This document shows positions 1 through 64,000 of a DNA stretch of 64,000 nucleotides, in pieces. Below the pieces are notes generated by a model. That model saw only the letters and a list, made by a program, of their open reading frames with translations. It ran no database searches and had not been told where the DNA came from. A program made the translations under genes and the position numbers. Every line of letters begins with the position of its first letter. Position 1 is the stretch's first letter. Source of the DNA: an uncultured Chloroflexia bacterium (GTDB taxonomy: Bacteria; Chloroflexota; Limnocylindria; Limnocylindrales; CSP1-4); the NCBI GenBank assembly GCA_963790915.1, contig CAWBQS010000003.1, positions 552,471 through 616,470 of the forward strand, in the 5' to 3' direction.

Positions 1-346
1 TCGCGACGGCCTCCTCGACGTAGGCGGTCACGAGGGACGCGTCGACCGGCTCGCCCGGCGCCCAGTCGATGAAGGCCGCCGTCGTGCTGCCCGGCCGCAG
101 GATGCCCGCTGGGTCGTCCAGGGACCGCCCGAAGAGGAAGCGCAGGCTCACGACCCTGGGGCTGACGCTGATGGCGACGACCCAGTCGTGCCAGCGCTCA
201 GCCAGCGTGTAGACCAGCATCCGGTAGGTGAAGCGGCGGTCGAAGGCCGCCCCGGAGGCCTCGACCGCGGCCGCGAGCGCTCGCACGGTCGCATGGGCAT
301 CCGGTCGCACCGTGGCCAGGAAGGCCTCCAGCGGCTCTTCGGTCAC
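1..346 (-). CDS. DUF1801 (YdhG-like) domain protein; C-terminal end runs off the window start
   Basis: Reverse frame starts with GTG at 346-344, a GTGA overlap with the upstream gene's stop at 343-345. It reads VTEEPLEAFLATVRPDAHATVRALAAAVEASGAAFDRRFTYRMLVYTLAERWHDWVVAISV... with high GC3. The family call is from remembered sequence pattern only. Confidence 0.5.
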   Translation of the reverse strand, partial: MTEEPLEAFLATVRPDAHATVRALAAAVEASGAAFDRRFTYRMLVYTLAERWHDWVVAISVSPRVVSLRFLFGRSLDDPAGILRPGSTTAAFIDWAPGEPVDASLVTAYVEEAVA

Positions 347-987
347 GGTCGGGCGACCACCGGCCGGACCGCCTCGGGCGCCTCCACGCGCCGCCCCCGC
401 AGCCAGTCTCCGCTCCGTTTGACAGCCACGATGAGGACGAGTCCGAAGGCATACAGGCCCAGCGTGTAGATGGCCACCGTCGCGGCACTGTGGGCGCCCA
501 GGTCGAAGAAGGGGTAGGGGTACCAGCCCACGGCTGCGCCCCGCACGAACGTGTAGCCGATGTAGAGGGTCGGGTAGGCCAGCCAGAGGAGCGCCCGACC
601 CCAGCCCACGCGACTCCTCGGGGGATCCACCAGCCAGTCGATGACCAGGTAGATCGGGAAGAGGACGTGGACGACCGCGTTGCTCCAGGTCATCGGCCCC
701 CCGTCCGAGAGAAGCACGTTGTAGACGACCATCGTGACCAGGAGGTAGACGACGGCGCCGCCACGAAGCCAGTCCAGGAGCGGGGACGGTGCCCGGCGCC
801 AGTGGGCGGCCGCGAGGAGCAGCACGGCCGCGCCGATGAGGTTGGATTGAACCGTGAAGTAGCTGAGCGTGTTGACGACCGTGCCGCTGCTGGAGCCGGC
901 CGGGCCGAGGATGTCGCTGCCGAGGGCGACGAGGACGACACCCGCTGCCACGACACGCACCAGCGCCAGGACCGCTCGGGAACCCAT
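343..987 (-). CDS. Polytopic membrane protein, FAR-17a/AIG1-like (Pr6Pr-type)
   Basis: ATG at 987-985 inside ORF 343..1266. Several hydrophobic helices and the YFTVQSN motif typical of this family. The upstream part of the long ORF is Arg/Pro-rich shadow sequence. Confidence 0.6.
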   Translation of the reverse strand: MGSRAVLALVRVVAAGVVLVALGSDILGPAGSSSGTVVNTLSYFTVQSNLIGAAVLLLAAAHWRRAPSPLLDWLRGGAVVYLLVTMVVYNVLLSDGGPMTWSNAVVHVLFPIYLVIDWLVDPPRSRVGWGRALLWLAYPTLYIGYTFVRGAAVGWYPYPFFDLGAHSAATVAIYTLGLYAFGLVLIVAVKRSGDWLRGRRVEAPEAVRPVVARP

Positions 988-1004
988 CGCCGCAGGGTAC
1001 CCGT

Positions 1005-1913
1005 TCAGCGCTGGGCCGTGGGCTGCGCGGCGGGCTGCGCGGCGGCCAGGACCGGCGCCGCGGCCGCGAGCACCGGCACGGCAGCACACAGGATGGTGCG
1101 GAAGTCGTCGTGCGCCCGTCGGGTCATCTCCAGCACCGGACCAAGGTCGATGGGTTCGCCGAGGCCGGCTGACCAGGTCGAGACGAACGTCATGGCCACG
1201 ACGCGCAGGCCGGCGTGGAAGCCGGCCATGACCTCCGGCAGGAAGGAGTTCGACGAGATGGCGCAACCCGCCAGCTGCGCCAGTCGGATCTCGGCGGGCG
1301 TCTCGAAGCTGGGGCCGACCCAGTAGCCGGCCACGCCCACGGGGATGTGCACGCCGGCTGCCTCGGCGGCGCTGATGACCCGCACCGTCAGCGCCGCGTC
1401 GTAGAGCTCCGCCATCGAGAGGTAGGGGGTGCGCCAGCCGTTGCCCTCGCGCTCGTCCGCCAGCGGGTTGACGCCGGAGAAGTTGACGTGGTCGCTGAAG
1501 GCCAGGAAGGTGCCCGGCGGCACGTCCGCGCGCATGGAGCCGGAGTTGGCGGAGTAGAGCAGGCTGCCGCAGCCGGCCAGCGCCAGGCTGCGCGCCGGGA
1601 TGCCGCTCTCCGCCCAGGTGGCGCCGTCGCAGGGCAGCACCTTGGCGCGCACCGCCGCCACCGTGACGCCGTCGAGCTCACCCACGTCCAGGGCGTTGAC
1701 GTGACCGGGGATGGCGCTGGGCCGGAAGCCCAGGTCCTCGAAGGGGATGCTCACGCGATCGACCAGGATGTCCGTGCAGGGCGCGAAGCCGGTGCCGCAG
1801 ATGAGGCCCACCCGGGGCGCGCGTCCGGCGCGTTGCAGCATGATCGCTGCTGCCCGCTCGGCCGCGACACGTGTGGGGCCCGGCGCCGATGGCTGCCCGT
1901 GATCGTCGACCAT
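1005..1913 (-). CDS. Purine nucleoside phosphorylase (PNP/MTAP trimeric family)
   Basis: ATG at 1913-1911. Motifs LICGTGFA, SAIPGHV, GPSFETPAEIR, SSNSFLPEV match the phosphate and ribose binding segments of the PunA/MtnP family. Confidence 0.8.
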   Translation of the reverse strand: MVDDHGQPSAPGPTRVAAERAAAIMLQRAGRAPRVGLICGTGFAPCTDILVDRVSIPFEDLGFRPSAIPGHVNALDVGELDGVTVAAVRAKVLPCDGATWAESGIPARSLALAGCGSLLYSANSGSMRADVPPGTFLAFSDHVNFSGVNPLADEREGNGWRTPYLSMAELYDAALTVRVISAAEAAGVHIPVGVAGYWVGPSFETPAEIRLAQLAGCAISSNSFLPEVMAGFHAGLRVVAMTFVSTWSAGLGEPIDLGPVLEMTRRAHDDFRTILCAAVPVLAAAAPVLAAAQPAAQPTAQR

Positions 1914-1968
1914 GCCCACAGCATACGGGCCGCCGGTAGACTCGCAGGCAACCACAAGGAGGTACGTC

Positions 1969-3594
1969 GTGCGCACGCTGTTCCCGACCCTGCTGACCGC
2001 GCTGGCGCTGGCGGGCACGCTCGCCACCAGCGGGACGGTCGCGCTGGCCCAGGACGAGACACCGCAGCGCGGTGGCAGCCTGGAGCTGGTGGCCCTCAAC
2101 GACCTGGCCACGCTCGACAACACCCAGGCCCTCGACCTCGACTACAACATGGTCGCCGGCGCCCTCTACGAGGGCCTCTACCACTTCACGCCGGAGGGCG
2201 AGCTGGAAGCCGCCCTGGCCGACGGCCTGCCGGAGGTCTCCGAGGACGGCCTCGTCTACACCTTCCGCATCAAGCCGGGCGCCATGTTCGCGGGGCCCGA
2301 CTTCGAGCCGCGTGAGGTCACCGCGGCGGACGTCGCCTACGGCATGCTGCGCGGACTGGACCCGGCACCGGTCGGCGCGCCCATCCAGGGCTGGGGTGCC
2401 AGCTACCTGTTCCCCATCAAGGGCGCTGCGGCCTTCGCCGCGGGCGAGACCGACGGCGTGGAGGGCATCGAGGTCATCGATGACCATACGCTGCAGGTCA
2501 CCCTGGAACAGCCCACCTCCACCTTCCTGCTTGGCCTCACCATCGCCACCAGCTGGCCGGTGCCGCAGGAAGCCGTGGAGGAGCGCGGCGAGGACTTCGC
2601 CAACCGGCCGGTGGGTGCCGGCCCCTTCTCCGTCAAGGAGTGGAACAAGGGCTCGGACATCACCATCGCGCGCAACCCCGGCTACGTGGACCCGGAGCTG
2701 CCCTATCTCGACGAGATCCGCGTCGACCTGGGCGTCGACGAGAACACGCAGGTCCTGCGCCTGCAGTCGGGCGAGGCCGATGGCGTCTTCGAGCAGTTCG
2801 CCATCTCGCCGCCGGCGATGCGGCTGCTGCAGTTCACCCCCGGCCTGACCGTCGTGGATTCGGTGGGCCCGCGCATCTTCTACCTGGCCCTCAACAACGA
2901 GGGCATCATGGCCAGCAAGGAGCTCCGCCAGGCCGTGGCGCAGGCGATGACGACCGACTTCACCGCCCAGTTCGGCGAACTCGCCAAGCCCTGGAACCAG
3001 CTCATGAGCTCGACGACGGCGCAGTCGGACCCGGCTGGCACCACGACATACGCCCACGACCCCGAGGCCGCGAAGGCGCTGCTGGCGTCGGCCGGCTACG
3101 ACGGCACGCCGGTGCGCATCGTCTACGACGTCAGCGACCCGTACGGCTCCGCCAACGCCACGGCCCTGCTCCAGGACCTCGAAGCGGTCGGCTTCACGGT
3201 CGACCTGCAGGGCCAACAGAAGGAGCAGTTCTACAACACCATCTATGACCCCGCCGCCTTCGACATCTCCTCCACCTACTGGAGCGCCGACTATCCGGAC
3301 CTGCAGGACTACATCTCCACCAACTTCCTGTGCGGCGTCTTCCTGAACATCTCGCGCTTCTGCGACGAGGACATCGACGCGGCCTTTGCGGAGACCGAGC
3401 GCATGGCCTTCGGCGAGGAGCGGGATGCGGCCCTGCGGGCGGTCCAGCAGCGACTCATCGATGAGCTGGCCGGCATCCCGGTCATGGAGATCACGCCGCA
3501 GGTCGTCTATGGCCAGCGCGTGGGCGCCCTGCCCACGCTGGCGACGTACGCCCCCTTCGACTGGAAGCGGGCCTGGGTGAAGGCCGACGGCTGA
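1969..3594 (+). CDS. ABC transporter substrate-binding protein, family 5 (peptide/nickel, DppA/OppA-like)
   Basis: GTG 1969 lies 6 nt after a GGAGG site. Signal peptide is RTLFPTLLTALALAGTLATSGTVALAQ. The length (541 aa) and GGSLE...LDP pattern are typical of SBP_bac_5. The ORF track start at 1912 would overlap the divergent PNP gene. Confidence 0.85.
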   Translation: MRTLFPTLLTALALAGTLATSGTVALAQDETPQRGGSLELVALNDLATLDNTQALDLDYNMVAGALYEGLYHFTPEGELEAALADGLPEVSEDGLVYTFRIKPGAMFAGPDFEPREVTAADVAYGMLRGLDPAPVGAPIQGWGASYLFPIKGAAAFAAGETDGVEGIEVIDDHTLQVTLEQPTSTFLLGLTIATSWPVPQEAVEERGEDFANRPVGAGPFSVKEWNKGSDITIARNPGYVDPELPYLDEIRVDLGVDENTQVLRLQSGEADGVFEQFAISPPAMRLLQFTPGLTVVDSVGPRIFYLALNNEGIMASKELRQAVAQAMTTDFTAQFGELAKPWNQLMSSTTAQSDPAGTTTYAHDPEAAKALLASAGYDGTPVRIVYDVSDPYGSANATALLQDLEAVGFTVDLQGQQKEQFYNTIYDPAAFDISSTYWSADYPDLQDYISTNFLCGVFLNISRFCDEDIDAAFAETERMAFGEERDAALRAVQQRLIDELAGIPVMEITPQVVYGQRVGALPTLATYAPFDWKRAWVKADG

Positions 3595-3611
3595 GCCGCC
3601 AGAAGGTACCG

Positions 3612-4623
<1,012 letters not shown>

Positions 4624-4627
<4 letters not shown>

Positions 4628-5481
4628 TCGGGCCCACGGTCGCTCCTGCGCACACGCCCGAACCGCAGCCCTGGGGGCTGCGCATCGGCATCGGCCTGCT
4701 CGTCCTCCTCGCCGTCGTCGTCATCCTCGGCCCCATCGTCTGGTCGGTGGACCCCACCTTCGAATCGATCGAGGGGCTCAGCCCGCTCGGCGAGCCGCTC
4801 GATGTTGGGGCAGCCGGCCACCCCCTGGGCACGGATCCCAAGGGGCGCGACCTGCTGGCGCGCGTCCTTCTCGGCGGCCGCCTGACGCTGGTCACGGCGC
4901 TCCTGGCGGTGGGCATCGCAACGCTCGCGGGCCTGCTCATCGGCCTCCTGGCGGCCGGTCGCAGCCGCACCGCGGGCGCGGTCCTGATGCGCTTCACGGA
5001 CCTGGGCCTGGCCATCCCCGGGCTGCTCCTCGCGGCGGCCATCGCCACCATCCTGGGACGTGGCGTGCTCTCGCTCGTCGTCGGCCTGGCGGCCGTCTTC
5101 TGGGCACCCATCGCCCGCGTCACCTACGGCCAGGCGGTCGTGCTGCGCGAGCGCGAGTACGTGGAGGCGGCGCGTGTGGGTGGCGCCACGAGCCTCGCCG
5201 TGCTGCGGCGCCACGTCCTGCCGCACCTGCTGCCCGTGGTCGGCGCCTACGCGGCGCTTTCGGTGGGCTGGGCCGTGCTCTTCGAATCGGCGCTCGGATT
5301 CCTGGGCGCCGGCGTGCAGGAGCCGGACGCGTCCATCGGCTCGCTGCTGGGCAGCAACCTCGTCTACTACCGCAGCCACCCGGGACTCATCCTCTTCCCG
5401 GCCCTCTTCCTGGGGCTGCTCGTGCTGGCCGCCAACGTGGTGGGTGAATCGGTGCGCACCCGCTCGGAGGAGAGCCGGTGA
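4624..5481 (+). CDS. ABC peptide transporter permease (DppC/OppC-like)
   Basis: 285 aa with multiple TM helices. Contains the BPD_transp_1 EAA-type loop (YVEAARVGGATSLAVLRRHVLPH). GTGA overlap with the upstream ATPase and 4-nt overlap with the next permease. Confidence 0.85.
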
Positions 5482-6392
5482 CCGGCTACATCGCGCGGCG
5501 GCTGCTGGCGGCCCTGGTGACCGTCTGGATCGTGGCCACGGCGGGCTTCCTGCTCGTGGAGATCATCCCCGGCGACCCGGCTCGGGCGCTGGCCGGACCC
5601 TCGGCATCGGCGGAGTCGGTCGAGCGCGTCCGCGAAGCGTATGGCTTCGACGATCCGCTCCCGGTGCGCTACGTGACGGCCATGGCGCGCATGGCCCAGG
5701 GCGACCTTGGCTACAGCTTCTCCAGGGCGGAGCCAGTCACCGCCGTGCTGCTGCGCTCGCTGCCCTCGACGCTGCTGCTGACAGGCCTGGCCTTCCTGGT
5801 CGAGGTGCTCATCGCCATCCCGCTGGCGCTCTGGGTGGTGAGCCGCGGGGGCATGGCCGACCGGCTGCTGCTCATCGCCGCCGGCGCCACCAGCGCCATC
5901 CCGGCCTTCCTGGTGGGGCTCCTGCTCATCTACGTCTTCGCCTTCCGCCTCGACTGGCTGCCGCTCGGCGGGTCCGACTCCCCAGCCGCGTACGTGCTGC
6001 CGGTCCTGACGCTGGGTGTGCCCTTCGGGCTCGTCCTGGCGCGCCTGTTGCGGACGTCATTGCTGGAGCAGCAGGGTCAGCCCTACGTGACGTTCGCGGA
6101 GGCGCTGGGCGAACGGCCGCGCTCCGTGCGCTGGCGCCACCTGCTGCCGAACGCCCTGCTGCCCCTGCTCAGCATCCTGGCGCTCGACTTCGCCGGGCTC
6201 TTCTCCAGCGTGGCGGTGGTGGAGGTCGCCTTCTCGATGCCAGGGCTCGGAGCCGACCTGCTGGGCGGCCTGCGGCGCCTGGACACCTCGCTCATCGTGG
6301 GTATCGGCATCATCGCCGGATTGCTCGTGGCGCTCGTCAACCTCCTCGCCGACGTGGCCGTCATCGCCATCGACCCCCGCGTGCGCCGCTGA
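5478..6392 (+). CDS. ABC peptide transporter permease (DppB/OppB-like)
   Basis: 304 aa. The N-terminus MTGYIARRLLAALVTVWIVATAGFLLVEIIPGDPA is the classic DppB start, and the loop YVTFAEALGERPRSVRWRHLLPNAL is present. Confidence 0.85.
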   Translation: MTGYIARRLLAALVTVWIVATAGFLLVEIIPGDPARALAGPSASAESVERVREAYGFDDPLPVRYVTAMARMAQGDLGYSFSRAEPVTAVLLRSLPSTLLLTGLAFLVEVLIAIPLALWVVSRGGMADRLLLIAAGATSAIPAFLVGLLLIYVFAFRLDWLPLGGSDSPAAYVLPVLTLGVPFGLVLARLLRTSLLEQQGQPYVTFAEALGERPRSVRWRHLLPNALLPLLSILALDFAGLFSSVAVVEVAFSMPGLGADLLGGLRRLDTSLIVGIGIIAGLLVALVNLLADVAVIAIDPRVRR

Positions 6393-6646
6393 GTGGTGCG
6401 CTGGGGGTCGGGTCGGCACGGCGATCCGAGCTCTGTGCCCCGATGGGAGCCTGCCCGGCGGGCGTGCCCAGGACGTCCGCACCTACGGTCCGTCGAGCGC
6501 GTCGGAGGGCGAGCCTCCCGCGCGATCAGGCGACCGGTCGCCGGGCCGAGACTCACGGGACGCCTGGCCGGCCGCATGGCGCGATCGAGCGTGGCGGCTG
6601 AGGACGGACGACCAGCCTATTCCCGTGGATGAGTCAGCCAGGCTCG

Positions 6647-6713
6647 TGGCCGTTCCATTCCGGGGTGACTGAGAGAGCCGCGCTGTGGCCGCTTCAGTCC
6701 GTGGTGACTGAGA
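6647..6713 (+). repeat. Two 28-nt direct repeats TGGCCG-N10-GGTGACTGAGA (23/28 identical) in the dpp 3' intergenic region
   Basis: 6647-6674 is TGGCCGTTCCATTCCGGGGTGACTGAGA and 6686-6713 is TGGCCGCTTCAGTCCGTGGTGACTGAGA. An inverted partial copy TCAGTCAC sits at 6765-6772, and the 14-bp palindrome GGCGACCGGTCGCC at 6529-6542. Confidence 0.6.
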
Positions 6714-6768
6714 TGGCCACGTTACGGGCCGGGCGGGGCGATCGGCGGCACTTGCGTGGCCGAGTCAG

Positions 6769-7752
6769 TCACCCTGGAATAGCGGCGGCGACCGCCGGGT
6801 CAGCAGCGTGGCAGGCGACCTGGTGTCCGCTTGCGCGTTCCTCCAGCGCTGGCCGTTCCGTGGCACAGATCGCCATGGCCAGCGGACAGCGTGGGCGATA
6901 GGCGCAGCCGACCAACAGGTCCGGGTCGGTGCCCGGGTCGGGCGTGCTGTCGGCGCCAGCTGCCGTCGTTGCGACTCCCAGCCCGGCCGTCGCCAGGAGC
7001 GCCAGCGTGTAGGGGTGGCTGGCGGCACCGAACAGCTGGTCGCGCGTGCCGGTCTCCACGATGCGCCCCGCGTACATGACCGAGACGCGGTCGCTGATGT
7101 GACGGACTACCGCCAGGTCGTGGGCGATGAAGAGGTAGGCGATGCCGAGGTCCTGCTTGAGGTCCAGGAGCAGGTTGAGGATCTGGCCCTGCACGGAGAC
7201 GTCGAGGGCAGAGACCGGCTCGTCGCAGACGATGAGCGATGGCTCCAGGGCAAGGGCCCGGGCGATGCCGATGCGCTGCAGTTGCCCGCCGGAGAATGAG
7301 GCCGGCCGGCGGTCGGCCTGGGAGGGGTCCATGCCCACCCGAGCCAGCAGCTCGTCCGCGCGCTGGCGACGCTCGGCCCTGTCGTAGAGGCCGTGGCTGG
7401 TCCACGGCTCGGTCACGATGTCGCGGACCCGATAGCGCGGGTCCAGCGACGAGAACGGATCCTGGTAGATGAGCTGGATGTGGCGCCTCATGCGGCGCAG
7501 CTCGGCACCCTGCAGGGCGAAGAGATCCTCGCCCCTGAAGGTTGCCGTCCCAGCGTCTGGCTCGATGAGCCGCAGCAGGATCCGCCCTGTCGTGGACTTG
7601 CCCGACCCCGACTCGCCCACCAGGCCGTGCGTCTCGCCATCCGCGACGGCGATGTCCACGTCGGCGACCGCGTGCACGAGTCGGCGATTGCCGCCACTTC
7701 CGCTCGCGAACGACTTGCGAAGGCCGCGGGCGTCGAGCAGAGGTCCGGACAT
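6769..7752 (-). CDS. DppF/OppF-like ABC ATPase, convergent to the dpp-type operon
   Basis: 327 aa, intact. Walker A GESGSGKST, signature FSGGQLQR, Walker B LIVCDEPVSALD, H-loop IAHDL, C-terminal CAYRPRCP motif. Confidence 0.9.
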   Translation of the reverse strand: MSGPLLDARGLRKSFASGSGGNRRLVHAVADVDIAVADGETHGLVGESGSGKSTTGRILLRLIEPDAGTATFRGEDLFALQGAELRRMRRHIQLIYQDPFSSLDPRYRVRDIVTEPWTSHGLYDRAERRQRADELLARVGMDPSQADRRPASFSGGQLQRIGIARALALEPSLIVCDEPVSALDVSVQGQILNLLLDLKQDLGIAYLFIAHDLAVVRHISDRVSVMYAGRIVETGTRDQLFGAASHPYTLALLATAGLGVATTAAGADSTPDPGTDPDLLVGCAYRPRCPLAMAICATERPALEERASGHQVACHAADPAVAAAIPG

Positions 7753-7900
7753 GACCGCAGAGTAGCGGTGCCGCTCGACCGGGGTTCAGAGGCGCAGGGC
7801 CCCGCAGGGCTGATCCACGACGGGCGGAGGGTCCCAGCGCGGGACGCGCTTGGCATCGCATCACACCCGCTGGTGCGCCACGCACGCGGCCGGGCCCTTC

Positions 7901-7939
7901 GGCCCTTGACCCGCTGACCTGGGCGCGCGGAGGATGAGG
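7901..7939 (+). promoter_or_regulatory. Copy A of a duplicated promoter-like element (TTGACC-N17/18-GAGGAT)
   Basis: GGCCCTTGACCCGCTGACCTGGGCGCGCGGAGGATGAGG. The first 17 nt are identical to copy B at 8317. It lies 30 nt upstream of the ATG at 7969. Confidence 0.35.
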
Positions 7940-7968
7940 ACGCGTGTCGTGGTGAAGGGAGGACGCGG

Positions 7969-8163
7969 ATGTCCGCGACCGGACGCTTCTGGCAGATGAT
8001 CGACCACCTGACCGCGTTCCTGCCCGCTCCGCCCGATGGTCGAGAACAGCCACCCGTAGTGCCGGACCCGGAGGAGCCCGGCATCAGTCCTGACGAGCGC
8101 ATCGCACGTCGGCGACTGCGGCGACAAGGCAAGGAGAAGGCCGGCAAGGGCGGCTATCGCTGA
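7969..8163 (+). CDS. Small hypothetical protein (64 aa), basic C-terminus
   Basis: ATG preceded by GGGAGG at -12 to -7. About 75 percent GC3, lower than the neighbours. No recognisable motif (MSATGRFWQMIDHLTAFLPAPPDG...RRRLRRQGKEKAGKGGYR). Confidence 0.45.
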   Translation: MSATGRFWQMIDHLTAFLPAPPDGREQPPVVPDPEEPGISPDERIARRRLRRQGKEKAGKGGYR

Positions 8164-8316
8164 CCCCAACACGCCCTTCGCGGACCTGTCGATATCACTT
8201 CTCACACTGTCCCTGTGTGCCGCCGGTCGTTTGACTCGACCGAGCCCCTCCCCCAGGAGGCGCAGACGATGGAACAGGTGCGCGCCTCCAGGCGTAGCCA
8301 CAACGCTGGGCCGGAC

Positions 8317-8353
8317 GGCCCTTGACCCGCTGATCGGGGCGCGGAGGATGGGG
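8317..8353 (+). promoter_or_regulatory. Copy B of the duplicated promoter-like element
   Basis: GGCCCTTGACCCGCTGATCGGGGCGCGGAGGATGGGG, 23 nt upstream of the ATG at 8376. Confidence 0.35.
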
Positions 8354-8375
8354 CATCCGTACGGGGGATCGGTAG

Positions 8376-9218
8376 ATGCGGCTCTCGAATGGTGGACGAG
8401 CCCGGTCCAGGCCAGGCCGCAGGAGTGACGAGCGAGCCCTGGGTAGGGTCCTCCTCCGGGTCGTCGTCGTCGGCGTGCTGACCGTGGCCCTGTCGGGCTG
8501 CGACGTCATCAGCGGCCTGTTGCCTGAGGAGCTCCAGGGCAGCGCGCTGGCTCCCGCGGAAGCGCTCTGCATCCAATACGAGGTGCTCGCGTCGGATGAG
8601 CAGGAGGTCACGCCCGAGCTCCTCGAGCAGACGCGGACGGTCATCGAGGAGCGCGTCAACGCGCTGGGTGTGGCCGAGCCGACGGTCCAGGCACGGGGGA
8701 CGAACGACATCTCGGTGCAGCTGCCCGGCCTTGCGGCCGCGGACATCGATGAGGTCCGCAGCCTCATCGGCACCACTGGCGTGCTCACGTTCATGCCCGT
8801 GCCGACGGGCCTCCAGGGCAGCGTCACCGAGGGTCCCCTGCCCGAGGGCATGGCGGACATCGAGCCGCTCTTCACGGGTGTCGAGATCGCCAGCGCCACG
8901 ATCGCCGAGGACTCCATGACGCGCGAGGTCGTCGTGGACCTCCAACTCAAGGACACGGGCGCCCGCCTCTTCGACGAGTACGCCAGAGAGCACTTCGGCG
9001 AGCAGTTCGCCATCGTCCTCGATGACCAGGTCATGTCGGCCCCGGTCATCCAGGCTATGCGCTTCGGCGGCCGAGCCCAGATCTCCGGCGGCCAGGGCGG
9101 CTTCCTCGCGAACGAGGCCAACAGACTGGTGACCGTCCTCAAGTTCGGCCCGCTGCCCCTGCCGGTCCGTGAGGGCAGCGCAGGAGCTTGCGGAGGAGTT
9201 CAAGACTCCCTCCCCTGA
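8376..9218 (+). CDS. Lipoprotein consisting only of a SecD-type periplasmic (P1 head/base) domain
   Basis: Lipobox VALSGC after a basic/hydrophobic leader. The segment TPELLEQTRTVIEERVNALGVAEPTVQARGTNDISVQLPG..DIDEVRSLIGTTGVLTF and the later FAIVLDDQVMSAPVIQ..GGRAQISGG...ANEANRLVTVLKFGPLPLPV match the SecD N-terminal periplasmic domain. No TM bundle follows before the stop at 9218. Confidence 0.7.
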   Translation: MRLSNGGRARSRPGRRSDERALGRVLLRVVVVGVLTVALSGCDVISGLLPEELQGSALAPAEALCIQYEVLASDEQEVTPELLEQTRTVIEERVNALGVAEPTVQARGTNDISVQLPGLAAADIDEVRSLIGTTGVLTFMPVPTGLQGSVTEGPLPEGMADIEPLFTGVEIASATIAEDSMTREVVVDLQLKDTGARLFDEYAREHFGEQFAIVLDDQVMSAPVIQAMRFGGRAQISGGQGGFLANEANRLVTVLKFGPLPLPVREGSAGACGGVQDSLP

Positions 9219-9417
9219 TCTGACCGCAGCCCCACACGGCCACGTAGAGCCGGATGCTCCGGGCGCGGCTGCGGGGCAACCAACAGCGCGGCCGGGTTCC
9301 AGGGTCACCTGGGTCGGCCGATCGACGGGTGGGCCGTTCGTCACTTGAGAATGGGGTCGAGCCGGCACACGCTGTGTGCCTGCAGAGGGGGGCGTACCTG
9401 TGGACACATCTGTTGCC

Positions 9418-10599
9418 ATGTCGTACCAGCCACCGGCGTCAGCGCGCTGCCGAACGTGCCGCGTGGTCCTGGCCTTGCTGTCGTTGATGTTGGTGCTGCC
9501 CGCCGGCCAGGCGTGGGCTGCTTCGCCCACCGCGTGCCGTGTACGGAACGTGAACACGGGAGGCACGTACCGATCGCTCAGCGCTGCTGTCGTTGCGGCG
9601 AAGCGGGGGCACAAGCTCACCGTCAAGGGCAGGTGTCACGGCCACACGTCGATCGGCAAGGGCCTGGTCATCCGGGGGATCCGTACCGCTACCTCGGGCA
9701 TGCCGACGTTGGACGGCGACGGCATCAGCCGGGTCGTGACGGTGGCCAGCGGGGTCTCTGTCAAGATCGCGAACCTCGCCATCAGGGATGGCTACGATCA
9801 GGACTCTGGTGCCGGGATCTCCAACCGTGGGGCCCTCGAACTCCGTGACGTCGTCGTGCGCGGGAACCGCTCGCGCTTCTCGAGTGGCGGGATCGCCAAC
9901 GAGCGAGGCGCCAGCCTCGTCCTGGGTGGCAGCACGACGGTCGCCGCCAACAGCGCCAAGGGCAACGGTGGTGGGATCTTCAATCTCGGCACCCTCCGGC
10001 TGGAGGGTACGGCTCGGGTCAGCTCCAACTCCGCGATGACCGGAGGCGGCATCTACAACCAGGGCACAGTCACCCTGCTCGCAACCGCGAGAGTGATCGA
10101 CAACCACGCGCAGCGTGGTGGGGGCGGCGTGTATCAGAGCGAACGGGGGACCTTCACGATGAGTGAGTCCAGTTCGATCAGCCGCAACCGTGCGGACCAC
10201 GGCGCCGGTGTCTACGTCTCCGAGCGCGGGACCTTCACGATGAACGACCAGGCCAGCGTCAACCACAACACCGCGGTTGACCGCGGCGGTCCCTACGACG
10301 TGGGCGAGGGCGGCGGTATCTACACGCGGGGCGCGGTGACGATGACCGGCGACGCTGCCGTCGCCTGGAACCAGGCTGCCCGTAATGGTGGCGGGGTGGT
10401 CCTCGATAGCTCCGATCGCGCATCCCCGCCGAGCACCCTGACGATGGCCGGCTCCAGCATCATCACATCCAATAGTGCGACCAAGGGCGGCGGTATCTAC
10501 ATGGCCTACGGCGGCGATCTCGTCGGCGTCATGTGTACGCCGGAACCGACCGCGAATGTCAGTGGGAACGATCCGGACGACTGCCGCTTTCGTCGATGA
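9418..10599 (+). CDS. Secreted right-handed beta-helix protein with PMP-type (GGGI[YF]N) repeats
   Basis: ATG 9418 followed by signal peptide CRVVLALLSLMLVLPAGQAWAASP. At least 8 repeats carry GGGI/GAGI + N/S motifs (GAGISNRG, GGGIFNLG, GGGIYNQG, GGGVYQSE, GAGVYVSE, GGGIYTRG, GGGVVLDS, GGGIYMAY). The ORF track start 9376 is probably too early. Confidence 0.75.
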   Translation: MSYQPPASARCRTCRVVLALLSLMLVLPAGQAWAASPTACRVRNVNTGGTYRSLSAAVVAAKRGHKLTVKGRCHGHTSIGKGLVIRGIRTATSGMPTLDGDGISRVVTVASGVSVKIANLAIRDGYDQDSGAGISNRGALELRDVVVRGNRSRFSSGGIANERGASLVLGGSTTVAANSAKGNGGGIFNLGTLRLEGTARVSSNSAMTGGGIYNQGTVTLLATARVIDNHAQRGGGGVYQSERGTFTMSESSSISRNRADHGAGVYVSERGTFTMNDQASVNHNTAVDRGGPYDVGEGGGIYTRGAVTMTGDAAVAWNQAARNGGGVVLDSSDRASPPSTLTMAGSSIITSNSATKGGGIYMAYGGDLVGVMCTPEPTANVSGNDPDDCRFRR

Positions 10600-10611
10600 G
10601 CATTGGCGGGG

Positions 10612-10648
10612 GGTGCTGCCGGTGGAGGTGCTGCCGGTGGAGGTGCTG
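10612..10648 (+). repeat. 15-nt tandem repeat GGTGCTGCCGGTGGA x2.5
   Basis: Perfect copies at 10612-10626 and 10627-10641 and a partial copy at 10642-10648, immediately after the beta-helix gene's stop (10597-10599). Confidence 0.8.
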
Positions 10649-10773
10649 GCCTGTCCCGCCCGTCGTCGTGTCGAGTTGCGAGCACCCAGGCGCGAATGAG
10701 CCAGCGGGCACCGCAGGCGAACGCCACCGCGCGCGATGACACCGAGCTACGGACAGGTCAGCGAGGTCTCGGC

Positions 10774-11772
10774 ATGAACGGGATGGGTCGCGTCCGACTG
10801 CTCCTGGGCCTTCTCGTGGTGACCCTCATCGTCGTCACCGTGGCGTACCTTGGCGCGGCGGTCGTCGCCTACGACCACGTCTCCCGGGTCGAGGCCCACT
10901 GCGGAGGCCGCTTCCTCGACTACACGCCGGCCGCATGGTCTACGAACCGTCCGACGGGACACCCAGAGGCGACACGGTTCGACTCGGCGCCGTACGTCGT
11001 AACCGACTACGACGAGGTGCGCCTCCCCAGTCGCGACCCGGCGATCGATCTTCACGCGTGGTGGCTGCCGTCGCAGGACGGTCCGGAGGCACCCGCCGTC
11101 ATCATCATCCCCGGGCGCGGGTCCTGTATCCGCGACCCGGACTCCCTCCTTCCGGCCGGGATGCTTCATCGGCTCGGCTACGGCGTCCTGCTCCTGGATC
11201 TCCGCGACCACGGGGAATCGACGGTCGAGGACGGGCGCTACGCGGGCGGGACCGAGGAGTACCGCGATGTGCAGGGGGCGGTCGACTGGCTGGTCGCCCA
11301 GGGTGTCGAGTCCGGGCAGATCGGCGTGTTCGGGACCTCCATGGGAGCAGCCACGGCCATCATCGCCGCCGGCCAGGACGAGCGCATCGCGGCTGGCTGG
11401 GAAGACAGCAGCTACGCCGACATGGAGAGGCGCATCGCCGAGGAGCTCGAACAGCGGGGCTACCCTCGGCTCCTGGCACCAGCCGCGGTGCTCGTGGCAC
11501 GCCTGGTCTCGGGAGACGACCTGGCCTCACATACCGTGCTCGGCGAGGTGGCCAACCTGGGCGGCCGACACCTCTTCATCGCCCACGGAGCGGAAGATCA
11601 GGCCACCTATGTCTCCCATGCCTTCGAACTGGACAAGGCGGCGCGGTCGGCCGGAGTCCTGACGGACCTGTGGATCGTGCCCGAGGCCGGCCACACCGAC
11701 GCCATGTTCCTCCACCCGGCCGAGTACGAGGATCGACTCGCCGGCTTCTTCGGACCGGCCCTGGGGACCTGA
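10774..11772 (+). CDS. Membrane-anchored alpha/beta hydrolase (prolyl-oligopeptidase/dienelactone-hydrolase-like fold)
   Basis: ATG 10774 followed by an N-terminal TM helix LLLGLLVVTLIVVTVAYLGAAVV. Nucleophile elbow GTSMGAA, later AHGAEDQ and EAGHTD (likely Asp/His of the triad). Confidence 0.8.
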   Translation: MNGMGRVRLLLGLLVVTLIVVTVAYLGAAVVAYDHVSRVEAHCGGRFLDYTPAAWSTNRPTGHPEATRFDSAPYVVTDYDEVRLPSRDPAIDLHAWWLPSQDGPEAPAVIIIPGRGSCIRDPDSLLPAGMLHRLGYGVLLLDLRDHGESTVEDGRYAGGTEEYRDVQGAVDWLVAQGVESGQIGVFGTSMGAATAIIAAGQDERIAAGWEDSSYADMERRIAEELEQRGYPRLLAPAAVLVARLVSGDDLASHTVLGEVANLGGRHLFIAHGAEDQATYVSHAFELDKAARSAGVLTDLWIVPEAGHTDAMFLHPAEYEDRLAGFFGPALGT

Positions 11773-11899
11773 TCCGTTCTCCGACGCAGCCACGCCGCCG
11801 GTCGTCCGGCCTTGACGAGCCGACTCGGGCGCGGAAGATGAGCCGTTCGCTGGTTGGGGCGGCAGACCTGGCTGGCCGCTGAAGGCGGTGGCGCCCGGC

Positions 11900-12475
11900 C
11901 TATCGCTCCAGTCGCACCGGCAGTGAATCGGCCAGGTCGTCGCACTGCCATTCGATCGAGAGTCGGTCGAGTTGGCGCTTGCCGCGGAACGGGCTGCCCT
12001 CGACGAGAGGGACGTCAGTCAGGACCACCGAGCCATCCTCCCGGCCCGGCTCAAGCGCCACGCCGGTCGATTCCCCGGAACGATAGATCGCGTCATCGAT
12101 ACCGAAGGCGACCCTTGCTGTGGGCGACCCGCCGGGCGTCACCTGCAGGTACAGCGAAGCCCTGGCCCGAGTCGGGTGTCCGTTGATCACCACCCTCCAG
12201 TCCTCGAAGGCGTCGCCGCCGATCTTGAACTCGACCGCGCGCGTTTCCACGAACCAGGGAGGTGCACCGTCGGAACGGCTCCGACAGCGGATGCCGCTCC
12301 AATGCAACATCCCGTTTCCGTCGAAGCGGATGTGAGCGTGACCGCCAGTCTGGCGCCCCTCGCCGACCGGCACGCAGCCGATCGTGGCCTCAAGGCCGAG
12401 GAGCGCCACGGCCATGACCGCGACCCACCGCTGGCAGTTGGTGCCGATGAGGCCCACGGACGTACCCTCCGGCAC
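11900..12475 (-). CDS. Hypothetical (lipo)protein
   Basis: The leader ends in LEATIGC, a lipobox-like sequence. Start is uncertain (GTG 12475 or ATG 12415). No known motif. Confidence 0.5.
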   Translation of the reverse strand: MPEGTSVGLIGTNCQRWVAVMAVALLGLEATIGCVPVGEGRQTGGHAHIRFDGNGMLHWSGIRCRSRSDGAPPWFVETRAVEFKIGGDAFEDWRVVINGHPTRARASLYLQVTPGGSPTARVAFGIDDAIYRSGESTGVALEPGREDGSVVLTDVPLVEGSPFRGKRQLDRLSIEWQCDDLADSLPVRLER

Positions 12476-12620
12476 CGACGATGGCCGGCGATGACCGATG
12501 CAGCAAGAGCCATCCGACCCGGCGCAGCACGTTCCCGACCGGCACTTGCTCTGCCGCCTGCGCGGGGCCTACCATCGACCTCGTCCACGACCCGACCAAC
12601 ACTTCGCGGAGGTACGGGCG

Positions 12621-12995
12621 ATGCCGACCGATTTCACGGTCTCCCTCTACCACCGGCCCGGTACCCTTGCGGCCGCCAGCGCCGCGCTCGGCCACGCAGG
12701 CATCGATATCGTTGGTGCCTGCGCCTTCGTCTGCGACGGGCAGGGCGTCTACCACCTCCTGGTCTCCGATGCCGAGCGCAGCCGTCGGGCGCTCATCGAT
12801 GCCGACTTCGATGTCCTCGCCGAGCGGCAGGTGATGCTCACTCCCGTGGAGCACCGGCCTGGCGCCGCGGCTGAGGTCCTTGCCCGGATCGCGGGCCTGG
12901 GCATCAGCATCGACCTGCTCTACCTCACGATGGATGGTCAGCTCGTCATCGGCGCTGACGACCTCGAAGGTATCCGGCAGGCGCTCGCGACCTGA
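12621..12995 (+). CDS. ACT-domain (small-molecule-binding) protein
   Basis: ATG 12621 lies 8 nt after GGAGG. Two short beta-alpha-beta-beta-alpha-beta-like halves (FTVSLYHRPGTLAAASAALGHAGIDI; MLTPVEHRPGAAAEVLARIAGLGISI). Confidence 0.65.
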   Translation: MPTDFTVSLYHRPGTLAAASAALGHAGIDIVGACAFVCDGQGVYHLLVSDAERSRRALIDADFDVLAERQVMLTPVEHRPGAAAEVLARIAGLGISIDLLYLTMDGQLVIGADDLEGIRQALAT

Positions 12996-13032
12996 GCGAG
13001 GCCGCCCAGGACGGCGGTCCGCCCGATCAGAC

Positions 13033-15132
13033 TCAGACCTCGGCGTACAGATGCCGGGAGATGACGTGATCCTGGTACTCGGGTGAGAGCTCGCAGAAGT
13101 AGCCGCTCCAGCCCCAGACGCGCACGATGAGATCGCGGTGCTCGTCGGGGTGCGCCTTGGCGTCGAGCAGGCGGCTGGCGCTGAGGGCGTTGAGCTGCAG
13201 CTGCTGGCCCCCGAGGTGCGCGAAGGTGCGCACCAGGCCTGCGACCTTGCTGATGGAGTCGGGGCTGCGGAAGACGGAGTCGGACAGCTCCAGGGTGATG
13301 GGGCCGCCGTTGCAGATGCGCCCGTAGTCGATGCCCGCGTAGGACTGCAGCACGCTGATCGGACCGCGGAGCGGCGTGCCCGGCGTGGGCGCCAGGTTGG
13401 CCCCGAACGGGTCGCCCCGGTGCCGTCCGTCCGCGGTGGCGCCGACCACCGGTTCCGGCATGGACGCGTCGCTGCGGCCGCGCGCCAGCCAGAGGTAGTA
13501 CATCGCCGTGCCGGTGCCCGGTCGGACCAGCAGACCCGCCGTCTCCTGCTCCGCCTCGCAGGCATCGGCGAGCCAGTCGTAGAGCTGGCGCAGCAGACCG
13601 TCGACCTCCGGCTCGTGGAGGCCGACGCGGGGGCTCTCCTCCGCCAGCCGGCGCCGCAATGCCTCGTGCCCGGAGAAGTCGGCCGCCAGGGCCGCCAGGA
13701 GCTCATCCGTCGCCACGTCGCGGAGCTCGAAGACGTGCCGCCGCACCGCCGCCAGGGAGTCCGCGGCGCTCGCCGCAGCTGCCCCGTGGATGCCCAGGTT
13801 GCGGTACCTGGCTCCCTGACCATGATCGCGGCCATGCTCCAGCGCGTCCGTCATGAGCACGGAATACCAGGGCGCCGGCGCCCACAGGAGCCGCTCGTAG
13901 GGCTCCACGCGCGCGCGCACCTGGCCGGCGATCTCTGCCCGGGTGCACTCAAGGATGGTCTCGAAGGAGGCGCCCGACGCGAGGCCCTCGCGGATGGCGG
14001 CATCCGCCGCGGCCGGGAAGGAGACCGCGCCGACGTTGCCGACGTCCATGCCGCGCCCCGGGATGATGAACTCCCAGCAGGCCGCCACGGTGTAGTCGCG
14101 GGCGTCCTCCAGGTCGTAGCCGTGGGAGGCCAGGGCCGGGATGACGACGTCGTCGTTGGCGTACTGCGGGAAGCCCAGGCCCTTGCGGGTCAGCTCCGTG
14201 CCCAGCTCCAGGAGGGCCTGGTCGGTTCGCGCGTCGATGCGCAGGTTGACCTTGGGGTCGATGAGCCCGACGTCGCGGGCGACGCGCAGGGCCATCCAGG
14301 TCAGCGGATTGACGGCCGACTCCCCCGCCGGCGTCACGCCACCAAGGGTCATGGACTGGCCGTTGTCGCCCTGCTGGATGCCCGGATACAGGTCGGAATC
14401 GCGGTTGAGGGCGATGAAGGCCTCCGCCAGCAGCTCCTCCGCGCCGGCCTCGTCGAGGCGTCCGGCCGCGAGGTCCGCAGACAGGTAAGGCCAGAGGTAC
14501 TGGTCCAGCCGGCCCAGGCCGACGTGGTGATGGCCAGACAGCCAGACCATGGCCTGCATGAAGCGCAGCGACTGGAGAGCCTCGTGGAGGGTCCGCGCGG
14601 GATGGGCGGGCACGTGCGCCAGCACATCCGCCACCTCGTCCATGCCCAGCCGGCGCGCCTCGGCCTCGTATCGGGCGACCAGGGCCAGGACGGCGTCGAT
14701 GGTCTCCATGGCGGCGGCCGTGAACTCGGCGGCATCGTCGTCGCCGCCGGTCAGTGCCCGCGCATGGGACGCCTCCGCCACGGCGCGGCGGGCCAGCAGG
14801 CCCTGCCCGATGGCCATGCCCCAGTCAGCGCAGACGTTGTTGATGATGCCGCCCTCGTGGAGCGTGCGGCCGGCGGTCAGCGCCGCGAAGTCCTCCGCGG
14901 TGTAGACGCCTGGCACGGCCGGCAGCGTCCGCGTGTAGACGATGCGCTCGTCGGGCTCGATGACGACGCGCTCCGCCTCGCACATGCGCACCGTCAGGCG
15001 AGCGCGGCGCATCGTCCACGAAAGGCCCTCGCGGTCGCACTCGCAGATGAGGTCCGGTGAGGCGTCCTGCCGGTAGGCGGCGAAATGCCCGTCCCGTGTC
15101 CGGGCTCGCAGCCCGATCAAGCGTTCGTTCAT
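13033..15132 (-). CDS. Glycyl radical enzyme, PFL2/eliminase-like, unusually compact (699 aa)
   Basis: C-terminal glycyl-radical fingerprint LIVRVWGWSGYFCELSPEYQDHVISR (Gly674 codon at 13111-13113). Cys-loop DYTVAACWEFIIPGRG (Cys352 at 14077-14079, Glu354 at 14071-14073). QSMTLGG motif. ATGA overlap with the activase stop. Confidence 0.9.
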   Translation of the reverse strand: MNERLIGLRARTRDGHFAAYRQDASPDLICECDREGLSWTMRRARLTVRMCEAERVVIEPDERIVYTRTLPAVPGVYTAEDFAALTAGRTLHEGGIINNVCADWGMAIGQGLLARRAVAEASHARALTGGDDDAAEFTAAAMETIDAVLALVARYEAEARRLGMDEVADVLAHVPAHPARTLHEALQSLRFMQAMVWLSGHHHVGLGRLDQYLWPYLSADLAAGRLDEAGAEELLAEAFIALNRDSDLYPGIQQGDNGQSMTLGGVTPAGESAVNPLTWMALRVARDVGLIDPKVNLRIDARTDQALLELGTELTRKGLGFPQYANDDVVIPALASHGYDLEDARDYTVAACWEFIIPGRGMDVGNVGAVSFPAAADAAIREGLASGASFETILECTRAEIAGQVRARVEPYERLLWAPAPWYSVLMTDALEHGRDHGQGARYRNLGIHGAAAASAADSLAAVRRHVFELRDVATDELLAALAADFSGHEALRRRLAEESPRVGLHEPEVDGLLRQLYDWLADACEAEQETAGLLVRPGTGTAMYYLWLARGRSDASMPEPVVGATADGRHRGDPFGANLAPTPGTPLRGPISVLQSYAGIDYGRICNGGPITLELSDSVFRSPDSISKVAGLVRTFAHLGGQQLQLNALSASRLLDAKAHPDEHRDLIVRVWGWSGYFCELSPEYQDHVISRHLYAEV

Positions 15133-15884
15133 GCCACGCGCACCTCGATGCCCCGCCGGGTGAATGGTTCGATATCGATGTTGGGAGGCCGCTCCTCGTC
15201 GTACCCGGGGGCGAAATCCAGCCCGCAGGCGGCGTACTTGCCACCCGCCGCCCGGTTGTAGGGCAGCAGCTGGACCTCGACGAGGGTCGGCGCCATCTCC
15301 AGCGCGCCGGCGATGGCCTCGAGATTGTCCCCCATGTCGGTCACACCCGGGACCAGCGGGATCCGCGCCACGAAGGGGCGCTCCAGCTCCTCGAGAAGGG
15401 CCAGGTTGCGCAGGATGGGGGCGTTGTCCTGGCCGGTCCAGCGCAGGTGCGCCCCGGGGTCGATGAGCTTGATGTCGAAGTAGATGAGGTCGCAGCGCGA
15501 GGCCACGGCGGCGAAGGGTCCCCTCTCCGCGTAGCCCGACGTATCGAGCACGACATGGAGGCCCTCGAGGCGGTCGATGACGTCGGCCACGAAGGCCGCC
15601 TGCATGAGCGGCTCGCCTCCGGAGAACGTCACGCCGCCGTCATTGAGGCGCAGCACATCGGCCTGGCCCATCAGGAGGGCCGCCAGGTCGCCGGCCTCCC
15701 AGCGGCGACCCACCAGTCGCTCGCCGGCCGCTGAGCGCAGCACCTGCGGCTCCGGGTCCAGGCCCTCGGGGTTGTGGCACCAGGCGCAGCGCAGCGGGCA
15801 GCCCTTCAGGAAGACGGTCGTGCGGATGCCCGGCCCGTCGTGGACCGTGAACTCGCGGATGTCGAAGACGATGCCGGAGCTCAC
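15129..15884 (-). CDS. Glycyl-radical enzyme activating enzyme (radical SAM), short PflA-like form
   Basis: GTG 15884 (GTGA overlap with the ATPase stop). N-terminus VFDIREFTVHDGPGIRTTVFLKGCPLRCAWCHNPE carries the CxxxCxxC motif. The GGEPL SAM motif is present. Only 5 Cys in total, so no ferredoxin-like auxiliary-cluster insert. Confidence 0.9.
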   Translation of the reverse strand: MSSGIVFDIREFTVHDGPGIRTTVFLKGCPLRCAWCHNPEGLDPEPQVLRSAAGERLVGRRWEAGDLAALLMGQADVLRLNDGGVTFSGGEPLMQAAFVADVIDRLEGLHVVLDTSGYAERGPFAAVASRCDLIYFDIKLIDPGAHLRWTGQDNAPILRNLALLEELERPFVARIPLVPGVTDMGDNLEAIAGALEMAPTLVEVQLLPYNRAAGGKYAACGLDFAPGYDEERPPNIDIEPFTRRGIEVRVA

Positions 15885-17476
15885 GCTCCCGTTCCCGCCG
15901 CCGTGCCCGGCGGAGCGGTCGCCGGCGCGTGCGAGACGGCGGCTGGAGCGGCGGCGGCCTTGTCGGGCAGCATCAGGGAGAGGATGGACTGTTCCGTGGC
16001 CTCGCCACGGGCGACCTCCGCGGAGATGGCACCCAAACGCATCACGTAGATGCGGTCGCTCATGCTGATGATCTCGGGCAGGTCGGACGAGATCATGAGC
16101 ACCGCGCCACCCCGATCGGCGATGGCCTCCATGAGCTCGTAGAGCGCATAGCGGGCGGAGACGTCCACACCGCGCGTGGGTTCGTCGAGGACATAGACGA
16201 GACGGTCGCGGGCCAGCCACTTGCCGATGGCGACACGCTGCTGGTTGCCGCCCGACAGGGTGAAGGCGGGCTGGTCCACGCTCCGCGCGACGATGCTCAG
16301 CTCCTGCACCAGTGACGTGGCAAGGACCCGCTCGCGGCGGGGCACGACGAGGGGGCCTGGCCCCAGGCGCGGCCACTCGGTGACGGCCAGGTTGCGCAGG
16401 ATCGGCAGGGGCAGGATGACGCCCTGGTCCTTGCGGTTCTCGGGCACGAAGGCCATGCCCGCGTCCAGCCGGCGGCGCATCGGCCAGCGGGTGACGTCCG
16501 TGCCCTCCAGGAGGACGGCGCCGGAGACCACGGGGTCGGCGCCCACGATGGCCCGCGCCAGCTCCGTGCGACCGGCTCCCACGAGGCCGGCGAGACCCAC
16601 GATCTCCCCGCGGCGGAGCGTGATGGAGACCGGGCCGGAGCCGCCGGCAGGCTGGAGGTCGCGCGTCTCGAGCACGACCTCGCCCGGCGTCGCTGCGTGG
16701 CGCTGGTAGACGGCGTCCAGGTGACGCCCGACCATGCGCTCGACGATCTCGTCGCGGCTGCTGTCCGCGGTGCGCAGCGTGCCCATGGAGCGACCGTCCT
16801 TGAGGACGGAGACGCGGTCGGAGATGACGAAGACCTCGTCGAGGCGGTGCGTCACGAGGACGATGCCCAAGCCCTCGGCGCGCAGGCGGCGCAGGAGCTC
16901 GAAGAGACGCTCCGTCTCGAAACGGCTCAGGCTGGCCGTGGGCTCATCGAGGATGAGGATGCGCGAACGCTCGTTGAGGGCCCGGGCGATCTCTACGAGC
17001 TGCTGCTGGGAGGTTGACAGTCGGTCGACCGGGCTGTCCAGGTCGACGCTGACCCCGAGCGTGGCGATGGCCTCGGCGGCCTGGCGGCGCATCTCGCCCT
17101 TGTCCAGGCGGCGGCCGCGCTTGATCTCCCGGCCCAGGAACATGTTCTCGACGACGGAGAGGTGCGGCGCCAGGCTGAACTCCTGCCAGATGACCGCGAT
17201 GCCCTGGGCGCGCACCTGCGAGATGGTCGTCTCGCCACGCAGGCTACCGTCGACGAGCAGGCTGCCGCCCTCGTAGGGCAGCGCCCCGGCGATGACCTTG
17301 ATGAGGGTCGTCTTGCCGGCGCCGTTCTCGCCCACCAGGGCGTGCACCTCGCCCGCGAGGAGCTCCAGCGAGGCGTCGGCGAGGAGCAGGACGTCCGTGC
17401 CGCGGATGGGCCGGCCGTCGTCGTCGTACGCGTACTTCTGGATGTGCTGGGCGTCAAGGAGGACGGTGCTGGTCAT
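15881..17476 (-). CDS. Sugar ABC transporter ATP-binding protein, duplicated NBD (RbsA/AraG/MglA-like)
   Basis: ATG 17476 (ATGA overlap with the permease stop). First NBD has GENGAGKTT, LSTSQQQLVEIARAL, ILILDEPTASL. Second NBD has GLVGAGRTE, LSGGNQQRVAIGKWL, VYVLDEPTRGVD. It is the C-terminal part of ORF 15881..18514. Confidence 0.9.
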   Translation of the reverse strand: MTSTVLLDAQHIQKYAYDDDGRPIRGTDVLLLADASLELLAGEVHALVGENGAGKTTLIKVIAGALPYEGGSLLVDGSLRGETTISQVRAQGIAVIWQEFSLAPHLSVVENMFLGREIKRGRRLDKGEMRRQAAEAIATLGVSVDLDSPVDRLSTSQQQLVEIARALNERSRILILDEPTASLSRFETERLFELLRRLRAEGLGIVLVTHRLDEVFVISDRVSVLKDGRSMGTLRTADSSRDEIVERMVGRHLDAVYQRHAATPGEVVLETRDLQPAGGSGPVSITLRRGEIVGLAGLVGAGRTELARAIVGADPVVSGAVLLEGTDVTRWPMRRRLDAGMAFVPENRKDQGVILPLPILRNLAVTEWPRLGPGPLVVPRRERVLATSLVQELSIVARSVDQPAFTLSGGNQQRVAIGKWLARDRLVYVLDEPTRGVDVSARYALYELMEAIADRGGAVLMISSDLPEIISMSDRIYVMRLGAISAEVARGEATEQSILSLMLPDKAAAAPAAVSHAPATAPPGTAAGTGA

Positions 17477-18514
17477 GTCCGCTCGCCGAGGTAGCGGCTG
17501 CGCGCCGCGTCGACCACGAGGGCGATGACGATGATGGCGCCCATGACCGCCTGGTACAGCTGCGACGGGATGTTGAGCAGGATGATGCAGTTGTTGATGG
17601 TCCTGATGATGATGGCGCCGATGACCACGCCCACGACCGTGCCGCGTCCACCGAAGAGGCTGGTGCCGCCGACCACGGCGGCCGTGATCGTCTCGAACGT
17701 GGCGTTGAAGCCACCCAGCGTCGGCACGCCGATCTGGACGCGGGAGGTGAGCATGACCGCCGCCAGGGCCGCCAGGCCGCTGCAGATGGCGAAGCTCGAG
17801 ATGACGATGCGTGGCACGCGCACCCCGGACAGGCCGGCCGTCACCCGGTTGTAGCCCACGGCCACGACGGAACGACCGAAGGTCGTGTGGTTGAGCACGA
17901 CCCATGCGATGGCCGCCACGACCACTGCCAGGATGACCAGGTAGGGGATGCCCAGGATCAGGCCGGTCTGGAGGCCCACGAACACGTCGTCGGCCGGCAT
18001 CGAGAGCATGGATCCGGCGGAGATCGATCTGGGCCAGGGCGAAGGCGATGTAGAAGCCGCCCAGCGTCGTGATGAAGGCCGGGATGCGCACCCACTGCAC
18101 GAGCACGCCATTGAAGAGCCCGAAGAGGACGCCCGCGCCAAGGGCGGCTGCGAGCGCCAGGGGCAGGCTGCCAGTCTGGATCATGACCGTGACGAGGACC
18201 ACGGAGCTGAGGCCGTAGAGCGCGCCGACGGAGAGGTCGATGCCACCGATGAGCAGGACGAAGAGGATGCCGATGGCGGCCACGCCCAGGTCCGAGGCCT
18301 GACGCAGGACGTTGCGGATGTTGTCCACGCTGCCGAACTTGGGCACGAAGATCCAGGCCAGGACCCACATGATCAGGAGCAGCGCGAGGAGGCCCAGCGT
18401 CGGGTTGCGGCTGATGCGATCCAAGGCGCCAGCGGCGCGGCCGCGCCGCGTCGTGGTGGCTGGCTGGAGCGGGGCCATCGATCCGCCGACAGCCGGCGCG
18501 CTGGGAGCGCTCAC
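17473..18514 (-). pseudogene. Sugar ABC permease (RbsC/AraH-like) with one frame break near 18021-18030 (pseudogene or assembly indel)
   Basis: The N-terminal 160 aa (frame of 18514) reads ...IGGIDLSVGALYGLSSVV...TTLGGFYIAFALAQI. The C-terminal 170 aa (frame of ORF 17473..18141) reads ISAGSMLSMPADDVF...GRSVVAVGYNRVTAGLSGVRV...AVVGGTSLFGGRGTVVGVVIGAIII. The junction lies in AGATCGATCT. Confidence 0.8.
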
Positions 18515-19503
18515 GCGGTCCTCCCGTGCCGGGAGCGCTGCAGGGCGCTGCTGGCCATATCACGAAGCACCGGACCCTGGACGGTCACGAGGACCGCGGT
18601 GATGATGAGCAGGCCGGTCACGAGGTCCTGCATGAACGGCTGCACCCCCTGCAGGTTCATGATGTTGCGGATCGCGAAGAGGAAGATGGCGCCCGCCCCG
18701 GCCGCCCAGAGGTGGCCACGCCCACCGAAGAGGTCCACCCCGCCGATGACGCAGGCGGCTACCGCCAGCAGCGTGTACGGCTCGCCCTGCAACGGGTTGG
18801 CGGTGCCCAGGCGGGCGGCCAGCATCGTGCCGGCCACGGCCGCGAGCAGCCCGGACACGAGGTAGGCGCTCGCCAGGACCCGGGCTACGGGAACCCCGGA
18901 GAGGCGAGCCACGGCGAAGTTGTCACCCGTCGCGCGCAGGTGCACGCCCCAGGTGGTCGCGCGCGTCACGACCTCGAGGATGATGAGCATGGTGACTGCC
19001 AGCAGGACGGTGATGGGGATGCCCATGAGGGCGTCGTTGCCGATCGACACGAAGTCGGGCGGGAAGACGGGGTGCCCGATGACGTTCGCGATGTAGAGGG
19101 CGAGGCCGGCGGCGATGCCCAGCGTGCCGAACGTGGCGATGAAGGGCGGGAGCTTGAGGCGGGAGACGATGACGGCATTGACCGCGCCCAGCAGGAGCCC
19201 GACCGCGAGGCCCACCACGACGGCCAGCGGCCAGGGCATCCCCGAGCTGACGAGCGCCACTTCCACGACGCCGACGAGGGACATGACCCCGCCGACGGAG
19301 AGGTCGATGCCGCCCGTGAGCAGGACCAGCGTCATCCCGAACGCCGCCACGGACAGGATGGCCGCCTCGAGCAGGACCTTGGAGAGGTTCGTCGTCGTCG
19401 CGAAGAACGGCACGAACTGCCCGACCAGCAGCACCACCACGGCGATCGCCACGGCCGCGGCGATGGCGCGCGCGAGGAGCCGGTCAGTGGGGCGGCGGGT
19501 CAT
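18511..19503 (-). CDS. Sugar ABC permease (RbsC/AraH-like), intact
   Basis: 330 aa, ATG 19503 preceded by GGAGGGAGG. Motifs TGGIDLSVGGVMSL, ATGDNFAVARLSGVPV, GGVDLFGGRG. Confidence 0.9.
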   Translation of the reverse strand: MTRRPTDRLLARAIAAAVAIAVVVLLVGQFVPFFATTTNLSKVLLEAAILSVAAFGMTLVLLTGGIDLSVGGVMSLVGVVEVALVSSGMPWPLAVVVGLAVGLLLGAVNAVIVSRLKLPPFIATFGTLGIAAGLALYIANVIGHPVFPPDFVSIGNDALMGIPITVLLAVTMLIILEVVTRATTWGVHLRATGDNFAVARLSGVPVARVLASAYLVSGLLAAVAGTMLAARLGTANPLQGEPYTLLAVAACVIGGVDLFGGRGHLWAAGAGAIFLFAIRNIMNLQGVQPFMQDLVTGLLIITAVLVTVQGPVLRDMASSALQRSRHGRTA

Positions 19504-19571
19504 CTTCCTCCCTCCAGCGAAGGCCGGCGCGACCCTCGAGGGCAGCGCCGGCCTCGTGTCTCAGGCTGGGC

Positions 19572-20525
19572 CTAGAAGGCCTTCGCCATGGCCTCCTCGG
19601 CGTTCTCGGTCGTGACCGTCACGGTGCCCGAGTCGATGTACTTCTCGAGCGAGCCCGGCTCCAGCTCACCGGCCGCCATCTTCATGGCGAAGTCGGCAGC
19701 CATGGACCCCATGGCCATGGGGTCCTGGGTGTTGTCGGCCATGATCCAGCCGTCCATGACTCCCTGGACGCCCACCTTGGAGCCGTCGATGGCGAGGATC
19801 TTGACGTCGGTCTTGCTCGCGCCGGCGAGCGCCTGGCGGATGCCGTCCACCATGACGTCGCTGGCCGAGAGGACGGCCTGCAGATCAGGGTTGGCCTGGA
19901 GGATGGTCTCCATGGCCGCGAGGGCAGTGGCGTTGTCCCACATCCCGGTGGCCGAGGCCACAGGGACGATGTTCCCGGAGGCGAGGCCTTCGTTGAAGCC
20001 CTTGAGCCGGTCGTCACCGGCGACCGAGCCGGGGGCGCCCTCGATGATGGCGACCTTGAGGGCCGGGTCGTTCATCGTCGTGACCAGGTAGGTGGCCAGG
20101 TCGCGGCCGGCCTTGACGTTGTCGGTCGCGATGAGCGTCTCATAGAGCGCTTCGTTGCCAGCCGCGATGGGCTGGTCGACGAGGAACACCGGGATACCGG
20201 CCTCCTGGGCCTTCTGCAGGGCCGGCAGGACGGCAGAGCCGTCCATCGGGCTCACGATGATGCCGTCGACCTGCTGGGTGACGAGGTCTTCGAGCTGGCT
20301 GGACTGCTGGGCGACAGCGGTCTGGCCGCCGGCCACGAGCAGCTGCACGCTGCCGCCGAGGCCTTCGACCGTGTCGGTCGCCGACTGCACCCAGGCCGCC
20401 TGGAATGGATCGTTGGTGATGGTCTTCACGGACAGCCCGATGACCGGGGCGTCCTGCGCCATGGCCGCCGCAGGCAGCATGGCCACGAGGAGCGCTGCCG
20501 CTCCAAGGATCCCGAAACGTCGCAT
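19572..20525 (-). CDS. Periplasmic sugar-binding protein (PBP1, RbsB/AraF-like)
   Basis: ATG 20525 with GAGAGG 8 nt upstream. Signal peptide MRRFGILGAAALLVAMLPAAAMAQ. The mature part starts IGLSVKTITNDPFQ, followed by VDGIIVSP and IPVFLVD, as in ribose/arabinose/galactose binding proteins. Confidence 0.9.
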   Translation of the reverse strand: MRRFGILGAAALLVAMLPAAAMAQDAPVIGLSVKTITNDPFQAAWVQSATDTVEGLGGSVQLLVAGGQTAVAQQSSQLEDLVTQQVDGIIVSPMDGSAVLPALQKAQEAGIPVFLVDQPIAAGNEALYETLIATDNVKAGRDLATYLVTTMNDPALKVAIIEGAPGSVAGDDRLKGFNEGLASGNIVPVASATGMWDNATALAAMETILQANPDLQAVLSASDVMVDGIRQALAGASKTDVKILAIDGSKVGVQGVMDGWIMADNTQDPMAMGSMAADFAMKMAAGELEPGSLEKYIDSGTVTVTTENAEEAMAKAF

Positions 20526-20757
20526 GTGGATGACCTCTCTGTGTGTGCGTGGGCCGTGCGGGCCCCGAAACCGAAACCAGCGCGGATCACGTCCGGCTCT
20601 GCCTGCGCAGCACCCGGGCAGCAGCGCCGCCCGGCGCCGGCACGGCGCCGATGATCCGCTCGACGGTGCCGCCAGGAGCCACTGCGGTCCACAGGACCGA
20701 CCCCGCTCCGGCGGGCGCTCGCGCGCGGTATCTGTCCGGCTCCCCTCCTTCTGCTTC

Positions 20758-20776
20758 ATGCAGGTCAGACCTGCAT
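20758..20776. promoter_or_regulatory. Perfect 19-bp palindrome ATGCAGGTC-A-GACCTGCAT, candidate operator in the divergent region
   Basis: Read directly from the sequence. It lies between the transporter/GRE operon start (20525) and the ArsR-type regulator start (20888), next to the AT-rich GACTATAAAGCACT. Confidence 0.45.
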
Positions 20777-20887
20777 CACTCCAGCGGACTATAAAGCACT
20801 CCAGGCCGCGCCGTCGAGATGCGGCGCATTCGACCCAGCGAACCACCCGGTCCGCCGTAAGTCAGCCAGGATGTACTGGATGACATC

Positions 20888-21886
20888 GTGTATGGTTGGA
20901 CGGTGCGAGGCAAGACACTGCACCTCCTGGCGGCCAGCGACGAGGCCGGACACCTCGACGTCTTCAAGGCTCTCTCCAGCCCCACGCGCCTGGGCATCCT
21001 GGAGCTGCTGGGGTCGGGATCGCTGCCCATCGCCCGCATCGCCAGTCGCATGGACATCCCGCCCTCCACGGCGGCCATGCACGTGGCCGTGCTGGAGCGG
21101 TCTGGCCTCATCCGCACGGACATGACGCCCGCCAATCGGGGCCTGCAGAAGGTCTGCACGCGCAAGTACGACGAGATCTCCATCCTCATCCCGCGCGAGG
21201 ATTCTGCGGCTCATGCCCGCAGCGAGATCAGCATGCCGGTGGGCGCCTACTCGGAGTTCGAGGTGGAGCCCACCTGCGGACTGGCCGGCGTTCACGGGCT
21301 CATCGGCTACATCGACGACCCCTCCAGCTTCTATGAGCCTGAGCACCTCACGGCGCAGCTCATCTGGTTCCGCCGCGGCTACGTGGAGTACCGCTTCCCC
21401 AACCGCGTGCCGTCCACCTCGCGCATCGCCTCGGTGCAGTTCTCGGCGGAGCTCTGCAGTGAAGCGCCGCTCCACAACGACGACTACCCGAGTGACATCA
21501 CCGTCTCCATCAACGGCGTGGAGCTGGGCACGTGGACCTCGCCGGGCGACTTCGGCGGCGAGCGGGGACGGCTGACGCCCGACTGGTGGGAGGTCGGGGA
21601 CTCGCAGTACGGGCTGCTCAAGCGCTGGCGCGTGTCGGCGGAAGGTACGTCGCTGGACGGCGTGCACTTCTCTGACGTGACGCTGGACGACCTGCGCCTC
21701 GCGCCGCGGGAGCCCATCCGCGTGATCGTCAGCGTGGAGCGTGGCGCCGTCCATGTCGGCGGCATCAACCTCTTCGGCCGGCAGTTCGGGAACTACCCGC
21801 AGGACCTCGTGCTGGCCATCGACTACGTGCCCCTCGACGGCGTCGCCGTCGAGACGGCCGCCCCGGCCCTGCTGACGACCGCCTGA
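20888..21886 (+). CDS. ArsR-type winged-helix regulator with a roughly 230-aa C-terminal domain of unknown function
   Basis: HTH segment FKALSSPTRLGILELLGSGSLPIARIASRMDIPPSTAAMHVAVLERSGLI. The remaining 230 aa have no motif I recognise. GTG start. Confidence 0.75.
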   Translation: MYGWTVRGKTLHLLAASDEAGHLDVFKALSSPTRLGILELLGSGSLPIARIASRMDIPPSTAAMHVAVLERSGLIRTDMTPANRGLQKVCTRKYDEISILIPREDSAAHARSEISMPVGAYSEFEVEPTCGLAGVHGLIGYIDDPSSFYEPEHLTAQLIWFRRGYVEYRFPNRVPSTSRIASVQFSAELCSEAPLHNDDYPSDITVSINGVELGTWTSPGDFGGERGRLTPDWWEVGDSQYGLLKRWRVSAEGTSLDGVHFSDVTLDDLRLAPREPIRVIVSVERGAVHVGGINLFGRQFGNYPQDLVLAIDYVPLDGVAVETAAPALLTTA

Positions 21887-21950
21887 ACTCTCCGAAGCCG
21901 GCGCTCGCTGAGCCTCCGGCCCGCGGTGCGAGCGGCGCTCGGGCCGGACG

Positions 21951-23450
21951 TCAGACCGCGCCGGCCAGGTGCCAGTAGACCTGGCTCCACTGCACCTCCT
22001 GCCCGAAGCGCCAGGCATCCGTACCGGCGCCGATGGCCAGCAGCTCCACGCCGACCATCGTGGCGAAGTCGCGCATGACCTCCAGGTCGATGGCCAGGCT
22101 GTAGGCCGTGTGGTGCGGTCCGCCGGCCGTGAGCCAGGCTTCCGCGGCCGTGGCCAGGTCCGGGCGGGGCTCCCAGACCGCGCGAGCCACGGGCAGCCGC
22201 GGCAGATCCTCCGGCGGCTCCACGCCGTCCGCCTCGTTGACCAGGAGACGAAGGCGGTTGCCCATGTCGACGAGGCCGACGATGAGCGCCGGGCCGGGCC
22301 GCGCGCTGAAGACGAGACGCACGGGGTCCTCGCGCCCGCCCACGAAGAGCGGATGGATCTCGGCACGCGGCCGCGCGGCCGCGATGCTGGGGCAGATCTC
22401 CAGCATGTGGGCACCCAGCGTCTGGCCGGGCGAGCCGAAGTCGTACGTGTAGTCCTCCATGAACGACGAGCCGCCGGGCAGACCATCGCCCATGGCCTTG
22501 ACGAGTCGCACCAGGGCGGACGACTTCCAGTCTCCCTCGCCGCCGAAGCCGTAGCCATCCGCCATCAGCCGCTGGGCGCCGATGCCCGGAAGCTGGCGCA
22601 GGCCACCGAGGTCCTCGAAGGTGTCGGTGAAGGCCATGAAGCCGCCGTCGCCCAGGAAGGCGCGCAGGCCCAGCTCGATGCGGGCCGCTTCGCGCAGGGA
22701 CGCGCGACGGTCGCCGCCGGGCCGCAGCTCCGCCGCGACCTCGTACAGCTCGTCGTACTCGGCACAGAGTCGCTCGACGTCTGCGTCCGCGACCTCGCCG
22801 ACGACCCGCACGAGATCGTTGACCGCATACGTGTTGCAGGCGATGCCCAGCCTGGCCTGCACCTCCGTCTTGTCGCCCTCGGTATCCGCGACGTGGCGCA
22901 TGTTGTCGCCGAAGCGGCAGACCTTGAGGTGCCGGCCCTCGTGCACGCCGACCGCGGCCCGCGCCCAGGCACCGATACGGCCCTGCACGGCCGGGTCCTG
23001 CCAGTGGCCCACGACCGTCTTGCGGGGATGGCGCAGCCGCGTGGCGATGTAGGCGAACTCGCGGTCGCCGTGCGCCGACTGGTTGAGGTTCATGAAGTCC
23101 ATGTCGATGCTCGACCAGGGCAGGTCGCGCCCGAATTGCGTGTGCAGGTGGAGCAGCGGCTTCTGGAGGGCCTGCAGACCGGCGATCCACATCTTGGCCG
23201 GGCTGAAGGTGTGCATCCAGGCGATGACCCCGATGCAGCGGTCGTCGGCGCTGGCATCCAGGCAGGCCTGGCGGATGGCATCCGGGTGGAGCAGCGTGGG
23301 CACCTTCACGATCTCCACGGGGATGGCCGGCGCCGCCCCAAGGCCCTCGACGATGCGGGTCGACTGCTCGGACACCAGCCGCAGCGTCTCATCGCTGTAG
23401 ACGTCCAGGCTGCCCGTCAGGAACATGATCCGAAGTCCGTCGAAGGCCAT
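21951..23450 (-). CDS. araA: L-arabinose isomerase
   Basis: 499 aa, RBS GAGGAGG. The full length reads like AraA: MFLTGSLDVY, IAWMHTFSPAKMW, LHLHTQF, FMNLNQSAHGDREF, FMEDYTYDF, GAHMLE, GGPHHTA. Confidence 0.92.
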   Translation of the reverse strand: MAFDGLRIMFLTGSLDVYSDETLRLVSEQSTRIVEGLGAAPAIPVEIVKVPTLLHPDAIRQACLDASADDRCIGVIAWMHTFSPAKMWIAGLQALQKPLLHLHTQFGRDLPWSSIDMDFMNLNQSAHGDREFAYIATRLRHPRKTVVGHWQDPAVQGRIGAWARAAVGVHEGRHLKVCRFGDNMRHVADTEGDKTEVQARLGIACNTYAVNDLVRVVGEVADADVERLCAEYDELYEVAAELRPGGDRRASLREAARIELGLRAFLGDGGFMAFTDTFEDLGGLRQLPGIGAQRLMADGYGFGGEGDWKSSALVRLVKAMGDGLPGGSSFMEDYTYDFGSPGQTLGAHMLEICPSIAAARPRAEIHPLFVGGREDPVRLVFSARPGPALIVGLVDMGNRLRLLVNEADGVEPPEDLPRLPVARAVWEPRPDLATAAEAWLTAGGPHHTAYSLAIDLEVMRDFATMVGVELLAIGAGTDAWRFGQEVQWSQVYWHLAGAV

Positions 23451-23532
23451 GGGTCCCCTCCTCGCAGGCTGCCGTTGGGTGCATCGCGAGTCTAACTCGC
23501 GACCGCGGTGGACCCCGCTCCGACGTTCGCGG

Positions 23533-23721
23533 CTACGGCAGGTGGTAGCAGTTGTCCGGGGTGTTGCGGATCACATTCGCACCCGTAGCTGGCGGCGCGC
23601 AGGCGACGCCGACGAGGGAGCCTTGCTTGGTGTTGTGGACCCCGCCGCCGTGCACTGCGGTGTTGCCGCTGATCCTGGCTGAGTCGTTCATGGTGAGGAT
23701 GCAGCTCGGGTCATGGGACAT
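23533..23721 (-). pseudogene. Remnant of a second PMP-type beta-helix gene (last repeat plus C-terminal cap only)
   Basis: LTMNDSARISGNTAVHGGGVHNTKQGSLVGVACAPPATGANVIRNTPDNCYHLP aligns with the last 53 aa of the 9418..10599 product (LTMAGSSIITSNSATKGGGIYMAYGGDLVGVMCTPEPTANVSGNDPDDCRFRR). No signal peptide or upstream repeats. Confidence 0.6.
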
Positions 23722-23752
23722 CGGCACGATGCCCTCCCCTACTGCCCCACCC

Positions 23753-25022
23753 TCAGCCAGCGATGATGCCCAGCTCGTTGCCCACGCGGGCCATCGTCTC
23801 CAGCGCGCGGTCGAGGTGCTCATCCGTGTGAGCCGCGGTCACGATCGTGCGCAACCGCGCGCCGTCCAGGGGCACGGTGGGGTAGACGACAGAGGTGGCG
23901 AAGATGCCCGCTTCGAAGAGCCGGTCGCTGAAGCGGATGGCGGCCTCCGACTCGCCGACCATGATCGGCGTGATGGGCGTCTCCGAGGCGCCCGTGTCGA
24001 AGCCGAGGCGTGCCAGCTCCGCCTTGAAGCGCCGGGTATTGGCCCAGAGCCGCTCGAAGAGGCCGTCCTCTTCGCGCATGACCGCCAGGGCCTCGAGGCA
24101 GGCCGCCGCCACAGCCGGCGGGTGCGAGGTGGAGAAGAGGAAGGGTCGCGCGCGCTGCGTCAGCAGGTCCCGGAGCACCGTCGAGCCGGCCACGTAGCCT
24201 CCCAGCACACCGACGGCCTTGGAGAGGGTGCCCACCTGGATGGCGACGCGGCCGTGCAGCCCGAAGTGATCCACGCTGCCGCGGCCGTGGTCGCCCAGCA
24301 CACCGGAGGCGTGGGCGTCGTCGACGTACACGGCGGCACCGACCTCCTCGGCGGCGCCCGACGATGCCCGGCAGCGGGCAGATGTCCCCGTCCATGGAGA
24401 AGACCCCGTCGGTCACGACGAGGATGAGCCGGTACGGTTCGCCAGTGCCCGGTCGCCCCTCGGCGACCGCCCGGGCCAGGATGGCGCGCAACGCCGCCAC
24501 GTCCTTGTGCGGGTAGACCTGCCGTGCCGCCCTGGAGAGACGCAGGCCGTCGATGATCGAGGCGTGGTTGAGCGCGTCGCTGACGATGAGGTCCGCTTCG
24601 CCGGTGACGACCGGCAGGACGCCCGTGTTGGCCGTGAAGCCAGACTGGAAGACGAGCGTGGCCTCGGTGGCCTTGAAGTCGGCCAGCTCTCGCTCCAGTC
24701 GTTCGTGGATGGCGAGCGTCCCGGCGATGGTGCGCACGGCCCCGGAGCCGACGCCCAGCTCACGCACGGCCCGCTCCGCGGCAGCCCGCAGGCGCGGGTG
24801 GTGCGTGAGGCCCAGGTAGTCGTTGGAGGAGAAGCTGATGACCTCACGGCCATCGACGCGGCAGACCGGCCCCTGCGCCGTGCCCAGCTCGCGCAACGGG
24901 CGGTAGAGGTGGCGAGCGTGCAGGTCGGCCAGCTCGTCGGCCAGGAAAGCCAGCGGGTCGTGGGTCGCGCGCCTGCCCTGCTCGCCGTGCGGCGGGGGGC
25001 CGGACATCGGTTCGCGGGCCAT
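23753..25022 (-). pseudogene. kbl: 2-amino-3-ketobutyrate CoA ligase (glycine C-acetyltransferase) with one frame break near 24357-24360 (pseudogene or assembly indel)
   Basis: The N-terminal frame reads [36 protein letters not shown]. The C-terminal frame (ORF 23753..24331) reads [21 protein letters not shown]...GTLSKAVG (PLP lysine). The junction is in a CCC/GGG run. The start overlaps the tdh stop. Confidence 0.85.
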
Positions 25023-26050
25023 CACAGGCTCCAGTCGAGGAGCACCTTGCCGGACTCACCGGAGCGCGCCGCCGCGAAGGCCGCAGCGTGGTCGGTGAAG
25101 GCGAAGCGATGGGTGATGGCCGGCCGGATGTCCAGGCCCGACTGGAGCATGACGCTCATCTTGTACCAGGTCTCGTACATCTCGCGGCCGTAGATGCCGC
25201 TGATCGTGAGCATCTTGAAGATGACGGCGTCGAGGTCCAGGCTGAGCGGCTCGCTCGGGATGCCCAGCTGCGCCAGGCGACCGCCGTGCGCCATGCTGGC
25301 GATGGCCGTGCGGATGGCGGCCGGGTTGCCGGACATCTCGAGCGCCACGTCGAAGCCCTCGACCATGCCCAGGCGACGCTGCACCTCAGCCAGGTCATCG
25401 ACGCCCGGATCCACCACGTGCGTGGCGCCCATGCGCTCCGCCAGTGCGCGGCGATAGGCGTTGGGCTCGCTGACCACGATGTGGCGGGCGCCGGCGTGTC
25501 GCACCACGGCCACGGCCATGAGGCCGATCGGCCCGGCCCCCGTGACCAGCACGTCCTCACCCAGCACATCGAAGCGCAGCGCCGTGTGGACCGCGTTGCC
25601 GAAGGGATCGAAGATGGCGGCCACGTCCTCGTCGATGCCGGGCCAGTGATGCCAGACGTTGGTCATGGGCAGGGACACATACTCAGCGAACGCCCCGTCA
25701 CGACCCACCCCGAGGCCGATGCTGTGGGCGCAGAGGTGTCGGCGCCCGGCCAGGCAGTGGCGGCAGCGACCGCAGACGACGTGGCCCTCGCCGCTGACGA
25801 TGTCGCCCGGCCCGAAGTCGCTGACGTTGTCGCCCACGGCCACGATCTCGCCCACGAACTCGTGGCCGACCACGAGGGGCGGCTTGATGGCGCCGGCTGC
25901 CCAGGCGTCCCATGACTCGATGTGCAGGTCGGTGCCGCAGATCCCGGCCTTGCGCACCCGGATGAGGACGTCGTTCATGCCCATCTCCGGCTCGGGAACC
26001 TCCAGCAGTCCCAGTCCCGGACCGGACGTGACCTTCACCAGGGCGCGCAT
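25022..26050 (-). CDS. tdh: L-threonine 3-dehydrogenase (zinc MDR family)
   Basis: ATG 26050. Motifs GICGTDLHI, GHEFVGEIV, CGRCRHCLAG, VTGAGPIGL, and the typical C-terminus ITHRF..FEL-like ending GKVLLDW. Operon with kbl. Confidence 0.9.
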   Translation of the reverse strand: MRALVKVTSGPGLGLLEVPEPEMGMNDVLIRVRKAGICGTDLHIESWDAWAAGAIKPPLVVGHEFVGEIVAVGDNVSDFGPGDIVSGEGHVVCGRCRHCLAGRRHLCAHSIGLGVGRDGAFAEYVSLPMTNVWHHWPGIDEDVAAIFDPFGNAVHTALRFDVLGEDVLVTGAGPIGLMAVAVVRHAGARHIVVSEPNAYRRALAERMGATHVVDPGVDDLAEVQRRLGMVEGFDVALEMSGNPAAIRTAIASMAHGGRLAQLGIPSEPLSLDLDAVIFKMLTISGIYGREMYETWYKMSVMLQSGLDIRPAITHRFAFTDHAAAFAAARSGESGKVLLDWSL

Positions 26051-26310
26051 GGACACCTCGCGTGCGAACGGATGGCCGCCATCTTCGACCCACGGCGCTT
26101 CGCCGTCCACTCGAGGGCCGATCGGCATCCTCTCCGCGCTGCCGGGGCAGGCGCAACGGCCGCCGGGTGCGGGCGATTCGGCCCTATCGAGACGCTGCCG
26201 CGGAGGTGACGCTGTCAGGCACAACCGAAGAAGGTCGAACTCCGGAGGCATTCCCCCCTGGCGTCCCGGCGATTCGAGTCGTGGGCACATCCTGGTACAC
26301 AGCCATCCGA

Positions 26311-26337
26311 TCACCGTCCGCGGTCACCGTCCATCAC
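26311..26337 (+). promoter_or_regulatory. Direct repeats TCACCGTCC-N4-TCACCGTCC-A-TCAC upstream of hdrC
   Basis: Read directly from the sequence, 35-60 nt upstream of the hdrC ATG (26372). Confidence 0.25.
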
Positions 26338-26371
26338 GGGCCGCGGGCGTTTGAGCAAATGAGGCGTACAG

Positions 26372-27010
26372 ATGCCAAAGGCACAGATCCCGTCTCCCCC
26401 CGCACCGGTCGGGGGCAGACGCGCCCCGACCTTCCAGGAGGAGATCCTGGCGTCGATCCCGGCCGACTCCCGCCTGGAGACGTGCATCCAGTGCGGCACG
26501 TGCGGGGGATCCTGCCCCTCCGAGCGGGACATGGACCACACGCCTCGCCAGATCTTCGCGCTCATCCGGGCCGGCGCCCGGGATCGCGTCATGGACAGCA
26601 ACACACCCTGGATGTGCGTGTCGTGCTACCTGTGCGCCGTGCGCTGCCCGCAGAAGATCCACATCCCTGACGTCATGTACGCCCTGAAGGCCAAGGCCAC
26701 CCGGGAGAACCGGGTGCCCAGCCACGTGGCCCCCGACTTCTCGCGCACGTTCGTGGATTACATCCACAAGTACGGGCGCAGCTTCGAGGTCGGGCTCGTC
26801 GCCAAGCACTACCTGCGCCACTACATGACGCGCCTGCCCGGCATGACCACCTCCGGCATCGGCATGGTCACCAAGGGCCGCATGGGCTTCCGGCCACATC
26901 GCATCGTCGGGCTGGAGGGCCTCAACGCCATCCTGGCCCGTGCCACCGAGCTCGAGGAGGCCCGGCAGCGCAGCCTCTATGACGCGCCGGTCCAGGACGG
27001 GAGCCACTGA
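26372..27010 (+). CDS. hdrC: Heterodisulfide reductase subunit C
   Basis: Two ferredoxin motifs, CIQCGTCGGSCP and CVSCYLCAVRCP. 212 aa. TGATG junction with hdrB. Confidence 0.9.
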   Translation: MPKAQIPSPPAPVGGRRAPTFQEEILASIPADSRLETCIQCGTCGGSCPSERDMDHTPRQIFALIRAGARDRVMDSNTPWMCVSCYLCAVRCPQKIHIPDVMYALKAKATRENRVPSHVAPDFSRTFVDYIHKYGRSFEVGLVAKHYLRHYMTRLPGMTTSGIGMVTKGRMGFRPHRIVGLEGLNAILARATELEEARQRSLYDAPVQDGSH

Positions 27011-27876
27011 TGGCCGAGTACCTCTACTACCCCGGCTGCTCGATGGATGGCACCGGACGCGCCTACCACGACTCGATCGTGTCCGTGCTGCCGGAGCTGG
27101 ACATCCGCCTCGCGGAGCTCGACGACTGGAACTGCTGCGGGGCGACCGAGTACATGGGCATCAGCCCGCTTCGCTCGCAGGCGCTCGTGGGCCGCAACCT
27201 CGCCCTCGCGGAACGACAGAAGACCGATCGGGACACGCTGGTGGCGCCCTGCAGCGCCTGTTATGTGAACCTCGCCCGGACGGATTCCTACGTGCGCGAG
27301 TCGCCGGAGCTGGCGGCCACCGTCAACGAGGCCCTGGCTGCGGACGGCATGAGCTACACCCCGGGCTCGATCGCCGTGCGGCACCTGTTGGAGGTCCTCC
27401 TCGATGACGTGGGGCTCGAGGAGATCGGCCGCCACGTCCGCCGACCCCTCAAGGGACTCAAGCTGGCTCCCTACATGGGCTGCCTCGTCTCGCGCCCGGA
27501 CTACGACGACCGCTGGCAGCACCGTGAACACCCGCATGCCCTTGACCAACTGCTGCTGACCCTGGGCGCGGACGTCGTCGAGTTCTCCCGGCGCACGGAC
27601 TGCTGCGGCGGACACATGACGCAGATCAGCCCGGAGACCGGCCTGGAGCTCATCCGCCGGCTGATCGTGGCGGCCGAGCGCAGCGGGGCGCACGCCCTGG
27701 TGACCGTCTGCCCGATGTGCCAGATGAACGTGGACTTCTACCAGCGGGAGATGAACCACCACTACCGCGAGAACCACCACATGCCCATCCTCTTCTTCAC
27801 GCAGCTGATGGGCCTGGCCTACGGCATGGCACCGGAGCGCCTGGGCTTCGGGCGGGAGATCGATCTCCTCGCATGA
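27010..27876 (+). CDS. hdrB: Heterodisulfide reductase subunit B (two CCG domains)
   Basis: YYPGCS.., NCCGAT.., PCSACY; second half MGCLVSRP.., DCCGGH.., VCPMCQMN. Confidence 0.9.
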   Translation: MAEYLYYPGCSMDGTGRAYHDSIVSVLPELDIRLAELDDWNCCGATEYMGISPLRSQALVGRNLALAERQKTDRDTLVAPCSACYVNLARTDSYVRESPELAATVNEALAADGMSYTPGSIAVRHLLEVLLDDVGLEEIGRHVRRPLKGLKLAPYMGCLVSRPDYDDRWQHREHPHALDQLLLTLGADVVEFSRRTDCCGGHMTQISPETGLELIRRLIVAAERSGAHALVTVCPMCQMNVDFYQREMNHHYRENHHMPILFFTQLMGLAYGMAPERLGFGREIDLLA

Positions 27877-27880
27877 GGCC

Positions 27881-28024
27881 ATGGGTCGCATCGGCATCGA
27901 GGTCCCGGTCCCTGATGGGGAGGAGGTCGAGCCGTCCAGCCCGGACAAGCCTGTCCGGCGCAAGCGTGGTGACGTCTGGCTGCCGGCCCCGGAGCCCATG
28001 CCAGACGAGGAGGTCCTGCGATGA
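27881..28024 (+). CDS. Possible 47-aa acidic/proline-rich micro-ORF between hdrB and hdrA
   Basis: ATG 27881 to TGA 28022-28024, overlapping the hdrA ATG (ATGA). Product MGRIGIEVPVPDGEEVEPSSPDKPVRRKRGDVWLPAPEPMPDEEVLR. 39 of 47 codons end in G/C. The RBS is weak (GAGG only 2 nt from the ATG). It is below the ORF-track length cut-off. Confidence 0.35.
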   Translation: MGRIGIEVPVPDGEEVEPSSPDKPVRRKRGDVWLPAPEPMPDEEVLR

Positions 28025-30060
28025 CCGCGCTCCGCACCGGCGTCTACATCTGCCATTGCGGCACGAACATCGCCGGCACGGTCGATGTGGCGGCCGTCCG
28101 CGACTGGGCCCAGGAGGCGCTCGCCGAGAAGGGCGTCGTGGTCGCCCGCGACTACCCCTTCATGTGCTCCAGCCTCGGCCAGGAGCTCATCGAGAAGGAC
28201 ATCGCGGAGCTCGGCCTGGAGCGCATCGTGGTGGGCGCCTGCTCGCCGCACATGCACGAGAAGACCTTCCGGACCGCCAGCGCCAACGCCGGCCTGAACC
28301 CCTACCTCACGGAGCTCGTCTCCATCCGCGAGCAGGTCTCGTGGGTGCATACGGACAAGGCCAGGGCCACTGAGAAGGCCAAGGCCATCATCGCCGGCGG
28401 CGTCTACCGCGTCCAGGAGCAGGTACCCCTGGAGCCACTGGTGGCGCCGGTCAACCCGGCCACGCTCATCGTGGGTGGCGGCATCGCCGGCATCACGGCC
28501 GCCCTGGAGCTCGCTGATGCCGGCTACCCGGTCCACATCGTGGAGCGCGAGCCGTCGATCGGCGGGCACATGGCCCAGTACGACAAGACGTTCCCGACGC
28601 TCGACTGCGCGGCCTGCATCCTGACCCCCAAGATGGTGGACGCGGGCGCCCACGACAACATCACGCTGCACACCTGGAGCGAGGTGGTGGACGTCTCGGG
28701 CTCCGTGGGTGACTTCAAGATCAAGGTCAAGCACAAGCCCCGCTATGTCGTCGAGAAGGACTGCACGGGCTGCGGCATCTGCATCGAGAAGTGCCCGGTG
28801 CAGGTCGTGGACACGGGCTTCGAGGCTGGCATCGGCTACCGCAAGTCGATCTATACGCCGTTCCCCCAGTCCGTGCCCAAGTACCCCGTGCTGACGCCAG
28901 CCGACTGCACCTACTTCACCAAGGGCACCTGCAAGGCCTGCGAGAAGTTCTGCCCCACGAACGCCATCGACTTCACGCAGACCGAGCAGTTCGTCGACCT
29001 CAACGTCGGCAACATCCTCATCGCCACGGGCTTCGCCCCATTCGACGCGCGGCGCATCGAGTCCTTCGGCTATCGCCGCCTGCCGAACGTCTTCACGAGC
29101 ATGGAGTTCGAGCGCATGAGCAACGCCGCCGGGCCGACCGGCGGTCGCATCGTCCTGCGCGACGGCGTCACGAAGCCACGCGCCGTGGCCATCGTCCACT
29201 GCGTCGGCTCCCGGGACAAGAACACCAACGAGTACTGCTCGGCCATCTGCTGCATGCAGTCGCTGAAGTTCGCGCACCTGGTCAAGGAGCACACCAACGC
29301 CGACGTGTACGAGTGCTACATCGACATGCGCACGCCGGGCAAGGGTTACGACGAGTTCTACAACCGCATCCTCAACGAGGGCACGCAGTTCATCCGCGGT
29401 CGCGTCGCGGAGATCTCGGACGCCCTGCGATACCCGGAGGAGGAAGGCCACGAGGGCCGCCTCATCGTCCAGGTGGAGGACACGCTGGCAGGCGCCACGC
29501 GGCGCTTGCCGGTGGACATGGTCATCCTCTCGGTGGGCCTGGAGCCCCAGCCGGACGCCGTCGAGGTGGCGCGGATGTTCGGCATCGGCTGCAGCAGCAA
29601 GGGCTTCATCATCGAGCGTCACGCCAAGCTGGCGCCCGTGGCCACCATGACCGACGGCGTCTTCGCCGCAGGCGCCGCCCTGGGGCCGCGCGACATCCCC
29701 ACCAGCGTCTCCAATGGAGGGGCGGCCGCGGCCCAGATCCTGAGCCGCATCTCCCAGGGCCAGATCTCGCTGGAGCCCTACCGGGCCACTGTGGACGAGG
29801 CGCGCTGCTCCGGCTGCCGCATCTGCAACGACCTCTGCCCCTTCAGCGCCATCAGCTTCGACGAGGGCGCCATGGTGACGCACATCGATCCCAAGCTCTG
29901 CCAGGGCTGTGGCGTCTGCGTGGCGGCCTGCCCCGCTCGCGCCATCGCCGGCAGTGGCTTCAGCCACGAACAGATCATCGCCCAGATCGACGGCCTGCTC
30001 CTGGATGCCTTCGGGACAGCCAGTGCCACCGTCCTGGAAGCGGCGGGGGTGACAGCATGA
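28021..30060 (+). CDS. hdrA: Heterodisulfide reductase subunit A (FAD, multiple 4Fe-4S)
   Basis: VGGGIAGITAALELA dinucleotide fold. HdrA signature VHCVGSRDKNTNEYCSAICC. Ferredoxin motifs CTGCGICIEKCP, CKACEKFCP, CSGCRICNDLCP, CQGCGVCVAACP. Confidence 0.93.
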   Translation: MTALRTGVYICHCGTNIAGTVDVAAVRDWAQEALAEKGVVVARDYPFMCSSLGQELIEKDIAELGLERIVVGACSPHMHEKTFRTASANAGLNPYLTELVSIREQVSWVHTDKARATEKAKAIIAGGVYRVQEQVPLEPLVAPVNPATLIVGGGIAGITAALELADAGYPVHIVEREPSIGGHMAQYDKTFPTLDCAACILTPKMVDAGAHDNITLHTWSEVVDVSGSVGDFKIKVKHKPRYVVEKDCTGCGICIEKCPVQVVDTGFEAGIGYRKSIYTPFPQSVPKYPVLTPADCTYFTKGTCKACEKFCPTNAIDFTQTEQFVDLNVGNILIATGFAPFDARRIESFGYRRLPNVFTSMEFERMSNAAGPTGGRIVLRDGVTKPRAVAIVHCVGSRDKNTNEYCSAICCMQSLKFAHLVKEHTNADVYECYIDMRTPGKGYDEFYNRILNEGTQFIRGRVAEISDALRYPEEEGHEGRLIVQVEDTLAGATRRLPVDMVILSVGLEPQPDAVEVARMFGIGCSSKGFIIERHAKLAPVATMTDGVFAAGAALGPRDIPTSVSNGGAAAAQILSRISQGQISLEPYRATVDEARCSGCRICNDLCPFSAISFDEGAMVTHIDPKLCQGCGVCVAACPARAIAGSGFSHEQIIAQIDGLLLDAFGTASATVLEAAGVTA

Positions 30061-30602
30061 CCGCAGTGACGACCACGGCGGACCAGGTGACCAGGCCGGC
30101 GGTCGCACCGACGGCGCCGAGGGTGCCGGAGCCATCCGGGCAGCCCTTCGAGCCGCTCATCCTGGGTTTCACCTGCAACTGGTGCAGCTACCGTGCCGCC
30201 GACCTGGCCGGCACGGCCCGCACCAAGTACCCGTTCAACGTCCGGCTCGTGCGCCTCATGTGCTCGGGCCGCATGGAACCCGAGTTCATCCTGGAGGGGT
30301 TCGCGCGCGGCGCGGACGCGGTCATCATGACCGGCTGCTGGCCTGAGGACTGCCACTACCGCATCCAGAGCGTCAAGGCCCTGCGGCGCTTCCTCTTCCT
30401 GCGGCGCACCCTGGCGGACCTGGGCATCGAGCCCACCCGGCTGCAGCGCTTCTACGCCAGCGCCGCGGAGGGCCAGCGCTTCGCCGACGAGATGGCCCGC
30501 ATCGTCGCGGAGGTCCGGGCCCTCGGGCCCATCCGGCCTGAGGTCCGCGCGACGTTGGCCGTGGCCCCCCCAGCCGCTGAGCCCGCGGAGGTGCTGGCAT
30601 GA
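30057..30602 (+). CDS. mvhD: Methyl-viologen-reducing hydrogenase delta subunit (MvhD)
   Basis: ATG 30057 (ATGA overlap with the hdrA stop). FTCNWCSY, RLMCSGR, TGCWPEDCHY are the MvhD/FlpD Cys pattern. Confidence 0.88.
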   Translation: MTAVTTTADQVTRPAVAPTAPRVPEPSGQPFEPLILGFTCNWCSYRAADLAGTARTKYPFNVRLVRLMCSGRMEPEFILEGFARGADAVIMTGCWPEDCHYRIQSVKALRRFLFLRRTLADLGIEPTRLQRFYASAAEGQRFADEMARIVAEVRALGPIRPEVRATLAVAPPAAEPAEVLA

Positions 30603-31696
30603 CGACCCCGACCACACTGACGGCCGCGACCGCTGCGGCGCTGGAGGTGTCCGCTGCGGGCACCGCGCCGGCCGCTGCGGGCACCGTGGCGACCCCCACG
30701 CCCGCGCCGGCCCCCACGGAGGCGCCGGCCAGCCGGTACAAGCTGGCCATGTACTGGGCCTCGGCCTGTGGCGGCTGTGACGTGGCCGTCCTCAACCTGG
30801 GTATGAAGCTCATCGAGCTGACGGAGCGCTGGGAGCCCGTCTTCTGGCCAGCGGCCATGGACGTCAAGCGTTCGACGGTGCGAGCCATGGAAGACGGGGA
30901 GATCGACGTCTGCCTCTTCGATGGCGGCATCCGCACGGACGAGGACGCGGAGATGGCCCACCTTCTGCGGGCCAAGTCCAAGGTCCTGGTCGCCTTCGGG
31001 TCGTGCGCCGGTGAGGGCTGCATCCCCGGCCTCGCCAACCAGCGCAGCGTGGACAGCATCTATGCCGCGGCCTACGACCCCACGCTCAACGACAACGCAG
31101 ACGGACTGCGGCCGGGCGGCGCCTGGATGTCGCCCTGGGGCGAGCTGCACCTGCCCACGCTGGAGAACCGACTGCGGACCCTGGACCAGGTGGTGACCGT
31201 GGACTACCGCGTGCCCGGCTGCCCACCCGAGACCGAGCGCATCGCCGAAGTGCTCACGACGGTCACGGCGGCCCTCGACGGCAAGGTCCCCCTGCCGCCG
31301 CCCGGCGCCGTCCTGGGGGCTGGCACGTCCACCGTCTGCGACGAATGCGGACGCACCCGCGGCATCAAGCACGTCACGGAGTTCCGGCGCATCCAATCGC
31401 TGGCGGAGGTGGACGCCACGCTCTGTCTGCTCGAGCAGGGCCTGCCCTGCTGTGGCCCGGCCGCCCGCGATGGCTGCGGAGCCAAGTGCCCCAGCGCCGG
31501 GGCGCCCTGCATCGGCTGCTATGGGGCAACCGACGGCGTCCGCGACTTTGGGGCCCGACTCCTCTCGGCTTACGCCTCCGTCGTGGAGGCCAGCGAGCCA
31601 GAGGATATCGAGCGCATCCTGGCCGGCCTGCCGGACATGGTGGGCCAGTTCTACCGCTTCAGCCTGGCAGCCTCGCTGCTCCATGGGGGCCGCTGA
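30599..31696 (+). CDS. mvhG: [NiFe]-hydrogenase small subunit, MvhG-type (group 3c-like)
   Basis: ATGA overlap with the mvhD stop. ASACGGCD, GSCAGEGCIPG, VPGCPP, and a distal cluster region CDECG...CLLEQGLPCCGPAARDGCGAKCPSAGAPCIGCYG. A 45-aa Ala/Thr/Pro-rich N-terminal extension is present if ATG 30599 is used. Confidence 0.85.
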   Translation: MTTPTTLTAATAAALEVSAAGTAPAAAGTVATPTPAPAPTEAPASRYKLAMYWASACGGCDVAVLNLGMKLIELTERWEPVFWPAAMDVKRSTVRAMEDGEIDVCLFDGGIRTDEDAEMAHLLRAKSKVLVAFGSCAGEGCIPGLANQRSVDSIYAAAYDPTLNDNADGLRPGGAWMSPWGELHLPTLENRLRTLDQVVTVDYRVPGCPPETERIAEVLTTVTAALDGKVPLPPPGAVLGAGTSTVCDECGRTRGIKHVTEFRRIQSLAEVDATLCLLEQGLPCCGPAARDGCGAKCPSAGAPCIGCYGATDGVRDFGARLLSAYASVVEASEPEDIERILAGLPDMVGQFYRFSLAASLLHGGR

Positions 31697-33166
31697 TGAC
31701 ACGCCTGACCATCGATCCTGTCACGCGCCTCGAGGGCCACGGCAAGATCGAGATCCTGCTCGACGAGTCGGGCGACGTCGCCCATACCTACTTCCAGATC
31801 CCTGAGCTGCGCGGCTTCGAGTCGTTCTGCGTGGGGCGGCCCGTGGAGGACATGCCGGCGCTGACCAACCGCATCTGCGGCGTCTGCCCGGAGGCCCACC
31901 ACATGGCCTCGGCGAAGGCCGCCGACGCCGTCTACAAGGTCACGCCACCGCCAGCCGGCCGCAAGCTGCGTGAGCTGCTCTACAACGCCTTCTACGTCAC
32001 CGACCACGCCACGCACTTCTACGTCCTCTCGGGCCCGGACCTCATCATGGGCCCCGACGCGCCGGCTGCGGAGCGCAACATCCTTGGCGTCGTCAAGAAG
32101 GTCGGCGTCGAGATCGGCAAGCAGGTCATCGATGTCCGCGCCGCCGGTCACCGCGTCATCGAGATCATCGGTGGACGGCGCATCCACCCCTGCACCGGCG
32201 TTCCCGGGCGGCATGACCAAGGCCATCAGCGAAGAGGAGCGCGCCGAGATCGAGGCGCTCGGCACGCAGATGCTGGATTTCGCCGGCTTCAGCCTGCAGC
32301 TCTTCGCGAAGATGCTCGCCGAGGATGGCTCCGTCGAGGAGCTCGTGAAGGGCGACCTCTATCGCCACGAGACCTACTACTCGGGCCTCGTGGATGCCGA
32401 TGACAAGGTCACCTTCTATGACGGCCGCATCAAGGTGGTCGCCCCCGATGGCGAGGTCTACGGCACCTACGAGCCGCGGGACTACCGCGACTGGATCGCC
32501 GAGCGCGTGGAGCCCTGGACGTTCCTGAAGTTCCCGTACCTGAAAGGCGTCGGCTGGAAGGGCCTCGTGGACGGCAAGGACTCGGGCATCTACACGGTGG
32601 CTCCGCTGGGTCGTCTCAACGTCGCCTCCGGCATGGCCACACCGCGGGCCCAGGAGGCCTACGAGCAGTACTTCGCCACGCTCTCGCCGGATGGCACCCC
32701 GGTGCACTCACGCGGCGCGATGCACTGGGCTCGCCTCATCGAGCTCATGCAGGGGGCGGAGACGGTGTTGCAGCTGTCACGCGATCCGGAGATCACCTCG
32801 CCGCACGTGCGTGCCGTGCCCACCGACATCCCCACCGAGGGCGTCGGCACGGTGGAGGCACCGCGCGGCACGCTCACGCACCACTACTGGACGGACGAGC
32901 GCGGCGTGATCACGCGCGTCAACCTGATCGTGGGGACCACGAACAACTACGGGCCCATCGCCATGTCCGTGGACAAGGCGGCGCGCAGCCTCATCCACAA
33001 GGGCAGCATCGTCACCGACGGCCTGCTGGACCGCATCGAGATGGGCTTCCGGGCCTACGACCCCTGCTTCGGCTGCGCCACCCACGCGCTGCCCGGCCAG
33101 ATGCCCATGCTCGTCACCATCCGCGATGCTGACGGGAACGCGATCCGTGAGCTGCGGCGTGACTGA
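31696..33166 (+). pseudogene. mvhA: [NiFe]-hydrogenase large subunit, MvhA-type, with one frame break near 32203-32211 (pseudogene or assembly indel)
   Basis: The N-terminal frame reads DPVTRLEGHGKI and RICGVCPEAHHMAS (proximal Ni ligands) up to GGRRIHPCTGVPG. The frame of ORF 31970..33166 continues GGMTKAISEEE...VEAPRGTLTHHY...YDPCFGCATH plus a 26-aa cleavable tail. The junction is in CCCGGGCGG. Confidence 0.88.
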
Positions 33167-33196
33167 CCGCGGCACGCTGCGGGCCAAGGGCCCGTC

Positions 33197-33721
33197 GTGA
33201 GCGCGATGGTCGATGGCCGGGCGGACTACGGGGTTCGCCTGGCCGAGCCGGGGGAGGTCCTCGTGGTCGGCCTGGGAAACCCGATCCTGGGCGATGACGG
33301 GGTGGGCTGGCGCGTCATCGACGAGCTGGATGCCATGCGCCACAGCCCGGCCAGCCTGCAGCAGGCCTGCGTCGGCGGCGTGAGCCTCATGGAGATCATG
33401 GTGGGTTATCGACGCGCCATCATCGTGGACGCCGTCCGGGACACGGCGGCGCCACTCGGCAGCGTCTGGTGCCGACCGCTGGCAGCGGTCGAGACGCGGC
33501 TGGCAAGCCATCTCGATTCGACGCATGATGCGACGCTTCCGGCCGCGTTGCTGGCCGGACGGGCCATGGGCGCCGAACTGCCCAGTGAGATCGACGTCGT
33601 GGGCATCGTCATCGATCGCGGCGATGTCTTCGGCGAGCTACTGAGCGACGCCGTCGAGGCGGCCATCCCGGTCGCCGCAGCGGCAGTGGAGGAGATGCTT
33701 CGAGGGCACAGCCCTCGGTAG
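33197..33721 (+). CDS. Hydrogenase maturation endopeptidase (HycI/FrhD/HyaD family)
   Basis: VLVVGLGNPILGDDGVGWRV and IIVDAV motifs. Start is GTG 33197 or in-frame ATG 33206. Confidence 0.85.
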   Translation: MSAMVDGRADYGVRLAEPGEVLVVGLGNPILGDDGVGWRVIDELDAMRHSPASLQQACVGGVSLMEIMVGYRRAIIVDAVRDTAAPLGSVWCRPLAAVETRLASHLDSTHDATLPAALLAGRAMGAELPSEIDVVGIVIDRGDVFGELLSDAVEAAIPVAAAAVEEMLRGHSPR

Positions 33722-33737
33722 CAGAAGGGGGACACTC

Positions 33738-34010
33738 ATGCACGAAGCAGGTGTCACGGAGCGGATCCTGGAGGTCGTGATCGAGCACGCCAAGGAAGCC
33801 CAGGCGCAGCGGGTCACGGATGTCTACCTGGAGGTCGGCGAGGAATCCGGTATCGATACCGAATCCGTCGAACTCCACTGGCCGCTCCTGTCACGGGGCT
33901 CGGTGGCTGAAGGGGCCACGCTGCACTTCGATCACTCGGAGGCGCCATTCACCTTCCGGCTCACCAGCATCGAGGTGGATGAGGCCAGCCCCGTTCCCGC
34001 GGCCGGCTGA
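33738..34010 (+). CDS. hypA: HypA-like nickel metallochaperone lacking the zinc-finger domain (90 aa)
   Basis: RBS GAAGGGGGA. The N-terminal Ni motif MHE is present, and the segment RGSVAEGATLHFDHSEA resembles HypA. The two CxxC pairs are absent, and the sequence jumps to the C-terminal beta strand FTFRLTSIEVDE. Confidence 0.7.
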   Translation: MHEAGVTERILEVVIEHAKEAQAQRVTDVYLEVGEESGIDTESVELHWPLLSRGSVAEGATLHFDHSEAPFTFRLTSIEVDEASPVPAAG

Positions 34011-34025
34011 GGACCCCTCAGCCGG
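34003..34025. terminator. GC-rich hairpin between convergent hypA-like and protease genes
   Basis: CCGGCTGAGG-acc-CCTCAGCCGG, a perfect 10-bp stem spanning the hypA stop codon. No T-tract, which is usual for high-GC genomes. Confidence 0.4.
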
Positions 34026-34042
34026 AGACCCCGCCCGGCCGC

Positions 34043-36247
34043 TCAGCCAGACGGCGCCGCGCCCTGGGCATTCGGTGCCAGGCGGTCGGCCTGGTCGGTG
34101 ACTGAAGCGTCGGTCGGCGCGGCCGACGGCCCCGGCGTGACCTCGCGCTCCTGGCGCGGGGTCGGCTGTGGCGTGGCTTCGGCCGTCGATGAAGGTGGGG
34201 AGCCGCCATCCGGCGCCGGCGTCGGTTCGGCCGTCGGCCCGGGGATGGCGTCGGGATCGGGCCCTGGTGTCGCGCCGGGCATCCGGCGTCCCTGCGTCGC
34301 GTCGGCTCCGGGTCCCTGCGTCGCGCCGGGATCCGGCCCCAGGCTGGCGTCAGCGGCGGCGCTGGGTTCCGGCGTGCGGCCCGACGAAGTCGACGACCCG
34401 GCTGCACTGCCTGGGACCGCCACGGGCACGAAGCGGAGGGCGTCGTAGGCGAGGCGCCTGCGGCCGGAGCCGCTCTCGCCGGTGGCATCGGCCAGCCGGA
34501 CCACGGATGCCGCGGTGAGGTCGAAGGTGCCCAGGCTCATCCACGTGCCGCGATGCTTCCACTGGTCGCGCGTGCGCACGAGCCAGCCACCGCTGGTCAG
34601 GATCTCATAGCGCGACTTCCGGGAGAGCTGACTGTTGCGGGGGATGCGCGCCAGGACCTGGTACGTTCCCGCCGCGGGCAGGCCAGGGCGCCACGTGCCC
34701 GTGGCCGAGCTGGCCCCGCCGCGGGTCCAGCGCCAGAGATGGTGGCCGCGGGCGCCGTACCAGGCATCATGCCAGCCCGTACCGGTGCGCCTGAACGTCG
34801 GTCGTTGCTCATCCACGGTGATGCTGGTCGAGGGGATGGCCGGGATCGCCCTGCACTCGCTGGCCATCGTGCCGATATCGAGGCGGCCACCCGTGGCGCT
34901 GGCCCCACCCAGGGAGCCCGTCGCTGCCACCGATCCGAGGAGGAGCGTGCGCAGGCGCCGGGCTGAACGCTGGGGATCGATGCTGGCGCAGAGGGCCAGC
35001 GCACCGGACACGTGGGGAGTGGCCATGCTGGTGCCCGACATCGAGCCGTATGACCCGTCGGGGATGGTGCTGATGATGCCGGTGCCCGGTGCCCCGAGGT
35101 CCACGCTCACAGCACCGCGGTTGGAGTCCGCACGGAGCGTGCCGTCGGGGCGCAGGCTGGCCACGCTGACCACGCAATCCCAGCCGCGCGCCGCGCCGGC
35201 CGCCGTGCTGGTGCAGCGGAAGCTGGCCGGGTAGCCGGGCTCCGCGTCGAGGTCCATGCCATCGTTGCCGGCGGCGGCGACGAAGAGGATGTCGGCATCG
35301 CCAGCCCGTTCGATGGCGTCGAGGAGCGCCTGACTTTCGCCGGCGCCGTGCCAGCTGTCGTTGGTGGCGACGATGTCCAGGCCCTGCTCCAGCTTGAGGT
35401 CCGTGATGTAGTCGATGGCTGCCACGGCATCGCTGACGTAGCCACCGTCGGGACCCAGGAACTTGGCCGGGATGATGCTGACCCGCCAGTCCACACCGAC
35501 CACCCCGACACCGTTGCCACCCCGGGCGCCCAACGTGCCGGCCACGTGCGTACCGTGGACGTCACCGTCGGCCGGGTCGAAGACCGAGGCATCGTCATGG
35601 AAGAAGTCCCAGCCATGGACATCGTCCACGTAGCCGTTACGGTCGTCATCGATCTGATTGCCCGCGATCTCGCCGGCGTTGGTCCAGATGTTATCCGCGA
35701 GGTCCGGGTGGCTGATCTGGATGCCCTCGTCGATGACGCCGACGTAGACGTTCGGGCTGCCGATGTCGCCATCGACCCAGGCCTCCGCCGCGCCCGAGCC
35801 GTACGGGTTGGCAGGGGTAGTGGCGTCACCGAGCATGCCCCAGAGGCTGCCGCTGGTGTAGTACGGATCGTCCGGGGTCGCCGCTGCGAAGACCCGATAG
35901 TCGGGCTCCACGTAGGCCACGCCGGGCAGCCCGCTGAGCTCGTCGATGGCCCTCGCAACGGACTGGCCAGGGTCCAGCTCCACGACGACCGTGTCTCTCG
36001 CCAGCGGCGATGCCGCCTGCATGCCGCTGGCGTCCAGCGAGGCCACGGTGACGCCTCGAGTGCGAGCCGAGGCACCGGGTTCGAGACCCACGATGACGCG
36101 GCCTCGGGCATGTGCGGCAGCGAGGTCCACGTCCTGGTCGGCGGCCCGGACGGCGGGGGGAAGCAAGCCCGTCAGGAGGCAGCCGACCGCGAGGAGCGCA
36201 AGAGGCGGTGCAGCCGGTCGCGGCCGCGCCAAGGATCGGGGGAGCAC
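34043..36247 (-). CDS. Secreted subtilisin-like serine protease (peptidase S8) with C-terminal accessory domain and Pro/Thr/Gly-rich tail
   Basis: GTG 36247 followed by leader LPRSLARPRPAAPPLALLAVGCLLTGLLPPAVRA. Catalytic triad contexts VGVIDEGI (Asp), HGTHVAGT (His), SGTSMATPHVSG (Ser). The roughly 130-aa domain ...WRPGLPAAGTYQVLARIP...WMSLGTFDL...YDALRFVPV resembles golvesin-C-terminal-like domains. Confidence 0.88.
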   Translation of the reverse strand: MLPRSLARPRPAAPPLALLAVGCLLTGLLPPAVRAADQDVDLAAAHARGRVIVGLEPGASARTRGVTVASLDASGMQAASPLARDTVVVELDPGQSVARAIDELSGLPGVAYVEPDYRVFAAATPDDPYYTSGSLWGMLGDATTPANPYGSGAAEAWVDGDIGSPNVYVGVIDEGIQISHPDLADNIWTNAGEIAGNQIDDDRNGYVDDVHGWDFFHDDASVFDPADGDVHGTHVAGTLGARGGNGVGVVGVDWRVSIIPAKFLGPDGGYVSDAVAAIDYITDLKLEQGLDIVATNDSWHGAGESQALLDAIERAGDADILFVAAAGNDGMDLDAEPGYPASFRCTSTAAGAARGWDCVVSVASLRPDGTLRADSNRGAVSVDLGAPGTGIISTIPDGSYGSMSGTSMATPHVSGALALCASIDPQRSARRLRTLLLGSVAATGSLGGASATGGRLDIGTMASECRAIPAIPSTSITVDEQRPTFRRTGTGWHDAWYGARGHHLWRWTRGGASSATGTWRPGLPAAGTYQVLARIPRNSQLSRKSRYEILTSGGWLVRTRDQWKHRGTWMSLGTFDLTAASVVRLADATGESGSGRRRLAYDALRFVPVAVPGSAAGSSTSSGRTPEPSAAADASLGPDPGATQGPGADATQGRRMPGATPGPDPDAIPGPTAEPTPAPDGGSPPSSTAEATPQPTPRQEREVTPGPSAAPTDASVTDQADRLAPNAQGAAPSG

Positions 36248-36327
36248 GCAGCCAAGGGTAACGGCTTCAGCGGGAACAGCCCCGCCAGGGTCCAGGCCAT
36301 CATCCGGCGGCCGCCACCCGGTCCAGC

Positions 36328-37062
36328 TCAGGCTCGCCGCCGCAGGGTCGCGTAGCTCAGGGCGACAGAAGCGACGCACCAGGCCGCCAGCATGACGAAG
36401 GGGCCAAGGGCCAGGGGGAAGACGTCCGAGGCCAGGGCGCCACGGATGACTTCGCCCATGGCCTGGATGGGCAGCACGGAATGGACGGTCTGCAGCCACG
36501 CCGGCATGCGGCTGGCGGGGAAGTCGATGGGAGAGAAGATGAACACGGCGAAGACCATCACCTGGCTCACGAGCATCGCGATCATGGGCGGCAGGACGCT
36601 GGCCATGGCGTAGCCGAGGGCCGCGCACGTGACGGCCACGAGCAGCACGGCCGGGATGATCGCCGGGCTCACCACCAGCTGCAGGCCCAGTGCCCAGGCG
36701 CCCACGACGACGGCGAAGACCACGCCGGGCAGCACCATGACCATCCAGACGGTAAGGTCGGCGGCCAGGAAGACGAGTCGCGGCACCGGCAGGCTGCGCA
36801 TGTAGTCCAGGGAACCCTCGGTCTTCGCCTGGCTAACGACCTGTGGCAGCGCAACGAGCCCCATGGTGATGATCGTGATCGCCGGCGCGCCCGTGGCCAG
36901 GAACAGCGCCGAGGTGCGGTCAAGCTCCGGGAACAGGAGGGGGTACCCGACGACGATCCCAAAGGCGAAGAGCGTCTGGATGACGGCCGCGAGGGGAAGG
37001 AACGTCTTGAGGCGCAGGGCCTGCCAACGGATGAGCAGGGTGTAGCTATGCAGCGTGCGCAC
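36328..37062 (-). CDS. ABC-2 type exporter permease
   Basis: GTG 37062 with GGAGG upstream. Six hydrophobic helices. 17-nt overlap with the ATPase gene. Confidence 0.75.
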   Translation of the reverse strand: MRTLHSYTLLIRWQALRLKTFLPLAAVIQTLFAFGIVVGYPLLFPELDRTSALFLATGAPAITIITMGLVALPQVVSQAKTEGSLDYMRSLPVPRLVFLAADLTVWMVMVLPGVVFAVVVGAWALGLQLVVSPAIIPAVLLVAVTCAALGYAMASVLPPMIAMLVSQVMVFAVFIFSPIDFPASRMPAWLQTVHSVLPIQAMGEVIRGALASDVFPLALGPFVMLAAWCVASVALSYATLRRRA

Positions 37063-38125
37063 GGGGAACCTCCGGCTGTTCGGGACGGGCGCCGTGCTCG
37101 GCACGGGCGGCCTGTTCGAGCCGCGTTGGGCCCATCGTCGTGGGCGCTGGGCGGACGCCGTCCGCATGCGAGCCGGGCGATGACGCCGGCTCGACTGATG
37201 GGTCTGACAGCAGCTCCACGTACAGATCCTCCAGCGAGACGGGGGTAAGAGCGAACTCCCCGATGCGCTTCTCCGCGCGCAATCGCAGGGCCCAGGTCAC
37301 GGCAGCCGCAGCCTGTGCACCGGGCACGATGGCCAGCGCATGCGGTCCGTTGAGCAGGTACCGCGTGGCGAAGGCCGGTGCGGGCGGGGCATCGGATGCC
37401 GGCTCCAGGGACAGGTCCAGCCGAAGCCCCTGGTCCACGCCGGCCTTCAGCTGTGTCGGTGAGCCCTCAGCCACCACGCGTCCCCGATCGAGGATGGCCA
37501 GGCGATCCACGGCGCGCTCGGCCTCGTTCACGTTGTGGGTCACGAGCAGCACGGCGGAGCCTCCGTCCGCGAGGCCACGGACGGCGGACCAGAGAAGGCG
37601 GCGGCGCACCGGGTCGACATCGTTGGTCGGCTCGTCCAGGACGACGACCCGGCCGGGTACCACGGCCGCCATGGCGAAGGAGACGAGACGCTTGACGCCG
37701 CCCGAAAGGCGTTCGCCGTCGGTGTCCAGCCACTCCCCGATGTCCAGCGTGTCCACGAGCTGCTGGCGGCGCTGGCGCACGCTGTCGGCCCCGCCGCCGC
37801 GGAGCTGGCCCACCAGGTCGATGGCCTGGCGCGGTGTCAGACCGTTGATCGGCAACTGCGCCTGCGGCTGAAGGGAGCAGGCCTGACGAGCGTACCCGGG
37901 GTCTGCGACAGCATCTCGACCATCGATAGCGATGCTCCCCCCATCGGGGCGGAGCAGGCCGACGACCTGGTTCACCAGCGTCGTCTTGCCGGCGCCGTTG
38001 TGCCCCAGCAGGCCGTAGACCTCACCCGCCTCCAGACCGAGGGTGATGCCATCGTTGGCCGGGGGACCTCCCCGATGGAGTCGCCGTCGATACGTCTTGG
38101 TCAGGCCGTGGATGTCGAGCAGCAT
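37046..38125 (-). CDS. ABC exporter ATP-binding protein (DrrA/CcmA-like) with C-terminal extension
   Basis: ATG 38125. Walker A GHNGAGKTT, signature LSGGVKR, Walker B VVVLDEPTNDVD, H-loop VTHNV. Confidence 0.88.
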   Translation of the reverse strand: MLLDIHGLTKTYRRRLHRGGPPANDGITLGLEAGEVYGLLGHNGAGKTTLVNQVVGLLRPDGGSIAIDGRDAVADPGYARQACSLQPQAQLPINGLTPRQAIDLVGQLRGGGADSVRQRRQQLVDTLDIGEWLDTDGERLSGGVKRLVSFAMAAVVPGRVVVLDEPTNDVDPVRRRLLWSAVRGLADGGSAVLLVTHNVNEAERAVDRLAILDRGRVVAEGSPTQLKAGVDQGLRLDLSLEPASDAPPAPAFATRYLLNGPHALAIVPGAQAAAAVTWALRLRAEKRIGEFALTPVSLEDLYVELLSDPSVEPASSPGSHADGVRPAPTTMGPTRLEQAARAEHGARPEQPEVPRAHAA

Positions 38126-38169
38126 GGGTCCCCTCTGGCTGGCGCGCCGGACGTCCCGACGGCTATCGC

Positions 38170-38220
38170 GATACCGGAGAGTATCCATATGCTGCTGAGC
38201 ATGTCAATACTGTGTCGTAT
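38170..38220. promoter_or_regulatory. Two ATAC-N6-GTAT inverted repeats in the AT-richer divergent region (candidate TetR operators)
   Basis: GATACCGGAGAGTATC at 38170-38185 and ATACTGTGTCGTAT at 38207-38220, between the ABC ATPase start (38125) and the TetR start (38248). Confidence 0.4.
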
Positions 38221-38247
38221 CGCCGTACTTGAAGGTATGCTTGCGCC

Positions 38248-39120
38248 ATGACACCACCGCGCCGGCCGGCCGACGATTCACTGCGCGCGGCTGCCGCGGA
38301 CCTCCGAGAGGATCTGGGGGCTGCCGCAGACGAGGTTCGCCACGAGGCCAGGGTCGCAGCCGGGGAGCTGCAGGCTGAGCTCGCAGCGGCCCGCCGCGAG
38401 ACCCGCGCCGCCCTGCGCGAGGCGATGGCGGAGGTCGGCGCCGCCCTGCGCGGCATCACCGGCTCGGCCACCTCGCCCGAATCGGCCTCGGCCGCGGGAC
38501 CGCGCATGTCTCGCAGGGAACGCAAGGAGCTGACGCGCGAGCTGCTGCTCGACGCGGCCATCGAGGTCTTCGCGCGGAAGGGCTACAACGGTGCCTCGCT
38601 CGATGACGTGGCCGACGCGGCCGGTTTCACCAAGGGCGCCGTCTACTCGAACTTCAGCCGCAAGTCGGACCTCTTCGTGGCGCTGCTCTTGCGAGAGACG
38701 GCACGGCGCCAGGAGGCGCTCAGCGAGGCCGTCGCGGGGCGGCCGTTGACCGAGCTGCCGGAGACGGGCGGCCGCTGGCTCGAGCACCGGGAAGAGGATG
38801 ACCGCGACGTCGACCTCTTCACGATGGAGTCCTGGCTGGCCGCAGCGCGCGATCCGGATATCGCGGCACTGCTGCGCCACTCGCGGCATACGGTCCTCGA
38901 TGACCTCGGTCGCGGGGTGGACGAGCAGGTCGCGGCAGCCGCGGCGAGACCCGGGCTGTCCGGCAGCGAGATCGTGCTGCTGCTCGAGGCTCTCGGGACG
39001 GGACTGCTCATGGCACAGGCCCTCGAGCCTGGCGTGGTGCCAGCCACCCTGTTCTCCAGGGCCATCCGCAAGCTGCTGGCGGACGAGTACGATGCCGGAC
39101 CGACCGAGCCGCGGGGCTGA
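38248..39120 (+). CDS. TetR-family regulator with an 85-aa Ala/Glu/Arg-rich N-terminal extension
   Basis: HTH LLDAAIEVFARKGYNGASLDDVADAAGFTKGAVYSNFSRK. Divergent from the ABC-2 exporter. An alternative start is the ATG of MSRRERKEL. Confidence 0.85.
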   Translation: MTPPRRPADDSLRAAAADLREDLGAAADEVRHEARVAAGELQAELAAARRETRAALREAMAEVGAALRGITGSATSPESASAAGPRMSRRERKELTRELLLDAAIEVFARKGYNGASLDDVADAAGFTKGAVYSNFSRKSDLFVALLLRETARRQEALSEAVAGRPLTELPETGGRWLEHREEDDRDVDLFTMESWLAAARDPDIAALLRHSRHTVLDDLGRGVDEQVAAAAARPGLSGSEIVLLLEALGTGLLMAQALEPGVVPATLFSRAIRKLLADEYDAGPTEPRG

Positions 39121-39132
39121 GGTGCCGCGGGG

Positions 39133-39795
39133 TTAGGAGCTGGGGCTGGCCTCGGCCGAAGGGTCGGTCGATCGGCCAGACGCCTGCATCTCCGGGTAGG
39201 CGGGCACCGCCAGGATGCCCATGGCGTCCAGCGGGAAGAAGCGCAGCCAGGCGCGGCCGACCACGTCGTGGGCGTCCACGAGCCCGACGCTGGAGCGGCG
39301 CGAGTCGGTCGAGCCGCCTCGGTGGTCGCCCAGCACGAACAGGGAGCCCTCAGGGACGTCCCATTCGGTGACTCCGCCGGTCGGCTCGGTGGGCTGGTTC
39401 TCGCCGGTGAGCGGATCGACGTACGTATAGGCGTCCTCGTCCAGACGAACGCCGTCCACCCAGACGGCGCCACGTTTGAGTTCGACGTGTTCGCCGCCTA
39501 CGGCGATGACGCGCTTGATGAAGGGGGTCTCGCTCGTCTCGCCGTTGGGGTGGAAGACGATGATGTCACCGCGAGAGTAGCTGTCGAAGCGGGGCGTGAG
39601 CTTGTCGATGAGGAGGTGCTGGCCGGGCTGCAGCGTGTCGATCATCGACTGCTGCTCGACGCGGAAGGTCTGAACGACGAAGGTCGTGATGACGAGGTAC
39701 AGGACGATGGCGAGACCGACGGTGGTGACGATCTCGATGAGGGCATCCACGGCCCGTGAGCGCTTGCGCGGCGACTCAGCGACCTCCGGGGACAT
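39133..39795 (-). CDS. lepB: Signal peptidase I
   Basis: ATG 39795 (ORF track start 39822 is TTG). TM anchor, catalytic Ser box VEQQSMIDTL, RGDIIVF, Lys box IKRVIAVGGE, GDHRGGSTDSR. Confidence 0.9.
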   Translation of the reverse strand: MSPEVAESPRKRSRAVDALIEIVTTVGLAIVLYLVITTFVVQTFRVEQQSMIDTLQPGQHLLIDKLTPRFDSYSRGDIIVFHPNGETSETPFIKRVIAVGGEHVELKRGAVWVDGVRLDEDAYTYVDPLTGENQPTEPTGGVTEWDVPEGSLFVLGDHRGGSTDSRRSSVGLVDAHDVVGRAWLRFFPLDAMGILAVPAYPEMQASGRSTDPSAEASPSS

Positions 39796-40007
39796 GGCAA
39801 AGGGTCCGGGCGTGCCCGTCAAGCGTTCACCTCAGGGTGTTCGGCAGGAGCCGTGATGGATATCCGGCTCCAAGGGTAGCAATTCTCCGCTGGCCTGCTC
39901 AGGCGGGTCGCCAGCGAGGCGGCCGGCGGGGGATGGCGGATGCTGTCCGGACTAAACTGGTCCAGTCGCTGCCCAAGCGATCCGTGCCGCACACTTGGAG
40001 GGAGATC

Positions 40008-40382
40008 ATGGTCAAGGAGTTCCGAGAATTCCTGCTTCGCGGGAGTATCGTCGACCTGGCAGTCGCGGTCGTCATCGGCGCCGCCTTCGGGGCCATCGTC
40101 ACGTCCCTGGTCACCGACATCATCACACCGCTCCTGGGTCTCCTTGGCCTGCCCGACTTCTCGACGTGGGTCATCCAGGTGGGCGATGCGGAGATGCGCA
40201 TCGGCGCCTTCCTGAACACGCTCATCAGCTTCGTGACCATCGCGGCCGCCATCTTCTTCCTGGTCGTCAAGCCCATGAACCGCCTGATGCCGAAGAAGGA
40301 AGAGGCTCCAGCCGGCCCATCCGAGGTCGATCTGCTCACCCAGATCCGCGACGAGCTGCGCAAGGGCGCGCCCTCAGCCTAG
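40008..40382 (+). CDS. mscL: Large-conductance mechanosensitive channel
   Basis: RBS GGAGGGAG. MVKEFREFLLRGSIVDLAVAVVIGAAFGAIV is the canonical MscL TM1. Confidence 0.93.
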   Translation: MVKEFREFLLRGSIVDLAVAVVIGAAFGAIVTSLVTDIITPLLGLLGLPDFSTWVIQVGDAEMRIGAFLNTLISFVTIAAAIFFLVVKPMNRLMPKKEEAPAGPSEVDLLTQIRDELRKGAPSA

Positions 40383-40394
40383 GCTCGCGTCGTC

Positions 40395-40421
40395 GTCGGG
40401 CCGCTGTGGTGGCGGCCCGAC
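40395..40421. terminator. GC-rich hairpin between convergent mscL and rplY
   Basis: GTCGGGCCGC-tgtggtg-GCGGCCCGAC, a 10-bp perfect stem, 13 nt after the mscL stop. Confidence 0.45.
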
Positions 40422-40533
40422 CTGACGACCAGCAGGTCCCCGGTCACGTGGCGGACCCTGGGCGGCGCTGACCCTCGACGGGGCGTCGTATCGCCTGGGA
40501 TCCCCAGCCGCCTGCGCAGCGACAGCAGCCGCC

Positions 40534-41175
40534 TTACTCGGCGCTGGTCTCCGACGCGGGCTGGCCGGCCTCGGCCGTAGCCGCAGTCTCGACGGCGGCC
40601 ACATGGTCCTCGTCGACGCGCGGATGCTGCACACGAGCCAGTGGCTCGTCGGGATCGGTGACCACGGTGACGCCCGCGGGAACGACGAGGTCGCGCACAT
40701 GCAGGAGCGCCTCGAAGTCGGTCAGCGGCGTGATGTCCAGCTCCAGCGCGGAGGGCAGGTCCGCCGGCAGGGCGCGCACGGCGATGTACTCGCGAAGGTG
40801 CAGCAGCGTGCCGCCCAGGCGTTCGACGGCGTACGACTCCCCGACCACGTTGACCGCGACGTCCATGCTGAGCTCCTCCTTCATCTTGACGATGAAGAAG
40901 TCCACGTGGATGGGCTGGCGCTTGACGGGGTGCTCGTGCACGCCGTACAGGAGCACCGGCACGGCCTTGCCCCCTCCGACCTTGAGATCGACGAGCGAGT
41001 TGCGCGTCAGGGTGCGCAGGACCTCGTCGAAGGCTCGCGCCTCCAACTGGATGGACTGCGACCTGTGGCCATGTCCGTAGACGACGGCGGGCAGGTATCC
41101 CTGGCGGCGCAGCGCGTTCAGCTGCTTGCCGTGAGCCTCACGGGGCTCGGCGACGACGACGGGGCGGGTGCTCAC
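40534..41175 (-). CDS. rplY: 50S ribosomal protein L25 / general stress protein Ctc (long form)
   Basis: GTG 41175. HGKQLNALRRQGYLPAVVYGHG and HPVKRQPIHVDF motifs. Acidic C-terminal tail. Confidence 0.88.
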   Translation of the reverse strand: MSTRPVVVAEPREAHGKQLNALRRQGYLPAVVYGHGHRSQSIQLEARAFDEVLRTLTRNSLVDLKVGGGKAVPVLLYGVHEHPVKRQPIHVDFFIVKMKEELSMDVAVNVVGESYAVERLGGTLLHLREYIAVRALPADLPSALELDITPLTDFEALLHVRDLVVPAGVTVVTDPDEPLARVQHPRVDEDHVAAVETAATAEAGQPASETSAE

Positions 41176-41284
41176 TGGGTGACCTCTCGAGAAGCGATGC
41201 GCGGCCTGCGCGGCCTGCGCGCACGGGCTGCGATGGTAGCACGGGCAGGCCGCTCGACGGCTCCGATGTACCATCGGTGCCCAG

Positions 41285-41983
41285 ATGTCAGCCACCATCC
41301 TCATCGTCGATGACGAGTACGCGGTCGCCCGCGGCATCCAGTACGCCCTCGAGCAGGAGGGCTACCAGGTCAGCGTGGCCGGCAGCGGCGAGGAAGCCTT
41401 GGCGTTGGCCACGGACCTGGCTCCGGATCTCGTGGTCCTTGACGTGCGCATGCCGGGCATGGACGGCTTCGAGACGCTCCGCCGCCTCCGCGCCGAGGGC
41501 TCCAAGGCACCCGTGTTGATGCTCACGGCCCGCGACGAGGAGATGGACAAGGTCATCGGCCTGGAGATGGGCGCCGACGACTACATGACCAAGCCGTTCG
41601 GCCTGCGGGAGCTGCTCAGTCGCATCAAGGCGCTGCTGCGCCGGGCGTACGGGGACCTCGCGGATGCCACTGGCGGACGCCTGATCCGCCACCGCGACCT
41701 CGTCATCGACCTGGACCGGCGGCGCGTCCAGCGTGGCGACAGGCGCATCGGCCTGACGGCCACGGAGTTCGAGCTGCTGCGGCACCTGGCTTCGCGCCCC
41801 GGCCGCGTCTTCTCCCGCCGCGAGCTCCTGGAGCTGGTGCGCGACTACGAGGCCCTCGACCAGGACGAGAAGACCATCAACGTCCACATCAGCCACCTGC
41901 GCGAGAAGCTCGAGGACGACCCGGTCGATCCGACCTTCATCCTGACCGTCCGCGGCGCCGGCTACGCCTTCGCCGAGCGCTGA
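41285..41983 (+). CDS. OmpR/PhoB-family response regulator
   Basis: ILIVDDE, phospho-acceptor context LVVLDVRMPGMDG, MTKPF. Winged-helix C-terminus LTATEFELLRHL...VRGAGYAF. Confidence 0.92.
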   Translation: MSATILIVDDEYAVARGIQYALEQEGYQVSVAGSGEEALALATDLAPDLVVLDVRMPGMDGFETLRRLRAEGSKAPVLMLTARDEEMDKVIGLEMGADDYMTKPFGLRELLSRIKALLRRAYGDLADATGGRLIRHRDLVIDLDRRRVQRGDRRIGLTATEFELLRHLASRPGRVFSRRELLELVRDYEALDQDEKTINVHISHLREKLEDDPVDPTFILTVRGAGYAFAER

Positions 41984-42017
41984 GCGGCGGCCGGCGCGGC
42001 AGGCTGGGCAGGAGCGC

Positions 42018-43568
42018 ATGACCGGCGCGACGAACGCCAGCGGGCAGCCTGGCTGGCGGTCGCTCGTCAGCAGCTACCGGGCACGCCTCTTCATGGCCAT
42101 CATCCTCGTCGTGGCCGTGGCCCTCGGGCTCGTGCTCGTCTCGCTGCCCCGGCTGCTGGAGGGCTTCTTCCTGGACCAGGAAGAAGCCAACCTGCGCACC
42201 CGGGCGGACGCCGTCGCGACGCTGCTGGCCGACGAGCTGTCGGTCGTCTCCGGGGCCGGGGCGCGGCCCATCCTGCTGCCCGATGAGCCCGGCGTCTCGA
42301 CGACGCTGGCACTGGGAACGGCAGAGCGCGGCAAGGTCCGTGAGCTGACCGATGAGATCGCCCGCGCGGATGTCACCGTGACGCTCGCTCAGCAGATAGG
42401 CAGCCAGCCCGCCTGGGCGCTTGCCGTCGCCTATCCGGACCAGGCCGGCCGCGATGGCCAGAACCGCGAGCCCGGCCTCTCGGCGCGTGCCATCGCCACG
42501 GTCAAGGACCTCTGGTACTCGGCCGGGGCACCGCCCGAGCGCGAGGTCGCGGTCACGCTCAGCAACCCGTACACGTCCCGCGAGCAGACGACCCGCACCA
42601 TCACCGAGGTGCTCGTCAACGCGGCCGTGGTGGCGCTCGTCGTGGCGCTCATCGTGGCCCTCCTGCTGGCGCAGTGGCTGGCGCGTCCGCTGCGCCGGCT
42701 CACGCAGACCTCCCGCCTGCTCGCAGAGGGCCACCTCGACGCTCGCGTCTCCATCCCGTCCAACTCGCCGCCGGAGGTCGAGGAGCTGGCGGGCGCCTTC
42801 AACGAGATGGCCGCGCGACTGCAGGACTCGGTGACCATCATCAGCGAGGACCGCGACCGCAGCCGGGACTTCGTGGCGGACGTCAGCCACGAGCTGCGCA
42901 CCCCCATCGCGGCGCTGCGCACCTTCAACGAGCTCCTGCTGGAGGGTGCCGCGGAGCAGCCCGACACGCGCGAGGAGTTCCTGCGCGGCAGCCGCCAGCA
43001 GATCGAGCGCCTCGACTGGCTGGCCGCCAATCTGCTCGAGCTCTCCAAGCTCGATTCCGGGCTGGTCGCCCTGCAGCTGCGTGACGGCGACCTGCGCAGC
43101 GTGGCCGAGGACGCCGTCGAGCACGCGGCGCCGATGGCCGACCGCAAGGACATCAGCCTGGTCGTCCACGTGCCGCATGAGCCGATCCTCCAGCCGCACG
43201 ACCCGCCTCGCCTGGGGCAGGTGCTGGGCAATCTCATCGGCAACGCCATCAAGTTCACTCCCGGCGGTGGCCACGTCGACGTCAGCGTGGAGCCCACGCC
43301 GGATGGGGCACGCTTCACGGTGCGCGACGACGGCGTGGGCATCGACCCTGCGGAGCTCGAGCACGTCTTCGACCGATTCTACCGGGGCACGCGCCGTCCA
43401 CAGGAGCGTGCGGGTGGCTCCGGCCTGGGTCTTGCCATCGCCCGTTCCATCGTGGACATGCACCACGGTCGGGTGGCCATTTCCAGCACCCCGGACGTGG
43501 GCACAGAGGTCGTGGTGACGCTGCCCCGCCAGATGTCAAAATCTTCATCCGCCGGCGCTCGCTCGTGA
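42018..43568 (+). CDS. Sensor histidine kinase (HAMP + HisKA + HATPase_c)
   Basis: Two TM helices, HAMP, H-box SHELRTPIAAL, N-box GNAIKFTP, G-boxes RDDGVGI and GSGLGLAIA. Confidence 0.92.
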   Translation: MTGATNASGQPGWRSLVSSYRARLFMAIILVVAVALGLVLVSLPRLLEGFFLDQEEANLRTRADAVATLLADELSVVSGAGARPILLPDEPGVSTTLALGTAERGKVRELTDEIARADVTVTLAQQIGSQPAWALAVAYPDQAGRDGQNREPGLSARAIATVKDLWYSAGAPPEREVAVTLSNPYTSREQTTRTITEVLVNAAVVALVVALIVALLLAQWLARPLRRLTQTSRLLAEGHLDARVSIPSNSPPEVEELAGAFNEMAARLQDSVTIISEDRDRSRDFVADVSHELRTPIAALRTFNELLLEGAAEQPDTREEFLRGSRQQIERLDWLAANLLELSKLDSGLVALQLRDGDLRSVAEDAVEHAAPMADRKDISLVVHVPHEPILQPHDPPRLGQVLGNLIGNAIKFTPGGGHVDVSVEPTPDGARFTVRDDGVGIDPAELEHVFDRFYRGTRRPQERAGGSGLGLAIARSIVDMHHGRVAISSTPDVGTEVVVTLPRQMSKSSSAGARS

Positions 43569-43630
43569 ACCATCCGTGGGTTAGGGTCTGAACTCCCCGC
43601 TAGCACGCTCGATCGGAGAACCTGCCCCGG

Positions 43631-45019
43631 ATGGCCGACCGGCCGGAGGCTGACACCGCCAGTCAGCCCGCCTCGTATAGTCCCCCGCCCCATCGACGCC
43701 CGGAATGGCTCGCGCGCGGCTGGGGTCAGCCCGGCGCAGGGTCGACTCCCGGAGCCCAGGCCAGTCGGCCGCCAGGCATCTCGACGCCCGCGGAGTGGCC
43801 GGCGGCGGGTACGACGACCCCCGGCCCGACTGGTCGCCCCGCCGCCACGGGCGGCGGCCAGGCAGTGGCTGGCCCGCGGCAGGGCCGCGTGTGGGCCTCG
43901 GCGGCCATCGCGCTGGCGGCAGCGCTGCTGGCCTCGTTGGGGACCTACGCGCTCCTGGCCACCACCGGGCAGCTTGCCCGGCAGCCCGGCACAGCGCCTG
44001 CGGTCACCGGCGCAAGCCGGGCGGCCTCGGGGGACCCGGATGTCGTGCGCGTGGTCGAGGAGAGCGCCGTGACCAACGCCGTGGACAAGGTCAGCCCGGC
44101 CGTCGTGACCATCATGGCGTGGGTCGGCGAGGGTGAGAATGCCTACACGGAGGGCGTCGGCTCCGGCGTCATCTTCGACCCGGCCGGCTGGGTGGTCACC
44201 AACCGTCACGTCGTCTGTGATGCGGACAGCCTCTCCGTGCAGCTTGAGGACGGGCAGCGATACGACGGCGAGGTGGTCGGCCTGGACACCCTGACGGACC
44301 TCGCCATCGTCAAGATCGAGGGCAAGGATCTGCCGGCCGTCTCGCTGGGCAACTCCAGCACGCTGAAGGTCGGCCAGCACGCCATCGCCATCGGCAGCCC
44401 GCTGGGCACGTTCACCAACTCGGTGACCACGGGCGTCGTGAGCGCCATGGGGCGTCGCATCGACGTCGAGGACGAATGCAGCGCCAGCGGACAGCTGGAG
44501 TCGCTGCGGGACCTCATCCAGACGGACGCGGCCATCAACCCTGGCAACAGCGGCGGCGCCCTCGTGGACGCAGACGGGGACCTCATCGGCATCAACACGG
44601 CCATCGCCGGGGACGCCCAGGGCATCGGCTTCGCCATCCCCATCAACCTCGCCCAGCCGATCATGCAGCAGGCCCTGGAGGGGGAGACCCTGAGCCGACC
44701 CTGGATCGGGATCTGGTACACGGCCCTGACGCCGGTGGAGCAGGACCAGCGCGGCCTGCTGCTGGGCTACGGCGCCCTCATCGAGCCACCTGAGGGGATC
44801 TCCGGGAGCGCCGTCATGGTGGGTAGCCCGGCGGACCTCGCTGGCCTCCAGGACGGTGACATCATCACGCACGTGGACGGGACACGGGTGGACGGGGACA
44901 ACCCACTGGACGCCATCCTCACCCAGTACAGGCCCGATGAGACGGTCACATTGCGCGTGCTGCGTGACGAGGAGCTCCTGGACCTGTCCCTGGTCCTGGG
45001 CGTCCGCCCCGCCAGCTGA
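43631..45019 (+). CDS. HtrA/DegP-family serine protease with PDZ domain (arrangement resembles mprA-mprB-pepD)
   Basis: TM anchor, then triad contexts VVTNRHVV, TDLAIVKI, NPGNSGGALVD. C-terminal PDZ (GDIITHVDG). Confidence 0.9.
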   Translation: MADRPEADTASQPASYSPPPHRRPEWLARGWGQPGAGSTPGAQASRPPGISTPAEWPAAGTTTPGPTGRPAATGGGQAVAGPRQGRVWASAAIALAAALLASLGTYALLATTGQLARQPGTAPAVTGASRAASGDPDVVRVVEESAVTNAVDKVSPAVVTIMAWVGEGENAYTEGVGSGVIFDPAGWVVTNRHVVCDADSLSVQLEDGQRYDGEVVGLDTLTDLAIVKIEGKDLPAVSLGNSSTLKVGQHAIAIGSPLGTFTNSVTTGVVSAMGRRIDVEDECSASGQLESLRDLIQTDAAINPGNSGGALVDADGDLIGINTAIAGDAQGIGFAIPINLAQPIMQQALEGETLSRPWIGIWYTALTPVEQDQRGLLLGYGALIEPPEGISGSAVMVGSPADLAGLQDGDIITHVDGTRVDGDNPLDAILTQYRPDETVTLRVLRDEELLDLSLVLGVRPAS

Positions 45020-45066
45020 ACAGCACGCTCAGGCGCGGCCGTCGGGCCATCGGTGTGGTCCCACCA

Positions 45067-45453
45067 TCAGGCGCGTCGCCCTGGCAGGCTTCGGCGACGC
45101 TCGCGGCGCAACTCCACCTGTGCGTGGTCCAGGTCAGCATCGAGGGGTACGGCCAGCTTCCTCACCCTGACCGTCACGGCATGCGCCGCCGGCGCAGCGG
45201 CGAGCGCACTGTTGACGATGGCACCCGACAGGCCCTCCAGCAGGTTGAAGGCCCCTCCTTCCACCGTCGCGATCACCAGTGACACGAGGGGCTCGTAGTC
45301 GATGGTGTCGGCCAGGGTGTCCGAAGCCGCTGCCGCGCTGAGATCCGCCTCAACCTCCAGGTCCACTTCCACGAGCTGCGGAAGGACTCGCTCCTCCGCG
45401 CTGGCGCCCAGGCGCCCTTCGCAGCGGATGGCGCTGAGGATGATGCGGTCCAT
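45067..45453 (-). CDS. folB: Dihydroneopterin aldolase
   Basis: 128 aa. LGASAEERVLPQLVEVDLEVEADL..DTIDYEPL is the FolB pattern. Follows folP. Confidence 0.85.
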   Translation of the reverse strand: MDRIILSAIRCEGRLGASAEERVLPQLVEVDLEVEADLSAAAASDTLADTIDYEPLVSLVIATVEGGAFNLLEGLSGAIVNSALAAAPAAHAVTVRVRKLAVPLDADLDHAQVELRRERRRSLPGRRA

Positions 45454-45465
45454 GACGTTCCCCTC

Positions 45466-46407
45466 CTAGCTCCCCGGGTCCTGCCAGCCGCCCCGGACGA
45501 TGGCATCGCTCATGCGCGCGACGCGAACATTGGCGGCCACGTCATGCACGCGCACGATGTCCACGTGGGCTGCGACACCCAGGGCCGTGGCTGCCAGCGT
45601 ACCCTCCAGCCGTTCCTCCACGGGCAGGCCCAGCACCTTGCCGATCGTGGACTTGCGGCTGACGCCCAGCAGCACGGGACGGCCCAGCGTGCGCAGCTCG
45701 GCCAAGCCGGCCAGCAACCGCAGGTTCTGCTCAGCGGTCTTGCCGAAGCCGATACCCGGATCGACGATGAGTCGCTCACGGGCGCAGCCGGCGGCGACGG
45801 CGCGCTCCACGGCCTCACCGAGGTCGGCGAGCACCTCGCCGACGACGTCCTCGTAGACCGGCTGCGCCCGGCTGTGCATGAGGATGTACGGGGCGTCGTG
45901 AGCGGCTGCCACGCTGGCAAGTGCGCCCGCTGACATGACCGCGGTGACGTCGTTGATGATGTCCGCGCCGGCCGCCAGTGCCGCCTCGGCGACCGCCGTC
46001 TTGCCCGTGTCGATGCTGATGGCCACAGCCGGCAGCCGCCCCCGGATCGCCCGCACCACCTGCTCCATGCGGGCCAGCTCCTCCGCCTCGCTGACGGGAG
46101 CGTGACCGGGTCGGGTCGACTCGCCGCCGATGTCCAGGAGATCAGCGCCCTCGGCCACCATGCGCTCGGCCGTCGCGACGGCCGTTCCCACGGTCGTGCC
46201 CGGGAACGAGATCGCGTCGCTGTCCCGGGGCTGCAGCAGCCCGTCCCCACTGAACGAATCGGGGGTGATGTTGAGGATGCCCATGACGTAGGTGCGCTCC
46301 CCGAAGCGCATCTCCAGTCCACGCACACGCAACCGGGGAGGCGCCTGGTCCGCTCGCGGCGCCGCGGCCGCAGCCCCGGGGTCGGGTCGCGGTCGCTCAG
46401 CCGGCAT
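45466..46407 (-). CDS. folP: Dihydropteroate synthase
   Basis: VMGILNITPDSFSGDG, DIGGESTRPG, INDV, GFGK motifs. Start is ambiguous: ATG 46407 overlaps the folC end by 11 nt, and ATG 46311 is the alternative. Confidence 0.88.
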   Translation of the reverse strand: MPAERPRPDPGAAAAAPRADQAPPRLRVRGLEMRFGERTYVMGILNITPDSFSGDGLLQPRDSDAISFPGTTVGTAVATAERMVAEGADLLDIGGESTRPGHAPVSEAEELARMEQVVRAIRGRLPAVAISIDTGKTAVAEAALAAGADIINDVTAVMSAGALASVAAAHDAPYILMHSRAQPVYEDVVGEVLADLGEAVERAVAAGCARERLIVDPGIGFGKTAEQNLRLLAGLAELRTLGRPVLLGVSRKSTIGKVLGLPVEERLEGTLAATALGVAAHVDIVRVHDVAANVRVARMSDAIVRGGWQDPGS

Positions 46408-47713
46408 CCGTCTCGCGCTCCAGCAGGCGGCTGCGCACATGCCCAACGAGGTAGAGCGAGCCACTGACGACCAGGGGGCCGCCCGCGGCACGTGCCCGCT
46501 CGAGGGCCAGGGCGAGGGCCGCATCGGCATCGTCGATCGCCGCGCTCACGGTCCGGCCCGTGACCGTCGCCCAGGCCGTCCCCAGCTCGGATGCCGGCAA
46601 CGCCCGCGCGGAATCCGGGGCCCGCGTGACCACCACGCCGGCGTCGCGCAGCATCGGTGCCACCGCCAGGCCCGCGATGATACCGTCCACGTCCTTGTCG
46701 CCCATGACACCGAGGAGCAGCGTGGCCCGCCCGACCGGCAGGGCCGGCCTGAGCTCGTCCAGCGTGGCCGCCAGGCCTGCCGCACCATCGGGATTGTGCG
46801 CGCCATCGAGCAGGACGAGCACGCCGGCGGAGTCCAGCGGCTCCAGGCGTCCGGGCCAGCGCGTCCGGGCCAGCCCGGCGACCAGCGCTGCGTCGGTGAC
46901 CTGTGCGACATCGGCGGCGGCGAGCCGGTCCACGACTCCCAGCGCCACGGCTGCGTTGGCGGCCTGGTGGCGACCCAGCAGCGGCAGTCGCAGCTGGCCC
47001 AGCCGGCGCTCGCGCAGCACCAGGCCACCGAGATCCATGGATGCGACGGCCAGCGGGGGGCAGATGAGCAGCGGGACGCCCACGTCACGAGCGCGCGCCT
47101 CGATGACCTCGAGCGCCTCGCCCGTGGCTCCGGTCACGGCGCGGCCGCCCGGCTTGATGATGGCCGCCTTCTCGGCGGCCACCAAGGCGATCGTGTCGCC
47201 CAGGTATTCCTCGTGGTCGAGGCCGACGCTGGTGATGGCGGCCACATCGGCGTCCCACGTGTTCGACGCATCGAGACGGCCGCCGAGGCCGACCTCCATG
47301 ACCAGGACATCGACGCCGCAGCGAGCGGCGTGCAGCCACGCCGCTGCGGTCAGCAGTTCGAACTCCGTGGCCGGACCGTGCAGCAGCTCGCCCGGGGTGC
47401 TGGCGCGCAGGACCTCCTCCAGCACCGCGTCGAGGTCCGCCGCGCTGATGGGCCGGCCGTCGATGAGGATGCGCTCGCGGTAGCTGTGCAGGTGCGGGCT
47501 GGGAGAGCGAGCCGTCGAGTAGCCTGCCGACTCGAGCATGGCGGCCACCATGGCCACGACACTGCCCTTGCCGTTGGTGCCGCCGACGAGGGCCCCGCGC
47601 AGGGAGCGCTGCGGATCGCCCAGCTCACCCAGGAGCGCGCGCATGCGTTCCAGGCCCAGGCGGATGCCGATCTGTCCGCGCGCTCGGATCCGGGACAGCG
47701 CATCGGAGGCCAC
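46397..47713 (-). CDS. folC: Bifunctional folylpolyglutamate synthase / dihydrofolate synthase
   Basis: GTG 47713. P-loop VGGTNGKGS, SPHL, GLDHEEYLG, DGAHNP motifs of the Mur-ligase-type FolC. Confidence 0.9.
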   Translation of the reverse strand: MASDALSRIRARGQIGIRLGLERMRALLGELGDPQRSLRGALVGGTNGKGSVVAMVAAMLESAGYSTARSPSPHLHSYRERILIDGRPISAADLDAVLEEVLRASTPGELLHGPATEFELLTAAAWLHAARCGVDVLVMEVGLGGRLDASNTWDADVAAITSVGLDHEEYLGDTIALVAAEKAAIIKPGGRAVTGATGEALEVIEARARDVGVPLLICPPLAVASMDLGGLVLRERRLGQLRLPLLGRHQAANAAVALGVVDRLAAADVAQVTDAALVAGLARTRWPGRLEPLDSAGVLVLLDGAHNPDGAAGLAATLDELRPALPVGRATLLLGVMGDKDVDGIIAGLAVAPMLRDAGVVVTRAPDSARALPASELGTAWATVTGRTVSAAIDDADAALALALERARAAGGPLVVSGSLYLVGHVRSRLLERETDAG

Positions 47714-47714
47714 G

Positions 47715-48059
47715 TCAGAAGGCCGCGATCTCGTCCTCGTAGAAGACGCACTGGTTGAACCGCGCGGAGAGGCACACGTCCGTGACGTAGCCGGCGTCGA
47801 GGTGAACGCCGCCCCGCATCTGGCAGCGCGCGATGGTGCCCGCCTGACGCATGTAGGCCTTGAGCAGGTGGGGCGTCTGGACGGGGATGGGGCCGCGCGG
47901 GCCGGTCATGTAGTACTGCGGGCAGACGTTGCGGCGCAGGATGGGCAGGCCGAAGGGCACCGGCGGCCGCACCGCCGCCAACTGCGTGGCGACCGCCATG
48001 CTGCGCGGCATCTGCGATACGACCCGGGCGATCGGTCCGGCCGGCGGTCTTGGGGGCAC
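47715..48059 (-). CDS. Hypothetical Cys-containing protein immediately upstream of folC
   Basis: Its stop is 1 nt before the folC start. Conserved-looking core NVCPQYYMTGPRGPIPVQTPHLLKAYMRQAGTIARCQMRGGVHLDAGYVTDVCLSARFNQCVFYEDEI. Start uncertain (GTG 48059 or ATG 48011). Confidence 0.5.
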   Translation of the reverse strand: MPPRPPAGPIARVVSQMPRSMAVATQLAAVRPPVPFGLPILRRNVCPQYYMTGPRGPIPVQTPHLLKAYMRQAGTIARCQMRGGVHLDAGYVTDVCLSARFNQCVFYEDEIAAF

Positions 48060-48190
48060 GCTGCCGATGGAGGTCGATCGAGACCCCCGCTCACGGTTCG
48101 ATGGTCACCCCTCGCTCGTTTGGGTTCACGCGTTCCTCTCCATGACCCTCCACGGAAGTGTTCCGTCCTAGCGTGCCACAATCCGTGAGG

Positions 48191-49363
48191 ATGGACGAAG
48201 CCACTTCACGGGCGCTGCCGCCACGCCGGATGGCGACGGCGAAGCCGGCCTCGACCGTCCGGACGCGCTCGAGCGGCAGCCGCGGCCCGGGGCCGGGCGA
48301 CGAGGGACCCGGCATCGGACGAGCACGCTGGGCTGGCGTGGGGCTCGTCATCGCCGCATTGCTCGGCGCCATCGTGCTCGCCATCGTCAGCCCCAGTGCG
48401 AGTGACCCTGCGGACCCTGGCAGCGCGATCAGCCCGGGAGCGGACCTGTCGCCAGCGCCGTCGGTCATCGTACAGACGCCGGTCGCACAGCCGAAGATCA
48501 CGTCGCCCGAGGACGGCTGGCTCATCGGCGAGTGGTACGTGGAGCTAACCGCTGACATCCCCGAGGATCCCCTGCCGCGCAAGTCGCTGAAGATCGCCGT
48601 CTATCGAGATGGCGTGGAGATCACGCGGCAGGCGCTCGGCCGCCAGGTGGCCGGGGGCTCCGTCAGCGTGCCCGACGTCTCGCTCCAGGCCGGGCAGAAC
48701 GTCCTCACCGTGGCCCTTGTCGGTCCCGGTGGCGGCGTGGGACCGATGTCGGAGGCCGTGACCGTGACGCAGGACCGCGATGCTCCGGAGCTGACCATCA
48801 CCTCACCTGAGACGGGCAGCGTCACGACGGAGGAGACCATCATCGTGGCAGGCGAGTCGGAAGCCGGAGCCACGGTCGCGGTGCAGAACCCCGCCAGGGA
48901 CTTCGACCGGGAGATCGGCGTCGGGCCGAGTGGCACCTTCGAGGTCAGCGTGCGCCTGGCCATGGGGAAGAATCGCATCACGCTGCGCTCGACCGACCAG
49001 ACTACGCGCGGGCCCGATCACGAGGCCTCCATCGTCGTGCAGCGCAAGGACGGCCGACCGGTGGTCGACCTCCAGGTGCCCAAGAAGGTCGCCCGCTCCG
49101 ACCTGTCCAAGCCGATCCGCATCGTCGTCATCGCCACGGATGCGGACGGCCAGCCGATCGAAGGGGCCACGGTCTCGTTCGCGCTCGGTTTCCCGGGTTC
49201 GACGGCCCAGGACCTGGAGGATCAGACCGATAGCGAGGGGCGAGTCGTCTGGCGGGTGGCGCCAGGCGCCAGCACATCGGCCAGCCAGCTGACGGTGACC
49301 GTGGACGTCATCGCCCCCGATGGAGAGCAGCGCCAGCGTTCGGCGAGCATCCCCATCCAGTGA
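48191..49363 (+). CDS. Membrane-anchored extracellular protein with tandem Ig-like/beta-sandwich segments
   Basis: ATG 48191. Basic cytoplasmic N-terminus, one TM (WAGVGLVIAALLGAIVLAIV), then about 300 aa rich in beta-strand-type repeats (..VTVTQDRDAPELTITSPE.., ..ATVAVQN.., ..ATVSFALG..). Confidence 0.6.
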   Translation: MDEATSRALPPRRMATAKPASTVRTRSSGSRGPGPGDEGPGIGRARWAGVGLVIAALLGAIVLAIVSPSASDPADPGSAISPGADLSPAPSVIVQTPVAQPKITSPEDGWLIGEWYVELTADIPEDPLPRKSLKIAVYRDGVEITRQALGRQVAGGSVSVPDVSLQAGQNVLTVALVGPGGGVGPMSEAVTVTQDRDAPELTITSPETGSVTTEETIIVAGESEAGATVAVQNPARDFDREIGVGPSGTFEVSVRLAMGKNRITLRSTDQTTRGPDHEASIVVQRKDGRPVVDLQVPKKVARSDLSKPIRIVVIATDADGQPIEGATVSFALGFPGSTAQDLEDQTDSEGRVVWRVAPGASTSASQLTVTVDVIAPDGEQRQRSASIPIQ

Positions 49364-49430
49364 GCCATCGTGGGCGCGCCACGATCGTGGGCGCGCTGCG
49401 CACGGCAGGGGTGCCGCCGCATGGCGAGGC

Positions 49431-49493
49431 GCGCCGCTCAGCCAGAGCCGCGGCCCCTCAGCCAGAGCCGCGCCGCTCAGCCAGAGCCGCGCC
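49431..49493. repeat. Three tandem 19/20-nt units with core CTCAGCCAGAGCCGCG
   Basis: Cores at 49437-49452, 49457-49472 and 49476-49491. The third unit contains the stop codon (49477-49479, minus strand) of the Cys-rich gene. The repeat lies in a convergent intergenic region. Confidence 0.8.
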
Positions 49494-50058
49494 GCAGTCG
49501 CTCCTGCAAGGCCGAGACGATGCCGTGCGTCGGGGCCACGTGCGGTGCCTCCACCAACCTGCCGGGCGTGCTCGCGGCCGACCGCCCCACCTGGTCGCCG
49601 ACGGGATCCACGGCAGCGTGGCTGTCGGTCGCACGCGTGCCGGTCGGTGCAAGGTCGAGTCCCAGGCTCGCAGAGACGGCCTCGCGGGTCGGGGTCGGCG
49701 GCCCATCCGACAGCGTGAGGGGCAGCGGAGGTGCGGACGCAGGCACCGCGGAACGGCCGCCTACAGCCGGCAGCGACTCATCGAAGAGACCCGGCACGAG
49801 CGAAGCGAGCGTGGTCACGGGTCCTGCCATCCAGCAGGGCCGGACGTCATCGTTGCGGCAGGGTGTGCGCGCGGGATCAGCGGCACAGAAGCCCAGGTCG
49901 CCCACGATGGACGGCCGGTAGTGGCAGCAGGTCAGGCAGGTCACCGCGGCGTTCGAGCATGAGCGGCAGCGAGGGGTCTCAGGCTGCAGCGTGCGGCAGC
50001 GGGGACAGCGCCAGCTGGGTGGCGTGCTGATCTGCTCGACCGGGTCGAAGATCGACAT
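49477..50058 (-). CDS. Cys-rich (zinc-ribbon-like) protein downstream of the PASTA kinase
   Basis: ATG 50058, 31 nt after the kinase stop. The N-terminus WRCPRCRTLQPETPRCRSCSNAAVTCLTCCHY..C..C..C has CxxC-N9-CxxC-N7-CxxCC. The C-terminal half is low-complexity Pro/Ala/Ser. Confidence 0.55.
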   Translation of the reverse strand: MSIFDPVEQISTPPSWRCPRCRTLQPETPRCRSCSNAAVTCLTCCHYRPSIVGDLGFCAADPARTPCRNDDVRPCWMAGPVTTLASLVPGLFDESLPAVGGRSAVPASAPPLPLTLSDGPPTPTREAVSASLGLDLAPTGTRATDSHAAVDPVGDQVGRSAASTPGRLVEAPHVAPTHGIVSALQERLRRGSG

Positions 50059-50089
50059 CCTCAGGCGAGCCTGTGGGCCGGGTGCCGGC

Positions 50090-51895
50090 TCACGGACAGG
50101 GCCTCTGTGGGTCCTTGAGCCAGAGGTCGACGTTGGAGCCGATGGCCGCCGTCTCACCAGCCCTCGGCAGCTGGCCGTGCACGAGCCAGTCATTCCCGGG
50201 TGGCGGGTCCCCAGGAACGAGGAGGCCCACCAGCAGGCCCGCATCGGTGATATGGCCACGCGCCTCCGCGAGGCGCAGGCAGGTGAAGTCACCGACCAGC
50301 GTGGTAGCCGCCGATGGGAAGGGCGTCTGGCGGCCCGCCGGGTACGTGGGCAGGCTGGCCGAGAGCGTGGCGGCCGGGGCGAGCGCGGTGCTCGCTAGCG
50401 AGCCACTCGAGACGACGTACGTGACCGCTGATCCGCGTGTCAGCGACTCCCCCGCCCGGGGGTCCGTGGTGACCACGTAGCCCGCGGGCAGCACGTCCTC
50501 GGTGATGGAGCGTGTCCCTGGAGCCAGGCCCGCCGAGCGCAGCAGGGCCACCGCGTCATCCTCCCGGATGCCGGATACGTCGGGCACCACGACGGTCTCC
50601 ACCAGGGTGCCCACGGTCACCTGGATGGCAGACCCGGCCGTCACCCGCACGCCCGGAGCGGGCAGCTGCTCGATGACCTGGCCAGCCTGGGACGCCGACT
50701 CCACGTAGTCGATCTCCAGCACCAGGCCGCGCCGCTCGGCGGCCCGCTGCGCCTCGTCCTCGCCCCGACCGACCAGCACCGGCGTCCGGACCATGGCCTC
50801 CGGGAGCGAGGGGCTGGGGCTGGCTGGTGGTGCCGGAACGTCGATGCCATTGAGCAGGAGGAAGAGCAGGACGGCCGAGGCAGCGATGACGAGCAGGCCC
50901 AGGCCGGCCGCCATCCACGCCAGCGGGCCGGAGCCCCCGCGCTCTGCGTCACCCCCACCAGCGGGGCGTGCGGAGGCGGCGGGGGCCGCGAGCACCCCCG
51001 TGGGGGCCGCTGCGCTCGGCGAGGGGTCGGGCGTGACCGCCATCGGTGCAGCAGCGAAGGCGGCCGCGCCGGACGGGTCGGCGATGTACCGCGCCAGCGC
51101 CGCCGACAGCTCCGCTGCCGGCGGACGCACGGCCGGGTCGATGGCCAGGCACCAGCGCACGATGGCGTCCAGGGTCGGCGGCGTGTCCGGCCGCACCGCC
51201 ATGGGCGAGGGCGGCGGCCCGCTGAGACGCGCCACGGCCAGGGCGGCCGGGCTGTCGCCGCTGAAGGGGCGCTGCCCGGCCAGCAGCTCGAACAGGACGA
51301 GGCCCAGCGAGTAGATGTCGGAGGGCGGGCTGGCGGCCTCGCCGCGGGCCTGCTCGGGACTGAAATAGAGGACGCTGCCGACGGCGAGGCCGTCCGTGCC
51401 GACCGTGGAGCCTGCCGCCGCCTGGGCGATGCCGAAGTCGGCCACCTGCACGCGACCGTCCGGCGATAGCAGGATGTTGCCGGGCTTGATGTCGCGATGC
51501 ACCAGGCCCCGGGCATGCGCGGCCGCCAGGCCATCGGCGACCTGCTGGCCGATGCGTGCCACCGCGGTGGGGGGCAGGGCACCATGCTCGCCGAGAGCCA
51601 CGGAGAGGTCGCCACCGGCCACCTGCTCCATGACGATGTACGGACCAGCCGGGTCAGTCCCGTAGTCGTAGACGGCGACGACATTGGGGTGGCTCAGGGA
51701 GGCAGCAGCCTTGGCCTCATGGCGGAAGCGCTCGACGAACGCGGCGTCGCGGCCGTACTCCGGGCGCAGGACCTTGACGGCCACCTCGCGCTCCAGTTGA
51801 CCGTCCGTGGCCCGGAAGATCGTGGCCATGCCACCGTGGCCGAGCACCTGCTCCAACCGGTAGCGGCCACCGAGCACCAGGCCCAGGTCAGCCAC
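50090..51895 (-). CDS. Ser/Thr protein kinase with TM and three PASTA-like repeats (PknB-like)
   Basis: GTG 51895. GHGGMATIF, VAVKVL, HRDIKPGNIL, DFGIA, SPEQ kinase subdomains. TM GLGLLVIAASAVLLFLLL. Extracellular repeats match the PASTA pattern (..VLVGRGEDEAQRAAERRGL.., ..VPDVSGIREDDAVALLRSAGL..). Confidence 0.9.
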   Translation of the reverse strand: MADLGLVLGGRYRLEQVLGHGGMATIFRATDGQLEREVAVKVLRPEYGRDAAFVERFRHEAKAAASLSHPNVVAVYDYGTDPAGPYIVMEQVAGGDLSVALGEHGALPPTAVARIGQQVADGLAAAHARGLVHRDIKPGNILLSPDGRVQVADFGIAQAAAGSTVGTDGLAVGSVLYFSPEQARGEAASPPSDIYSLGLVLFELLAGQRPFSGDSPAALAVARLSGPPPSPMAVRPDTPPTLDAIVRWCLAIDPAVRPPAAELSAALARYIADPSGAAAFAAAPMAVTPDPSPSAAAPTGVLAAPAASARPAGGGDAERGGSGPLAWMAAGLGLLVIAASAVLLFLLLNGIDVPAPPASPSPSLPEAMVRTPVLVGRGEDEAQRAAERRGLVLEIDYVESASQAGQVIEQLPAPGVRVTAGSAIQVTVGTLVETVVVPDVSGIREDDAVALLRSAGLAPGTRSITEDVLPAGYVVTTDPRAGESLTRGSAVTYVVSSGSLASTALAPAATLSASLPTYPAGRQTPFPSAATTLVGDFTCLRLAEARGHITDAGLLVGLLVPGDPPPGNDWLVHGQLPRAGETAAIGSNVDLWLKDPQRPCP

Positions 51896-51943
51896 GCAGC
51901 CCCTCCCCCCGACAGCCTGCGGGACCGTCGGACCTGGCCGAGG

Positions 51944-52822
51944 TCACCGCAGGTCAAGCCCCGCCAAGTATGTGCGCAGCTCGCTGCCGAACTCCTCGCG
52001 GTCCAGAGCCAGCTCCACGGACGCCTTCAGCCATCCCATCGTGGTGCCGGCATCGTGCCGCTTGCCCTCGAATGCGTAGCAGAACACCTCCTGCTCCTGC
52101 ATGAGTGCCTCGATGGCGTCGGTCAGCTGGATCTCGCCACCCGAGCCGGCGGGAGTCTGCTCCAGCTTGGCGAAGATCTTCGGCGTCAGGACGTAGCGGC
52201 CGATGATGGCGAGGTTGGAGGGCGCCTCGTCCGGTGATGGCTTCTCCACGACCCCGCGGATGCGGCGCAGGCTGGCGTCCGGGCCCTGCCAGGCAGGGTC
52301 GAGGTCCACGATGCCGTAGCGGCCGGTCTCCTCATGGGGCACTTCCATGACCGCCAGCGTGGAGCCGCCGGTGTGGCGGTAGGCGTCCACGAGCTGGCCG
52401 ATGCAGGAACGGGAGCTGGTGACGACATCGTCGGAAAGGATCACGGCGAAGGGTTCGTGACCGACCAGCTCCTTGGCCATGAGCACGGCGTGACCGAGTC
52501 CGAGCTGCTCCTTCTGCCGCACGTAGGCCACCTGGGCCATGTCACCGATATGGCGAACGCGACGGAGCATCTCGATGTCCCCGCGTGCCTCGAGCAGCGA
52601 TTCCAGCTCGTAGCTGTGGTCGAAGTGATCCTCGATGGCCCGCTTCTGGCTGCTGGTCACGATGATGACCTGCTCGATCCCGGCGGCCACCGCCTCCTCG
52701 ACGGCGTACTGGATCACCGGCTTGTCCACCAGCGGCAGCATCTCCTTGGGCTGTGCCTTGGTGGCGGGCAGGAAGCGGGTGCCCCAACCCGCGGCCGGGA
52801 AGACTGCCTTGCGGACGCGCAT
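51944..52822 (-). CDS. galU: UTP--glucose-1-phosphate uridylyltransferase
   Basis: KAVFPAAGWGTRFLPATKAQPKEMLPLVDKP is the canonical GalU N-terminus. 292 aa. Confidence 0.92.
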   Translation of the reverse strand: MRVRKAVFPAAGWGTRFLPATKAQPKEMLPLVDKPVIQYAVEEAVAAGIEQVIIVTSSQKRAIEDHFDHSYELESLLEARGDIEMLRRVRHIGDMAQVAYVRQKEQLGLGHAVLMAKELVGHEPFAVILSDDVVTSSRSCIGQLVDAYRHTGGSTLAVMEVPHEETGRYGIVDLDPAWQGPDASLRRIRGVVEKPSPDEAPSNLAIIGRYVLTPKIFAKLEQTPAGSGGEIQLTDAIEALMQEQEVFCYAFEGKRHDAGTTMGWLKASVELALDREEFGSELRTYLAGLDLR

Positions 52823-52921
52823 CGCTCCTCCATGGGCTCTGGCTGGTCCGTGTCAGGCCGGATGTCCAGCGCGTTTCACTCCGACGCGAGCGATGCCGAG
52901 TGTAGCGCCGGAGCGGCCCGG

Positions 52922-53902
52922 TCAGGGCAGCAGGGGCGCCTCCGGCAGCGGCTCTGTGTGAGCCGGAGCGACCGCGGGCGTGCCTGGCTGGCGGCGCTGT
53001 ACCTGGGCCAGGAGGCTGCCCGCAAGGACGAGGACACCACCGAGCAGCTGCACCGGCGCCGGCTGCTGGCCCAGCAGGACGGCCGCCAGGGCGACACCCA
53101 CGATCGGCTCCAGGAGCATGAGGATGGAGCCGCGCGTGGGGCCCAATCGGCGCATCCCGGCCAGGACGGCGGCAGTCGGGATGGCCAGGCCGATGGTCGC
53201 CCCGAGCACGATGGGTACCCAGGCCCCACTGACCTCGAATGGCTGCCGCAGCGCTGGACCTGCACCCAGCAACACCGCCACGACCACGAAGCCGATGGCC
53301 TGGATGACCGACAGCGCCGCCGCCGCGTGGGGTGCGGGCAGGGACGAGTAGCCTCGCGCGGCGATGAGCGAATGGGCCGCCTGGCCGACGGCGCCCAGGA
53401 GGCCCAGCAGCAGCCCCATGAGGCCGACCTGGGCCGCATCGCCGCCCAGCATCGGCGCCGCGACGACCAGGATGAGCCCGACCGAGGCCAGCGACAGGGC
53501 GGCGAGGCGCGACCCCGTGAGGGGTTCCCGATAGAGGCGCGTGGCGGCCACGGCCACGATGACCGGGTAGGTGTAGAAGCAGATGAGCACCAGCGCGATG
53601 CTGGCGTACTCGAAGCCACTGAAGACGGTCAGGTTGATGAAGACGTTCAGGCCGGCGAGGGCGCTGACCTGGAGCCAGTGCCGTGCTGGTACGTCGGCCA
53701 GGCGCACGCGGCGCAGGAGGAGCAGGCGGAGGGCCACCCCGACCGAGCCGACCAGGATGATGGCGCCCAGGACGGCCCTCCACGCGACGAACGCGATGGT
53801 GTCGATGCCGGCATCCGTGGCGATCACCGAGAGCACCGCGAGTGTGCCGTAGCCGAAGGCGGCGATGACGATGAGGATCGAACCAGAGGCGCTGCGGCTC
53901 AG
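52922..53902 (-). CDS. EamA/DMT-family transporter (10 TM), no canonical start codon
   Basis: Two EamA halves. The reading frame has no ATG/GTG/TTG until after TM1. The only candidate is CTG 53902-53900, forming CTGA with the upstream gene's stop. Confidence 0.65.
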   Translation of the reverse strand: MSRSASGSILIVIAAFGYGTLAVLSVIATDAGIDTIAFVAWRAVLGAIILVGSVGVALRLLLLRRVRLADVPARHWLQVSALAGLNVFINLTVFSGFEYASIALVLICFYTYPVIVAVAATRLYREPLTGSRLAALSLASVGLILVVAAPMLGGDAAQVGLMGLLLGLLGAVGQAAHSLIAARGYSSLPAPHAAAALSVIQAIGFVVVAVLLGAGPALRQPFEVSGAWVPIVLGATIGLAIPTAAVLAGMRRLGPTRGSILMLLEPIVGVALAAVLLGQQPAPVQLLGGVLVLAGSLLAQVQRRQPGTPAVAPAHTEPLPEAPLLP

Positions 53903-54963
53903 TGCTCGGCCGCCTCCCGGGGTTCGCTGCGGGCGGGACGCAGGACGATGGCCGTGAAGGGCACGCGGATCTCGCCACCCATCGTCTCGGTGGAGACCAG
54001 GAAGCCAGCCAGCATCAGCAGGGCGCCCAGCAGCTTGCCGATCTGGAACCACTCCGTGGAACCGAAGCGGTTGAGGCTGTCGGTGAGCGCCGGGATGATG
54101 GCACCGACCGCGATGAGCAGCGTGGCGGGCACGCGGCTGTTGATGCGGCCACCGAGCAGGGCGCGAACGGCACCGGGCAGCGAGGCCACGAAGTTCACGA
54201 TGATGGCGACGGGTGCGATGAGGAGGTTGAAGAGGAAGACGTCGCCCGGCTGGCCGGGATCGAGCGAGTAGGCCAGCACGCGCCGCTTGGGCATGAAGAC
54301 GTAGGCGGAGAAGAGGGCTCCCAGGATGAGCGAGAAGGCGCCGGTGACGTTGAGGAAGGGCGTCAGGAGTCGCAGCTGCGGGGGCAGGATGGCGGCCGTG
54401 GGCACGCCGGTCGCGGGGTCGAGCACGTAGCCCGGCGCTGGCACGTCCGCCAGGGCCATGAGCACGATGGAGAGGACCGTCGCACCGCCCACCGCCGACA
54501 GAGCCAACCACGGCCAGCGCCAGTTCTGGAAGTACGTCTCCACGGAGACGGCCAGCGCCAGCACGGCGGCCACGAGGAAGTACAGCATGGCCACGCTGCT
54601 GGCGGACTCGTACACCTCAGGGTTGCGGCGCGCGGTCAGGAAGGTGAACAGGCCGGCCAGGAACAGGCAGAGGGCGAAGCCGAAGCCGAAGCGCGTCCGA
54701 CCCAGCAGGAAGGCCGTGCCAAGGCCCAGCCAGCCGGCCGTCCACACCGCGCCCGTGAGGTACCAGGCGGTATAGAGGGCCTGGTTCCAGCCCAGGGCCG
54801 CCGCGACCGCCTCACAGCCGACGGCGACGGCGTAGAAGACCATGCCCAGCGCCCAGATGATCTGGTAGCCGCGACGCCGCTGCCGCCATTGGTCGATGAG
54901 GAGGACGGCGAAGGTCGCGGCCAGCAGGGCGGTGACAGCCGGGATGACGAAGGTGGCGTCCAT
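53899..54963 (-). CDS. Hypothetical polytopic membrane protein (about 10 TM)
   Basis: 354 aa, ATG start, continuous hydrophobic helices. No motif recognised. Confidence 0.6.
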   Translation of the reverse strand: MDATFVIPAVTALLAATFAVLLIDQWRQRRRGYQIIWALGMVFYAVAVGCEAVAAALGWNQALYTAWYLTGAVWTAGWLGLGTAFLLGRTRFGFGFALCLFLAGLFTFLTARRNPEVYESASSVAMLYFLVAAVLALAVSVETYFQNWRWPWLALSAVGGATVLSIVLMALADVPAPGYVLDPATGVPTAAILPPQLRLLTPFLNVTGAFSLILGALFSAYVFMPKRRVLAYSLDPGQPGDVFLFNLLIAPVAIIVNFVASLPGAVRALLGGRINSRVPATLLIAVGAIIPALTDSLNRFGSTEWFQIGKLLGALLMLAGFLVSTETMGGEIRVPFTAIVLRPARSEPREAAEH

Positions 54964-54981
54964 GCGTGCGGCGGCCGTGAC

Positions 54982-55326
54982 TCAGGCTGTCTCGAAGACG
55001 TGGTCCTCGCGATGGTTGCCGTCGCAGAGGCCCCAGGCCGGGGGATCGACGGGCAGGGCGACGGGCCGCATCAGCTCACGGACGCTGGACAGGGTGCAGA
55101 TGGCATAGCCGCGGCGCATGGCCCAGGCCCGGAAATGCTCCGGGTCCGCGTGGAACTGGTGCGGGCCCGGATTGATGGGGGCGCGCTCAGCCCAGCCGAC
55201 CGCGGATTCGGGGGCCACGTTGTCCATGATCGAGACGCGGAAGGGAGTGCCGTCGATGGGCTCGCCGCAGCCGGCGCAGCGCTTGGCGTCGTTCTCGGAG
55301 AAGACGGTCGGGATCCGGATGCCCAT
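54982..55326 (-). CDS. Hypothetical protein (114 aa)
   Basis: ATG 55326 inside ORF 54982..55530. Sequence MGIRIPTVFSENDAKRCAGCGEPIDGTPFRV.... No family recognised. Confidence 0.4.
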   Translation of the reverse strand: MGIRIPTVFSENDAKRCAGCGEPIDGTPFRVSIMDNVAPESAVGWAERAPINPGPHQFHADPEHFRAWAMRRGYAICTLSSVRELMRPVALPVDPPAWGLCDGNHREDHVFETA

Positions 55327-55450
55327 GATCCGACCGCCGCGGAAGCGAGTGGCGGTCACCGGCCGATCGTAGCAGAGGGGTGCCCCGATCGGGTCGCTGC
55401 CCACCGGTTCGGCAGACTCCGCAGGGCCAGCCGTGCGACCATGCGCCTCG

Positions 55451-55738
55451 ATGCTGGAGCCGATGGCGAAGGTGACCCCGGGTGAGCCCTCCGCGGCCGA
55501 GCGCGCCCAGGAGCCGACCCTCCCGGGCACCGCGTCGGGCGACGTCGTCGAGGCTGCGGCTCACGGCCATCACCGCCGTGCTCGCAGGCATCGGCGCCGT
55601 GGCCGGCATCTTCGACATGAGCGAGGCGGCCGCGGCCCGGGACCTGCCGGGGCGGATGGGCTTCTGGGTGTCAGTGGCGTCGTCCTGGTCATCGGCCTGG
55701 CGGTCTTCTTCTACTTCCGCCACATCGACTGGATCTGA
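55451..55738 (+). pseudogene. Small two-TM membrane protein whose high-GC3 frame switches twice (about 55545-55556 and 55668-55678)
   Basis: The near-saturated GC3 signal moves from the frame of 55433 to the frame of 55482 and back. Joined reading: MLEPMAKVTPGEPSAAERAQEPTLPGTASGDVVEA / LTAITAVLAGIGAVAGIFDMSEAAAARDLPGRMGFWVS / GVVLVIGLAVFFYFRHIDWI. Confidence 0.35.
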
Positions 55739-55811
55739 CGTGCCCGCGGGCACGCTGCCCTTCGATCGTCGCTATCCTCCGCCTGCGCACCAAGGGGGTA
55801 TGGGGTAGGCA

Positions 55812-56768
55812 GTGGATCTCGGCTACATCGTGCTCATCCTGCTCATCGGCTTCGCCGCCCAGCTGGTCGACGGGTCGCTGGGCATGGGCTATGGCGTCAC
55901 CTCGGCGACGCTGCTGGCGACCATCGGCTTCGCCCCTGCCGCCGCCTCGGCGACCATCCACGTGGCCAAGATCGGCACGGGTCTCATGTCCGGGACGGCA
56001 CACTGGCGCTTCGGCAACGTCCACTGGCGAGCCTGCATCTTCCTCGCCGTGCCGGGCACCATCGGCGCCTTCGCGGGCGCCCTGGCCATCAGCTACATCG
56101 CGGCAGATGTCGCGGCACCATGGGTCTCCGTCATCCTCGCCGTCCTTGGCGTGGTCGTCCTGGTGCGGACCGTCTTCGGGCGCTCCGCCGCCCTGCAGCT
56201 GCGGGAGCCGCGGGTCGCGCTGTTGGGCCCCCTCGGGCTGCTCGGCGGCTTCATCGACTCGGTCGGGGGCGGCGGCTGGGGTCCCGTCACCACATCGACG
56301 CTCATGGCCGCGGGTCGCATGGCCCCCAATCAGGTCATCGGCACGGTCAGCATGTCGGAGTTCATCGTGGCCATCGGGGCGACCATCGGCTTCCTGGCAG
56401 CCCTGGGCGGCGAGGCGATCGCCTGGGGTGCCACGGTCCTGTTGCTGCTGTCGGGGCTGCTGGCCGCACCCATCGCGGCCTGGCTCGTGAGCCACATGGA
56501 CCACCGCGTCCTGGGCGGCCTCGTGGGCGGCATGATCCTCGTCTACAACACGGAGAACGTGCTGCGCCTGGCTGGCATCGTGGGCCCCGCCGTGTTCGTG
56601 GTGCAGGGCCTCGTCGTGGCCGCCTCGCTGCTCATCTGCGCCTGGGTCATCCGCGACCGACGCCGGGGTACGGCGACCGGAGGGCTCGATGGCTCGGCCG
56701 ACGCGTCGGCTGACCTCGCGACGGATGTCGAGCCCGAGGGCATGTCGGAACTCGAGCCGGCGGCCTGA
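55812..56768 (+). CDS. TauE/SafE (sulfite exporter-like) family membrane protein
   Basis: GTG start. GFAAQLVDGSLGMGYGVTSATLL and GFIDSVGGGGWGPV motifs. 8 TM. Confidence 0.85.
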   Translation: MDLGYIVLILLIGFAAQLVDGSLGMGYGVTSATLLATIGFAPAAASATIHVAKIGTGLMSGTAHWRFGNVHWRACIFLAVPGTIGAFAGALAISYIAADVAAPWVSVILAVLGVVVLVRTVFGRSAALQLREPRVALLGPLGLLGGFIDSVGGGGWGPVTTSTLMAAGRMAPNQVIGTVSMSEFIVAIGATIGFLAALGGEAIAWGATVLLLLSGLLAAPIAAWLVSHMDHRVLGGLVGGMILVYNTENVLRLAGIVGPAVFVVQGLVVAASLLICAWVIRDRRRGTATGGLDGSADASADLATDVEPEGMSELEPAA

Positions 56769-56834
56769 CCCAGCCCGGGCGGGCGCCTCCATCACCGTGG
56801 ACCGACGTCGCGGCGGCGGCACCCGGACGGCAGG

Positions 56835-56912
56835 TGGTACCCCCAACCGGATTCGAACCGGTCGATCTCCACCTTGAAAGGGTGGCGTCCTGGGCCTCTA
56901 GACGATGGGGGC
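56835..56912 (-). tRNA. tRNA-Glu (anticodon TTC), CCA encoded
   Basis: The reverse complement GCCCCCATCGTCTAGAGGCCCAGGACGCCACCCTTTCAAGGTGGAGATCGACCGGTTCGAATCCGGTTGGGGGTACCA folds as a cloverleaf. Acceptor stem GCCCCCA/TGGGGGT, anticodon stem CCACC/GGTGG with loop CTTTCAA, T-arm ACCGG-TTCGAAT-CCGGT. The D-arm is identical to classic tRNA-Glu. Confidence 0.88.
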
Positions 56913-56977
56913 CTGGCGACCCCCGGGAGTGTACCCGAGGCTGACCGCGCAGCAGCCGGACGCCATCTCCGCGGCTG

Positions 56978-57277
56978 TCAGGACCCCGTGACGATGGCGA
57001 AGACGGAGGCCGCCGCCAGTGCGGCAGCGGCGGCGATGGCGCAGAGCCCGCCGACCAGGGCGCTCAGGAGCGCCGCGGCGGTGCGGCCCCGTCGCGCCTC
57101 GCTCAGCCCGTGCGACAGGAACCAGGAGGCGACGAACACGAGGCACAGGCCGAAGACCAGCAGGCCCACGACCGTGAACAGGAAGTTCTGGCCCGAGCGG
57201 TCCAGGATCATGCCGTAGAACGTCAGCAGGCCTGAGACGACGAGCAGGACGACGACGGCAAGGCGAGCGGGCGTCAC
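56978..57277 (-). CDS. Small hypothetical membrane protein (99 aa, 3 TM)
   Basis: GTG start and three hydrophobic helices. Sits between tRNA-Glu and the GH13 gene. Confidence 0.5.
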   Translation of the reverse strand: MTPARLAVVVLLVVSGLLTFYGMILDRSGQNFLFTVVGLLVFGLCLVFVASWFLSHGLSEARRGRTAAALLSALVGGLCAIAAAAALAAASVFAIVTGS

Positions 57278-57353
57278 GGCCGGAGTATAGGTTCGGGTCG
57301 CCGGGACGGCGCCGGGCAGCCCCAGCGACCGCCCGGCCAGCCCGAGAGCACGG

Positions 57354-58898
57354 TCAGGTCGTTCGGATGCGGATGATGGCGCCGTGCCGTGCGGGCAGCG
57401 CCACGTGGAGTCGGTCGCCGTTCGTCAGGTCCGCATGGCAGGGCGGTCGCGAGCTGCGCAGCGCCAAGACCTCCGAGGAAGCCGCCGCCATGGGCAGGTC
57501 CAGCGTCCAGTCGACGGGCGCGTCGCCGGCGTTGACGACGCAGGCGAAGATGTCGGCGCCATCGGCGCGCAGGTAGGCCAGCGCCGGCCCGAGCGCACCC
57601 AGCAGGGACAGCCTGCCATCGCGCAGCGCGCGACTTGCGTGCCGCAGGGCCCCAAGGTCGGCCAGCCATCCCGAGGGCTCCTGCGCCCACGCCGACGGGT
57701 CCACCGGGAAGGCCGCCCGACAGTCGGGATCCATCAAGCCGGCCATGCCGATCTCGTCCCCGTAGTACGTGCAGGGCGCGCCCGGCAGCGTCATCTGCAG
57801 CAGCATGGCGAGGCGCACAGCGTCCAGGTCGCCGCCGCAGAGCGTGCGCAGGCGCGGCGTATCGTGGCTGCCCAGCAGGTTCAGCTGGACCGCCGTGATG
57901 TCCGGGTCCACGGCCGCATGGAGGTCCATCAGCCGTCGCCACAGGGCAGCACCGTCCAGCGGCAGCAGCTTGCCCTCGTACTCGACGGGCAGTTCGATAT
58001 CCGTGGTCAGGTGGTCCTGCGCCGCGAACCCCAGGACGGCCTCCGTGAGCGGGTAGTCCATGAGCGCGTCGAACGTGTCGCCCTGCAACCACTCCGGGCT
58101 GGGCGTCCAGATCTCCGCCACGATGTAGGCGTCGGGGTTCACCGCACGCACGCGCTGGCGGAACTCGCGCCAGAAGTCGATGCCGACCTCTTCCGCCACG
58201 TCCAGGCGCCAGCCGTCGATACCGAAGCGCAGCCAGTGCTCGGCAGCGCTCAGGATGTGCTCGCGCATATGGGGTTCGTCGAGGTCGAGCTTGGGCAGGG
58301 CGGGCAGGTCCCACCACGCCTCGTAGCCCAGCACCGGGCGCGACGTCTGGCCCTTGAGGGCACCGGCCGTGCGGCGGCGCTCCATGTCGACGAGGTGGTC
58401 GGCCGCCGGGAAGGCCAGCAGGCCGCGGGCACCCGAGCGCACCCCATCGTCGAGGTGGAACCAGTCCCGGTAGGGTGAGGCGGCCCCGTTCTCCAGGACG
58501 TGGTGGAAGGGCCAGAAGCCGCGCCCGCAGTGGTTGAAGACGCCGTCAAGCACGACGCGCACGTCTCGAGCGTGGGCCTCGTCGAGGAGCTCGCGCAGGG
58601 CCGCGTCGCCGCCCAGCAGCGGGTCGACGTGCAGGTAATCGTCGGTGTGGTAGCGGTGGTTCGACGCTGAGGTGAAGACCGGGTTGAGGTAGAGCGCGTT
58701 GACCCCGAGGCTTCGCAGGCGGTCGAGGTGTGCCACCACGCCATACAGGTCGCCGCCCTTGAAGCCGTGCCGGGTGGGCGGTGACTCCCACGACTCCAGG
58801 GGACCCGGCGCAGGGACCCGGCCGCTGCGCGCGAGTCGGTCAGGGAACACCTGGTAGAAGACCGCGTCACGGACCCACGCGGGGGTATCGATGCTCAT
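57354..58898 (-). CDS. Glycoside hydrolase family 13 enzyme (alpha-amylase catalytic domain; neopullulanase/alpha-glucosidase-like)
   Basis: ATG 58898. Conserved regions DGVFNHCG (I), GWRLDVAEEV (II, nucleophile Asp), IVAEIW (III, Glu), LLGSHDTPR (IV). Confidence 0.9.
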   Translation of the reverse strand: MSIDTPAWVRDAVFYQVFPDRLARSGRVPAPGPLESWESPPTRHGFKGGDLYGVVAHLDRLRSLGVNALYLNPVFTSASNHRYHTDDYLHVDPLLGGDAALRELLDEAHARDVRVVLDGVFNHCGRGFWPFHHVLENGAASPYRDWFHLDDGVRSGARGLLAFPAADHLVDMERRRTAGALKGQTSRPVLGYEAWWDLPALPKLDLDEPHMREHILSAAEHWLRFGIDGWRLDVAEEVGIDFWREFRQRVRAVNPDAYIVAEIWTPSPEWLQGDTFDALMDYPLTEAVLGFAAQDHLTTDIELPVEYEGKLLPLDGAALWRRLMDLHAAVDPDITAVQLNLLGSHDTPRLRTLCGGDLDAVRLAMLLQMTLPGAPCTYYGDEIGMAGLMDPDCRAAFPVDPSAWAQEPSGWLADLGALRHASRALRDGRLSLLGALGPALAYLRADGADIFACVVNAGDAPVDWTLDLPMAAASSEVLALRSSRPPCHADLTNGDRLHVALPARHGAIIRIRTT

Positions 58899-58944
58899 GG
58901 CCGCAAGCGTACCCTCGGCCAGCGTCGTGGGACAATCGAAGCCG

Positions 58945-59319
58945 ATGCTGCAGCTCATCCGCCAGATGCCGCCCGGCGTCCTGGCCTTCCTCGCCTACGC
59001 CTTCCTCGTGCTCGCCATCCTGGGAGTGACCATGCCGATCGTGGTGGATCAGGCCATCGCCTCCCCCGTGACCTTCATCGGCCTCGTCTGGATGGCCCTG
59101 CTGGCCTATCTCATCTTCACCATGACGCTGGTGCTGCAGCGCAAGCAGGCGGCCTACGGGCTGTCGCTGGGCCTCACCACACTGCTCATCCCGCTGGCTG
59201 GCGTCGTCTACTTCTCTCCGGCAGGCTGGCTCTTCTCGATCGCGCTCCTGGCGGTCTTCGTGGCCGTGGTCTGGGCGCTGCGCCGTCCGCGCAGCCGCGC
59301 CTGGTTCAACGAGCCGTGA
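58945..59319 (+). CDS. Hypothetical membrane protein (4 TM)
   Basis: ATG 58945, 124 aa, hydrophobic helices. Divergent from the GH13 gene. Confidence 0.5.
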   Translation: MLQLIRQMPPGVLAFLAYAFLVLAILGVTMPIVVDQAIASPVTFIGLVWMALLAYLIFTMTLVLQRKQAAYGLSLGLTTLLIPLAGVVYFSPAGWLFSIALLAVFVAVVWALRRPRSRAWFNEP

Positions 59320-59359
59320 TCGGGCTGATCGAGGAACGCCCAGCGGTGACGGCCTGACA

Positions 59360-60010
59360 GTGCAGGGGCAGCGCTGGGTCATCCTCGACGTCGGGGAGAC
59401 GCTCATCGACGAGTCGCGGATCTGGGCTGCCTGGGCCGACGCCTGCGGCATCGCGCACACGACGTTCATGTCCGTCTTCGGCTCCATCGTGGAGCGCGGC
59501 CTGGACTACCGGGACATCAGCAGCTATCTGCCCAGCCTTGACTGGGTGGGCATGCACCCCGCCGTCGACGCCCGCGTCGGCGCCTTCCAGCCGGGCGACC
59601 TGTACCCGGACGCGCTGCCGGCCCTGGCCGGCCTTCGTGAGCAAGGCTATCGGACCGCGATCATCGCCAATCAGGCCGTCCGGCGGCACGCGGAGCTGCG
59701 GGCGCTGGGCGTCGAGGCCGAGGTCATGGCCATGAGCGACGCGATGGGGGTCGCCAAGCCCAGCCCGTGCTTCTTCGCGCATGCACTGGAGCTGCTCGGC
59801 AGTCCGGATCCGGGCGACGTGGCCTATGTCGGGGACCGCATCGACAACGACGTCCGGCCCGCCTCGGCGGCCGGCATGCGCGCCGTGTGGCTGCGGCGCG
59901 GTCCCTGGGGCATCGTTCCGCGCGAGGTGCCTCCGGAGGCGCACCTCGTCGTCCGCTCACTGACCGAACTCTGCGAGCGCATCGACGATCTCTGGGGCGA
60001 CGAGGAGTAG
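59360..60010 (+). CDS. HAD-superfamily hydrolase (variant motif I DVGET)
   Basis: WVILDVGETLID (motif I with Gly in place of the second Asp), IIANQ (motif II region), KP..., YVGDRIDNDV (motif IV). Confidence 0.75.
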   Translation: MQGQRWVILDVGETLIDESRIWAAWADACGIAHTTFMSVFGSIVERGLDYRDISSYLPSLDWVGMHPAVDARVGAFQPGDLYPDALPALAGLREQGYRTAIIANQAVRRHAELRALGVEAEVMAMSDAMGVAKPSPCFFAHALELLGSPDPGDVAYVGDRIDNDVRPASAAGMRAVWLRRGPWGIVPREVPPEAHLVVRSLTELCERIDDLWGDEE

Positions 60011-60058
60011 CGCAGGGCGCCCAGGCTCAGCCGGGCCGGTCAACCGGGCGGTCGTGGG

Positions 60059-61072
60059 TCACGCCGCGGGGTCGGGGGCGGGATCAGGCTCGGGGGCGGG
60101 ATCGGGCAGCGCGGTCAGCGACACCACGGCGTCCCAGAGCCAGCGGCGCTGCGCGGCGGAGAGCCTCGTGGATGGCAGGCGGTCGAACGGTCGTGTCCGA
60201 CGGTCCAGGTACAGCCGGCCGCCGTGCATCCCGGCTTCCGGCTCGTTGGCCAGCCAGATGACGGTGTCCACCCCCTCCTGCGGCGAGCGCAGCAGCGGGC
60301 GCATCCACCGACTGAACCCGGGAAGGGAGGCGGCCAGCCCGGGCGTGTCGGCCCAGCCCGGATGCATGGCGTTGACACGCACGGGCCGGCCCCGCAGCCG
60401 CCGACCCCACTCGCGGGTGAGGGTCGCAGACGCCCGCTTGGCGCGCGCATAGGCCAGCGTGCCGTTGAAGGCTCCCCGTTCGGACTGCAGGTCGTCGAGC
60501 CGCAGCGCCTGGCCATACATGCCACCCGAGACGACGCTGATGACCCGACCGGCGGAGCGTTCCAGCAGCGGCAGGAGCCCGGCGATGAGCGCGAATGGAC
60601 CCACGACCATGGTGGCGAAGGTCGCCTCGAGTCCGTCCGTGGTCACCGTGCGCCGTTGGTGGATGGCGCCGGCGTTGTCGACCAGGACATCCAGGCGGGG
60701 CTCGCGCTCCAGGATGGTGGCAACCGCGTGACGCACGCTGGCCAGCGACGACATGTCGGCCACGACCGTAGGGAACCGGTCGGGGTCAGCGTGATCGCGC
60801 CCCAACTCTGCAGCCACCGCCGCGAGGCGCTCCTGGTCGCGGCCCACCAGGACGACGCGGGCCCCCAGGGCCGCCAGGCCGGTAGCGGCCGCGCGGCCGA
60901 GGCCAGAGGTGGGTCCGGTGACCAGGACGGTGCGGCCGGCGAGAGCATCGAGTGGTGGGTCCTGCCATCCGTGAAGCCGGCGGCGGGCCACGGAGCCGAT
61001 GCGCGAGAAGCTGCCGACGATGCTGACCTCGAGCGCATCGTCGAGCAGCGCGCGCACGTCGACGCCGCTCAC
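60059..61072 (-). CDS. Short-chain dehydrogenase/reductase
   Basis: GTG 61072 (GTGA overlap). TGPTSGLGRAAA (TGxxxGxG), NAG, YARAK (YxxxK). Confidence 0.88.
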   Translation of the reverse strand: MSGVDVRALLDDALEVSIVGSFSRIGSVARRRLHGWQDPPLDALAGRTVLVTGPTSGLGRAAATGLAALGARVVLVGRDQERLAAVAAELGRDHADPDRFPTVVADMSSLASVRHAVATILEREPRLDVLVDNAGAIHQRRTVTTDGLEATFATMVVGPFALIAGLLPLLERSAGRVISVVSGGMYGQALRLDDLQSERGAFNGTLAYARAKRASATLTREWGRRLRGRPVRVNAMHPGWADTPGLAASLPGFSRWMRPLLRSPQEGVDTVIWLANEPEAGMHGGRLYLDRRTRPFDRLPSTRLSAAQRRWLWDAVVSLTALPDPAPEPDPAPDPAA

Positions 61073-61569
61073 GCCCCCTGGGCTCCCGCAGGGTCATCCG
61101 CCGTGGCGCGCTCCGCACCGACCGCCTGCCGCACGGCCCGCGCATCCAGCTCGCGCTTCATGCCGGCCACGGCGTCCCGGGCGATGCCGGCGAAGACGCG
61201 GCCAAGCAGGGGCTGCACGATGCCGAGCAGGCCACTCAGCCTGATCTCCGCCACGTAGTCCACGCGCGTTCCCGTCGGGGTGTCGCTGAACGTGATGGCA
61301 TCCTGGCTCCAGACCCCGGAGCCCTCGCCGACCAGGACCACCCGGGAGGGCGCCGTGAACTCGCTGATGCGGTATTCCATGGCCGCGGTGCGCCCGCCCA
61401 TGCGGACCTCCAGCGCGAAGCGGGCTCCGACCCCCAGCGGACCGTCGTCGATGCGTCGCGACGATGCCGTGTTGGGGTCCCACTCCGCCTGGCGGGCGAA
61501 GTCAGCCACGTAGGCGAAGGCAGCCTCGCGGGCCAGCGAGGTCGTGACGTGCTCAACGAGCGTGGTCAT
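61069..61569 (-). CDS. SRPBCC (polyketide cyclase/START-like) family protein
   Basis: ATG 61569 with GGGAGA RBS. 166 aa. Sequence [21 protein letters not shown].... Confidence 0.7.
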
Positions 61570-61600
61570 GGGCAGGTCTCCCATCGGTGTGCAGGAACGA

Positions 61601-61613
61601 TACAAAGATTGTA
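61601..61613. promoter_or_regulatory. Palindrome TACAA-AGA-TTGTA in an AT-richer divergent promoter region
   Basis: Read directly from the sequence, between the SRPBCC start (61569) and the FAD-oxidoreductase start (61652). Confidence 0.3.
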
Positions 61614-61651
61614 CTATCACTGAACAGACAGTGTCGCACGGGGGGTCGAGC

Positions 61652-62962
61652 ATGGAGATCGCAGTCATCGGATCAGGCATCAGCGGCTTGACCGCGGCCC
61701 ACGCCCTGCGCGGAGAGCACCGCGTGCGCATCTACGAAGCCGAGCCGTCGCCTGGCGGCCACGTCAAGACGGTGTCGGTACCCACAGCATCGGGGTCCCT
61801 CAACGTGGACACGGGCTTCATCGTCTACAACGAGGCGACGTACCCGCGCTTCACGAAGCTCCTCGCTGAGCTCGGGGTGGAGACGCAGGCCACCGAGATG
61901 TCGTTGGGTCACCGCTGCCGCTCCTGCGACCTGGAGTTCGGCTCGCTGGGAGTGCGGGGCATCTTCGCGCAGCCCGCCAGCCTGCTGCGCCCGGCGCACT
62001 GGCGCATGATCGCAGACATCCGGCGCTTCTACCACAGCGCCCGGGCTCGCCTGGATGGTGGCGCAGCCACCAGGGACACGCTGGCCGATTTCCTCGATGA
62101 GGGTGGCTACGGGAGCGACTTCCGCAGCCACTTCCTGGTGCCGGTCGTCTCCGCCGTGTGGTCCACGGAAGCCGCGGGCATCATGGATTTCCCGGTCGAC
62201 TACCTGCTTCGCTTCCTCGACAATCACGGTCTCATCGGTTTCGGGCGCGCACACCCCTGGCGCACCCTGGTGGGCGGCTCCCAGACCTACGTGGATCGGA
62301 TCGTTGCCGGACTGCCACGCGATGCGCTGCGGGCCGGCGATCCCGTGGTGCGGGTGGTGCGGGGTGACGAGGCCGTCACGGTGGTCACGCAGAGCGGTGC
62401 CAGTGGTCGCTTCGACGGCGTGGTCATGGCCACGCACGCCGACGTGACGCTCTCGCTCCTGGCCGATGCCGACGGCGCCGAACGCGAGGCCCTCGGGCAG
62501 TTCGAGTACACGACGAACGAGGTGGTCCTCCACACCGATGCGTCCGTGCTGCCGCGCCGTCCGCGGGCGCGCGGCTCCTGGAACGTGGACACGGTCGATT
62601 GCCGCCGGCCCAGTAGCCAGCTCACCATGACCTACGACATGAGCCGCCTGCAGCGCCTCCCCGGTGCCGTCCGCTACTGCACATCGGTGAACCCCGGCGA
62701 TCTGGTCGATCCGGCCACGGTCATCCTTGCGCGACCCATGAGCCACCCCAGGTACACCTTCCGGACGCTCGACGGACAGGTCGCGCTGCGCAAGCTGCAG
62801 GGCCACCGCCGAACGCTGTACGCAGGCGCGCACCTCGGCTATGGCTTCCACGAGGACGGCTGCCGCTCTGGATACGAGGCCGCGGAGCGCATCGCGGCGG
62901 GCATCCTGGCGGCGCCTGCCCCCGTCGTGGAGCGGGCCACCCTGGGGACGGGCGTGGCATGA
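61652..62962 (+). CDS. NAD(P)/FAD-dependent oxidoreductase (amine-oxidase-like) of the cfa-associated cluster
   Basis: ATG 61652. [17 protein letters not shown] dinucleotide fold. Followed by DUF1365 and cfa with ATGA overlaps. Confidence 0.88.
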
Positions 62963-63717
62963 CGACCGCCCGAGGCATGCGCTCGCACCTCCTCCACGGC
63001 AAGGTCCGGCACCGCCGCTCACGACCACTGCTCTACGAGCTGGAGCACGACGTCTTCTACGTGGCCCTCGATCTCGCGGAGATGGGCTCGGCCTTCGGAC
63101 GTCTTCGCCTGCTCAGCCGCAACCGGCCGAACGTCCTGACCTTCCGGGACCGCGATCACTGGCTGCCGCCAGCGGCCGACCTGACGACATCTGTGCACAG
63201 CCACCTGCGCAGCCAGGGCCACCATGCGGACGATTGGCGCATCACCTTCATCGCCACGCCACGGGTCTTCGGCTACCAGTTCAACCCGGCCAGCTTCTAC
63301 CTCTGTCGCGATGGCGAGGGCGTCATGCGCGTCGTCATCATCGAGGTGCACAACACCCACGGCGAACGCCGCCTCTACACGCTGCACCCCACGCCCCGCG
63401 GGGATGGCTGGGTCGATGGCATGGACAAGGACTTCTACGTATCACCGTTCATCGGGATGGAGGCGCAGTACACGGTGCGCGTCCAGGATGACCCCCGCAC
63501 GCTGCGCATCGCCATCACGGAGAGCGAGCAGGGAGAGCCCGTGCTGACGGCCAGCCTGGTCCTGCAGCGCGCCCGCCTGGATGACCGCATGCTGGCACGA
63601 CTGCTACTGCGAACCCCCTTCGCCAGCCACAAGACCATCGCCGCCATCCACCTCCATGCCTGGCGGCTGTGGCGCAGGGGCCTCCCCTTCCACCGCTACT
63701 CCCGGGTCTCGCGATGA
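62959..63717 (+). CDS. DUF1365 family protein
   Basis: [32 protein letters not shown] are typical DUF1365 strings. Confidence 0.85.
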
Positions 63718-64000
63718 CGGCCCCCGCGCCGCTGGCGCGCCTCGCGGGTCCCCTCGATCCTCTCTTCCTGACGATCGCGGGCCGCCTGAGCCTCGCGGCT
63801 GCCTCGCGCATCCGCGTGGGCTGCCTCACGGTGCAGCTCCCGGACGGGTCGCAGCGCGTCTTCGGCGACCGCGACGCCGACCTGCGTGGCGAGATGCATA
63901 TCCACGACATGGATGCGCTACGGCAGCTGCTCATCGGTGGCGAGGTGGGCGGCGGCGAGGCCTACGTGGAAGGCCTCTGGTCCAGCCCTGACCTCGTGGC
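63714..64000 (+). CDS. cfa: Cyclopropane-fatty-acyl-phospholipid synthase-like methyltransferase, N-terminal part (continues beyond the window)
   Basis: ATG 63714 (ATGA overlap). The N-terminal region ...GEMHIHDMDALRQLLIGGEVGGGEAYVEGLWSSPDL matches the Cfa N-domain. The methyltransferase core is outside the window. Confidence 0.7.
   Translation, partial: MTAPAPLARLAGPLDPLFLTIAGRLSLAAASRIRVGCLTVQLPDGSQRVFGDRDADLRGEMHIHDMDALRQLLIGGEVGGGEAYVEGLWSSPDLV

Follow-up and report, generated by a model that had tools for sequence, protein, structure and literature searches.

The window, a 64,000-nt stretch of DNA from an uncultured Chloroflexia bacterium, carries six genes in series on its minus strand (positions 13033-20525). 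All lie where the preliminary description had placed them, and each has a Pfam or NCBIfam match. The operon and its upstream region comprise the following features, with every junction read directly from the sequence:

13033-15132, minus strand: glycyl radical enzyme (GRE), 699 aa (Pfam PFL-like 3.5e-83, Gly_radical 1.8e-16)
15129-15132, minus strand: GRE/AE junction, gcATGAac; the AE stop overlaps the GRE start
15129-15884, minus strand: GRE-activating radical SAM enzyme (activase, AE), 251 aa (TIGR02494, 200 bits versus a cut-off of 174)
15881-15884, minus strand: AE/ATPase junction, gcGTGAgc
15881-17476, minus strand: fused double-NBD ABC ATPase of the monosaccharide (CUT2) type (two ABC_tran domains)
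17473-17476, minus strand: ATPase/permease 2 junction, acATGAcc
17473-18514, minus strand: CUT2 permease 2, frameshifted (BPD_transp_2 halves in two frames)
18511-18514, minus strand: permease 2/permease 1 junction, gcGTGAgc
18511-19503, minus strand: CUT2 permease 1, AraH/RbsC-like (BPD_transp_2, 2e-38)
19572-20525, minus strand: periplasmic sugar-binding protein (SBP; type I PBP, RbsB-like) with a signal peptide (Peripla_BP_4, 1e-51)
20788-20817, minus strand: promoter-like site TCGACG-18-TATAGT ahead of the SBP gene, between it and the divergent regulator gene, called on weak evidence
20888-21886, plus strand: long ArsR-type regulator, divergent from the operon (HTH_20, 4e-11)
21951-23450, minus strand: L-arabinose isomerase AraA, upstream of the operon (AraA equivalog, 733 bits versus a cut-off of 622)

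Codon-position GC confirmed that the operon genes are coding (GC3 0.90-0.95). The four 4-nt stop/start overlaps are real, and the SBP and permease 1 genes are separated by a 68-nt gap carrying a GGAGGGAGG ribosome-binding site. Overlapping stop and start codons are commonplace in high-GC operons, and coordinates place the AE stop over the GRE start in ~20 related loci as well. The overlaps therefore indicate an operon but nothing beyond chance.

The earlier account of genes and overlaps stands except for permease 2, which is not a single open frame, a point it had missed. Within the 1042 nt (3n+1) of this gene, the N-terminal half (BPD_transp_2 positions 2-101) follows the frame set by the 18514 start, and the C-terminal half (positions 134-269) follows the frame ending at 17473. 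DNA alignment with the two closest relatives, L001 and L056, locates a single added base at ~18026 (CAGAT[C]GATCTCC versus CAGATGATCTCC). A conserved kbl-like aminotransferase gene nearby is also split, which makes an assembly error a plausible cause. We think it improbable that the insertion is real and that the operon is decaying in this genome, with uptake lost and the GRE genes left as relics. The frameshift is present relative to both closest relatives, and an insertion midway in a translationally coupled operon could impair downstream expression. However, the remaining genes are all intact with a strong coding signal, the GRE retains every clade-invariant residue, and the closest relatives are MAGs from a similar type of project; together with the second split gene, this fits sporadic assembly indels.

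Among transporter models, the ATPase is nearest to AraG (472 bits, cut-off 689), followed by XylG and GguA, and permease 1 scores 174 bits against the AraH model, under its cut-off of 378. The top PDB matches of the SBP are ribose-binding proteins. It keeps the E. coli RBP ligand residues N13, F15, D89, R141, D215 and Q235, with R90, F16, F164 and N190 replaced. GRE-adjacent binding proteins fall into at least four pocket types, and judging from these the ligand may differ between lineages.

The promoter-like site is the only sigma-70-like match within positions 12400-22000. The divergent regulator, which is probably the regulator of the operon, combines an N-terminal HTH_20 domain with a conserved, uncharacterised ~240-aa C-terminal domain. 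It is 37-38% identical over ~300 aa to divergent regulators at Bacillota/Tenericutes GRE operons, and long ArsR-type regulators are found in loci L080, L088, L089, L090 and L092. In L001 and L056, the operon itself opens with araA (araA-SBP-perm-perm-ATPase-AE-GRE). Both the regulator and the neighbouring araA are as previously described.

Domains, motifs and fold all mark the 699-aa protein as a true glycyl radical enzyme. The catalytic C352 lies in A-A-C-W-E, of which C352-W-E354 is invariant in the clade, and the radical glycine G674 lies in R-V-W-G-W-S. An AF2 model (pLDDT 79, pTM 0.82) adopts the GRE barrel fold, and its top Foldseek match is E. coli PflD (8yjo; TM 0.82, 26% identity). 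The protein reaches no NCBIfam cut-off, as models of characterised GREs top out at 258-304 bits versus 678-1109. It falls outside every characterised GRE clade, in agreement with the preliminary description, and a June 2026 review that covers every characterised GRE contains nothing like it (PMC13450708). The Cys-x-Glu loop reported earlier is present, but it is not diagnostic of radical dehydration, because the motif is common to the ring-opening 'isomerases' PflD, YbiW and HplG (PMC13450708) and the decarboxylase HPAD likewise has a Glu two residues past its catalytic Cys. In both subclades, 114 residues are at least 97% conserved, although the identity of sampled members to the window GRE falls to ~36-40%, a pattern that argues for one shared chemistry across the clade. 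The activase carries a CX3CX2C motif (C29, C33, C36). It lacks a ferredoxin-like auxiliary-cluster insert: it has 5 Cys in total and no CX2CX2CX3C motif, and the TIGR02494 match leaves out model positions ~40-97.

The clade comprises 680-700-aa proteins in at least 578 species genomes from many phyla; the carriers are almost all uncultured, and no cultured representative was found. Neighbourhoods were counted for the 52 relatives whose flanking DNA extends at least 4 kb each way. AE adjoins the GRE in 49 of these, and the pair is very often directly flanked by transporter genes. A sugar transporter lies within 10 kb in 38 of the 52 loci (25 CUT2, 9 MFS, 6 CUT1), and none was detected within that distance in 14. 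L-arabinose genes (araA/B/D, GH51, GH127) occur in 25 of the 52, and GH2, GH43, GH36, mutarotase and galK are also recurrent. Independent gene calls and Pfam defined two recurrent layouts in distant phyla: GH36/GH51 - aldose 1-epimerase - MFS sugar porter - AE - GRE in Bacteroidota, and ArsR-long< GH2 - AE - GRE - GH43 - CUT1 ABC in Bacillota. The neighbouring MFS protein meets the sugar-porter model, the epimerase meets the galactose-1-epimerase model, and AraA, AraD and GalK clear curated cut-offs. Because it recurs across many phyla, the link between the GRE and monosaccharide-type uptake and L-arabinose genes is conserved and no chance juxtaposition. The GRE is not generally 'hard-wired' to a CUT2 importer, as had been stated; the CUT2 wiring is one variant among several of a conserved sugar link. 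The remaining 113 neighbours include no further recurrent pathway-specific enzyme, which suggests that the GRE supplies one step whose product flows into common pathways. In Anaerolineae, 12-14 loci carry, immediately upstream of AE-GRE and in the same orientation, genes for a B12-binding corrinoid protein and three URO-D/MtaA-like methyltransferases; this module is a hint that the substrate is methylated and not a plain sugar. Zn-ADH, GFO/IDH/MocA and SDR dehydrogenases are recurrent near the GRE in Verrucomicrobiota and Acidobacteriota loci.

These neighbourhoods favour free L-arabinose/D-galactose-type sugars, or their derivatives, over a pentitol or deoxy-sugar, and the earlier interpretation is partly supported. 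A neutral, non-phosphorylated GRE substrate is suggested by the importers, which are ABC or MFS rather than PTS, by the invariant E615 (Lys in PflD and YbiW) and by a polar invariant loop, D245-Q259. Of the characterised enzymes, PflD and YbiW, which are C-O lyases acting on sugars, and the CXE eliminases come closest. We propose, with moderate confidence, a substrate-inducible catabolic operon in which the GRE cleaves, by radical chemistry, a C-O bond of an imported neutral monosaccharide of the arabinose/galactose type or of a close derivative. The CUT2-type importer would take up a neutral carbohydrate the size of a monosaccharide, which would pass directly to the cytoplasmic GRE. Most likely this carbohydrate has the L-arabinose/D-galactose configuration or is a close derivative set free from arabinan- or arabinogalactan-type glycans. 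The co-translated activase, with S-adenosylmethionine and a single [4Fe-4S] cluster, would install the radical on Gly674. Glu354 would take a proton from a substrate hydroxyl, the ketyl radical would expel a vicinal oxygen substituent (hydroxyl, ring oxygen or ether), and Cys352 would give the hydrogen back. Overall, a non-phosphorylated sugar would undergo C-O cleavage without net redox change, by dehydration or by opening of a ring or ether, and its product would enter ordinary sugar catabolism, with AraA encoded next door. An oxygen-sensitive radical enzyme, whose large family has no characterised member, thus shares an operon with a sugar importer beside an arabinose gene; the occurrence of this pairing in many phyla points to a step of anaerobic plant-sugar breakdown that has yet to be described.

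Complete non-radical pathways exist for free L-arabinose and D-galactose, so a radical enzyme for these sugars has no obvious rationale. GREs usually yield deoxy-carbonyl compounds, and it counts against the proposal that no dedicated downstream enzymes for such a product were found near the GRE. The variety of SBP pockets, the transporter-less loci, the methyltransferase module of Anaerolineae and the permease 2 frameshift in the window also weigh against it. It is possible, though on balance unlikely, that the substrate is instead a carbonyl-masked or ether-locked sugar (an O-methyl sugar, anhydro-sugar, small glycoside or alditol) released alongside arabinose and galactose. The GRE would then unblock it or open its ring, as YbiW and PflD do with 1,5-anhydrohexitol phosphates, while AraA/B/D and GalK process the accompanying ordinary sugars. 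PflD as the nearest structure, the methyl-group handling suggested by the Anaerolineae module and the dehydrogenases of Verrucomicrobiota and Acidobacteriota loci favour such a substrate, as does the pattern among established GRE substrates, for which radical chemistry tends to be required only if the elimination cannot be activated by a carbonyl (PMC13450708). However, the methyltransferase module is limited to one class, the MFS porters and aldose 1-epimerase of Bacteroidota fit a free reducing sugar, and the 113 neighbours hold no recurrent enzyme for a deoxy-keto product. Nor is any widely abundant natural arabino-configured anhydro-sugar known.

The GRE could also be merely co-regulated with an ordinary L-arabinose uptake/isomerase operon (ABC plus araA) and act on a non-sugar fermentation intermediate, such as a short diol or hydroxy compound from glycan fermentation. 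The ATPase and permeases do score highest against AraG/AraH, araA encodes a bona fide AraA, and the GRE propanediol and glycerol dehydratases share the CXE motif (PMC13450708) and a fold similarity about equal to that of PflD. We nevertheless find this decidedly unlikely: the GRE scores only 304 of the 678 bits required by the PFL2/glycerol-dehydratase subfamily model, the neighbours showed no genes for a microcompartment shell, an aldehyde dehydrogenase or a 1,3-propanediol dehydrogenase, and the ties of the GRE in distant phyla to three unrelated sugar-transporter types and cytoplasmic GH2/GH43 are hard to explain unless it acts directly on a sugar. A Kolbe-type decarboxylation of a uronic acid to the matching pentose (D-galacturonate to L-arabinose) would account for the tight AraA link and the absence of other downstream genes. 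One radical step would supply AraA with a common metabolite. Decarboxylases are known among GREs, HPAD with its comparable Glu being one, and GH2 neighbours weakly match beta-glucuronidase models. This reaction is very improbable, since pectinase, pectate lyase and uronate-pathway genes are not recurrent (UxaC occurs once among the 113 neighbours), the MFS partners are neutral sugar porters, what the clade gains is the acidic E615 and an acidic loop, not arginines that could bind a carboxylate, and known GRE decarboxylases act only on arylacetates.

Among known systems, the top sequence and structure match (E 1e-71; TM 0.82) is to PflD/YbiW, the 1,5-anhydromannitol-6-phosphate and 1,5-anhydroglucitol-6-phosphate C-O lyases ('GRE isomerases'; PDB 8yjo, 8id0, 8id7), which act on sugars (PMC13450708) and share the CXE Cys loop and the RVxG[YW]S glycine loop. 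In E. coli, frwC-frwB-pflD-pflC-frwD already places a characterised GRE and its activase within a PTS sugar-importer operon. The window GRE differs from PflD/YbiW in identity (23-26%; PflD equivalog 258 bits versus 1109), in an N-terminus ~80 residues shorter, in C-W-E instead of C-V/I-E, in W673/W675 flanking the glycine and in E615 replacing Lys. Uptake in its clade is by ABC or MFS without phosphorylation rather than by PTS, the fructose-6-phosphate aldolase neighbour is missing, and the activase has no ferredoxin-like domain.

The GRE 1,2-eliminases (glycerol and propanediol dehydratases, HypD, CutC, IslA/IseG, HpsG/HpfG) have in common with the window GRE the barrel fold (TM 0.77-0.82), a single catalytic Cys and the CXE motif, whose Glu deprotonates the substrate hydroxyl (PMC13450708). 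They are only 20-24% identical, the window GRE scores 133-304 bits versus equivalog cut-offs of 678-1150, and its clade is set among sugar uptake and glycoside hydrolase genes rather than microcompartment or aldehyde-processing genes. PflB belongs to the same superfamily, and the window activase matches PFL-AE in size and domains (~250 aa, radical SAM only), but the GRE lacks the Cys-Cys pair (A-A-C-W-E), scores 46 bits versus 994 against the PFL model and aligns to PFL only in the C-terminal glycine domain.

Like AraFGH, RbsABC, XylFGH and GguAB-ChvE, the importer combines a PBP type I SBP that keeps the core sugar-binding residues of ribose-binding protein with BPD_transp_2 permeases and a fused double-NBD ATPase. 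It departs from these CUT2 systems in falling under every equivalog cut-off, in its changed SBP pocket residues (R90, F16, F164, N190), in having two different permease genes and in being coupled to a radical enzyme rather than a kinase.

The six minus-strand genes of the operon (13033–20525) encode a sugar importer, a radical SAM activase (AE) and a glycyl radical enzyme (GRE). The window has a G+C content of ~70%, and all six genes carry a strong codon-position GC signal (GC3 0.90–0.95). Profile searches assigned them as follows:

19572–20525, minus strand, type I periplasmic sugar-binding protein (SBP)
18511–19503, minus strand, permease 1 (BPD_transp_2)
17473–18514, minus strand, permease 2 (BPD_transp_2), halves in different frames
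15881–17476, minus strand, fused two-NBD ABC ATPase
15129–15884, minus strand, AE, radical SAM GRE activase (TIGR02494, 200 bits vs 174)
13033–15132, minus strand, GRE, 699 aa, PFL-like/Gly_radical (PF02901, 3.5e-83; PF01228, 1.8e-16)

The preliminary description recognized all six genes and their four 4-nt stop/start overlaps, every one of which we read directly in the sequence, but missed a frameshift in permease 2 at ~18026. The SBP gene is separated from the permease by a 68-nt gap with a strong ribosome-binding site. Stop/start overlap is a normal trait of operons in high-GC genomes, and the AE-GRE overlap is also present in ~20 related loci. A gene for an ACT-domain small protein (12498–12995, plus strand) converges on the 3′ end of the GRE gene, with no terminator-like hairpin detected between the two; terminator and operator scans returned nothing useful.

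The importer has the CUT2 architecture in one operon, with a type I periplasmic binding protein, BPD_transp_2 permeases, and a fused two-NBD ATPase. It is not intact in the assembly because permease 2 is interrupted by a 1-nt insertion. This gene spans 1042 nt, with a change of frame between its halves. When aligned with its counterparts in L001 and L056, the two nearest relatives, it shows a single extra base at ~18026 (CAGAT[C]GATCTCC vs CAGATGATCTCC in L001/L056), which produces GATCGATC and the frameshift. A second apparent frameshift occurs a few kb from the operon, in a kbl-like class I/II aminotransferase gene (23753–25025, minus strand) split into an N-terminal part (23820–25025) and a C-terminal part (23753–24412). 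Because this gene is also split and the closest relatives are metagenome-assembled genomes (MAGs), an assembly indel in permease 2 is plausible; the extra base could also be a real mutation. The Zn-dependent dehydrogenase beside the kbl-like gene (25022–26314, minus strand) was considered as a member of the system and rejected, since it passes the equivalog cut-off for L-threonine 3-dehydrogenase. The interval 23753–26314 is a tdh-kbl threonine operon unrelated to the GRE. Equally unrelated to the GRE operon are an Opp/Dpp-type peptide ABC system at 1903–7785 (SBP_bac_5, two BPD_transp_1 permeases, oligo_HPY ATPase) and a 280-aa SecD-like ORF at 8376–9218, seemingly shorter than full SecD.

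No named system (AraFGH, RbsABC, XylFGH, AlsABC, YtfQRT, and others) could be assigned to the importer, as all equivalog models scored below cut-off, the best being AraG (472 vs cut-off 689) and RbsB (118 vs 337). The SBP keeps the core sugar-binding residues; among the binding proteins linked to GREs, at least four pocket types occur.

The 699-aa protein is a member of the GRE superfamily, in its PFL-like division, with every hallmark present. All 40 relatives share the radical glycine motif R671-V-W-G674-W-S without change, and its conservation across 136 clade members is at least 97%. The catalytic C352 is invariant and lies in the sequence A-A-C352-W353-E354, which has no second adjacent Cys and matches the CXE motif of 1,2-eliminases and ring-opening isomerases (PMC13450708); all three residues of the motif are ≥97% conserved. 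A confident AF2 model of the ten-stranded barrel (pLDDT 79, pTM 0.82) superimposes on more than 40 GRE structures with TM scores of 0.77–0.82 (Foldseek). The adjoining AE carries the cognate CX3CX2C cluster (C29/C33/C36).

Scores against curated subfamily models place the enzyme far from any characterized group:

PFL2/glycerol dehydratase subfamily model, 304 bits, cut-off 678
PflD model NF007437, 258 bits, cut-off 1109
HpsG model, 234 bits, cut-off 1000
CutC model, 233 bits, cut-off 1050
HypD model, 229 bits, cut-off 1100
PFL model TIGR01255, 46 bits, cut-off 994

None of the NCBIfam cut-offs for CutC, HypD, HpsG, HpfG, IAD, HPAD, or PFL2/glycerol dehydratase was reached (133–304 bits vs 678–1150). 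A PFL reading was rejected because the sequence reads A-A-C without a Cys-Cys pair and scores 46 bits against 994; an X-succinate-synthase-type reading was rejected on motifs and scores. The claim that this GRE lies outside the characterized clades was thus upheld, every curated model having failed by a wide margin (46–304 bits). When representatives at 50% identity were searched exhaustively, matches above ~400 bits were mostly full-length proteins of ~640–710 aa, and those below ~330 bits were mainly ordinary GREs of 690–810 aa. The window GRE belongs to a distinct clade.

Several clade-wide invariant traits have no counterpart in PflD/YbiW, the sugar-acting GREs of E. coli: the loop DxDLYxGxQxGDNGQ, Trp353, Glu615 in place of Lys, and W673/W675 flanking the glycine. 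The loop (D245-x-D-L-Y-x-G-x-Q-x-G-D-N-G-Q259) is polar and acidic where PflD and CutC have a hydrophobic stretch, and may be a new element for binding substrate or metal. At the N-terminus, the nearer subclade keeps C32, C51, H92, and C101 without exception, as possible ligands of a metal site. The activase is also small. Apart from PFL-AE and RNR-AE, almost every GRE activase has a ferredoxin-like domain that brings eight additional Cys (PMC13450708). The window AE (251 aa) has the CX3CX2C cluster only; the ferredoxin-like insert, with its two CX2CX2CX3C motifs, is absent from it and from 48 of the 58 clade AEs and is kept in the other 10, all from the more distant subclade.

The clade is an uncharacterized and widespread GRE group. 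A pattern scan using one genome per species found relatives encoded in at least 578 genomes. The 80 best of these are almost all MAGs and come from Chloroflexota, Planctomycetota, Verrucomicrobiota, Lentisphaerota/Kiritimatiellota, Acidobacteriota, Bacteroidota, Bacillota, Synergistota, spirochaetes, and Melainabacteria. The clade comprises thousands of 90%-identity clusters, carried almost only by uncultured glycan degraders of soil, sediment, peat, digesters, and guts. Neither the cluster-member names nor a second homology search revealed a cultured carrier, only MAGs and metagenome contigs. No public contig gave an exact match to the window GRE sequence. Within the window, a 4Fe-4S dicluster protein, a CCG-domain (HdrB-like) protein, a 695-aa FAD/4Fe-4S HdrA-like protein, and NiFe-hydrogenase small and large subunits are encoded at 26363–33166 (plus strand), an Mvh/Hdr-like module consistent with an anaerobic lifestyle.

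Genomic context was surveyed in 52 loci with ≥4 kb on each side of the GRE. Neighbors were clustered, the clusters named by Pfam/NCBIfam, and six-frame ORFs rescanned with HMMs; the counts below rest on this rescan because the ORF caller assigns strands wrongly in loci of high GC content.

Adjacent AE, 49/52 loci
Any sugar transporter within 10 kb, 38/52 loci
CUT2-type ABC, 25/52 loci
MFS, 9/52 loci
CUT1, 6/52 loci
araA/B/D or GH51/GH127, 25/52 loci

Transporter genes are often the immediate neighbors of the AE-GRE pair. These counts bear out a sugar interpretation in general, but the picture of a GRE hard-wired to a CUT2 importer was overstated, with MFS and CUT1 transporters taking that place at other loci. 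Likewise, the SBP-permease-ATPase-AE-GRE order is shared by L001 and L056, which have the window's operon with araA in front (araA-SBP-perm-perm-ATPase-AE-GRE), but gives way to MFS and CUT1 layouts elsewhere. Independent gene calls with precomputed Pfam annotation revealed two such layouts. Bacteroidota-like contigs carry (sulfatase/GH43 or GH36)-GH51-aldose 1-epimerase-MFS sugar porter-AE-GRE, and Bacillota/Tenericutes contigs carry a conserved GH2-AE-GRE-GH43-(GH43)-unknown-SBP_bac_1-two permeases operon. The neighboring MFS passes the sugar-porter model and the epimerase the galactose-1-epimerase subfamily model, and the GH51 scores near the ArfA cut-off. Curated cut-offs are also passed by the window AraA and by AraA, AraD, and GalK of related loci.

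The Anaerolineae loci (L002–L011, L017, L019, L048, L052) have a different arrangement. Directly upstream of AE-GRE, ~1–5 kb from the GRE, they encode up to three URO-D/MtaA-like methyltransferases and a B12-binding corrinoid protein; a transglutaminase-like gene is encoded on the other strand, and further upstream comes a single-NBD CUT2 ABC system. The downstream side carries araA-(M24)-(Zn-ADH)-araB-araD or galK. This arrangement suggests a methyl-transfer step tied to the GRE in Anaerolineae.

A long ArsR-type regulator is divergent from the operon:

20888–21886, plus strand, long ArsR-type regulator, 332 aa, N-terminal HTH and an uncharacterized C-terminal domain of ~240 aa

A promoter-like site lies between this gene and the SBP gene. 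The regulator is 37–38% identical over its whole length to the divergent regulators of Bacillota/Tenericutes GRE operons, and therefore the regulator-GRE pairing crosses phyla. Long ArsR-type regulators were located in five related loci (L080, 6342–7271; L088, 4981–5910; L089, 5217–6134; L090, 5027–5944; L092, 5404–6327), and in both Chloroflexota and Bacillota/Tenericutes members of the family are repeatedly found divergent to GRE operons. The window's closest relatives have a LacI-type gene in its place. The long ArsR-type regulator is probably a ligand sensor and could serve as a ready-made one for the ligand of the GRE system.

The GRE has a conserved association with sugar uptake and with L-arabinose- and D-galactose-releasing or -metabolizing enzymes, and an imported sugar or a derivative of one is very probably the substrate of the clade. 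Uptake by ABC/MFS transporters rather than a PTS, Glu615 in place of the PflD/YbiW Lys, and the polar/acidic D245–Q259 loop point to a neutral, non-phosphorylated sugar as the likely substrate. The operon combines a monosaccharide-class importer, a translationally coupled AE-GRE pair, and a CXE active-site loop. Following the established GRE mechanism (PMC13450708), Gly674 would store the radical, the Cys352 thiyl would take hydrogen from a carbinol carbon, and Glu354 would deprotonate the hydroxyl; the ketyl radical would then expel a vicinal oxygen substituent, and Cys352 would give the hydrogen back. Beyond regulators, no recurrent downstream enzyme was found among 113 otherwise unclassified neighbors, which suggests a single GRE step whose product is usable by ordinary pathways. 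We give this general sugar model about an even chance.

Which sugar is acted on divides the narrower readings. Free arabinose or galactose fits the transporters, the mutarotase, and the hydrolases; non-radical pathways for both already exist. That the clade is the first GRE to use a common aldose or ketose in free, non-phosphorylated form (L-arabinose/D-galactose or L-ribulose/D-tagatose) is a tentative proposal, which we think less likely than not. A substrate locked as an O-methyl, anhydro, glycoside, or alditol derivative would fit the logic of radical chemistry and the Anaerolineae methyltransferase module, but universal support across loci is lacking, and we consider it somewhat unlikely. 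Smaller shares of probability go to co-regulation only, to uronate decarboxylation by the GRE, and to local gene decay. Were the free-sugar proposal true, pentose/hexose fermentation would have a radical branch not seen before, on which uncultured Chloroflexota, Planctomycetota, Verrucomicrobiota, Acidobacteriota, Bacteroidota, and Bacillota would draw when degrading arabinan-/arabinogalactan-type plant glycans in the absence of oxygen.

GREs perform chemistry otherwise closed to anaerobes, and, to our knowledge, each newly assigned clade has opened a new metabolic route, such as those from choline to trimethylamine and for hydroxyproline, sulfonates, and anhydro-sugars. The present clade is a good experimental target, with a small activase that, having no auxiliary clusters, is perhaps easier to reconstitute. 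Assigning its reaction would close a gap in anaerobic plant-polysaccharide turnover and extend GRE chemistry to non-phosphorylated sugars.

The GREs compiled in a June 2026 review comprise six C-O, one C-N, and three C-S eliminases, together with three isomerases, four decarboxylases, the formate lyases, and the X-succinate synthases; none of them matches the window clade, and according to the review whole GRE clades still lack an assignment (PMC13450708). Searches of the literature on glycyl radical enzymes with arabinose, monosaccharide gene clusters, and polysaccharide utilization found no description of the clade. Nearest in mode of working are PflD/YbiW, the sugar-acting GRE C-O lyases of ‘anhydroglycolysis’. 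E. coli PflD is the best solved relative (26% identity; 23–26% for PflD/YbiW), with an N-terminus ~80 residues longer than that of the window clade. In E. coli, pflD-pflC lies inside the frw PTS operon and ybiW-ybiY adjoins fsaA; the coupling of a GRE to a sugar importer therefore has a precedent, and the preliminary description went too far in claiming that it had none. The window GRE belongs neither to the PflD/YbiW family nor to another characterized one. In place of a PTS-delivered phosphorylated substrate and an FsaA/B aldolase partner, its loci have ABC/MFS importers, and no Fsa-type aldolase was found among the GRE neighbors. The window clade differs from PflD/YbiW in its C-W-E loop, the W-G-W at the glycine, the absence of a phosphate-type Lys at 615, and a minimal activase, as well as in its non-phosphorylating importers and arabinose/galactose glycan context.

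Follow-up and report, generated by a model that had tools for sequence, protein, structure and literature searches.

The two adjoining genes that span positions 13033..15884 of the 64-kb window (the whole stretch of DNA analysed) appear from their sequences to form an intact system of an oxygen-sensitive glycyl radical enzyme (GRE) and its activase, belonging to a large, uncharacterised family derived from PFL2-type enzymes. The activase of the pair seems to descend from activases with a ferredoxin-like domain, the domain having been lost inside this compact GRE family. The genomic context of the family is that of sugar catabolism, with CUT2 importers, AraA, GH51/GH127 arabinofuranosidases and araBAD, and in the window the pair closes an operon that begins with the genes of a CUT2 monosaccharide importer and lies next to the gene for AraA. 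The GRE probably uses a thiyl radical to cleave a C-O bond in a sugar related to L-arabinose, and is served by a minimal activase of ferredoxin-domain descent. Functions are assigned to GREs one clade at a time, and entire clades are still without annotation, as a 2026 review points out (PMC13450708).

The glycyl radical enzyme and its activase

The features of the pair are as follows:

13033..15132 (-), GRE of the compact PFL2-derived family, 699 aa (Pfam PFL-like and Gly_radical, AF2 model, dN/dS)
13096..13122 (-), Gly loop RVWGWSGYF, residues 671-679, predicted radical site Gly674 at 13111..13113 (translation)
14068..14088 (-), Cys loop VAACWEF, residues 349-355, predicted thiyl Cys352 at 14077..14079 and Glu354 at 14071..14073, CXE kept (translation)
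14821..14841 (-), NNVCADW segment, with Asn99 invariant and Cys101 invariant two residues on (profile-profile alignment and invariant columns)
15129..15884 (-), GRE-activating radical SAM enzyme, single domain, 251 aa (Pfam Radical_SAM and Fer4_12, TIGR02494, AF2/Foldseek)
15777..15800 (-), CPLRCAWC, the CX3CX2C motif for the radical SAM [4Fe-4S] cluster, with C29, C33 and C36 invariant (translation)
15639..15776 (-), 46-aa Cys-free linker where PFL2-type activases hold a ferredoxin-like insert (locus comparison; beta-hairpin at residues 47-58 in the model)

The GRE matches the Pfam domains PFL-like (E-value 3.5e-83) and Gly_radical (PF01228, E-value 1.8e-16), the latter being the C-terminal glycyl radical domain with the RVxG motif (Gly674) that marks the PFL-like division of the GRE superfamily. 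Its AF2 model (pLDDT 83.8, pTM 0.87) has the 10-stranded barrel fold, with Foldseek TMq values of 0.82-0.85 to the solved structures of PflD, CutC, PD and GD. Both active-site loops had been read correctly in the first-pass annotation. In alignments Cys352 falls on the catalytic Cys of PflD and YbiW, the VAACWEF loop lying opposite GCVE in PflD and GCIE in YbiW, and C352-W-E354 supplies the CXE motif that defines GRE 1,2-eliminases and isomerases (PMC13450708). A Trp precedes the radical Gly (Trp673) and another follows it (Trp675), while Trp353 adjoins Cys352. The Gly loop had been described as a departure from the consensus; Trp at these two positions is indeed unusual, but RVWGW still fits the loose form RVxG[FWY].

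With 699 aa the GRE falls 66 aa short of Escherichia coli PflD (765 aa) and 111 aa short of YbiW (810 aa), so it is compact as noted at first reading, the proposed deficit of 100-150 aa being somewhat high for its nearest relatives. The loss is mostly near the N-terminus, the missing stretches being mainly PflD residues 73-116, 136-150 and 217-227. The invariant Asn99 was aligned by hhalign onto the near-invariant His of PFL2-type GREs (YbiW His165), in a region (residues 91-100) where the model has a low local confidence (pLDDT 55), and appears to replace this usual active-site residue. By the same alignment the general-acid His of GD and PD-type enzymes (GD His164) is lacking, the YbiW His165 column being equated with GD His164 by numbering only.

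The GRE falls far short of the cut-off of TIGR01774 and of every equivalog cut-off. It scores 304 bits against TIGR01774 (PFL2-3/glycerol dehydratase family, cut-off 678), 133-258 bits against the NCBIfam equivalogs for PflD/YbiW, CutC, HypD, HpsG/HpfG, IAD and HPAD (cut-offs 1000-1150), and 45.8 bits against TIGR01255 (pyruvate formate-lyase, cut-off 994), where A-C-W-E also stands in place of the Cys-Cys pair. Measured against relatives that are 77-85% identical in the GRE protein, the GRE gene has a dN/dS of 0.15-0.17 and the activase gene one of 0.25-0.35. Both genes are therefore under purifying selection, which argues against a chance ORF finding and led to the rejection of a pseudogene reading of the pair.

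The activase begins with a GTG codon and has 251 aa, rather than the 252 first given. Apart from Cys29, 33 and 36 it contains only Cys131 and Cys220, as originally observed; neither of these is conserved among the relatives, and auxiliary Cys motifs are absent. Its description as PflA-like holds for architecture and not for sequence. The single-domain AF2 model (pLDDT 94.7) has PflA (3cb8) as its best Foldseek match (TMq 0.85, rmsd 2.3 A), whereas the protein passes TIGR02494 (PFLE_PFLC, PFL2-type activases) with 200.2 bits against a cut-off of 174.35 and fails TIGR02493 (PflA) with 149.3 bits against 231.75. The TIGR02494 match falls in two parts, on either side of the insert. The ferredoxin-like insert of that model, with up to 8 Cys, is absent, its place being taken by the linker. 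Membership of the PFL2-type family by sequence, combined with a PflA-like architecture, suggests that the domain loss is secondary.

The comparison of loci points the same way. A 46-aa insert with 0-1 Cys was found in 62 loci, while L083, L084 and L086 have inserts of 76-86 aa with 8-9 Cys. Cys-rich activases also occur in the outgroup, with PflC (64 aa, 4 Cys), YbiY (92 aa, 6 Cys) and L088. In a simple NJ tree, drawn without support values, L083, L084 and L086 fall in the basal subclade, so that the Cys-rich insert is found in three of its five members, which suggests that the ferredoxin-like domain was lost within the lineage. As these insert-keeping members carry the same W-G-W loop, the loop is not tied to the loss. 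The expectation that eliminase-type activases normally carry such an insert agrees with the 2026 review, in which only PFL-AE and class III RNR-AE are without a ferredoxin-like domain and the function of the domain is given as unknown (PMC13450708).

Family distribution and genomic context

At least 599 stretches matching family-specific peptide patterns were found in a collection with one genome per species, and at least 536 of these were confirmed by tblastn. All 80 relatives inspected come from MAGs. The hosts are uncultured anaerobes of soil, peat, sediment and wastewater, mostly Chloroflexota but also Planctomycetota, Verrucomicrobiota, Acidobacteriota and others. VRVWGWSGYF is present in 80 of 84 loci, and RVWGWS and AACWEF are kept in 80-84 of the 84, down to about 36% identity; the same loops and range of identity are found in about 30 full-length representatives of 50%-identity clusters, and RVWGW is paired with CWE in all 24 such representatives of 641-709 aa. 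HMM searches of stop-to-stop translations, used to find activases in the fetched loci, placed a short radical SAM activase beside the GRE in nearly all loci with enough flank. These features, together with the scores far below all equivalog cut-offs, bear out the suggestion of a distinct lineage. They also show that the short activase is the normal partner within the family, a circumstance named at the outset as one that would refute the reading; the pairing is a family trait, which does not in itself make it ordinary. No characterised GRE matching the pair was found among the curated equivalog models or in the literature on GREs with arabinose, corrinoid methyltransferases, Anaerolineae or methylated sugars. 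In a search of sequencing runs all the matches were partial (0.42 of the sampled words at most) and came from DNA metagenomes, giving no expression evidence.

In the window, the following genes lie upstream of the pair:

15881..17476 (-), CUT2 ABC transporter ATPase (Pfam ABC_tran twice; best NCBIfam match AraG with 472 bits, under cut-off), its stop overlapping the activase start
17473..18514 (-), second CUT2 permease, frameshift-split (two BPD_transp_2 halves in different frames)
18511..19503 (-), first CUT2 permease (BPD_transp_2; best NCBIfam match AraH)
19572..20525 (-), periplasmic sugar-binding protein (Peripla_BP_4; likely start MRRFGIL at 20525, the ORF reaching 20846)
20888..21886 (+), divergent HTH_20/ArsR-type regulator (domain and NCBIfam searches)
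21951..23450 (-), L-arabinose isomerase AraA (733 bits, above the NCBIfam equivalog cut-off of 622; Pfam AraA_N, AraA_central and Arabinose_Iso_C)

Stop and start codons overlap between permease and ATPase, between ATPase and activase (GTGA, the TGA of the former with the GTG of the latter) and between activase and GRE (ATGA), from which translational coupling of the importer, activase and GRE genes is likely. The frameshift in the second permease gene counts against the arabinose-linked reading. Searches of the 64-kb window for araB, araD, URO-D, corrinoid protein, GH51 and GH127 genes found none.

Of the 59 large loci, 25 have AraA or a GH51/GH127 arabinofuranosidase within 10 kb and 39 have a sugar transporter within that distance; 12 have no sugar gene nearby, which speaks against a link to arabinose. 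In the Chloroflexota locus that was scored (L004) the pair is flanked by genuine araA, araB and araD genes, and homologous neighbours recur in related loci. Further recurrent neighbours are M24 peptidase, transglutaminase-like protein, alpha-galactosidase-like genes and GH127 beta-L-arabinofuranosidases. Some contexts point away from arabinose, namely the URO-D/corrinoid methyltransferases of 25 loci and, in others, sets of GFO/AP_endonuc_2 oxidoreductases.

Proposed function and alternatives

Judging by family membership, the activase would bind one [4Fe-4S] cluster through CPLRCAWC, cleave SAM and abstract hydrogen from Gly674. The glycyl radical would then generate a thiyl radical on Cys352, which would abstract hydrogen from a hydroxylated substrate with Glu354 of the CXE motif as base, resulting in C-O cleavage by 1,2-elimination or by ring-opening isomerisation. 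The cleavage step is suggested by the fold, the closest solved structure being that of PflD, a sugar C-O lyase, and by retention of CXE, which is kept in all characterised C-O eliminases and GRE isomerases with its Glu hydrogen-bonded to the substrate (PMC13450708). Asn99 in place of the general-acid His, and Trp residues flanking both radical residues, may indicate a leaving group or substrate unlike those of the known dehydratases. The most likely role is the anaerobic processing of a free (unphosphorylated) L-arabinose-related sugar or conjugate, feeding the AraA/AraB/AraD route, although a complete araBAD, where present, means that L-arabinose itself needs no radical step.

Other substrates have to be weighed against this role. 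The bulky Trp residues could shrink the pocket to a C2 or C3 substrate and make the enzyme a dehydratase of ethylene glycol, 1,2-propanediol or glycerol from pentose cleavage, and CXE, the presence of GD and PD among the best structural matches and Zn-dependent alcohol dehydrogenases in 13 loci are in keeping with this. We consider it unlikely, since Asn99 aligns with the general-acid His, the pair is co-transcribed with a sugar importer, and recurrent neighbours include no microcompartment shell or aldehyde dehydrogenase genes. The idea of ethylene glycol and glycolaldehyde was further weakened when neighbours were scored, the class II aldolase-family proteins among them passing as L-ribulose-5-P 4-epimerase, not as cleaving aldolases, and the kinase as ribulokinase; there is thus no evident local source of glycolaldehyde or lactaldehyde. 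Ring opening of an anhydro-pentitol or anhydro-hexitol, taken up in unphosphorylated form through the ABC system, in the manner of PflD and YbiW, has a similarly low probability. PflD is the best match in sequence and fold (245 bits, 27% identity, TMq 0.84), and the sugar context and CXE are common to both; the score against the PflD equivalog is nevertheless 258 bits with a cut-off of 1109, the Asn of the family stands where YbiW and the majority of PFL2 enzymes carry His, PTS genes and aldolase partners are absent nearby, and no abundant anhydro-pentitol is known to be arabinan-linked.

A third context is offered by the URO-D/corrinoid methyltransferases found in 25 of the 84 loci (67 URO-D copies), among them many Anaerolineae-type loci of Chloroflexota in which the activase and GRE are directly preceded by a group of URO-D/MtaA-like genes, typically three in number and in most cases accompanied by a corrinoid protein. 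Cleavage of a methyl ether or other sugar conjugate alongside this set, for example from O-methylated pentoses or hexoses, is again improbable, as the window and most loci outside the Chloroflexota lack the set, no methanol methyltransferase of the MtaB type was noted, and corrinoid systems need no GRE to demethylate. Hyp-linked arabinosides are substrates of GH127 enzymes, and these, together with the M24 peptidase, transglutaminase-like and alpha-galactosidase-like neighbours, would suit a lyase for the hydroxyproline-O-arabinosides of plant extensins, eliminating the arabinosyl group in a manner similar to HypD, itself a GRE eliminase with CXE. This is somewhat less probable still: the HypD score is 229 bits against a cut-off of 1100, the binding protein is of the monosaccharide type (Peripla_BP_4) and P5C reductase was not noted nearby. 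Finally, relatives are named 'pyruvate-formate lyase' in their sources and the activase has the architecture of PflA, but a true pyruvate formate-lyase is highly improbable given the TIGR01255 score, the loop without the PFL Cys-Cys pair and an activase under the PflA cut-off.

The clade is widespread and lies in loci concerned with a pentose that is among the most abundant in plants, so the GRE reaction could be a step so far missing from the anaerobic breakdown of plant polymers. A bolder and rather doubtful proposal is that no earlier GRE acts, as this one would, directly on a pentose from plant arabinans or extensins, either free or as a conjugate. If so, it would add a new radical step to the anaerobic turnover of arabinose-linked carbon in soil, sediment and wastewater, and its activase would provide natural proof that PFL2-type activases can dispense with the ferredoxin-like domain, and would itself be small and tractable. 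Close relatives that differ only by the ferredoxin-like domain constitute a natural experiment on its function. Activation is the bottleneck in GRE biochemistry, and an activase of small size with a single cluster may make it easier.

Comparison with known systems

The nearest known enzymes are E. coli PflD and YbiW, the 1,5-anhydromannitol-6-P and 1,5-anhydroglucitol-6-P C-O lyases ('GRE isomerases'), with the activases PflC and YbiY. They share with the window GRE the PFL2-type barrel, a CXE Cys loop and a sugar-catabolic context, and differ from it in their low identity and greater length, in their own loops (RVAGYS, GCVE/GCIE), in the His opposite Asn99, in PTS-phosphorylated substrates and in the Cys-rich inserts that PflC and YbiY have kept. 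The B12-independent GD and PD likewise have CXE and the fold (TMq 0.82-0.83), but Asn takes the position of their His164/166 in the compact family, which has no aldehyde-handling or microcompartment genes nearby, and their activases carry the ferredoxin-like domain. PflA resembles the window activase in its single radical SAM domain with one CX3CX2C cluster and in the close superposition of the model; it is only 26-29% identical, has a linker of 34 aa instead of 46 aa and belongs to the equivalog that the window activase fails, the partner of the latter not being a PFL. There is also a wider clade of uncharacterised compact GREs with RVWGFS and [AG]CWE[PI], which similarly have Trp before the radical Gly, often CWE, and a short length (664-765 aa), and the activase of one member (L089) is also without the Cys-rich insert. 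This clade is 29-37% identical to the compact arabinose-linked family and its loci are not catabolic but serve polysaccharide biosynthesis, containing glycosyltransferases and a flippase.

Gene pair and active site of the compact GRE

In the window, which has a G+C content of approximately 70%, the glycyl radical enzyme (GRE) and its radical SAM activase are encoded as follows:

13033..15132, (-), GRE, 699 aa, with Pfam domains PFL-like (E-value 3.5e-83) and Gly_radical (E-value 1.8e-16)
15129..15884, (-), activase, 251 aa, GTG start

At its start, the activase gene overlaps the stop codon of the preceding ABC ATPase gene (GTGA); at its end, an ATGA joins its stop codon to the start of the GRE. 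Translation locates both loop motifs of the first-pass annotation in the GRE, namely RVWGWSGYF (residues 671-679, including Gly674) and VAACWEF (residues 349-355, including Cys352 and Glu354). The activase indeed possesses a single CPLRCAWC cluster (residues 29-36) and only two further cysteines (Cys131 and Cys220, unconserved among relatives), its length being 251 aa and not the 252 aa earlier counted; the observation of an atypical pair is as a whole confirmed. Both genes are under purifying selection, with dN/dS values of 0.15-0.17 (GRE) and 0.25-0.35 (activase) against relatives with 77-85% GRE protein identity. Five non-catalytic cysteines of the GRE (32, 51, 101, 525 and 680) are invariant in 45 family members.

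Relative to E. coli PflD (765 aa), the GRE lacks 41 aa in total within PflD 73-116, 15 aa at 136-150, 11 aa at 217-227 and two short stretches of 5 aa each. It has a private 10-residue insertion at 553-562 and is collinear with PflD from residue 159 on. From the positions of the missing segments, its compaction is mainly N-terminal. The AlphaFold model (mean pLDDT 83.8, pTM 0.87) is nearly equally similar to all PFL2-type structures (TMq 0.82-0.85), PflD (8yjo) ranking highest, followed by CutC and the propanediol and glycerol dehydratases.

The CXE motif, which defines every characterised C-O eliminase and GRE isomerase and whose Glu is hydrogen-bonded to the substrate (PMC13450708), is kept as Cys352 and Glu354. 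In a profile-profile alignment with 24 canonical PFL2-type sequences, the family-invariant Asn99, located two residues before the invariant Cys101, falls on a near-invariant His column (His165 in YbiW), which we take, by numbering only, to be the position of the glycerol dehydratase general acid His164. As the model has low confidence in this region (pLDDT 55), the equivalence of Asn99 with this column is probable rather than certain. The replacement of His by Asn, like the abundance of Trp in the radical loops, points to a leaving group or substrate unlike those of the known dehydratases.

Extent of the family and loss of the ferredoxin-like domain

The GRE scores 304 bits with the NCBIfam PFL2-3 subfamily model (cut-off 678) and is far under the cut-offs of the equivalogs PflD, CutC, HypD, HpsG/HpfG, IAD, HPAD and PFL. 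More than 100 metagenome proteins of 694-699 aa match it at 62-85% identity, and close homologs, where named, carry the generic label pyruvate formate-lyase. When a collection with one genome per species was searched for peptide patterns specific to the family, at least 599 stretches matched, and tblastn confirmed at least 536 of them. The best 80 of these loci are all from MAGs, the majority being Chloroflexota, with others from Planctomycetota, Verrucomicrobiota, Kiritimatiellaeota, Lentisphaerae, Acidobacteriota, Treponemataceae, Armatimonadota, Synergistaceae, Bacteroidota, Bacillota and Melainabacteria. Among the matches listed, the closest, with 77-84% identity, bear the labels Chloroflexia or Limnocylindrales, which makes a Limnocylindria-like Chloroflexota genome the probable source of the window. 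Near-identical DNA occurs in metagenomes of wastewater, freshwater sediment, soil and peat.

Of 84 loci, all keep VAACWEF[IL] and 80 keep VRVWGWSGYF; RVWGW is paired with CWE in 24/24 representatives of 50%-identity clusters (641-709 aa, identity down to approximately 36%). A wider clade has RVWGF, mostly with CWE (median length 723 aa), whereas canonical long GREs have RV[ASTG]G[YFW] with C[VIL]E. With each loop kept in 80-84 of 84 loci and every NCBIfam equivalog cut-off missed by the window GRE, the family is the distinct lineage that had been suggested. It is also widespread, and the window pair is intact and conserved.

A related compact clade (RVWGFS and ACWEP, 708-742 aa) was found at two loci:

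L088, 1641..4761
L089, 6001..8896

Both are set among genes of polysaccharide biosynthesis (glycosyltransferases, a Polysacc_synt flippase, a pyruvyl transferase), a hint of a GRE that modifies sugars in glycan synthesis.

The activase passes TIGR02494, the PFL2-type activase model (200 bits, cut-off 174), with the match split in two around the site of the ferredoxin-like insert, and, at 149 bits, falls short of the PflA equivalog cut-off of 232. Its model is a single domain (pLDDT 94.7) which superposes on PflA (3cb8; TMq 0.85, rmsd 2.3 Å), with a beta-hairpin (residues 47-58) at the excision site.

Stretch between CX3CX2C and GGxTxSGGE in GRE activases
Window activase: 46 aa, 0 Cys
PflA: 34 aa, 0 Cys
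PflC: 64 aa, 4 Cys
YbiY: 92 aa, 6 Cys

An activase is adjacent to the GRE in nearly all loci with enough flank, directly upstream in most and directly downstream in Acidobacteriota. The flanking sequence of L024, L047, L058 and L068, as far as it extends (1.7-8 kb upstream), contains no activase gene, and these genomes must encode the enzyme elsewhere or share one. The Cys-motif count among activase relatives, proposed earlier as a check, gave a linker of 46 aa with 0-1 Cys at 62 loci and one of 44-45 aa at a further four. Inserts of 76-86 aa with 8-9 Cys occur at L083 (Prolixibacteraceae), L084 (Bacillota) and L086 (Limiplasma), three of the family's five most divergent members, with GREs of 44-46% identity. 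A neighbour-joining tree groups these three in a basal subclade together with the short-linker L085 and L087; the crown clade is short throughout, and the outgroup activases are Cys-rich except for P0319 of L089, which likewise lacks the insert. On this topology the domain was lost within the family, probably more than once, and the window activase is secondarily minimal. Since the long-insert members share VRVWGWSGYF, the unusual Gly loop is not a consequence of domain loss.

Genomic setting

The window operon (- strand) runs from a sugar-binding protein (Peripla_BP_4) through two BPD_transp_2 permeases and a duplicated-domain ATPase to the activase and GRE, its last four genes being joined by stop/start codon overlaps. 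The best matches of the transporter are AraG and AraH. Upstream lies a divergent HTH regulator and, past it, an L-arabinose isomerase gene (equivalog score 733 bits, cut-off 622). Other features nearby are:

17473..18514, (-), second CUT2 permease, frameshifted near 18010, its N- and C-terminal halves in different frames and each matching BPD_transp_2
23753..25030 and 25022..26314, (-), kbl-like aminotransferase (2-amino-3-ketobutyrate CoA ligase type), frameshifted near 24400, beside a gene passing as L-threonine 3-dehydrogenase
26372..31696, (+), HdrC-, HdrB- and HdrA-like genes, then a hydrogenase small-subunit-like gene

Unlike the window, L078 and other closest relatives have two intact permeases. 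The two frameshifts of the window fall within 7 kb, and the GRE genes of L069, L074 and L080 are also split, a pattern more suggestive of indel errors in long-read MAG assemblies than of pseudogenes. The Hdr and hydrogenase genes fit an anaerobic or facultatively anaerobic host.

Genes recurring near the pair (of 84 loci)
CUT2 permeases: 39
LacI regulators: 29
URO-D/MtaA-like methyltransferases: 25 (67 copies, mostly three in a row)
Corrinoid protein: 17
AraA: 16
GH51/GH127 arabinofuranosidases: 16
Zn-dependent dehydrogenases: 13
Class II aldolase-family proteins: 12

Other repeated neighbours are MFS sugar transporters and FGGY kinases. Of the 59 large loci, 25 have AraA or an arabinofuranosidase at a distance of no more than 10 kb and 39 have a sugar transporter as near; by rough estimate this is far over the 1-4% or so expected per random 22-kb stretch. 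The aldolase-family representatives of L004 and L048, both Chloroflexota (Anaerolineae-type) loci, qualify as L-ribulose-5-P 4-epimerase, and the kinase of L004 qualifies as ribulokinase, giving a complete araBAD beside the pair. The pair is embedded in sugar loci, chiefly arabinose-related.

Many Chloroflexota (Anaerolineae-type) genomes have, between sugar transporter and activase-GRE, a tandem of typically three URO-D/MtaA-like genes with an MtgC/MtbC-like corrinoid protein, seemingly a set for O- or N-demethylation placed within a sugar operon:

L001, 4218..8205, and L004, 4222..8198, with approximately 25 further loci

At L002 (4627..8018, Kiritimatiellaeota MAG), the pair is beside two GFO_IDH_MocA oxidoreductases and an AP_endonuc_2 (xylose-isomerase-like) protein, with cupin and URO-D genes downstream. 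Such GFO_IDH_MocA and AP_endonuc_2 sets are typical of 3-keto-sugar or inositol-type pathways.

Probable substrate and comparison with known systems

As araBAD is complete wherever present, L-arabinose itself needs no radical step, and the genomic context makes an arabinose-related compound (a derivative or a conjugate) the more likely substrate. This compound would be taken up in unphosphorylated form and its product passed on to central metabolism. The 5′-dAdo radical from SAM would be relayed via Gly674 and Cys352 to the substrate, with Glu354 potentially assisting C-O cleavage. Compared with this reading, dehydration of a small diol appears unlikely, and there is similarly little to be expected of an anhydro-sugar lyase; a methyl-ether-linked role alongside the corrinoid system is an outside chance of the same order, and cleavage of hydroxyproline-arabinosides is slightly more doubtful still. 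A true PFL is excluded, its equivalog score being far under the cut-off.

In the literature searched, no characterised GRE with both loops was found, nor any paper tying a GRE to arabinose loci or describing this family. The GRE machinery is known; what lacks a description is the family itself, along with its active-site signature, probable sugar substrate and activase architecture. The vast majority of GRE activases possess the ferredoxin-like domain, the role of which is given as unknown in a 2026 review, and only PFL-AE and RNR-AE are listed as lacking it (PMC13450708); the window family is a third case of a domain-less GRE activase, beyond the coverage of that review.

Follow-up and report, generated by a model that had tools for sequence, protein, structure and literature searches.

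The MvhAGD-HdrABC complex of methanogens (PDB 5ODC, 8RVU, 9SW2) consists of six subunits, and the same six subunits are encoded by the operon described here, with the same cofactor motifs, the MvhD connector, and an MvhA protein that contains the L1 and L2 motifs and a cleavable tail. In contrast to the methanogen system, the host is a bacterium, without acetyl-CoA synthase and without a methanogen background. In addition, the genes form a single operon of the order hdrCBA-mvhDGA, HdrB carries an extra tail of about 50 amino acids, and MvhA belongs to a separate clade with a long stem.

Group 3c hydrogenases adjoining hdrABC have already been reported for Chloroflexi in a 2021 preprint (bioRxiv 10.1101/2021.08.23.457424). 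The clusters of Anaerolineae and Dehalococcoidia represent the same operon with an identical gene order, and their mvhA genes are 65-69% identical to the one analysed here. The present operon differs from them in that it belongs to a Limnocylindria-like branch, the members of which are 72-90% identical, in that its HypA lacks the zinc finger, and in that MvhG has a variable N-terminus of low complexity.

Two further systems have to be considered. HdrA2B2C2 of Methanosarcina acetivorans (NCBIfam NF040770) provides the best model for HdrA, with 784 bits, and MvhD resembles the C-terminal domain of HdrA2. However, HdrA and MvhD are separate proteins here, a hydrogenase is attached, and the score is below the cut-off of 1100 bits. 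The electron-bifurcating NiFe-HydABCSL of Acetomicrobium mobile (PDB 7T2R) contains the highest-scoring large subunit of known structure (400 bits), but it uses a module of the NuoEF type instead of Hdr, and in the tree it falls together with HoxH (group 3d) and the two other hydrogenases of this genome, not with the MvhA of the operon.

On comparative grounds, the locus is probably a translationally coupled Mvh-Hdr operon of the Chloroflexota type that is intact in the organism, and the two frame breaks in the deposited sequence would be long-read consensus errors.

Gene content and conservation of the operon

The 64,000-nucleotide stretch of DNA analysed here (the window) contains eight co-directional genes at 26372-34010, which were assigned with Pfam, NCBIfam, and PDB comparisons in the order hdrC-hdrB-hdrA-mvhD-mvhG-mvhA-protease-hypA (Table 1). 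Together they represent an operon for a cytoplasmic [NiFe] hydrogenase that is linked to a heterodisulfide-reductase module. The motifs RICGVCPEAHH, DPCFGCATH, CSAICC, and CX31CCX37CXXC of HdrB were all found in the translations, and the coupling of the genes by TGATG and ATGA stop/start overlaps was confirmed. The description as a complete module in the earlier note holds insofar as all eight genes with the stated domains are present; it does not hold for mvhA and hdrB, which are frame-broken as deposited, nor for hypA, which lacks the zinc-finger half.

Table 1. Positions and characteristics of the genes of the operon and of the two frame breaks
Feature	Position	Strand	Characteristics
hdrC	26372-27010	+	two [4Fe-4S] motifs, CIQCGTCGGSCP and CVSCYLCAVRCP; Pfam Fer4_8/Fer4_17
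hdrB	27010-28024	+	two Pfam CCG domains, ten cluster cysteines
first frame break (hdrB)	27858-27865	+	GATCGATC, versus GATCATC in intact relatives
hdrA	28021-30060	+	N-terminal Cys cluster, FAD site (GGGIAG), CSAICC, inserted ferredoxin domain, C-terminal 2x[4Fe-4S] ferredoxin domain (Pfam)
mvhD	30057-30602	+	[2Fe-2S] connector between hydrogenase and HdrA, FlpD family; Pfam FlpD 1.4e-41
mvhG	30599-31696	+	[NiFe] small subunit; Pfam Oxidored_q6; best NCBIfam match VhuG, 194 bits
mvhA	31696-33166	+	[NiFe] large subunit, split into the frames 31696-32208 and 32210-33166; Pfam NiFeSe_Hases in each
second frame break (mvhA)	32203-32211	+	CCCGGGCGG, one base more than CCNGGCGG of the relatives
[NiFe] hydrogenase maturation endopeptidase	33197-33721	+	TIGR00072, 87.3 bits (cut-off 47.45 bits); weak match to Pfam HycI
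HypA-like protein	33738-34010	+	90 aa; MHE nickel motif (MHEAGV...); Pfam HypA positions 1-69 of 112, 55.7 bits (cut-off 28.9)

The subunits are 81-92% identical to their orthologues from the same genus, and the cluster and flavin motifs are conserved. A comparison of 80 related loci, mostly from Chloroflexota, revealed that the order hdrCBA-mvhDGA is kept in all those that are long enough to show it, with an FlpD-family mvhD directly upstream of mvhG and hdrCBA further upstream, and that a protease gene follows 3' of mvhA in nearly all of them. Relatives of mvhA are encoded by at least 589 stretches of public genomes. The same operon is carried by hundreds of Chloroflexota genomes and is of an ordinary, previously described type. 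The view of it as an unusual find could not be upheld.

Upstream of the operon, the neighborhood that had been annotated as tdh-kbl encodes a zinc-type dehydrogenase (tdh) and a class I/II aminotransferase (kbl), as proposed. The only match in an Rfam scan of the window was a tRNA, with no riboswitch in the vicinity of the operon, and a scan for promoter and terminator consensus sequences gave nothing that exceeded chance.

Hdr and hydrogenase subunits

The start codon of hdrC is uncertain, and the coding signal begins at about 26422. The gene is 81-86% identical across loci of the same genus, and the best NCBIfam match of its product is TIGR03290 (HdrC) with 83 bits, below the cut-off of 160 bits. 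HdrB aligned with the structures 8rvv_B and 5odc_B at 121-136 bits, including all ten cysteines of the non-cubane clusters, but it reached only 171 bits with NCBIfam versus an equivalog cut-off of 345 bits. Its C-terminal tail of about 50 amino acids is Chloroflexota-specific, basic, contains LP(M)P, and is missing in the methanogen structures. HdrA matched 8rvu_a and 5odc_A over its full length with 632-635 bits, while its NCBIfam scores of 611-784 bits (784 with HdrA2) stay below the cut-offs of 1100-1400 bits. Because the methanogen equivalog cut-offs for HdrA, HdrB, and HdrC are all missed, the function should be described as Hdr-like, and the proteins should not be filed as CoB-CoM reductase.

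The start of mvhD overlaps the stop of hdrA (ATGA). MvhD matched VhuD of NCBIfam with 111 bits, and also the MvhD-like C-terminal part of HdrA2. MvhG has an N-terminal extension of about 45 amino acids that is rich in Ala, Thr, and Pro; within the genus such extensions are variable and comprise 10-40 amino acids, and they are absent in Anaerolineae. MvhA contains RICGVCPEAHH and DPCFGCATH, the motifs of the Ni-Fe ligands, and a cleavable C-terminal tail. Read through the break, it scored 400 bits with 7t2r_D, 383 bits with the MvhA structure 5odc_F, and 366 bits with VhuA, its best NCBIfam match. None of the Hdr- and Vhu-type subunits of the operon reached an NCBIfam methanogen equivalog cut-off.

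In a tree of large subunits with group 3b as outgroup, three clades were resolved, i.e., archaeal MvhA, a 3d-like clade, and a clade of Hdr-linked Chloroflexota enzymes (support 100/100). The latter joins archaeal MvhA with a support of 69/9.6 and has a long stem. Judged by its sequence, MvhA clearly falls outside groups 3b and 3d. The proposed assignment to group 3c is therefore only partly borne out: groups 3b and 3d are excluded, but the enzyme is a weakly supported sister of archaeal MvhA, and the label is derived mainly from the gene context. As the MvhA clade is separate and long-stemmed, its function is not simply transferable from methanogens.

Frame breaks in hdrB and mvhA

The frame break in mvhA that had been described in the earlier note is present in the deposited sequence and consists of a single additional base within a run of C and G, CCCGGGC. 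The break in hdrB had been missed; it cuts the C-terminal tail off HdrB. The hdrB frame ends at 27876 as sequenced, and the codons for the last approximately 50 residues (27881-28024) follow GATCGATC in a different frame. Read through, hdrB encodes 337 amino acids and its TGA overlaps the ATG of hdrA.

Relatives were used for comparison. The mvhA orthologue is a single open frame of 489 amino acids with 84-90% identity in nine genomes of the same genus, and it is intact in the relatives checked, including the 80 loci, save one similarly fragmented MAG. Three long-read MAGs of other species (L021, L023, L026) also show the hdrB break, at the same GATCGATC. In contrast, hdrB is unbroken and its tail continuous in the same-genus MFD MAGs L020 and L025, in L022 and L024, and, on the DNA level, in two loci labelled as Anaerolineae or Chthonomonadales; the tail is in frame in all sampled Anaerolineae-type loci. 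The sister MAGs stem from a catalogue that was produced from Nanopore reads only with Flye and Medaka.

The sequence context of the two breaks differs. The GATCGATC pattern is also found in a HoxH-like gene on contig 5, and genome-wide a +1 frame change was observed at 8 of the 22 scorable GATCGATC sites, versus 2-4% for other motifs. For CCCGGG sites the value was 2.8%, so that this motif is no hot spot and the mvhA break has to be regarded as a generic indel, for which a true mutation is conceivable. Altogether, 312 frame-switch-like sites were detected in 3.32 Mb (0.94 per 10 kb), a count that serves only as an estimate of the rate because the top-ranked matches of the detector with long flanks are partly adjacent genes (kdpA/kdpB, murD/ftsW). 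Relatives are thus needed as a control, and two fragmented assemblies of the same genus and the MFD loci yielded 0.2-0.3 such sites per 10 kb. Further broken genes are rpoB (in the region for the C-terminal tail), hypE, kbl, arcA (four frame pieces), transport genes, and a second hydrogenase.

A methylation motif was considered as the cause of all breaks and was rejected, as a genome-wide test around the imprecise junctions of the detector revealed a weak enrichment (GATC 1.5-fold, CCGG 1.2-fold). Four precisely placed breaks are at sites that contain CCGG or GATC. A CTAG signal around the junctions turned out to be a stop-codon artefact. Only the 8-mer GATCGATC held up; CCCGGG failed.

The selection on the genes was also compared. 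The mvhA gene has 26 non-synonymous and 35 synonymous window-specific codons, a ratio far below neutral that agrees with those of the intact neighboring genes, which range from 14:16 to 34:49. For the operon as a whole, the non-synonymous share of unique changes is somewhat higher in the lineage of the window than in most relatives, which could indicate a mild relaxation of selection across the operon. On the two sides of the mvhA break the ratios do not differ (8:13 upstream, 18:22 downstream); since the intact neighboring genes have the raised ratio as well, this comparison does not discriminate between the explanations.

The breaks could be real, which would mean that the operon has recently been inactivated and that mvhA and hdrB are pseudogenes within a genome-wide wave of pseudogene formation. 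Apart from the deposited sequence itself, this explanation could draw on the breaks in hypE and in two of the three genes for hydrogenase large subunits, which might reflect a loss of hydrogen metabolism, and on the slightly raised non-synonymous share. However, rpoB, kbl, arcA, and transport genes are hit as well, at three to four times the rate of the relatives, which is implausible for a free-living organism with a genome of 3.3 Mb. It is also at odds with the identical hdrB break in MAGs of three other species, together with its absence from the related loci named above, and with the context-specific hot spot GATCGATC, at which all changes are +1. Neither gene contains in-frame stops, deletions, or lost ligands. 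Real breaks, and with them the decaying cluster that had been raised as an alternative, are therefore unlikely, and both breaks fit assembly artefacts.

For mvhA a second alternative can be envisaged, namely, that the extra base exists in the organism and that the ribosome bypasses it through a programmed or tolerated +1 slip at the proline codon in CCC-G. CCC-N sequences are prone to +1 slippage, and skipping one base after CCC would restore the conserved peptide ...GVPGGMTK.... However, any one-base surplus within the run yields the same reading, similar breaks abound in the genome, and the extra base is found in no relative, so that a recoding site would not be conserved. This alternative is highly improbable.

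The best explanation is that the hdrB break at GATCGATC and the mvhA break at CCCGGGC are single-base consensus errors of the long-read assembly. From comparison and statistics, an assembly artefact is very probable for mvhA. With the breaks read as consensus errors, the operon would be intact in the organism.

Maturation genes

The HypA-like protein contains no cysteine at all, and the two CxxC pairs that form the zinc finger are missing. It scored 54.4 bits with TIGR00100, below the cut-off of 88.1 bits. A cysteine-free HypA of 85-90 amino acids is conserved across the genus, whereas HypA has 110-126 amino acids and at least four cysteines in Anaerolineae-type loci, and 131-137 amino acids and four to six cysteines in two loci labelled as Chloroflexota (L086, L094). 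A search for hypBCDEF revealed hypFCDE about 480 kb from the operon, with a frame-broken hypE, and neither hypB nor a second hypA was found in the assembly. Nothing relevant on a zinc-less HypA from Chloroflexi was found in the literature. The zinc-finger-less HypA without HypB is a lineage-specific oddity.

Host and predicted function

The assignment to a Gram-positive-type genome had to be abandoned, as the close relatives are all Chloroflexota MAGs. The source is a high-GC Chloroflexota MAG, probably of soil origin and Limnocylindria-like. The anaerobic capacity that had been deduced for this organism is in agreement with the presence of oxygen-sensitive enzymes, i.e., a glycyl radical enzyme, encoded with its activase at 13033-16376 on the minus strand, and two 2-oxoacid:ferredoxin oxidoreductases (two POR loci). 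The genome contains two loci for heme-copper oxidases, and a search of the genome for acetyl-CoA synthase (CdhC/AcsB) was negative. The oxidases and the missing acetyl-CoA synthase make the host look like a facultative anaerobe and not like an acetogen.

The operon had been described as an Mvh/Hdr-type, electron-bifurcating-type system of a non-methanogen with an unassigned acceptor, and this description stands, with the methanogen equivalog cut-offs missed and no homologue of DsrC or TusE found in the genome. The search of the genome for an acceptor revealed one other gene with a CCG domain (contig 3, 525 kb) and no candidate.

In the predicted mechanism, the Ni-Fe site of MvhA would split H2, and the electrons would travel via the three MvhG clusters and the MvhD [2Fe-2S] cluster to the HdrA FAD, at which bifurcation would occur. 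One branch would lead via the ferredoxin domains of HdrA to a low-potential ferredoxin, the other via HdrC and the two non-cubane clusters of HdrB to a disulfide that is presumably neither CoM-S-S-CoB nor DsrC. The reverse direction is also conceivable, in which the complex would act as an H2-releasing valve that is fed with ferredoxin reduced by pyruvate:ferredoxin oxidoreductase.

It is possible, though not probable, that in vivo the complex does not act as a disulfide-reducing bifurcase, but mainly as such a ferredoxin-driven, H2-evolving redox valve under hypoxia, or that a non-disulfide acceptor is served via HdrB and HdrC. This would suit the gene inventory, which includes aerobic oxidases, a glycyl radical enzyme, and enzymes of the PFOR type, but lacks an electron sink of the Wood-Ljungdahl or DsrC type. 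HdrB, moreover, scores nearly identically with the MFR SdhE model (171.6 bits) and the HdrB model (170.6 bits), and its Chloroflexota-specific tail has no counterpart in the methanogen structures. However, the ten cysteines of the two disulfide-cleaving non-cubane clusters are conserved and HdrA has kept the complete bifurcating architecture, and sequences cannot tell the direction or the acceptor.

Implications

The discovery value of the operon is small, because bacterial Mvh-Hdr operons are widespread and the type has already been reported for Chloroflexi; in addition, the question of the disulfide of bacterial HdrB does not become more testable with an uncultured MAG. The frame breaks in mvhA and hdrB, and the apparent gene of 47 codons between hdrB and hdrA, should not be read as biology. 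For annotators of related long-read MAGs it is useful to know GATCGATC as a recurrent context of false insertions.

We tentatively suggest that the Hdr-linked hydrogenases of Chloroflexota might be a subgroup of their own beside the archaeal group 3c, which would function in soil bacteria that are facultative aerobes, with a cellular disulfide, possibly docked via the HdrB tail, as the substrate, and that the enzymes of the Limnocylindria-like branch might be matured by a minimal HypA, lacking the zinc finger, without HypB. The conservation of this HypA offers a modest lead for research on hydrogenase maturation, and if the suggestion is true, a minimal HypA that acts without HypB would represent a different route of nickel delivery.

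Content and identity of the operon

The hydrogenase operon of the window is genuine and ordinary for its phylum, and its kind has already been described. The earlier note had read its eight genes as an hdrCBA-mvhDGA-protease-hypA cluster, and this was essentially right, as Pfam, NCBIfam and PDB matches agree; the stop/start overlaps that it described between the genes are present in the sequence. Pfam identified HdrC as a 4Fe-4S dicluster protein, HdrB by two CCG domains, HdrA as a flavoprotein of 679 aa that contains several ferredoxin domains, MvhD by an FlpD/MvhD match (E 1.4e-41), and MvhG as a small subunit (Oxidored_q6). The NiFeSe_Hases matches of MvhA are split over two different frames, the maturation protease has a weak HycI match, and HypA matches the first 69 positions of its profile. 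The best NCBIfam models were, protein by protein, HdrC, HdrB, HdrA2, VhuD, VhuG, and VhuA, all below their equivalog cut-offs, and the protease scored above the TIGR00072 cut-off. In the PDB, the solved Mvh-Hdr complexes were the best or near-best matches, with 632-635 bits across the full length of HdrA, 121-136 bits for HdrB with all ten cluster cysteines aligned, and 383 bits for the read-through MvhA against 5odc_F. MvhG has a genuine N-terminal extension rich in Ala, Thr, and Pro, but its length varies: it comprises 10-40 aa in same-genus loci, where the start is always an ATG coupled to the mvhD stop, and it is absent in the Anaerolineae loci.

Features of the operon and of the source assembly (G000)
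Feature	Location	Strand	Remark
hdrC-hdrB-hdrA-mvhD-mvhG-mvhA-protease-hypA	window 26372-34010	plus	eight consecutive genes; gene reading of the window
hdrB break	window 27858-27865		one-base surplus at GATCGATC
47-codon ORF between hdrB and hdrA	window 27881-28024		rejected as separate gene
MvhG N-terminal extension	window 30599-30740		
mvhA break	window 32203-32211		
hypA	window 33738-34010		sole HypA of the source genome
kbl-like aminotransferase	window 24358		frame-broken; Pfam covers profile positions 2-167/361 in long ORF
hypF, hypC, hypD, hypE	contig 3, 70-75 kb		
hypE	contig 3, 70279-71413		split over two frames
arcA (arginine-deiminase-like)	contig 3, 80167-82112		four consecutive frame segments
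3d-like [NiFe] large subunit	contig 5, 220.5-221.9 kb	minus	frame-broken
3d-like [NiFe] large subunit	contig 5, 378.5-379.9 kb	minus	intact

Host genome and distribution

The source assembly comprises 3.32 Mb in five contigs, is 85% complete and has a G+C content of 71%; the window lies on contig 3. The closest mvhA relatives in named public genomes are all from Chloroflexota MAGs, and therefore the label "Gram-positive-type genome" of the earlier note is unsupported. Relatives of the same genus (84-90% identity) come from bins named "uncultured Chloroflexia bacterium MFD...", which stem from a Nanopore-only catalogue (Flye assembly, one Medaka polishing round), followed by Limnocylindria-labelled bins (about 72%) and Anaerolineae (65-69%). 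A scan of public genomes found mvhA relatives in at least 589 stretches. As far as the contigs reach, the order hdrC-hdrB-hdrA-mvhD-mvhG-mvhA is kept in 80 of 80 loci, and the protease lies 3' of mvhA in nearly all of them. According to a preprint of 2021 on the Chloroflexi supergroup (bioRxiv 10.1101/2021.08.23.457424), group 3c hydrogenases with hdrABC upstream are among the most abundant hydrogenase types in this phylum. Five loci (L027, L031, L037, L066, L076) from bins labelled Solirubrobacteraceae, Chthonomonadales, Gemmatimonadales, and Chitinophagales contain Chloroflexota-type operons (65-73% identity) nested inside the Chloroflexota clade, which reflects either lateral transfer or mis-binned contigs.

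Hydrogenase group

Judged by the trees, the large subunit of the window lies outside groups 3a, 3b, and 3d. A tree without outgroup had a 100/97 split that placed it with MvhA and apart from HoxH (5xf9), A. mobile HydL (7t2r), and the two other large subunits of the source genome. With a group 3b outgroup, archaeal MvhA and the 3d-like proteins formed one clade each, and the Hdr-linked proteins of Chloroflexota formed a third, long-stemmed clade (100/100 support). The best tree joined this third clade with archaeal MvhA at a support of only 69/9.6. The phylogeny thus points only weakly to the group 3c proposed earlier, for which the gene context, with mvhD and hdrABC, argues strongly. Both contig 5 large subunits, which cluster with HoxH and A. 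mobile HydL, have small-subunit and NuoG-like genes upstream, and a NuoF-like/GltD-like fusion is found near the intact one. Three same-genus genomes (G019, G001, G021; loci L119-L121) encode a fourth hydrogenase, with sulfhydrogenase I (group 3b) as best PDB match (about 200 bits).

Frame breaks in mvhA and hdrB

Contrary to the earlier claim, the module is not complete as sequenced, because hdrB is frame-broken in addition to mvhA. Both breaks are most probably assembly artefacts, as the following comparisons suggest. At the mvhA break the window reads GTTCCCGGGCGGCATGACC and the relatives GTNCCNGGCGGNNNGACC, which encodes V-P-G-G-(M/Q/L)-T; compared to every relative, the C/G run of the window is one base longer. 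The mvhA frame is unbroken in all 80 loci, and it is a single open frame of 489 aa in nine other species of the genus; in G010, a low-completeness MAG of the same genus, it is in at least four frame pieces. In the window, mvhA is free of in-frame stops and has kept its motifs. The ratio of non-synonymous to synonymous changes specific to the window is 26:35 for mvhA and ranges from 14:16 to 34:49 for its unbroken neighbours, which in every case is far less than expected under neutrality.

In intact relatives, HdrB runs about 50 residues beyond ...GFGREI, with the tail ...ISAR.AL..IGIE.P....RRKRGD..LP.P.P...EEVLR, and its stop overlaps the hdrA start. The window and L021, L023, and L026, which are three other long-read MFD MAGs of different species, read GAGATCGATCTC instead of GAGATCATCTC, which shifts the tail into another frame. 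The ORF between hdrB and hdrA is this displaced tail. The read-through HdrB of the window is 337 aa long, and the end of its gene overlaps hdrA in an ATGA. The tail is basic, has an LP(M)P-type motif at its end and is conserved across Chloroflexota loci; alignments with methanogen HdrB structures stop near query residue 278-280 and leave it uncovered.

In the whole source genome, 22 GATCGATC sites could be scored with confidence; 8 of them had a frame change, always +1, in comparison to 2-4% at GATC, CCGG, CCCGGG, and control 8-mers; the exception among the controls was GAGCGAGC (3/35, 8.6%, a small sample). The HoxH-like gene on contig 5, the second hydrogenase large subunit that is frame-broken, has the same break (CAGATCGATCGAG versus the expected CAGATCATCGAG). 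Because the hdrB break is identical in the assemblies of four species and lies at a context-specific hot spot, it and the other GATCGATC frame changes likely represent a systematic consensus error.

In the genome-wide motif test, the mvhA site was outside any such hot spot, and its artefact status is therefore based on how error-prone the assembly is overall and on the comparison with relatives. A codon-position hidden Markov detector built for the source genome, which counts same-strand frame switches not at stop codons, found 312 switches (0.94 per 10 kb), and recovered the window breaks in mvhA, kbl, dppD, and a permease gene. The control rate, which includes false positives, e.g., adjacent genes, was 0.2-0.3 per 10 kb (265 kb of two fragmented same-genus assemblies plus MFD loci). 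The broken hypE and arcA genes are further evidence for the indel load, and the C-terminal tail of rpoB is also frame-broken.

Maturation genes

Of the hypBCDEF genes proposed for a search, hypF, hypC, hypD, and hypE were found, and no HypB scored at or above the cut-off in the source genome. Within the genus, bona fide HypB (above cut-off) occurs in only three genomes, all without an mvhA orthologue. The operon HypA has 90 aa and retains the MHE motif, but is cysteine-free and lacks the zinc finger. All same-genus loci encode cysteine-free HypAs of 85-90 aa, and short forms of a similar kind occur in Limnocylindria-like loci (whole set: L008-L026, L027, L038, L047, L050, L057, L085). In contrast, HypA of Anaerolineae-type loci has 110-126 aa and two CxxC pairs, and the Chloroflexota-labelled L086 and L094 retain CxxC pairs in proteins of 131-137 aa. 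Across the loci compared, the zinc-finger-less HypA is a real, conserved feature of the lineage and the most unusual part of the module.

Physiology

The source genome encodes two heme-copper oxidase loci and two 2-oxoacid:ferredoxin oxidoreductase loci, one with a 1226-aa frame, and it contains no CdhC/AcsB. DsrC, the type of carrier that had been suggested, was not found in the genome. The GRE operon reported earlier was recovered, with the glycyl radical enzyme and its activase in the window. We infer that the host is a facultative anaerobe. Flavin-based bifurcation at HdrA is established for PDB 5ODC-type complexes. By analogy with these methanogen complexes, the complex would join H2, ferredoxin, and a disulfide, and the coupling would proceed through flavin-based bifurcation at HdrA. 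A serious alternative is that it runs in reverse and releases H2 during fermentation; we lean slightly towards H2 uptake as the direction of the complex.
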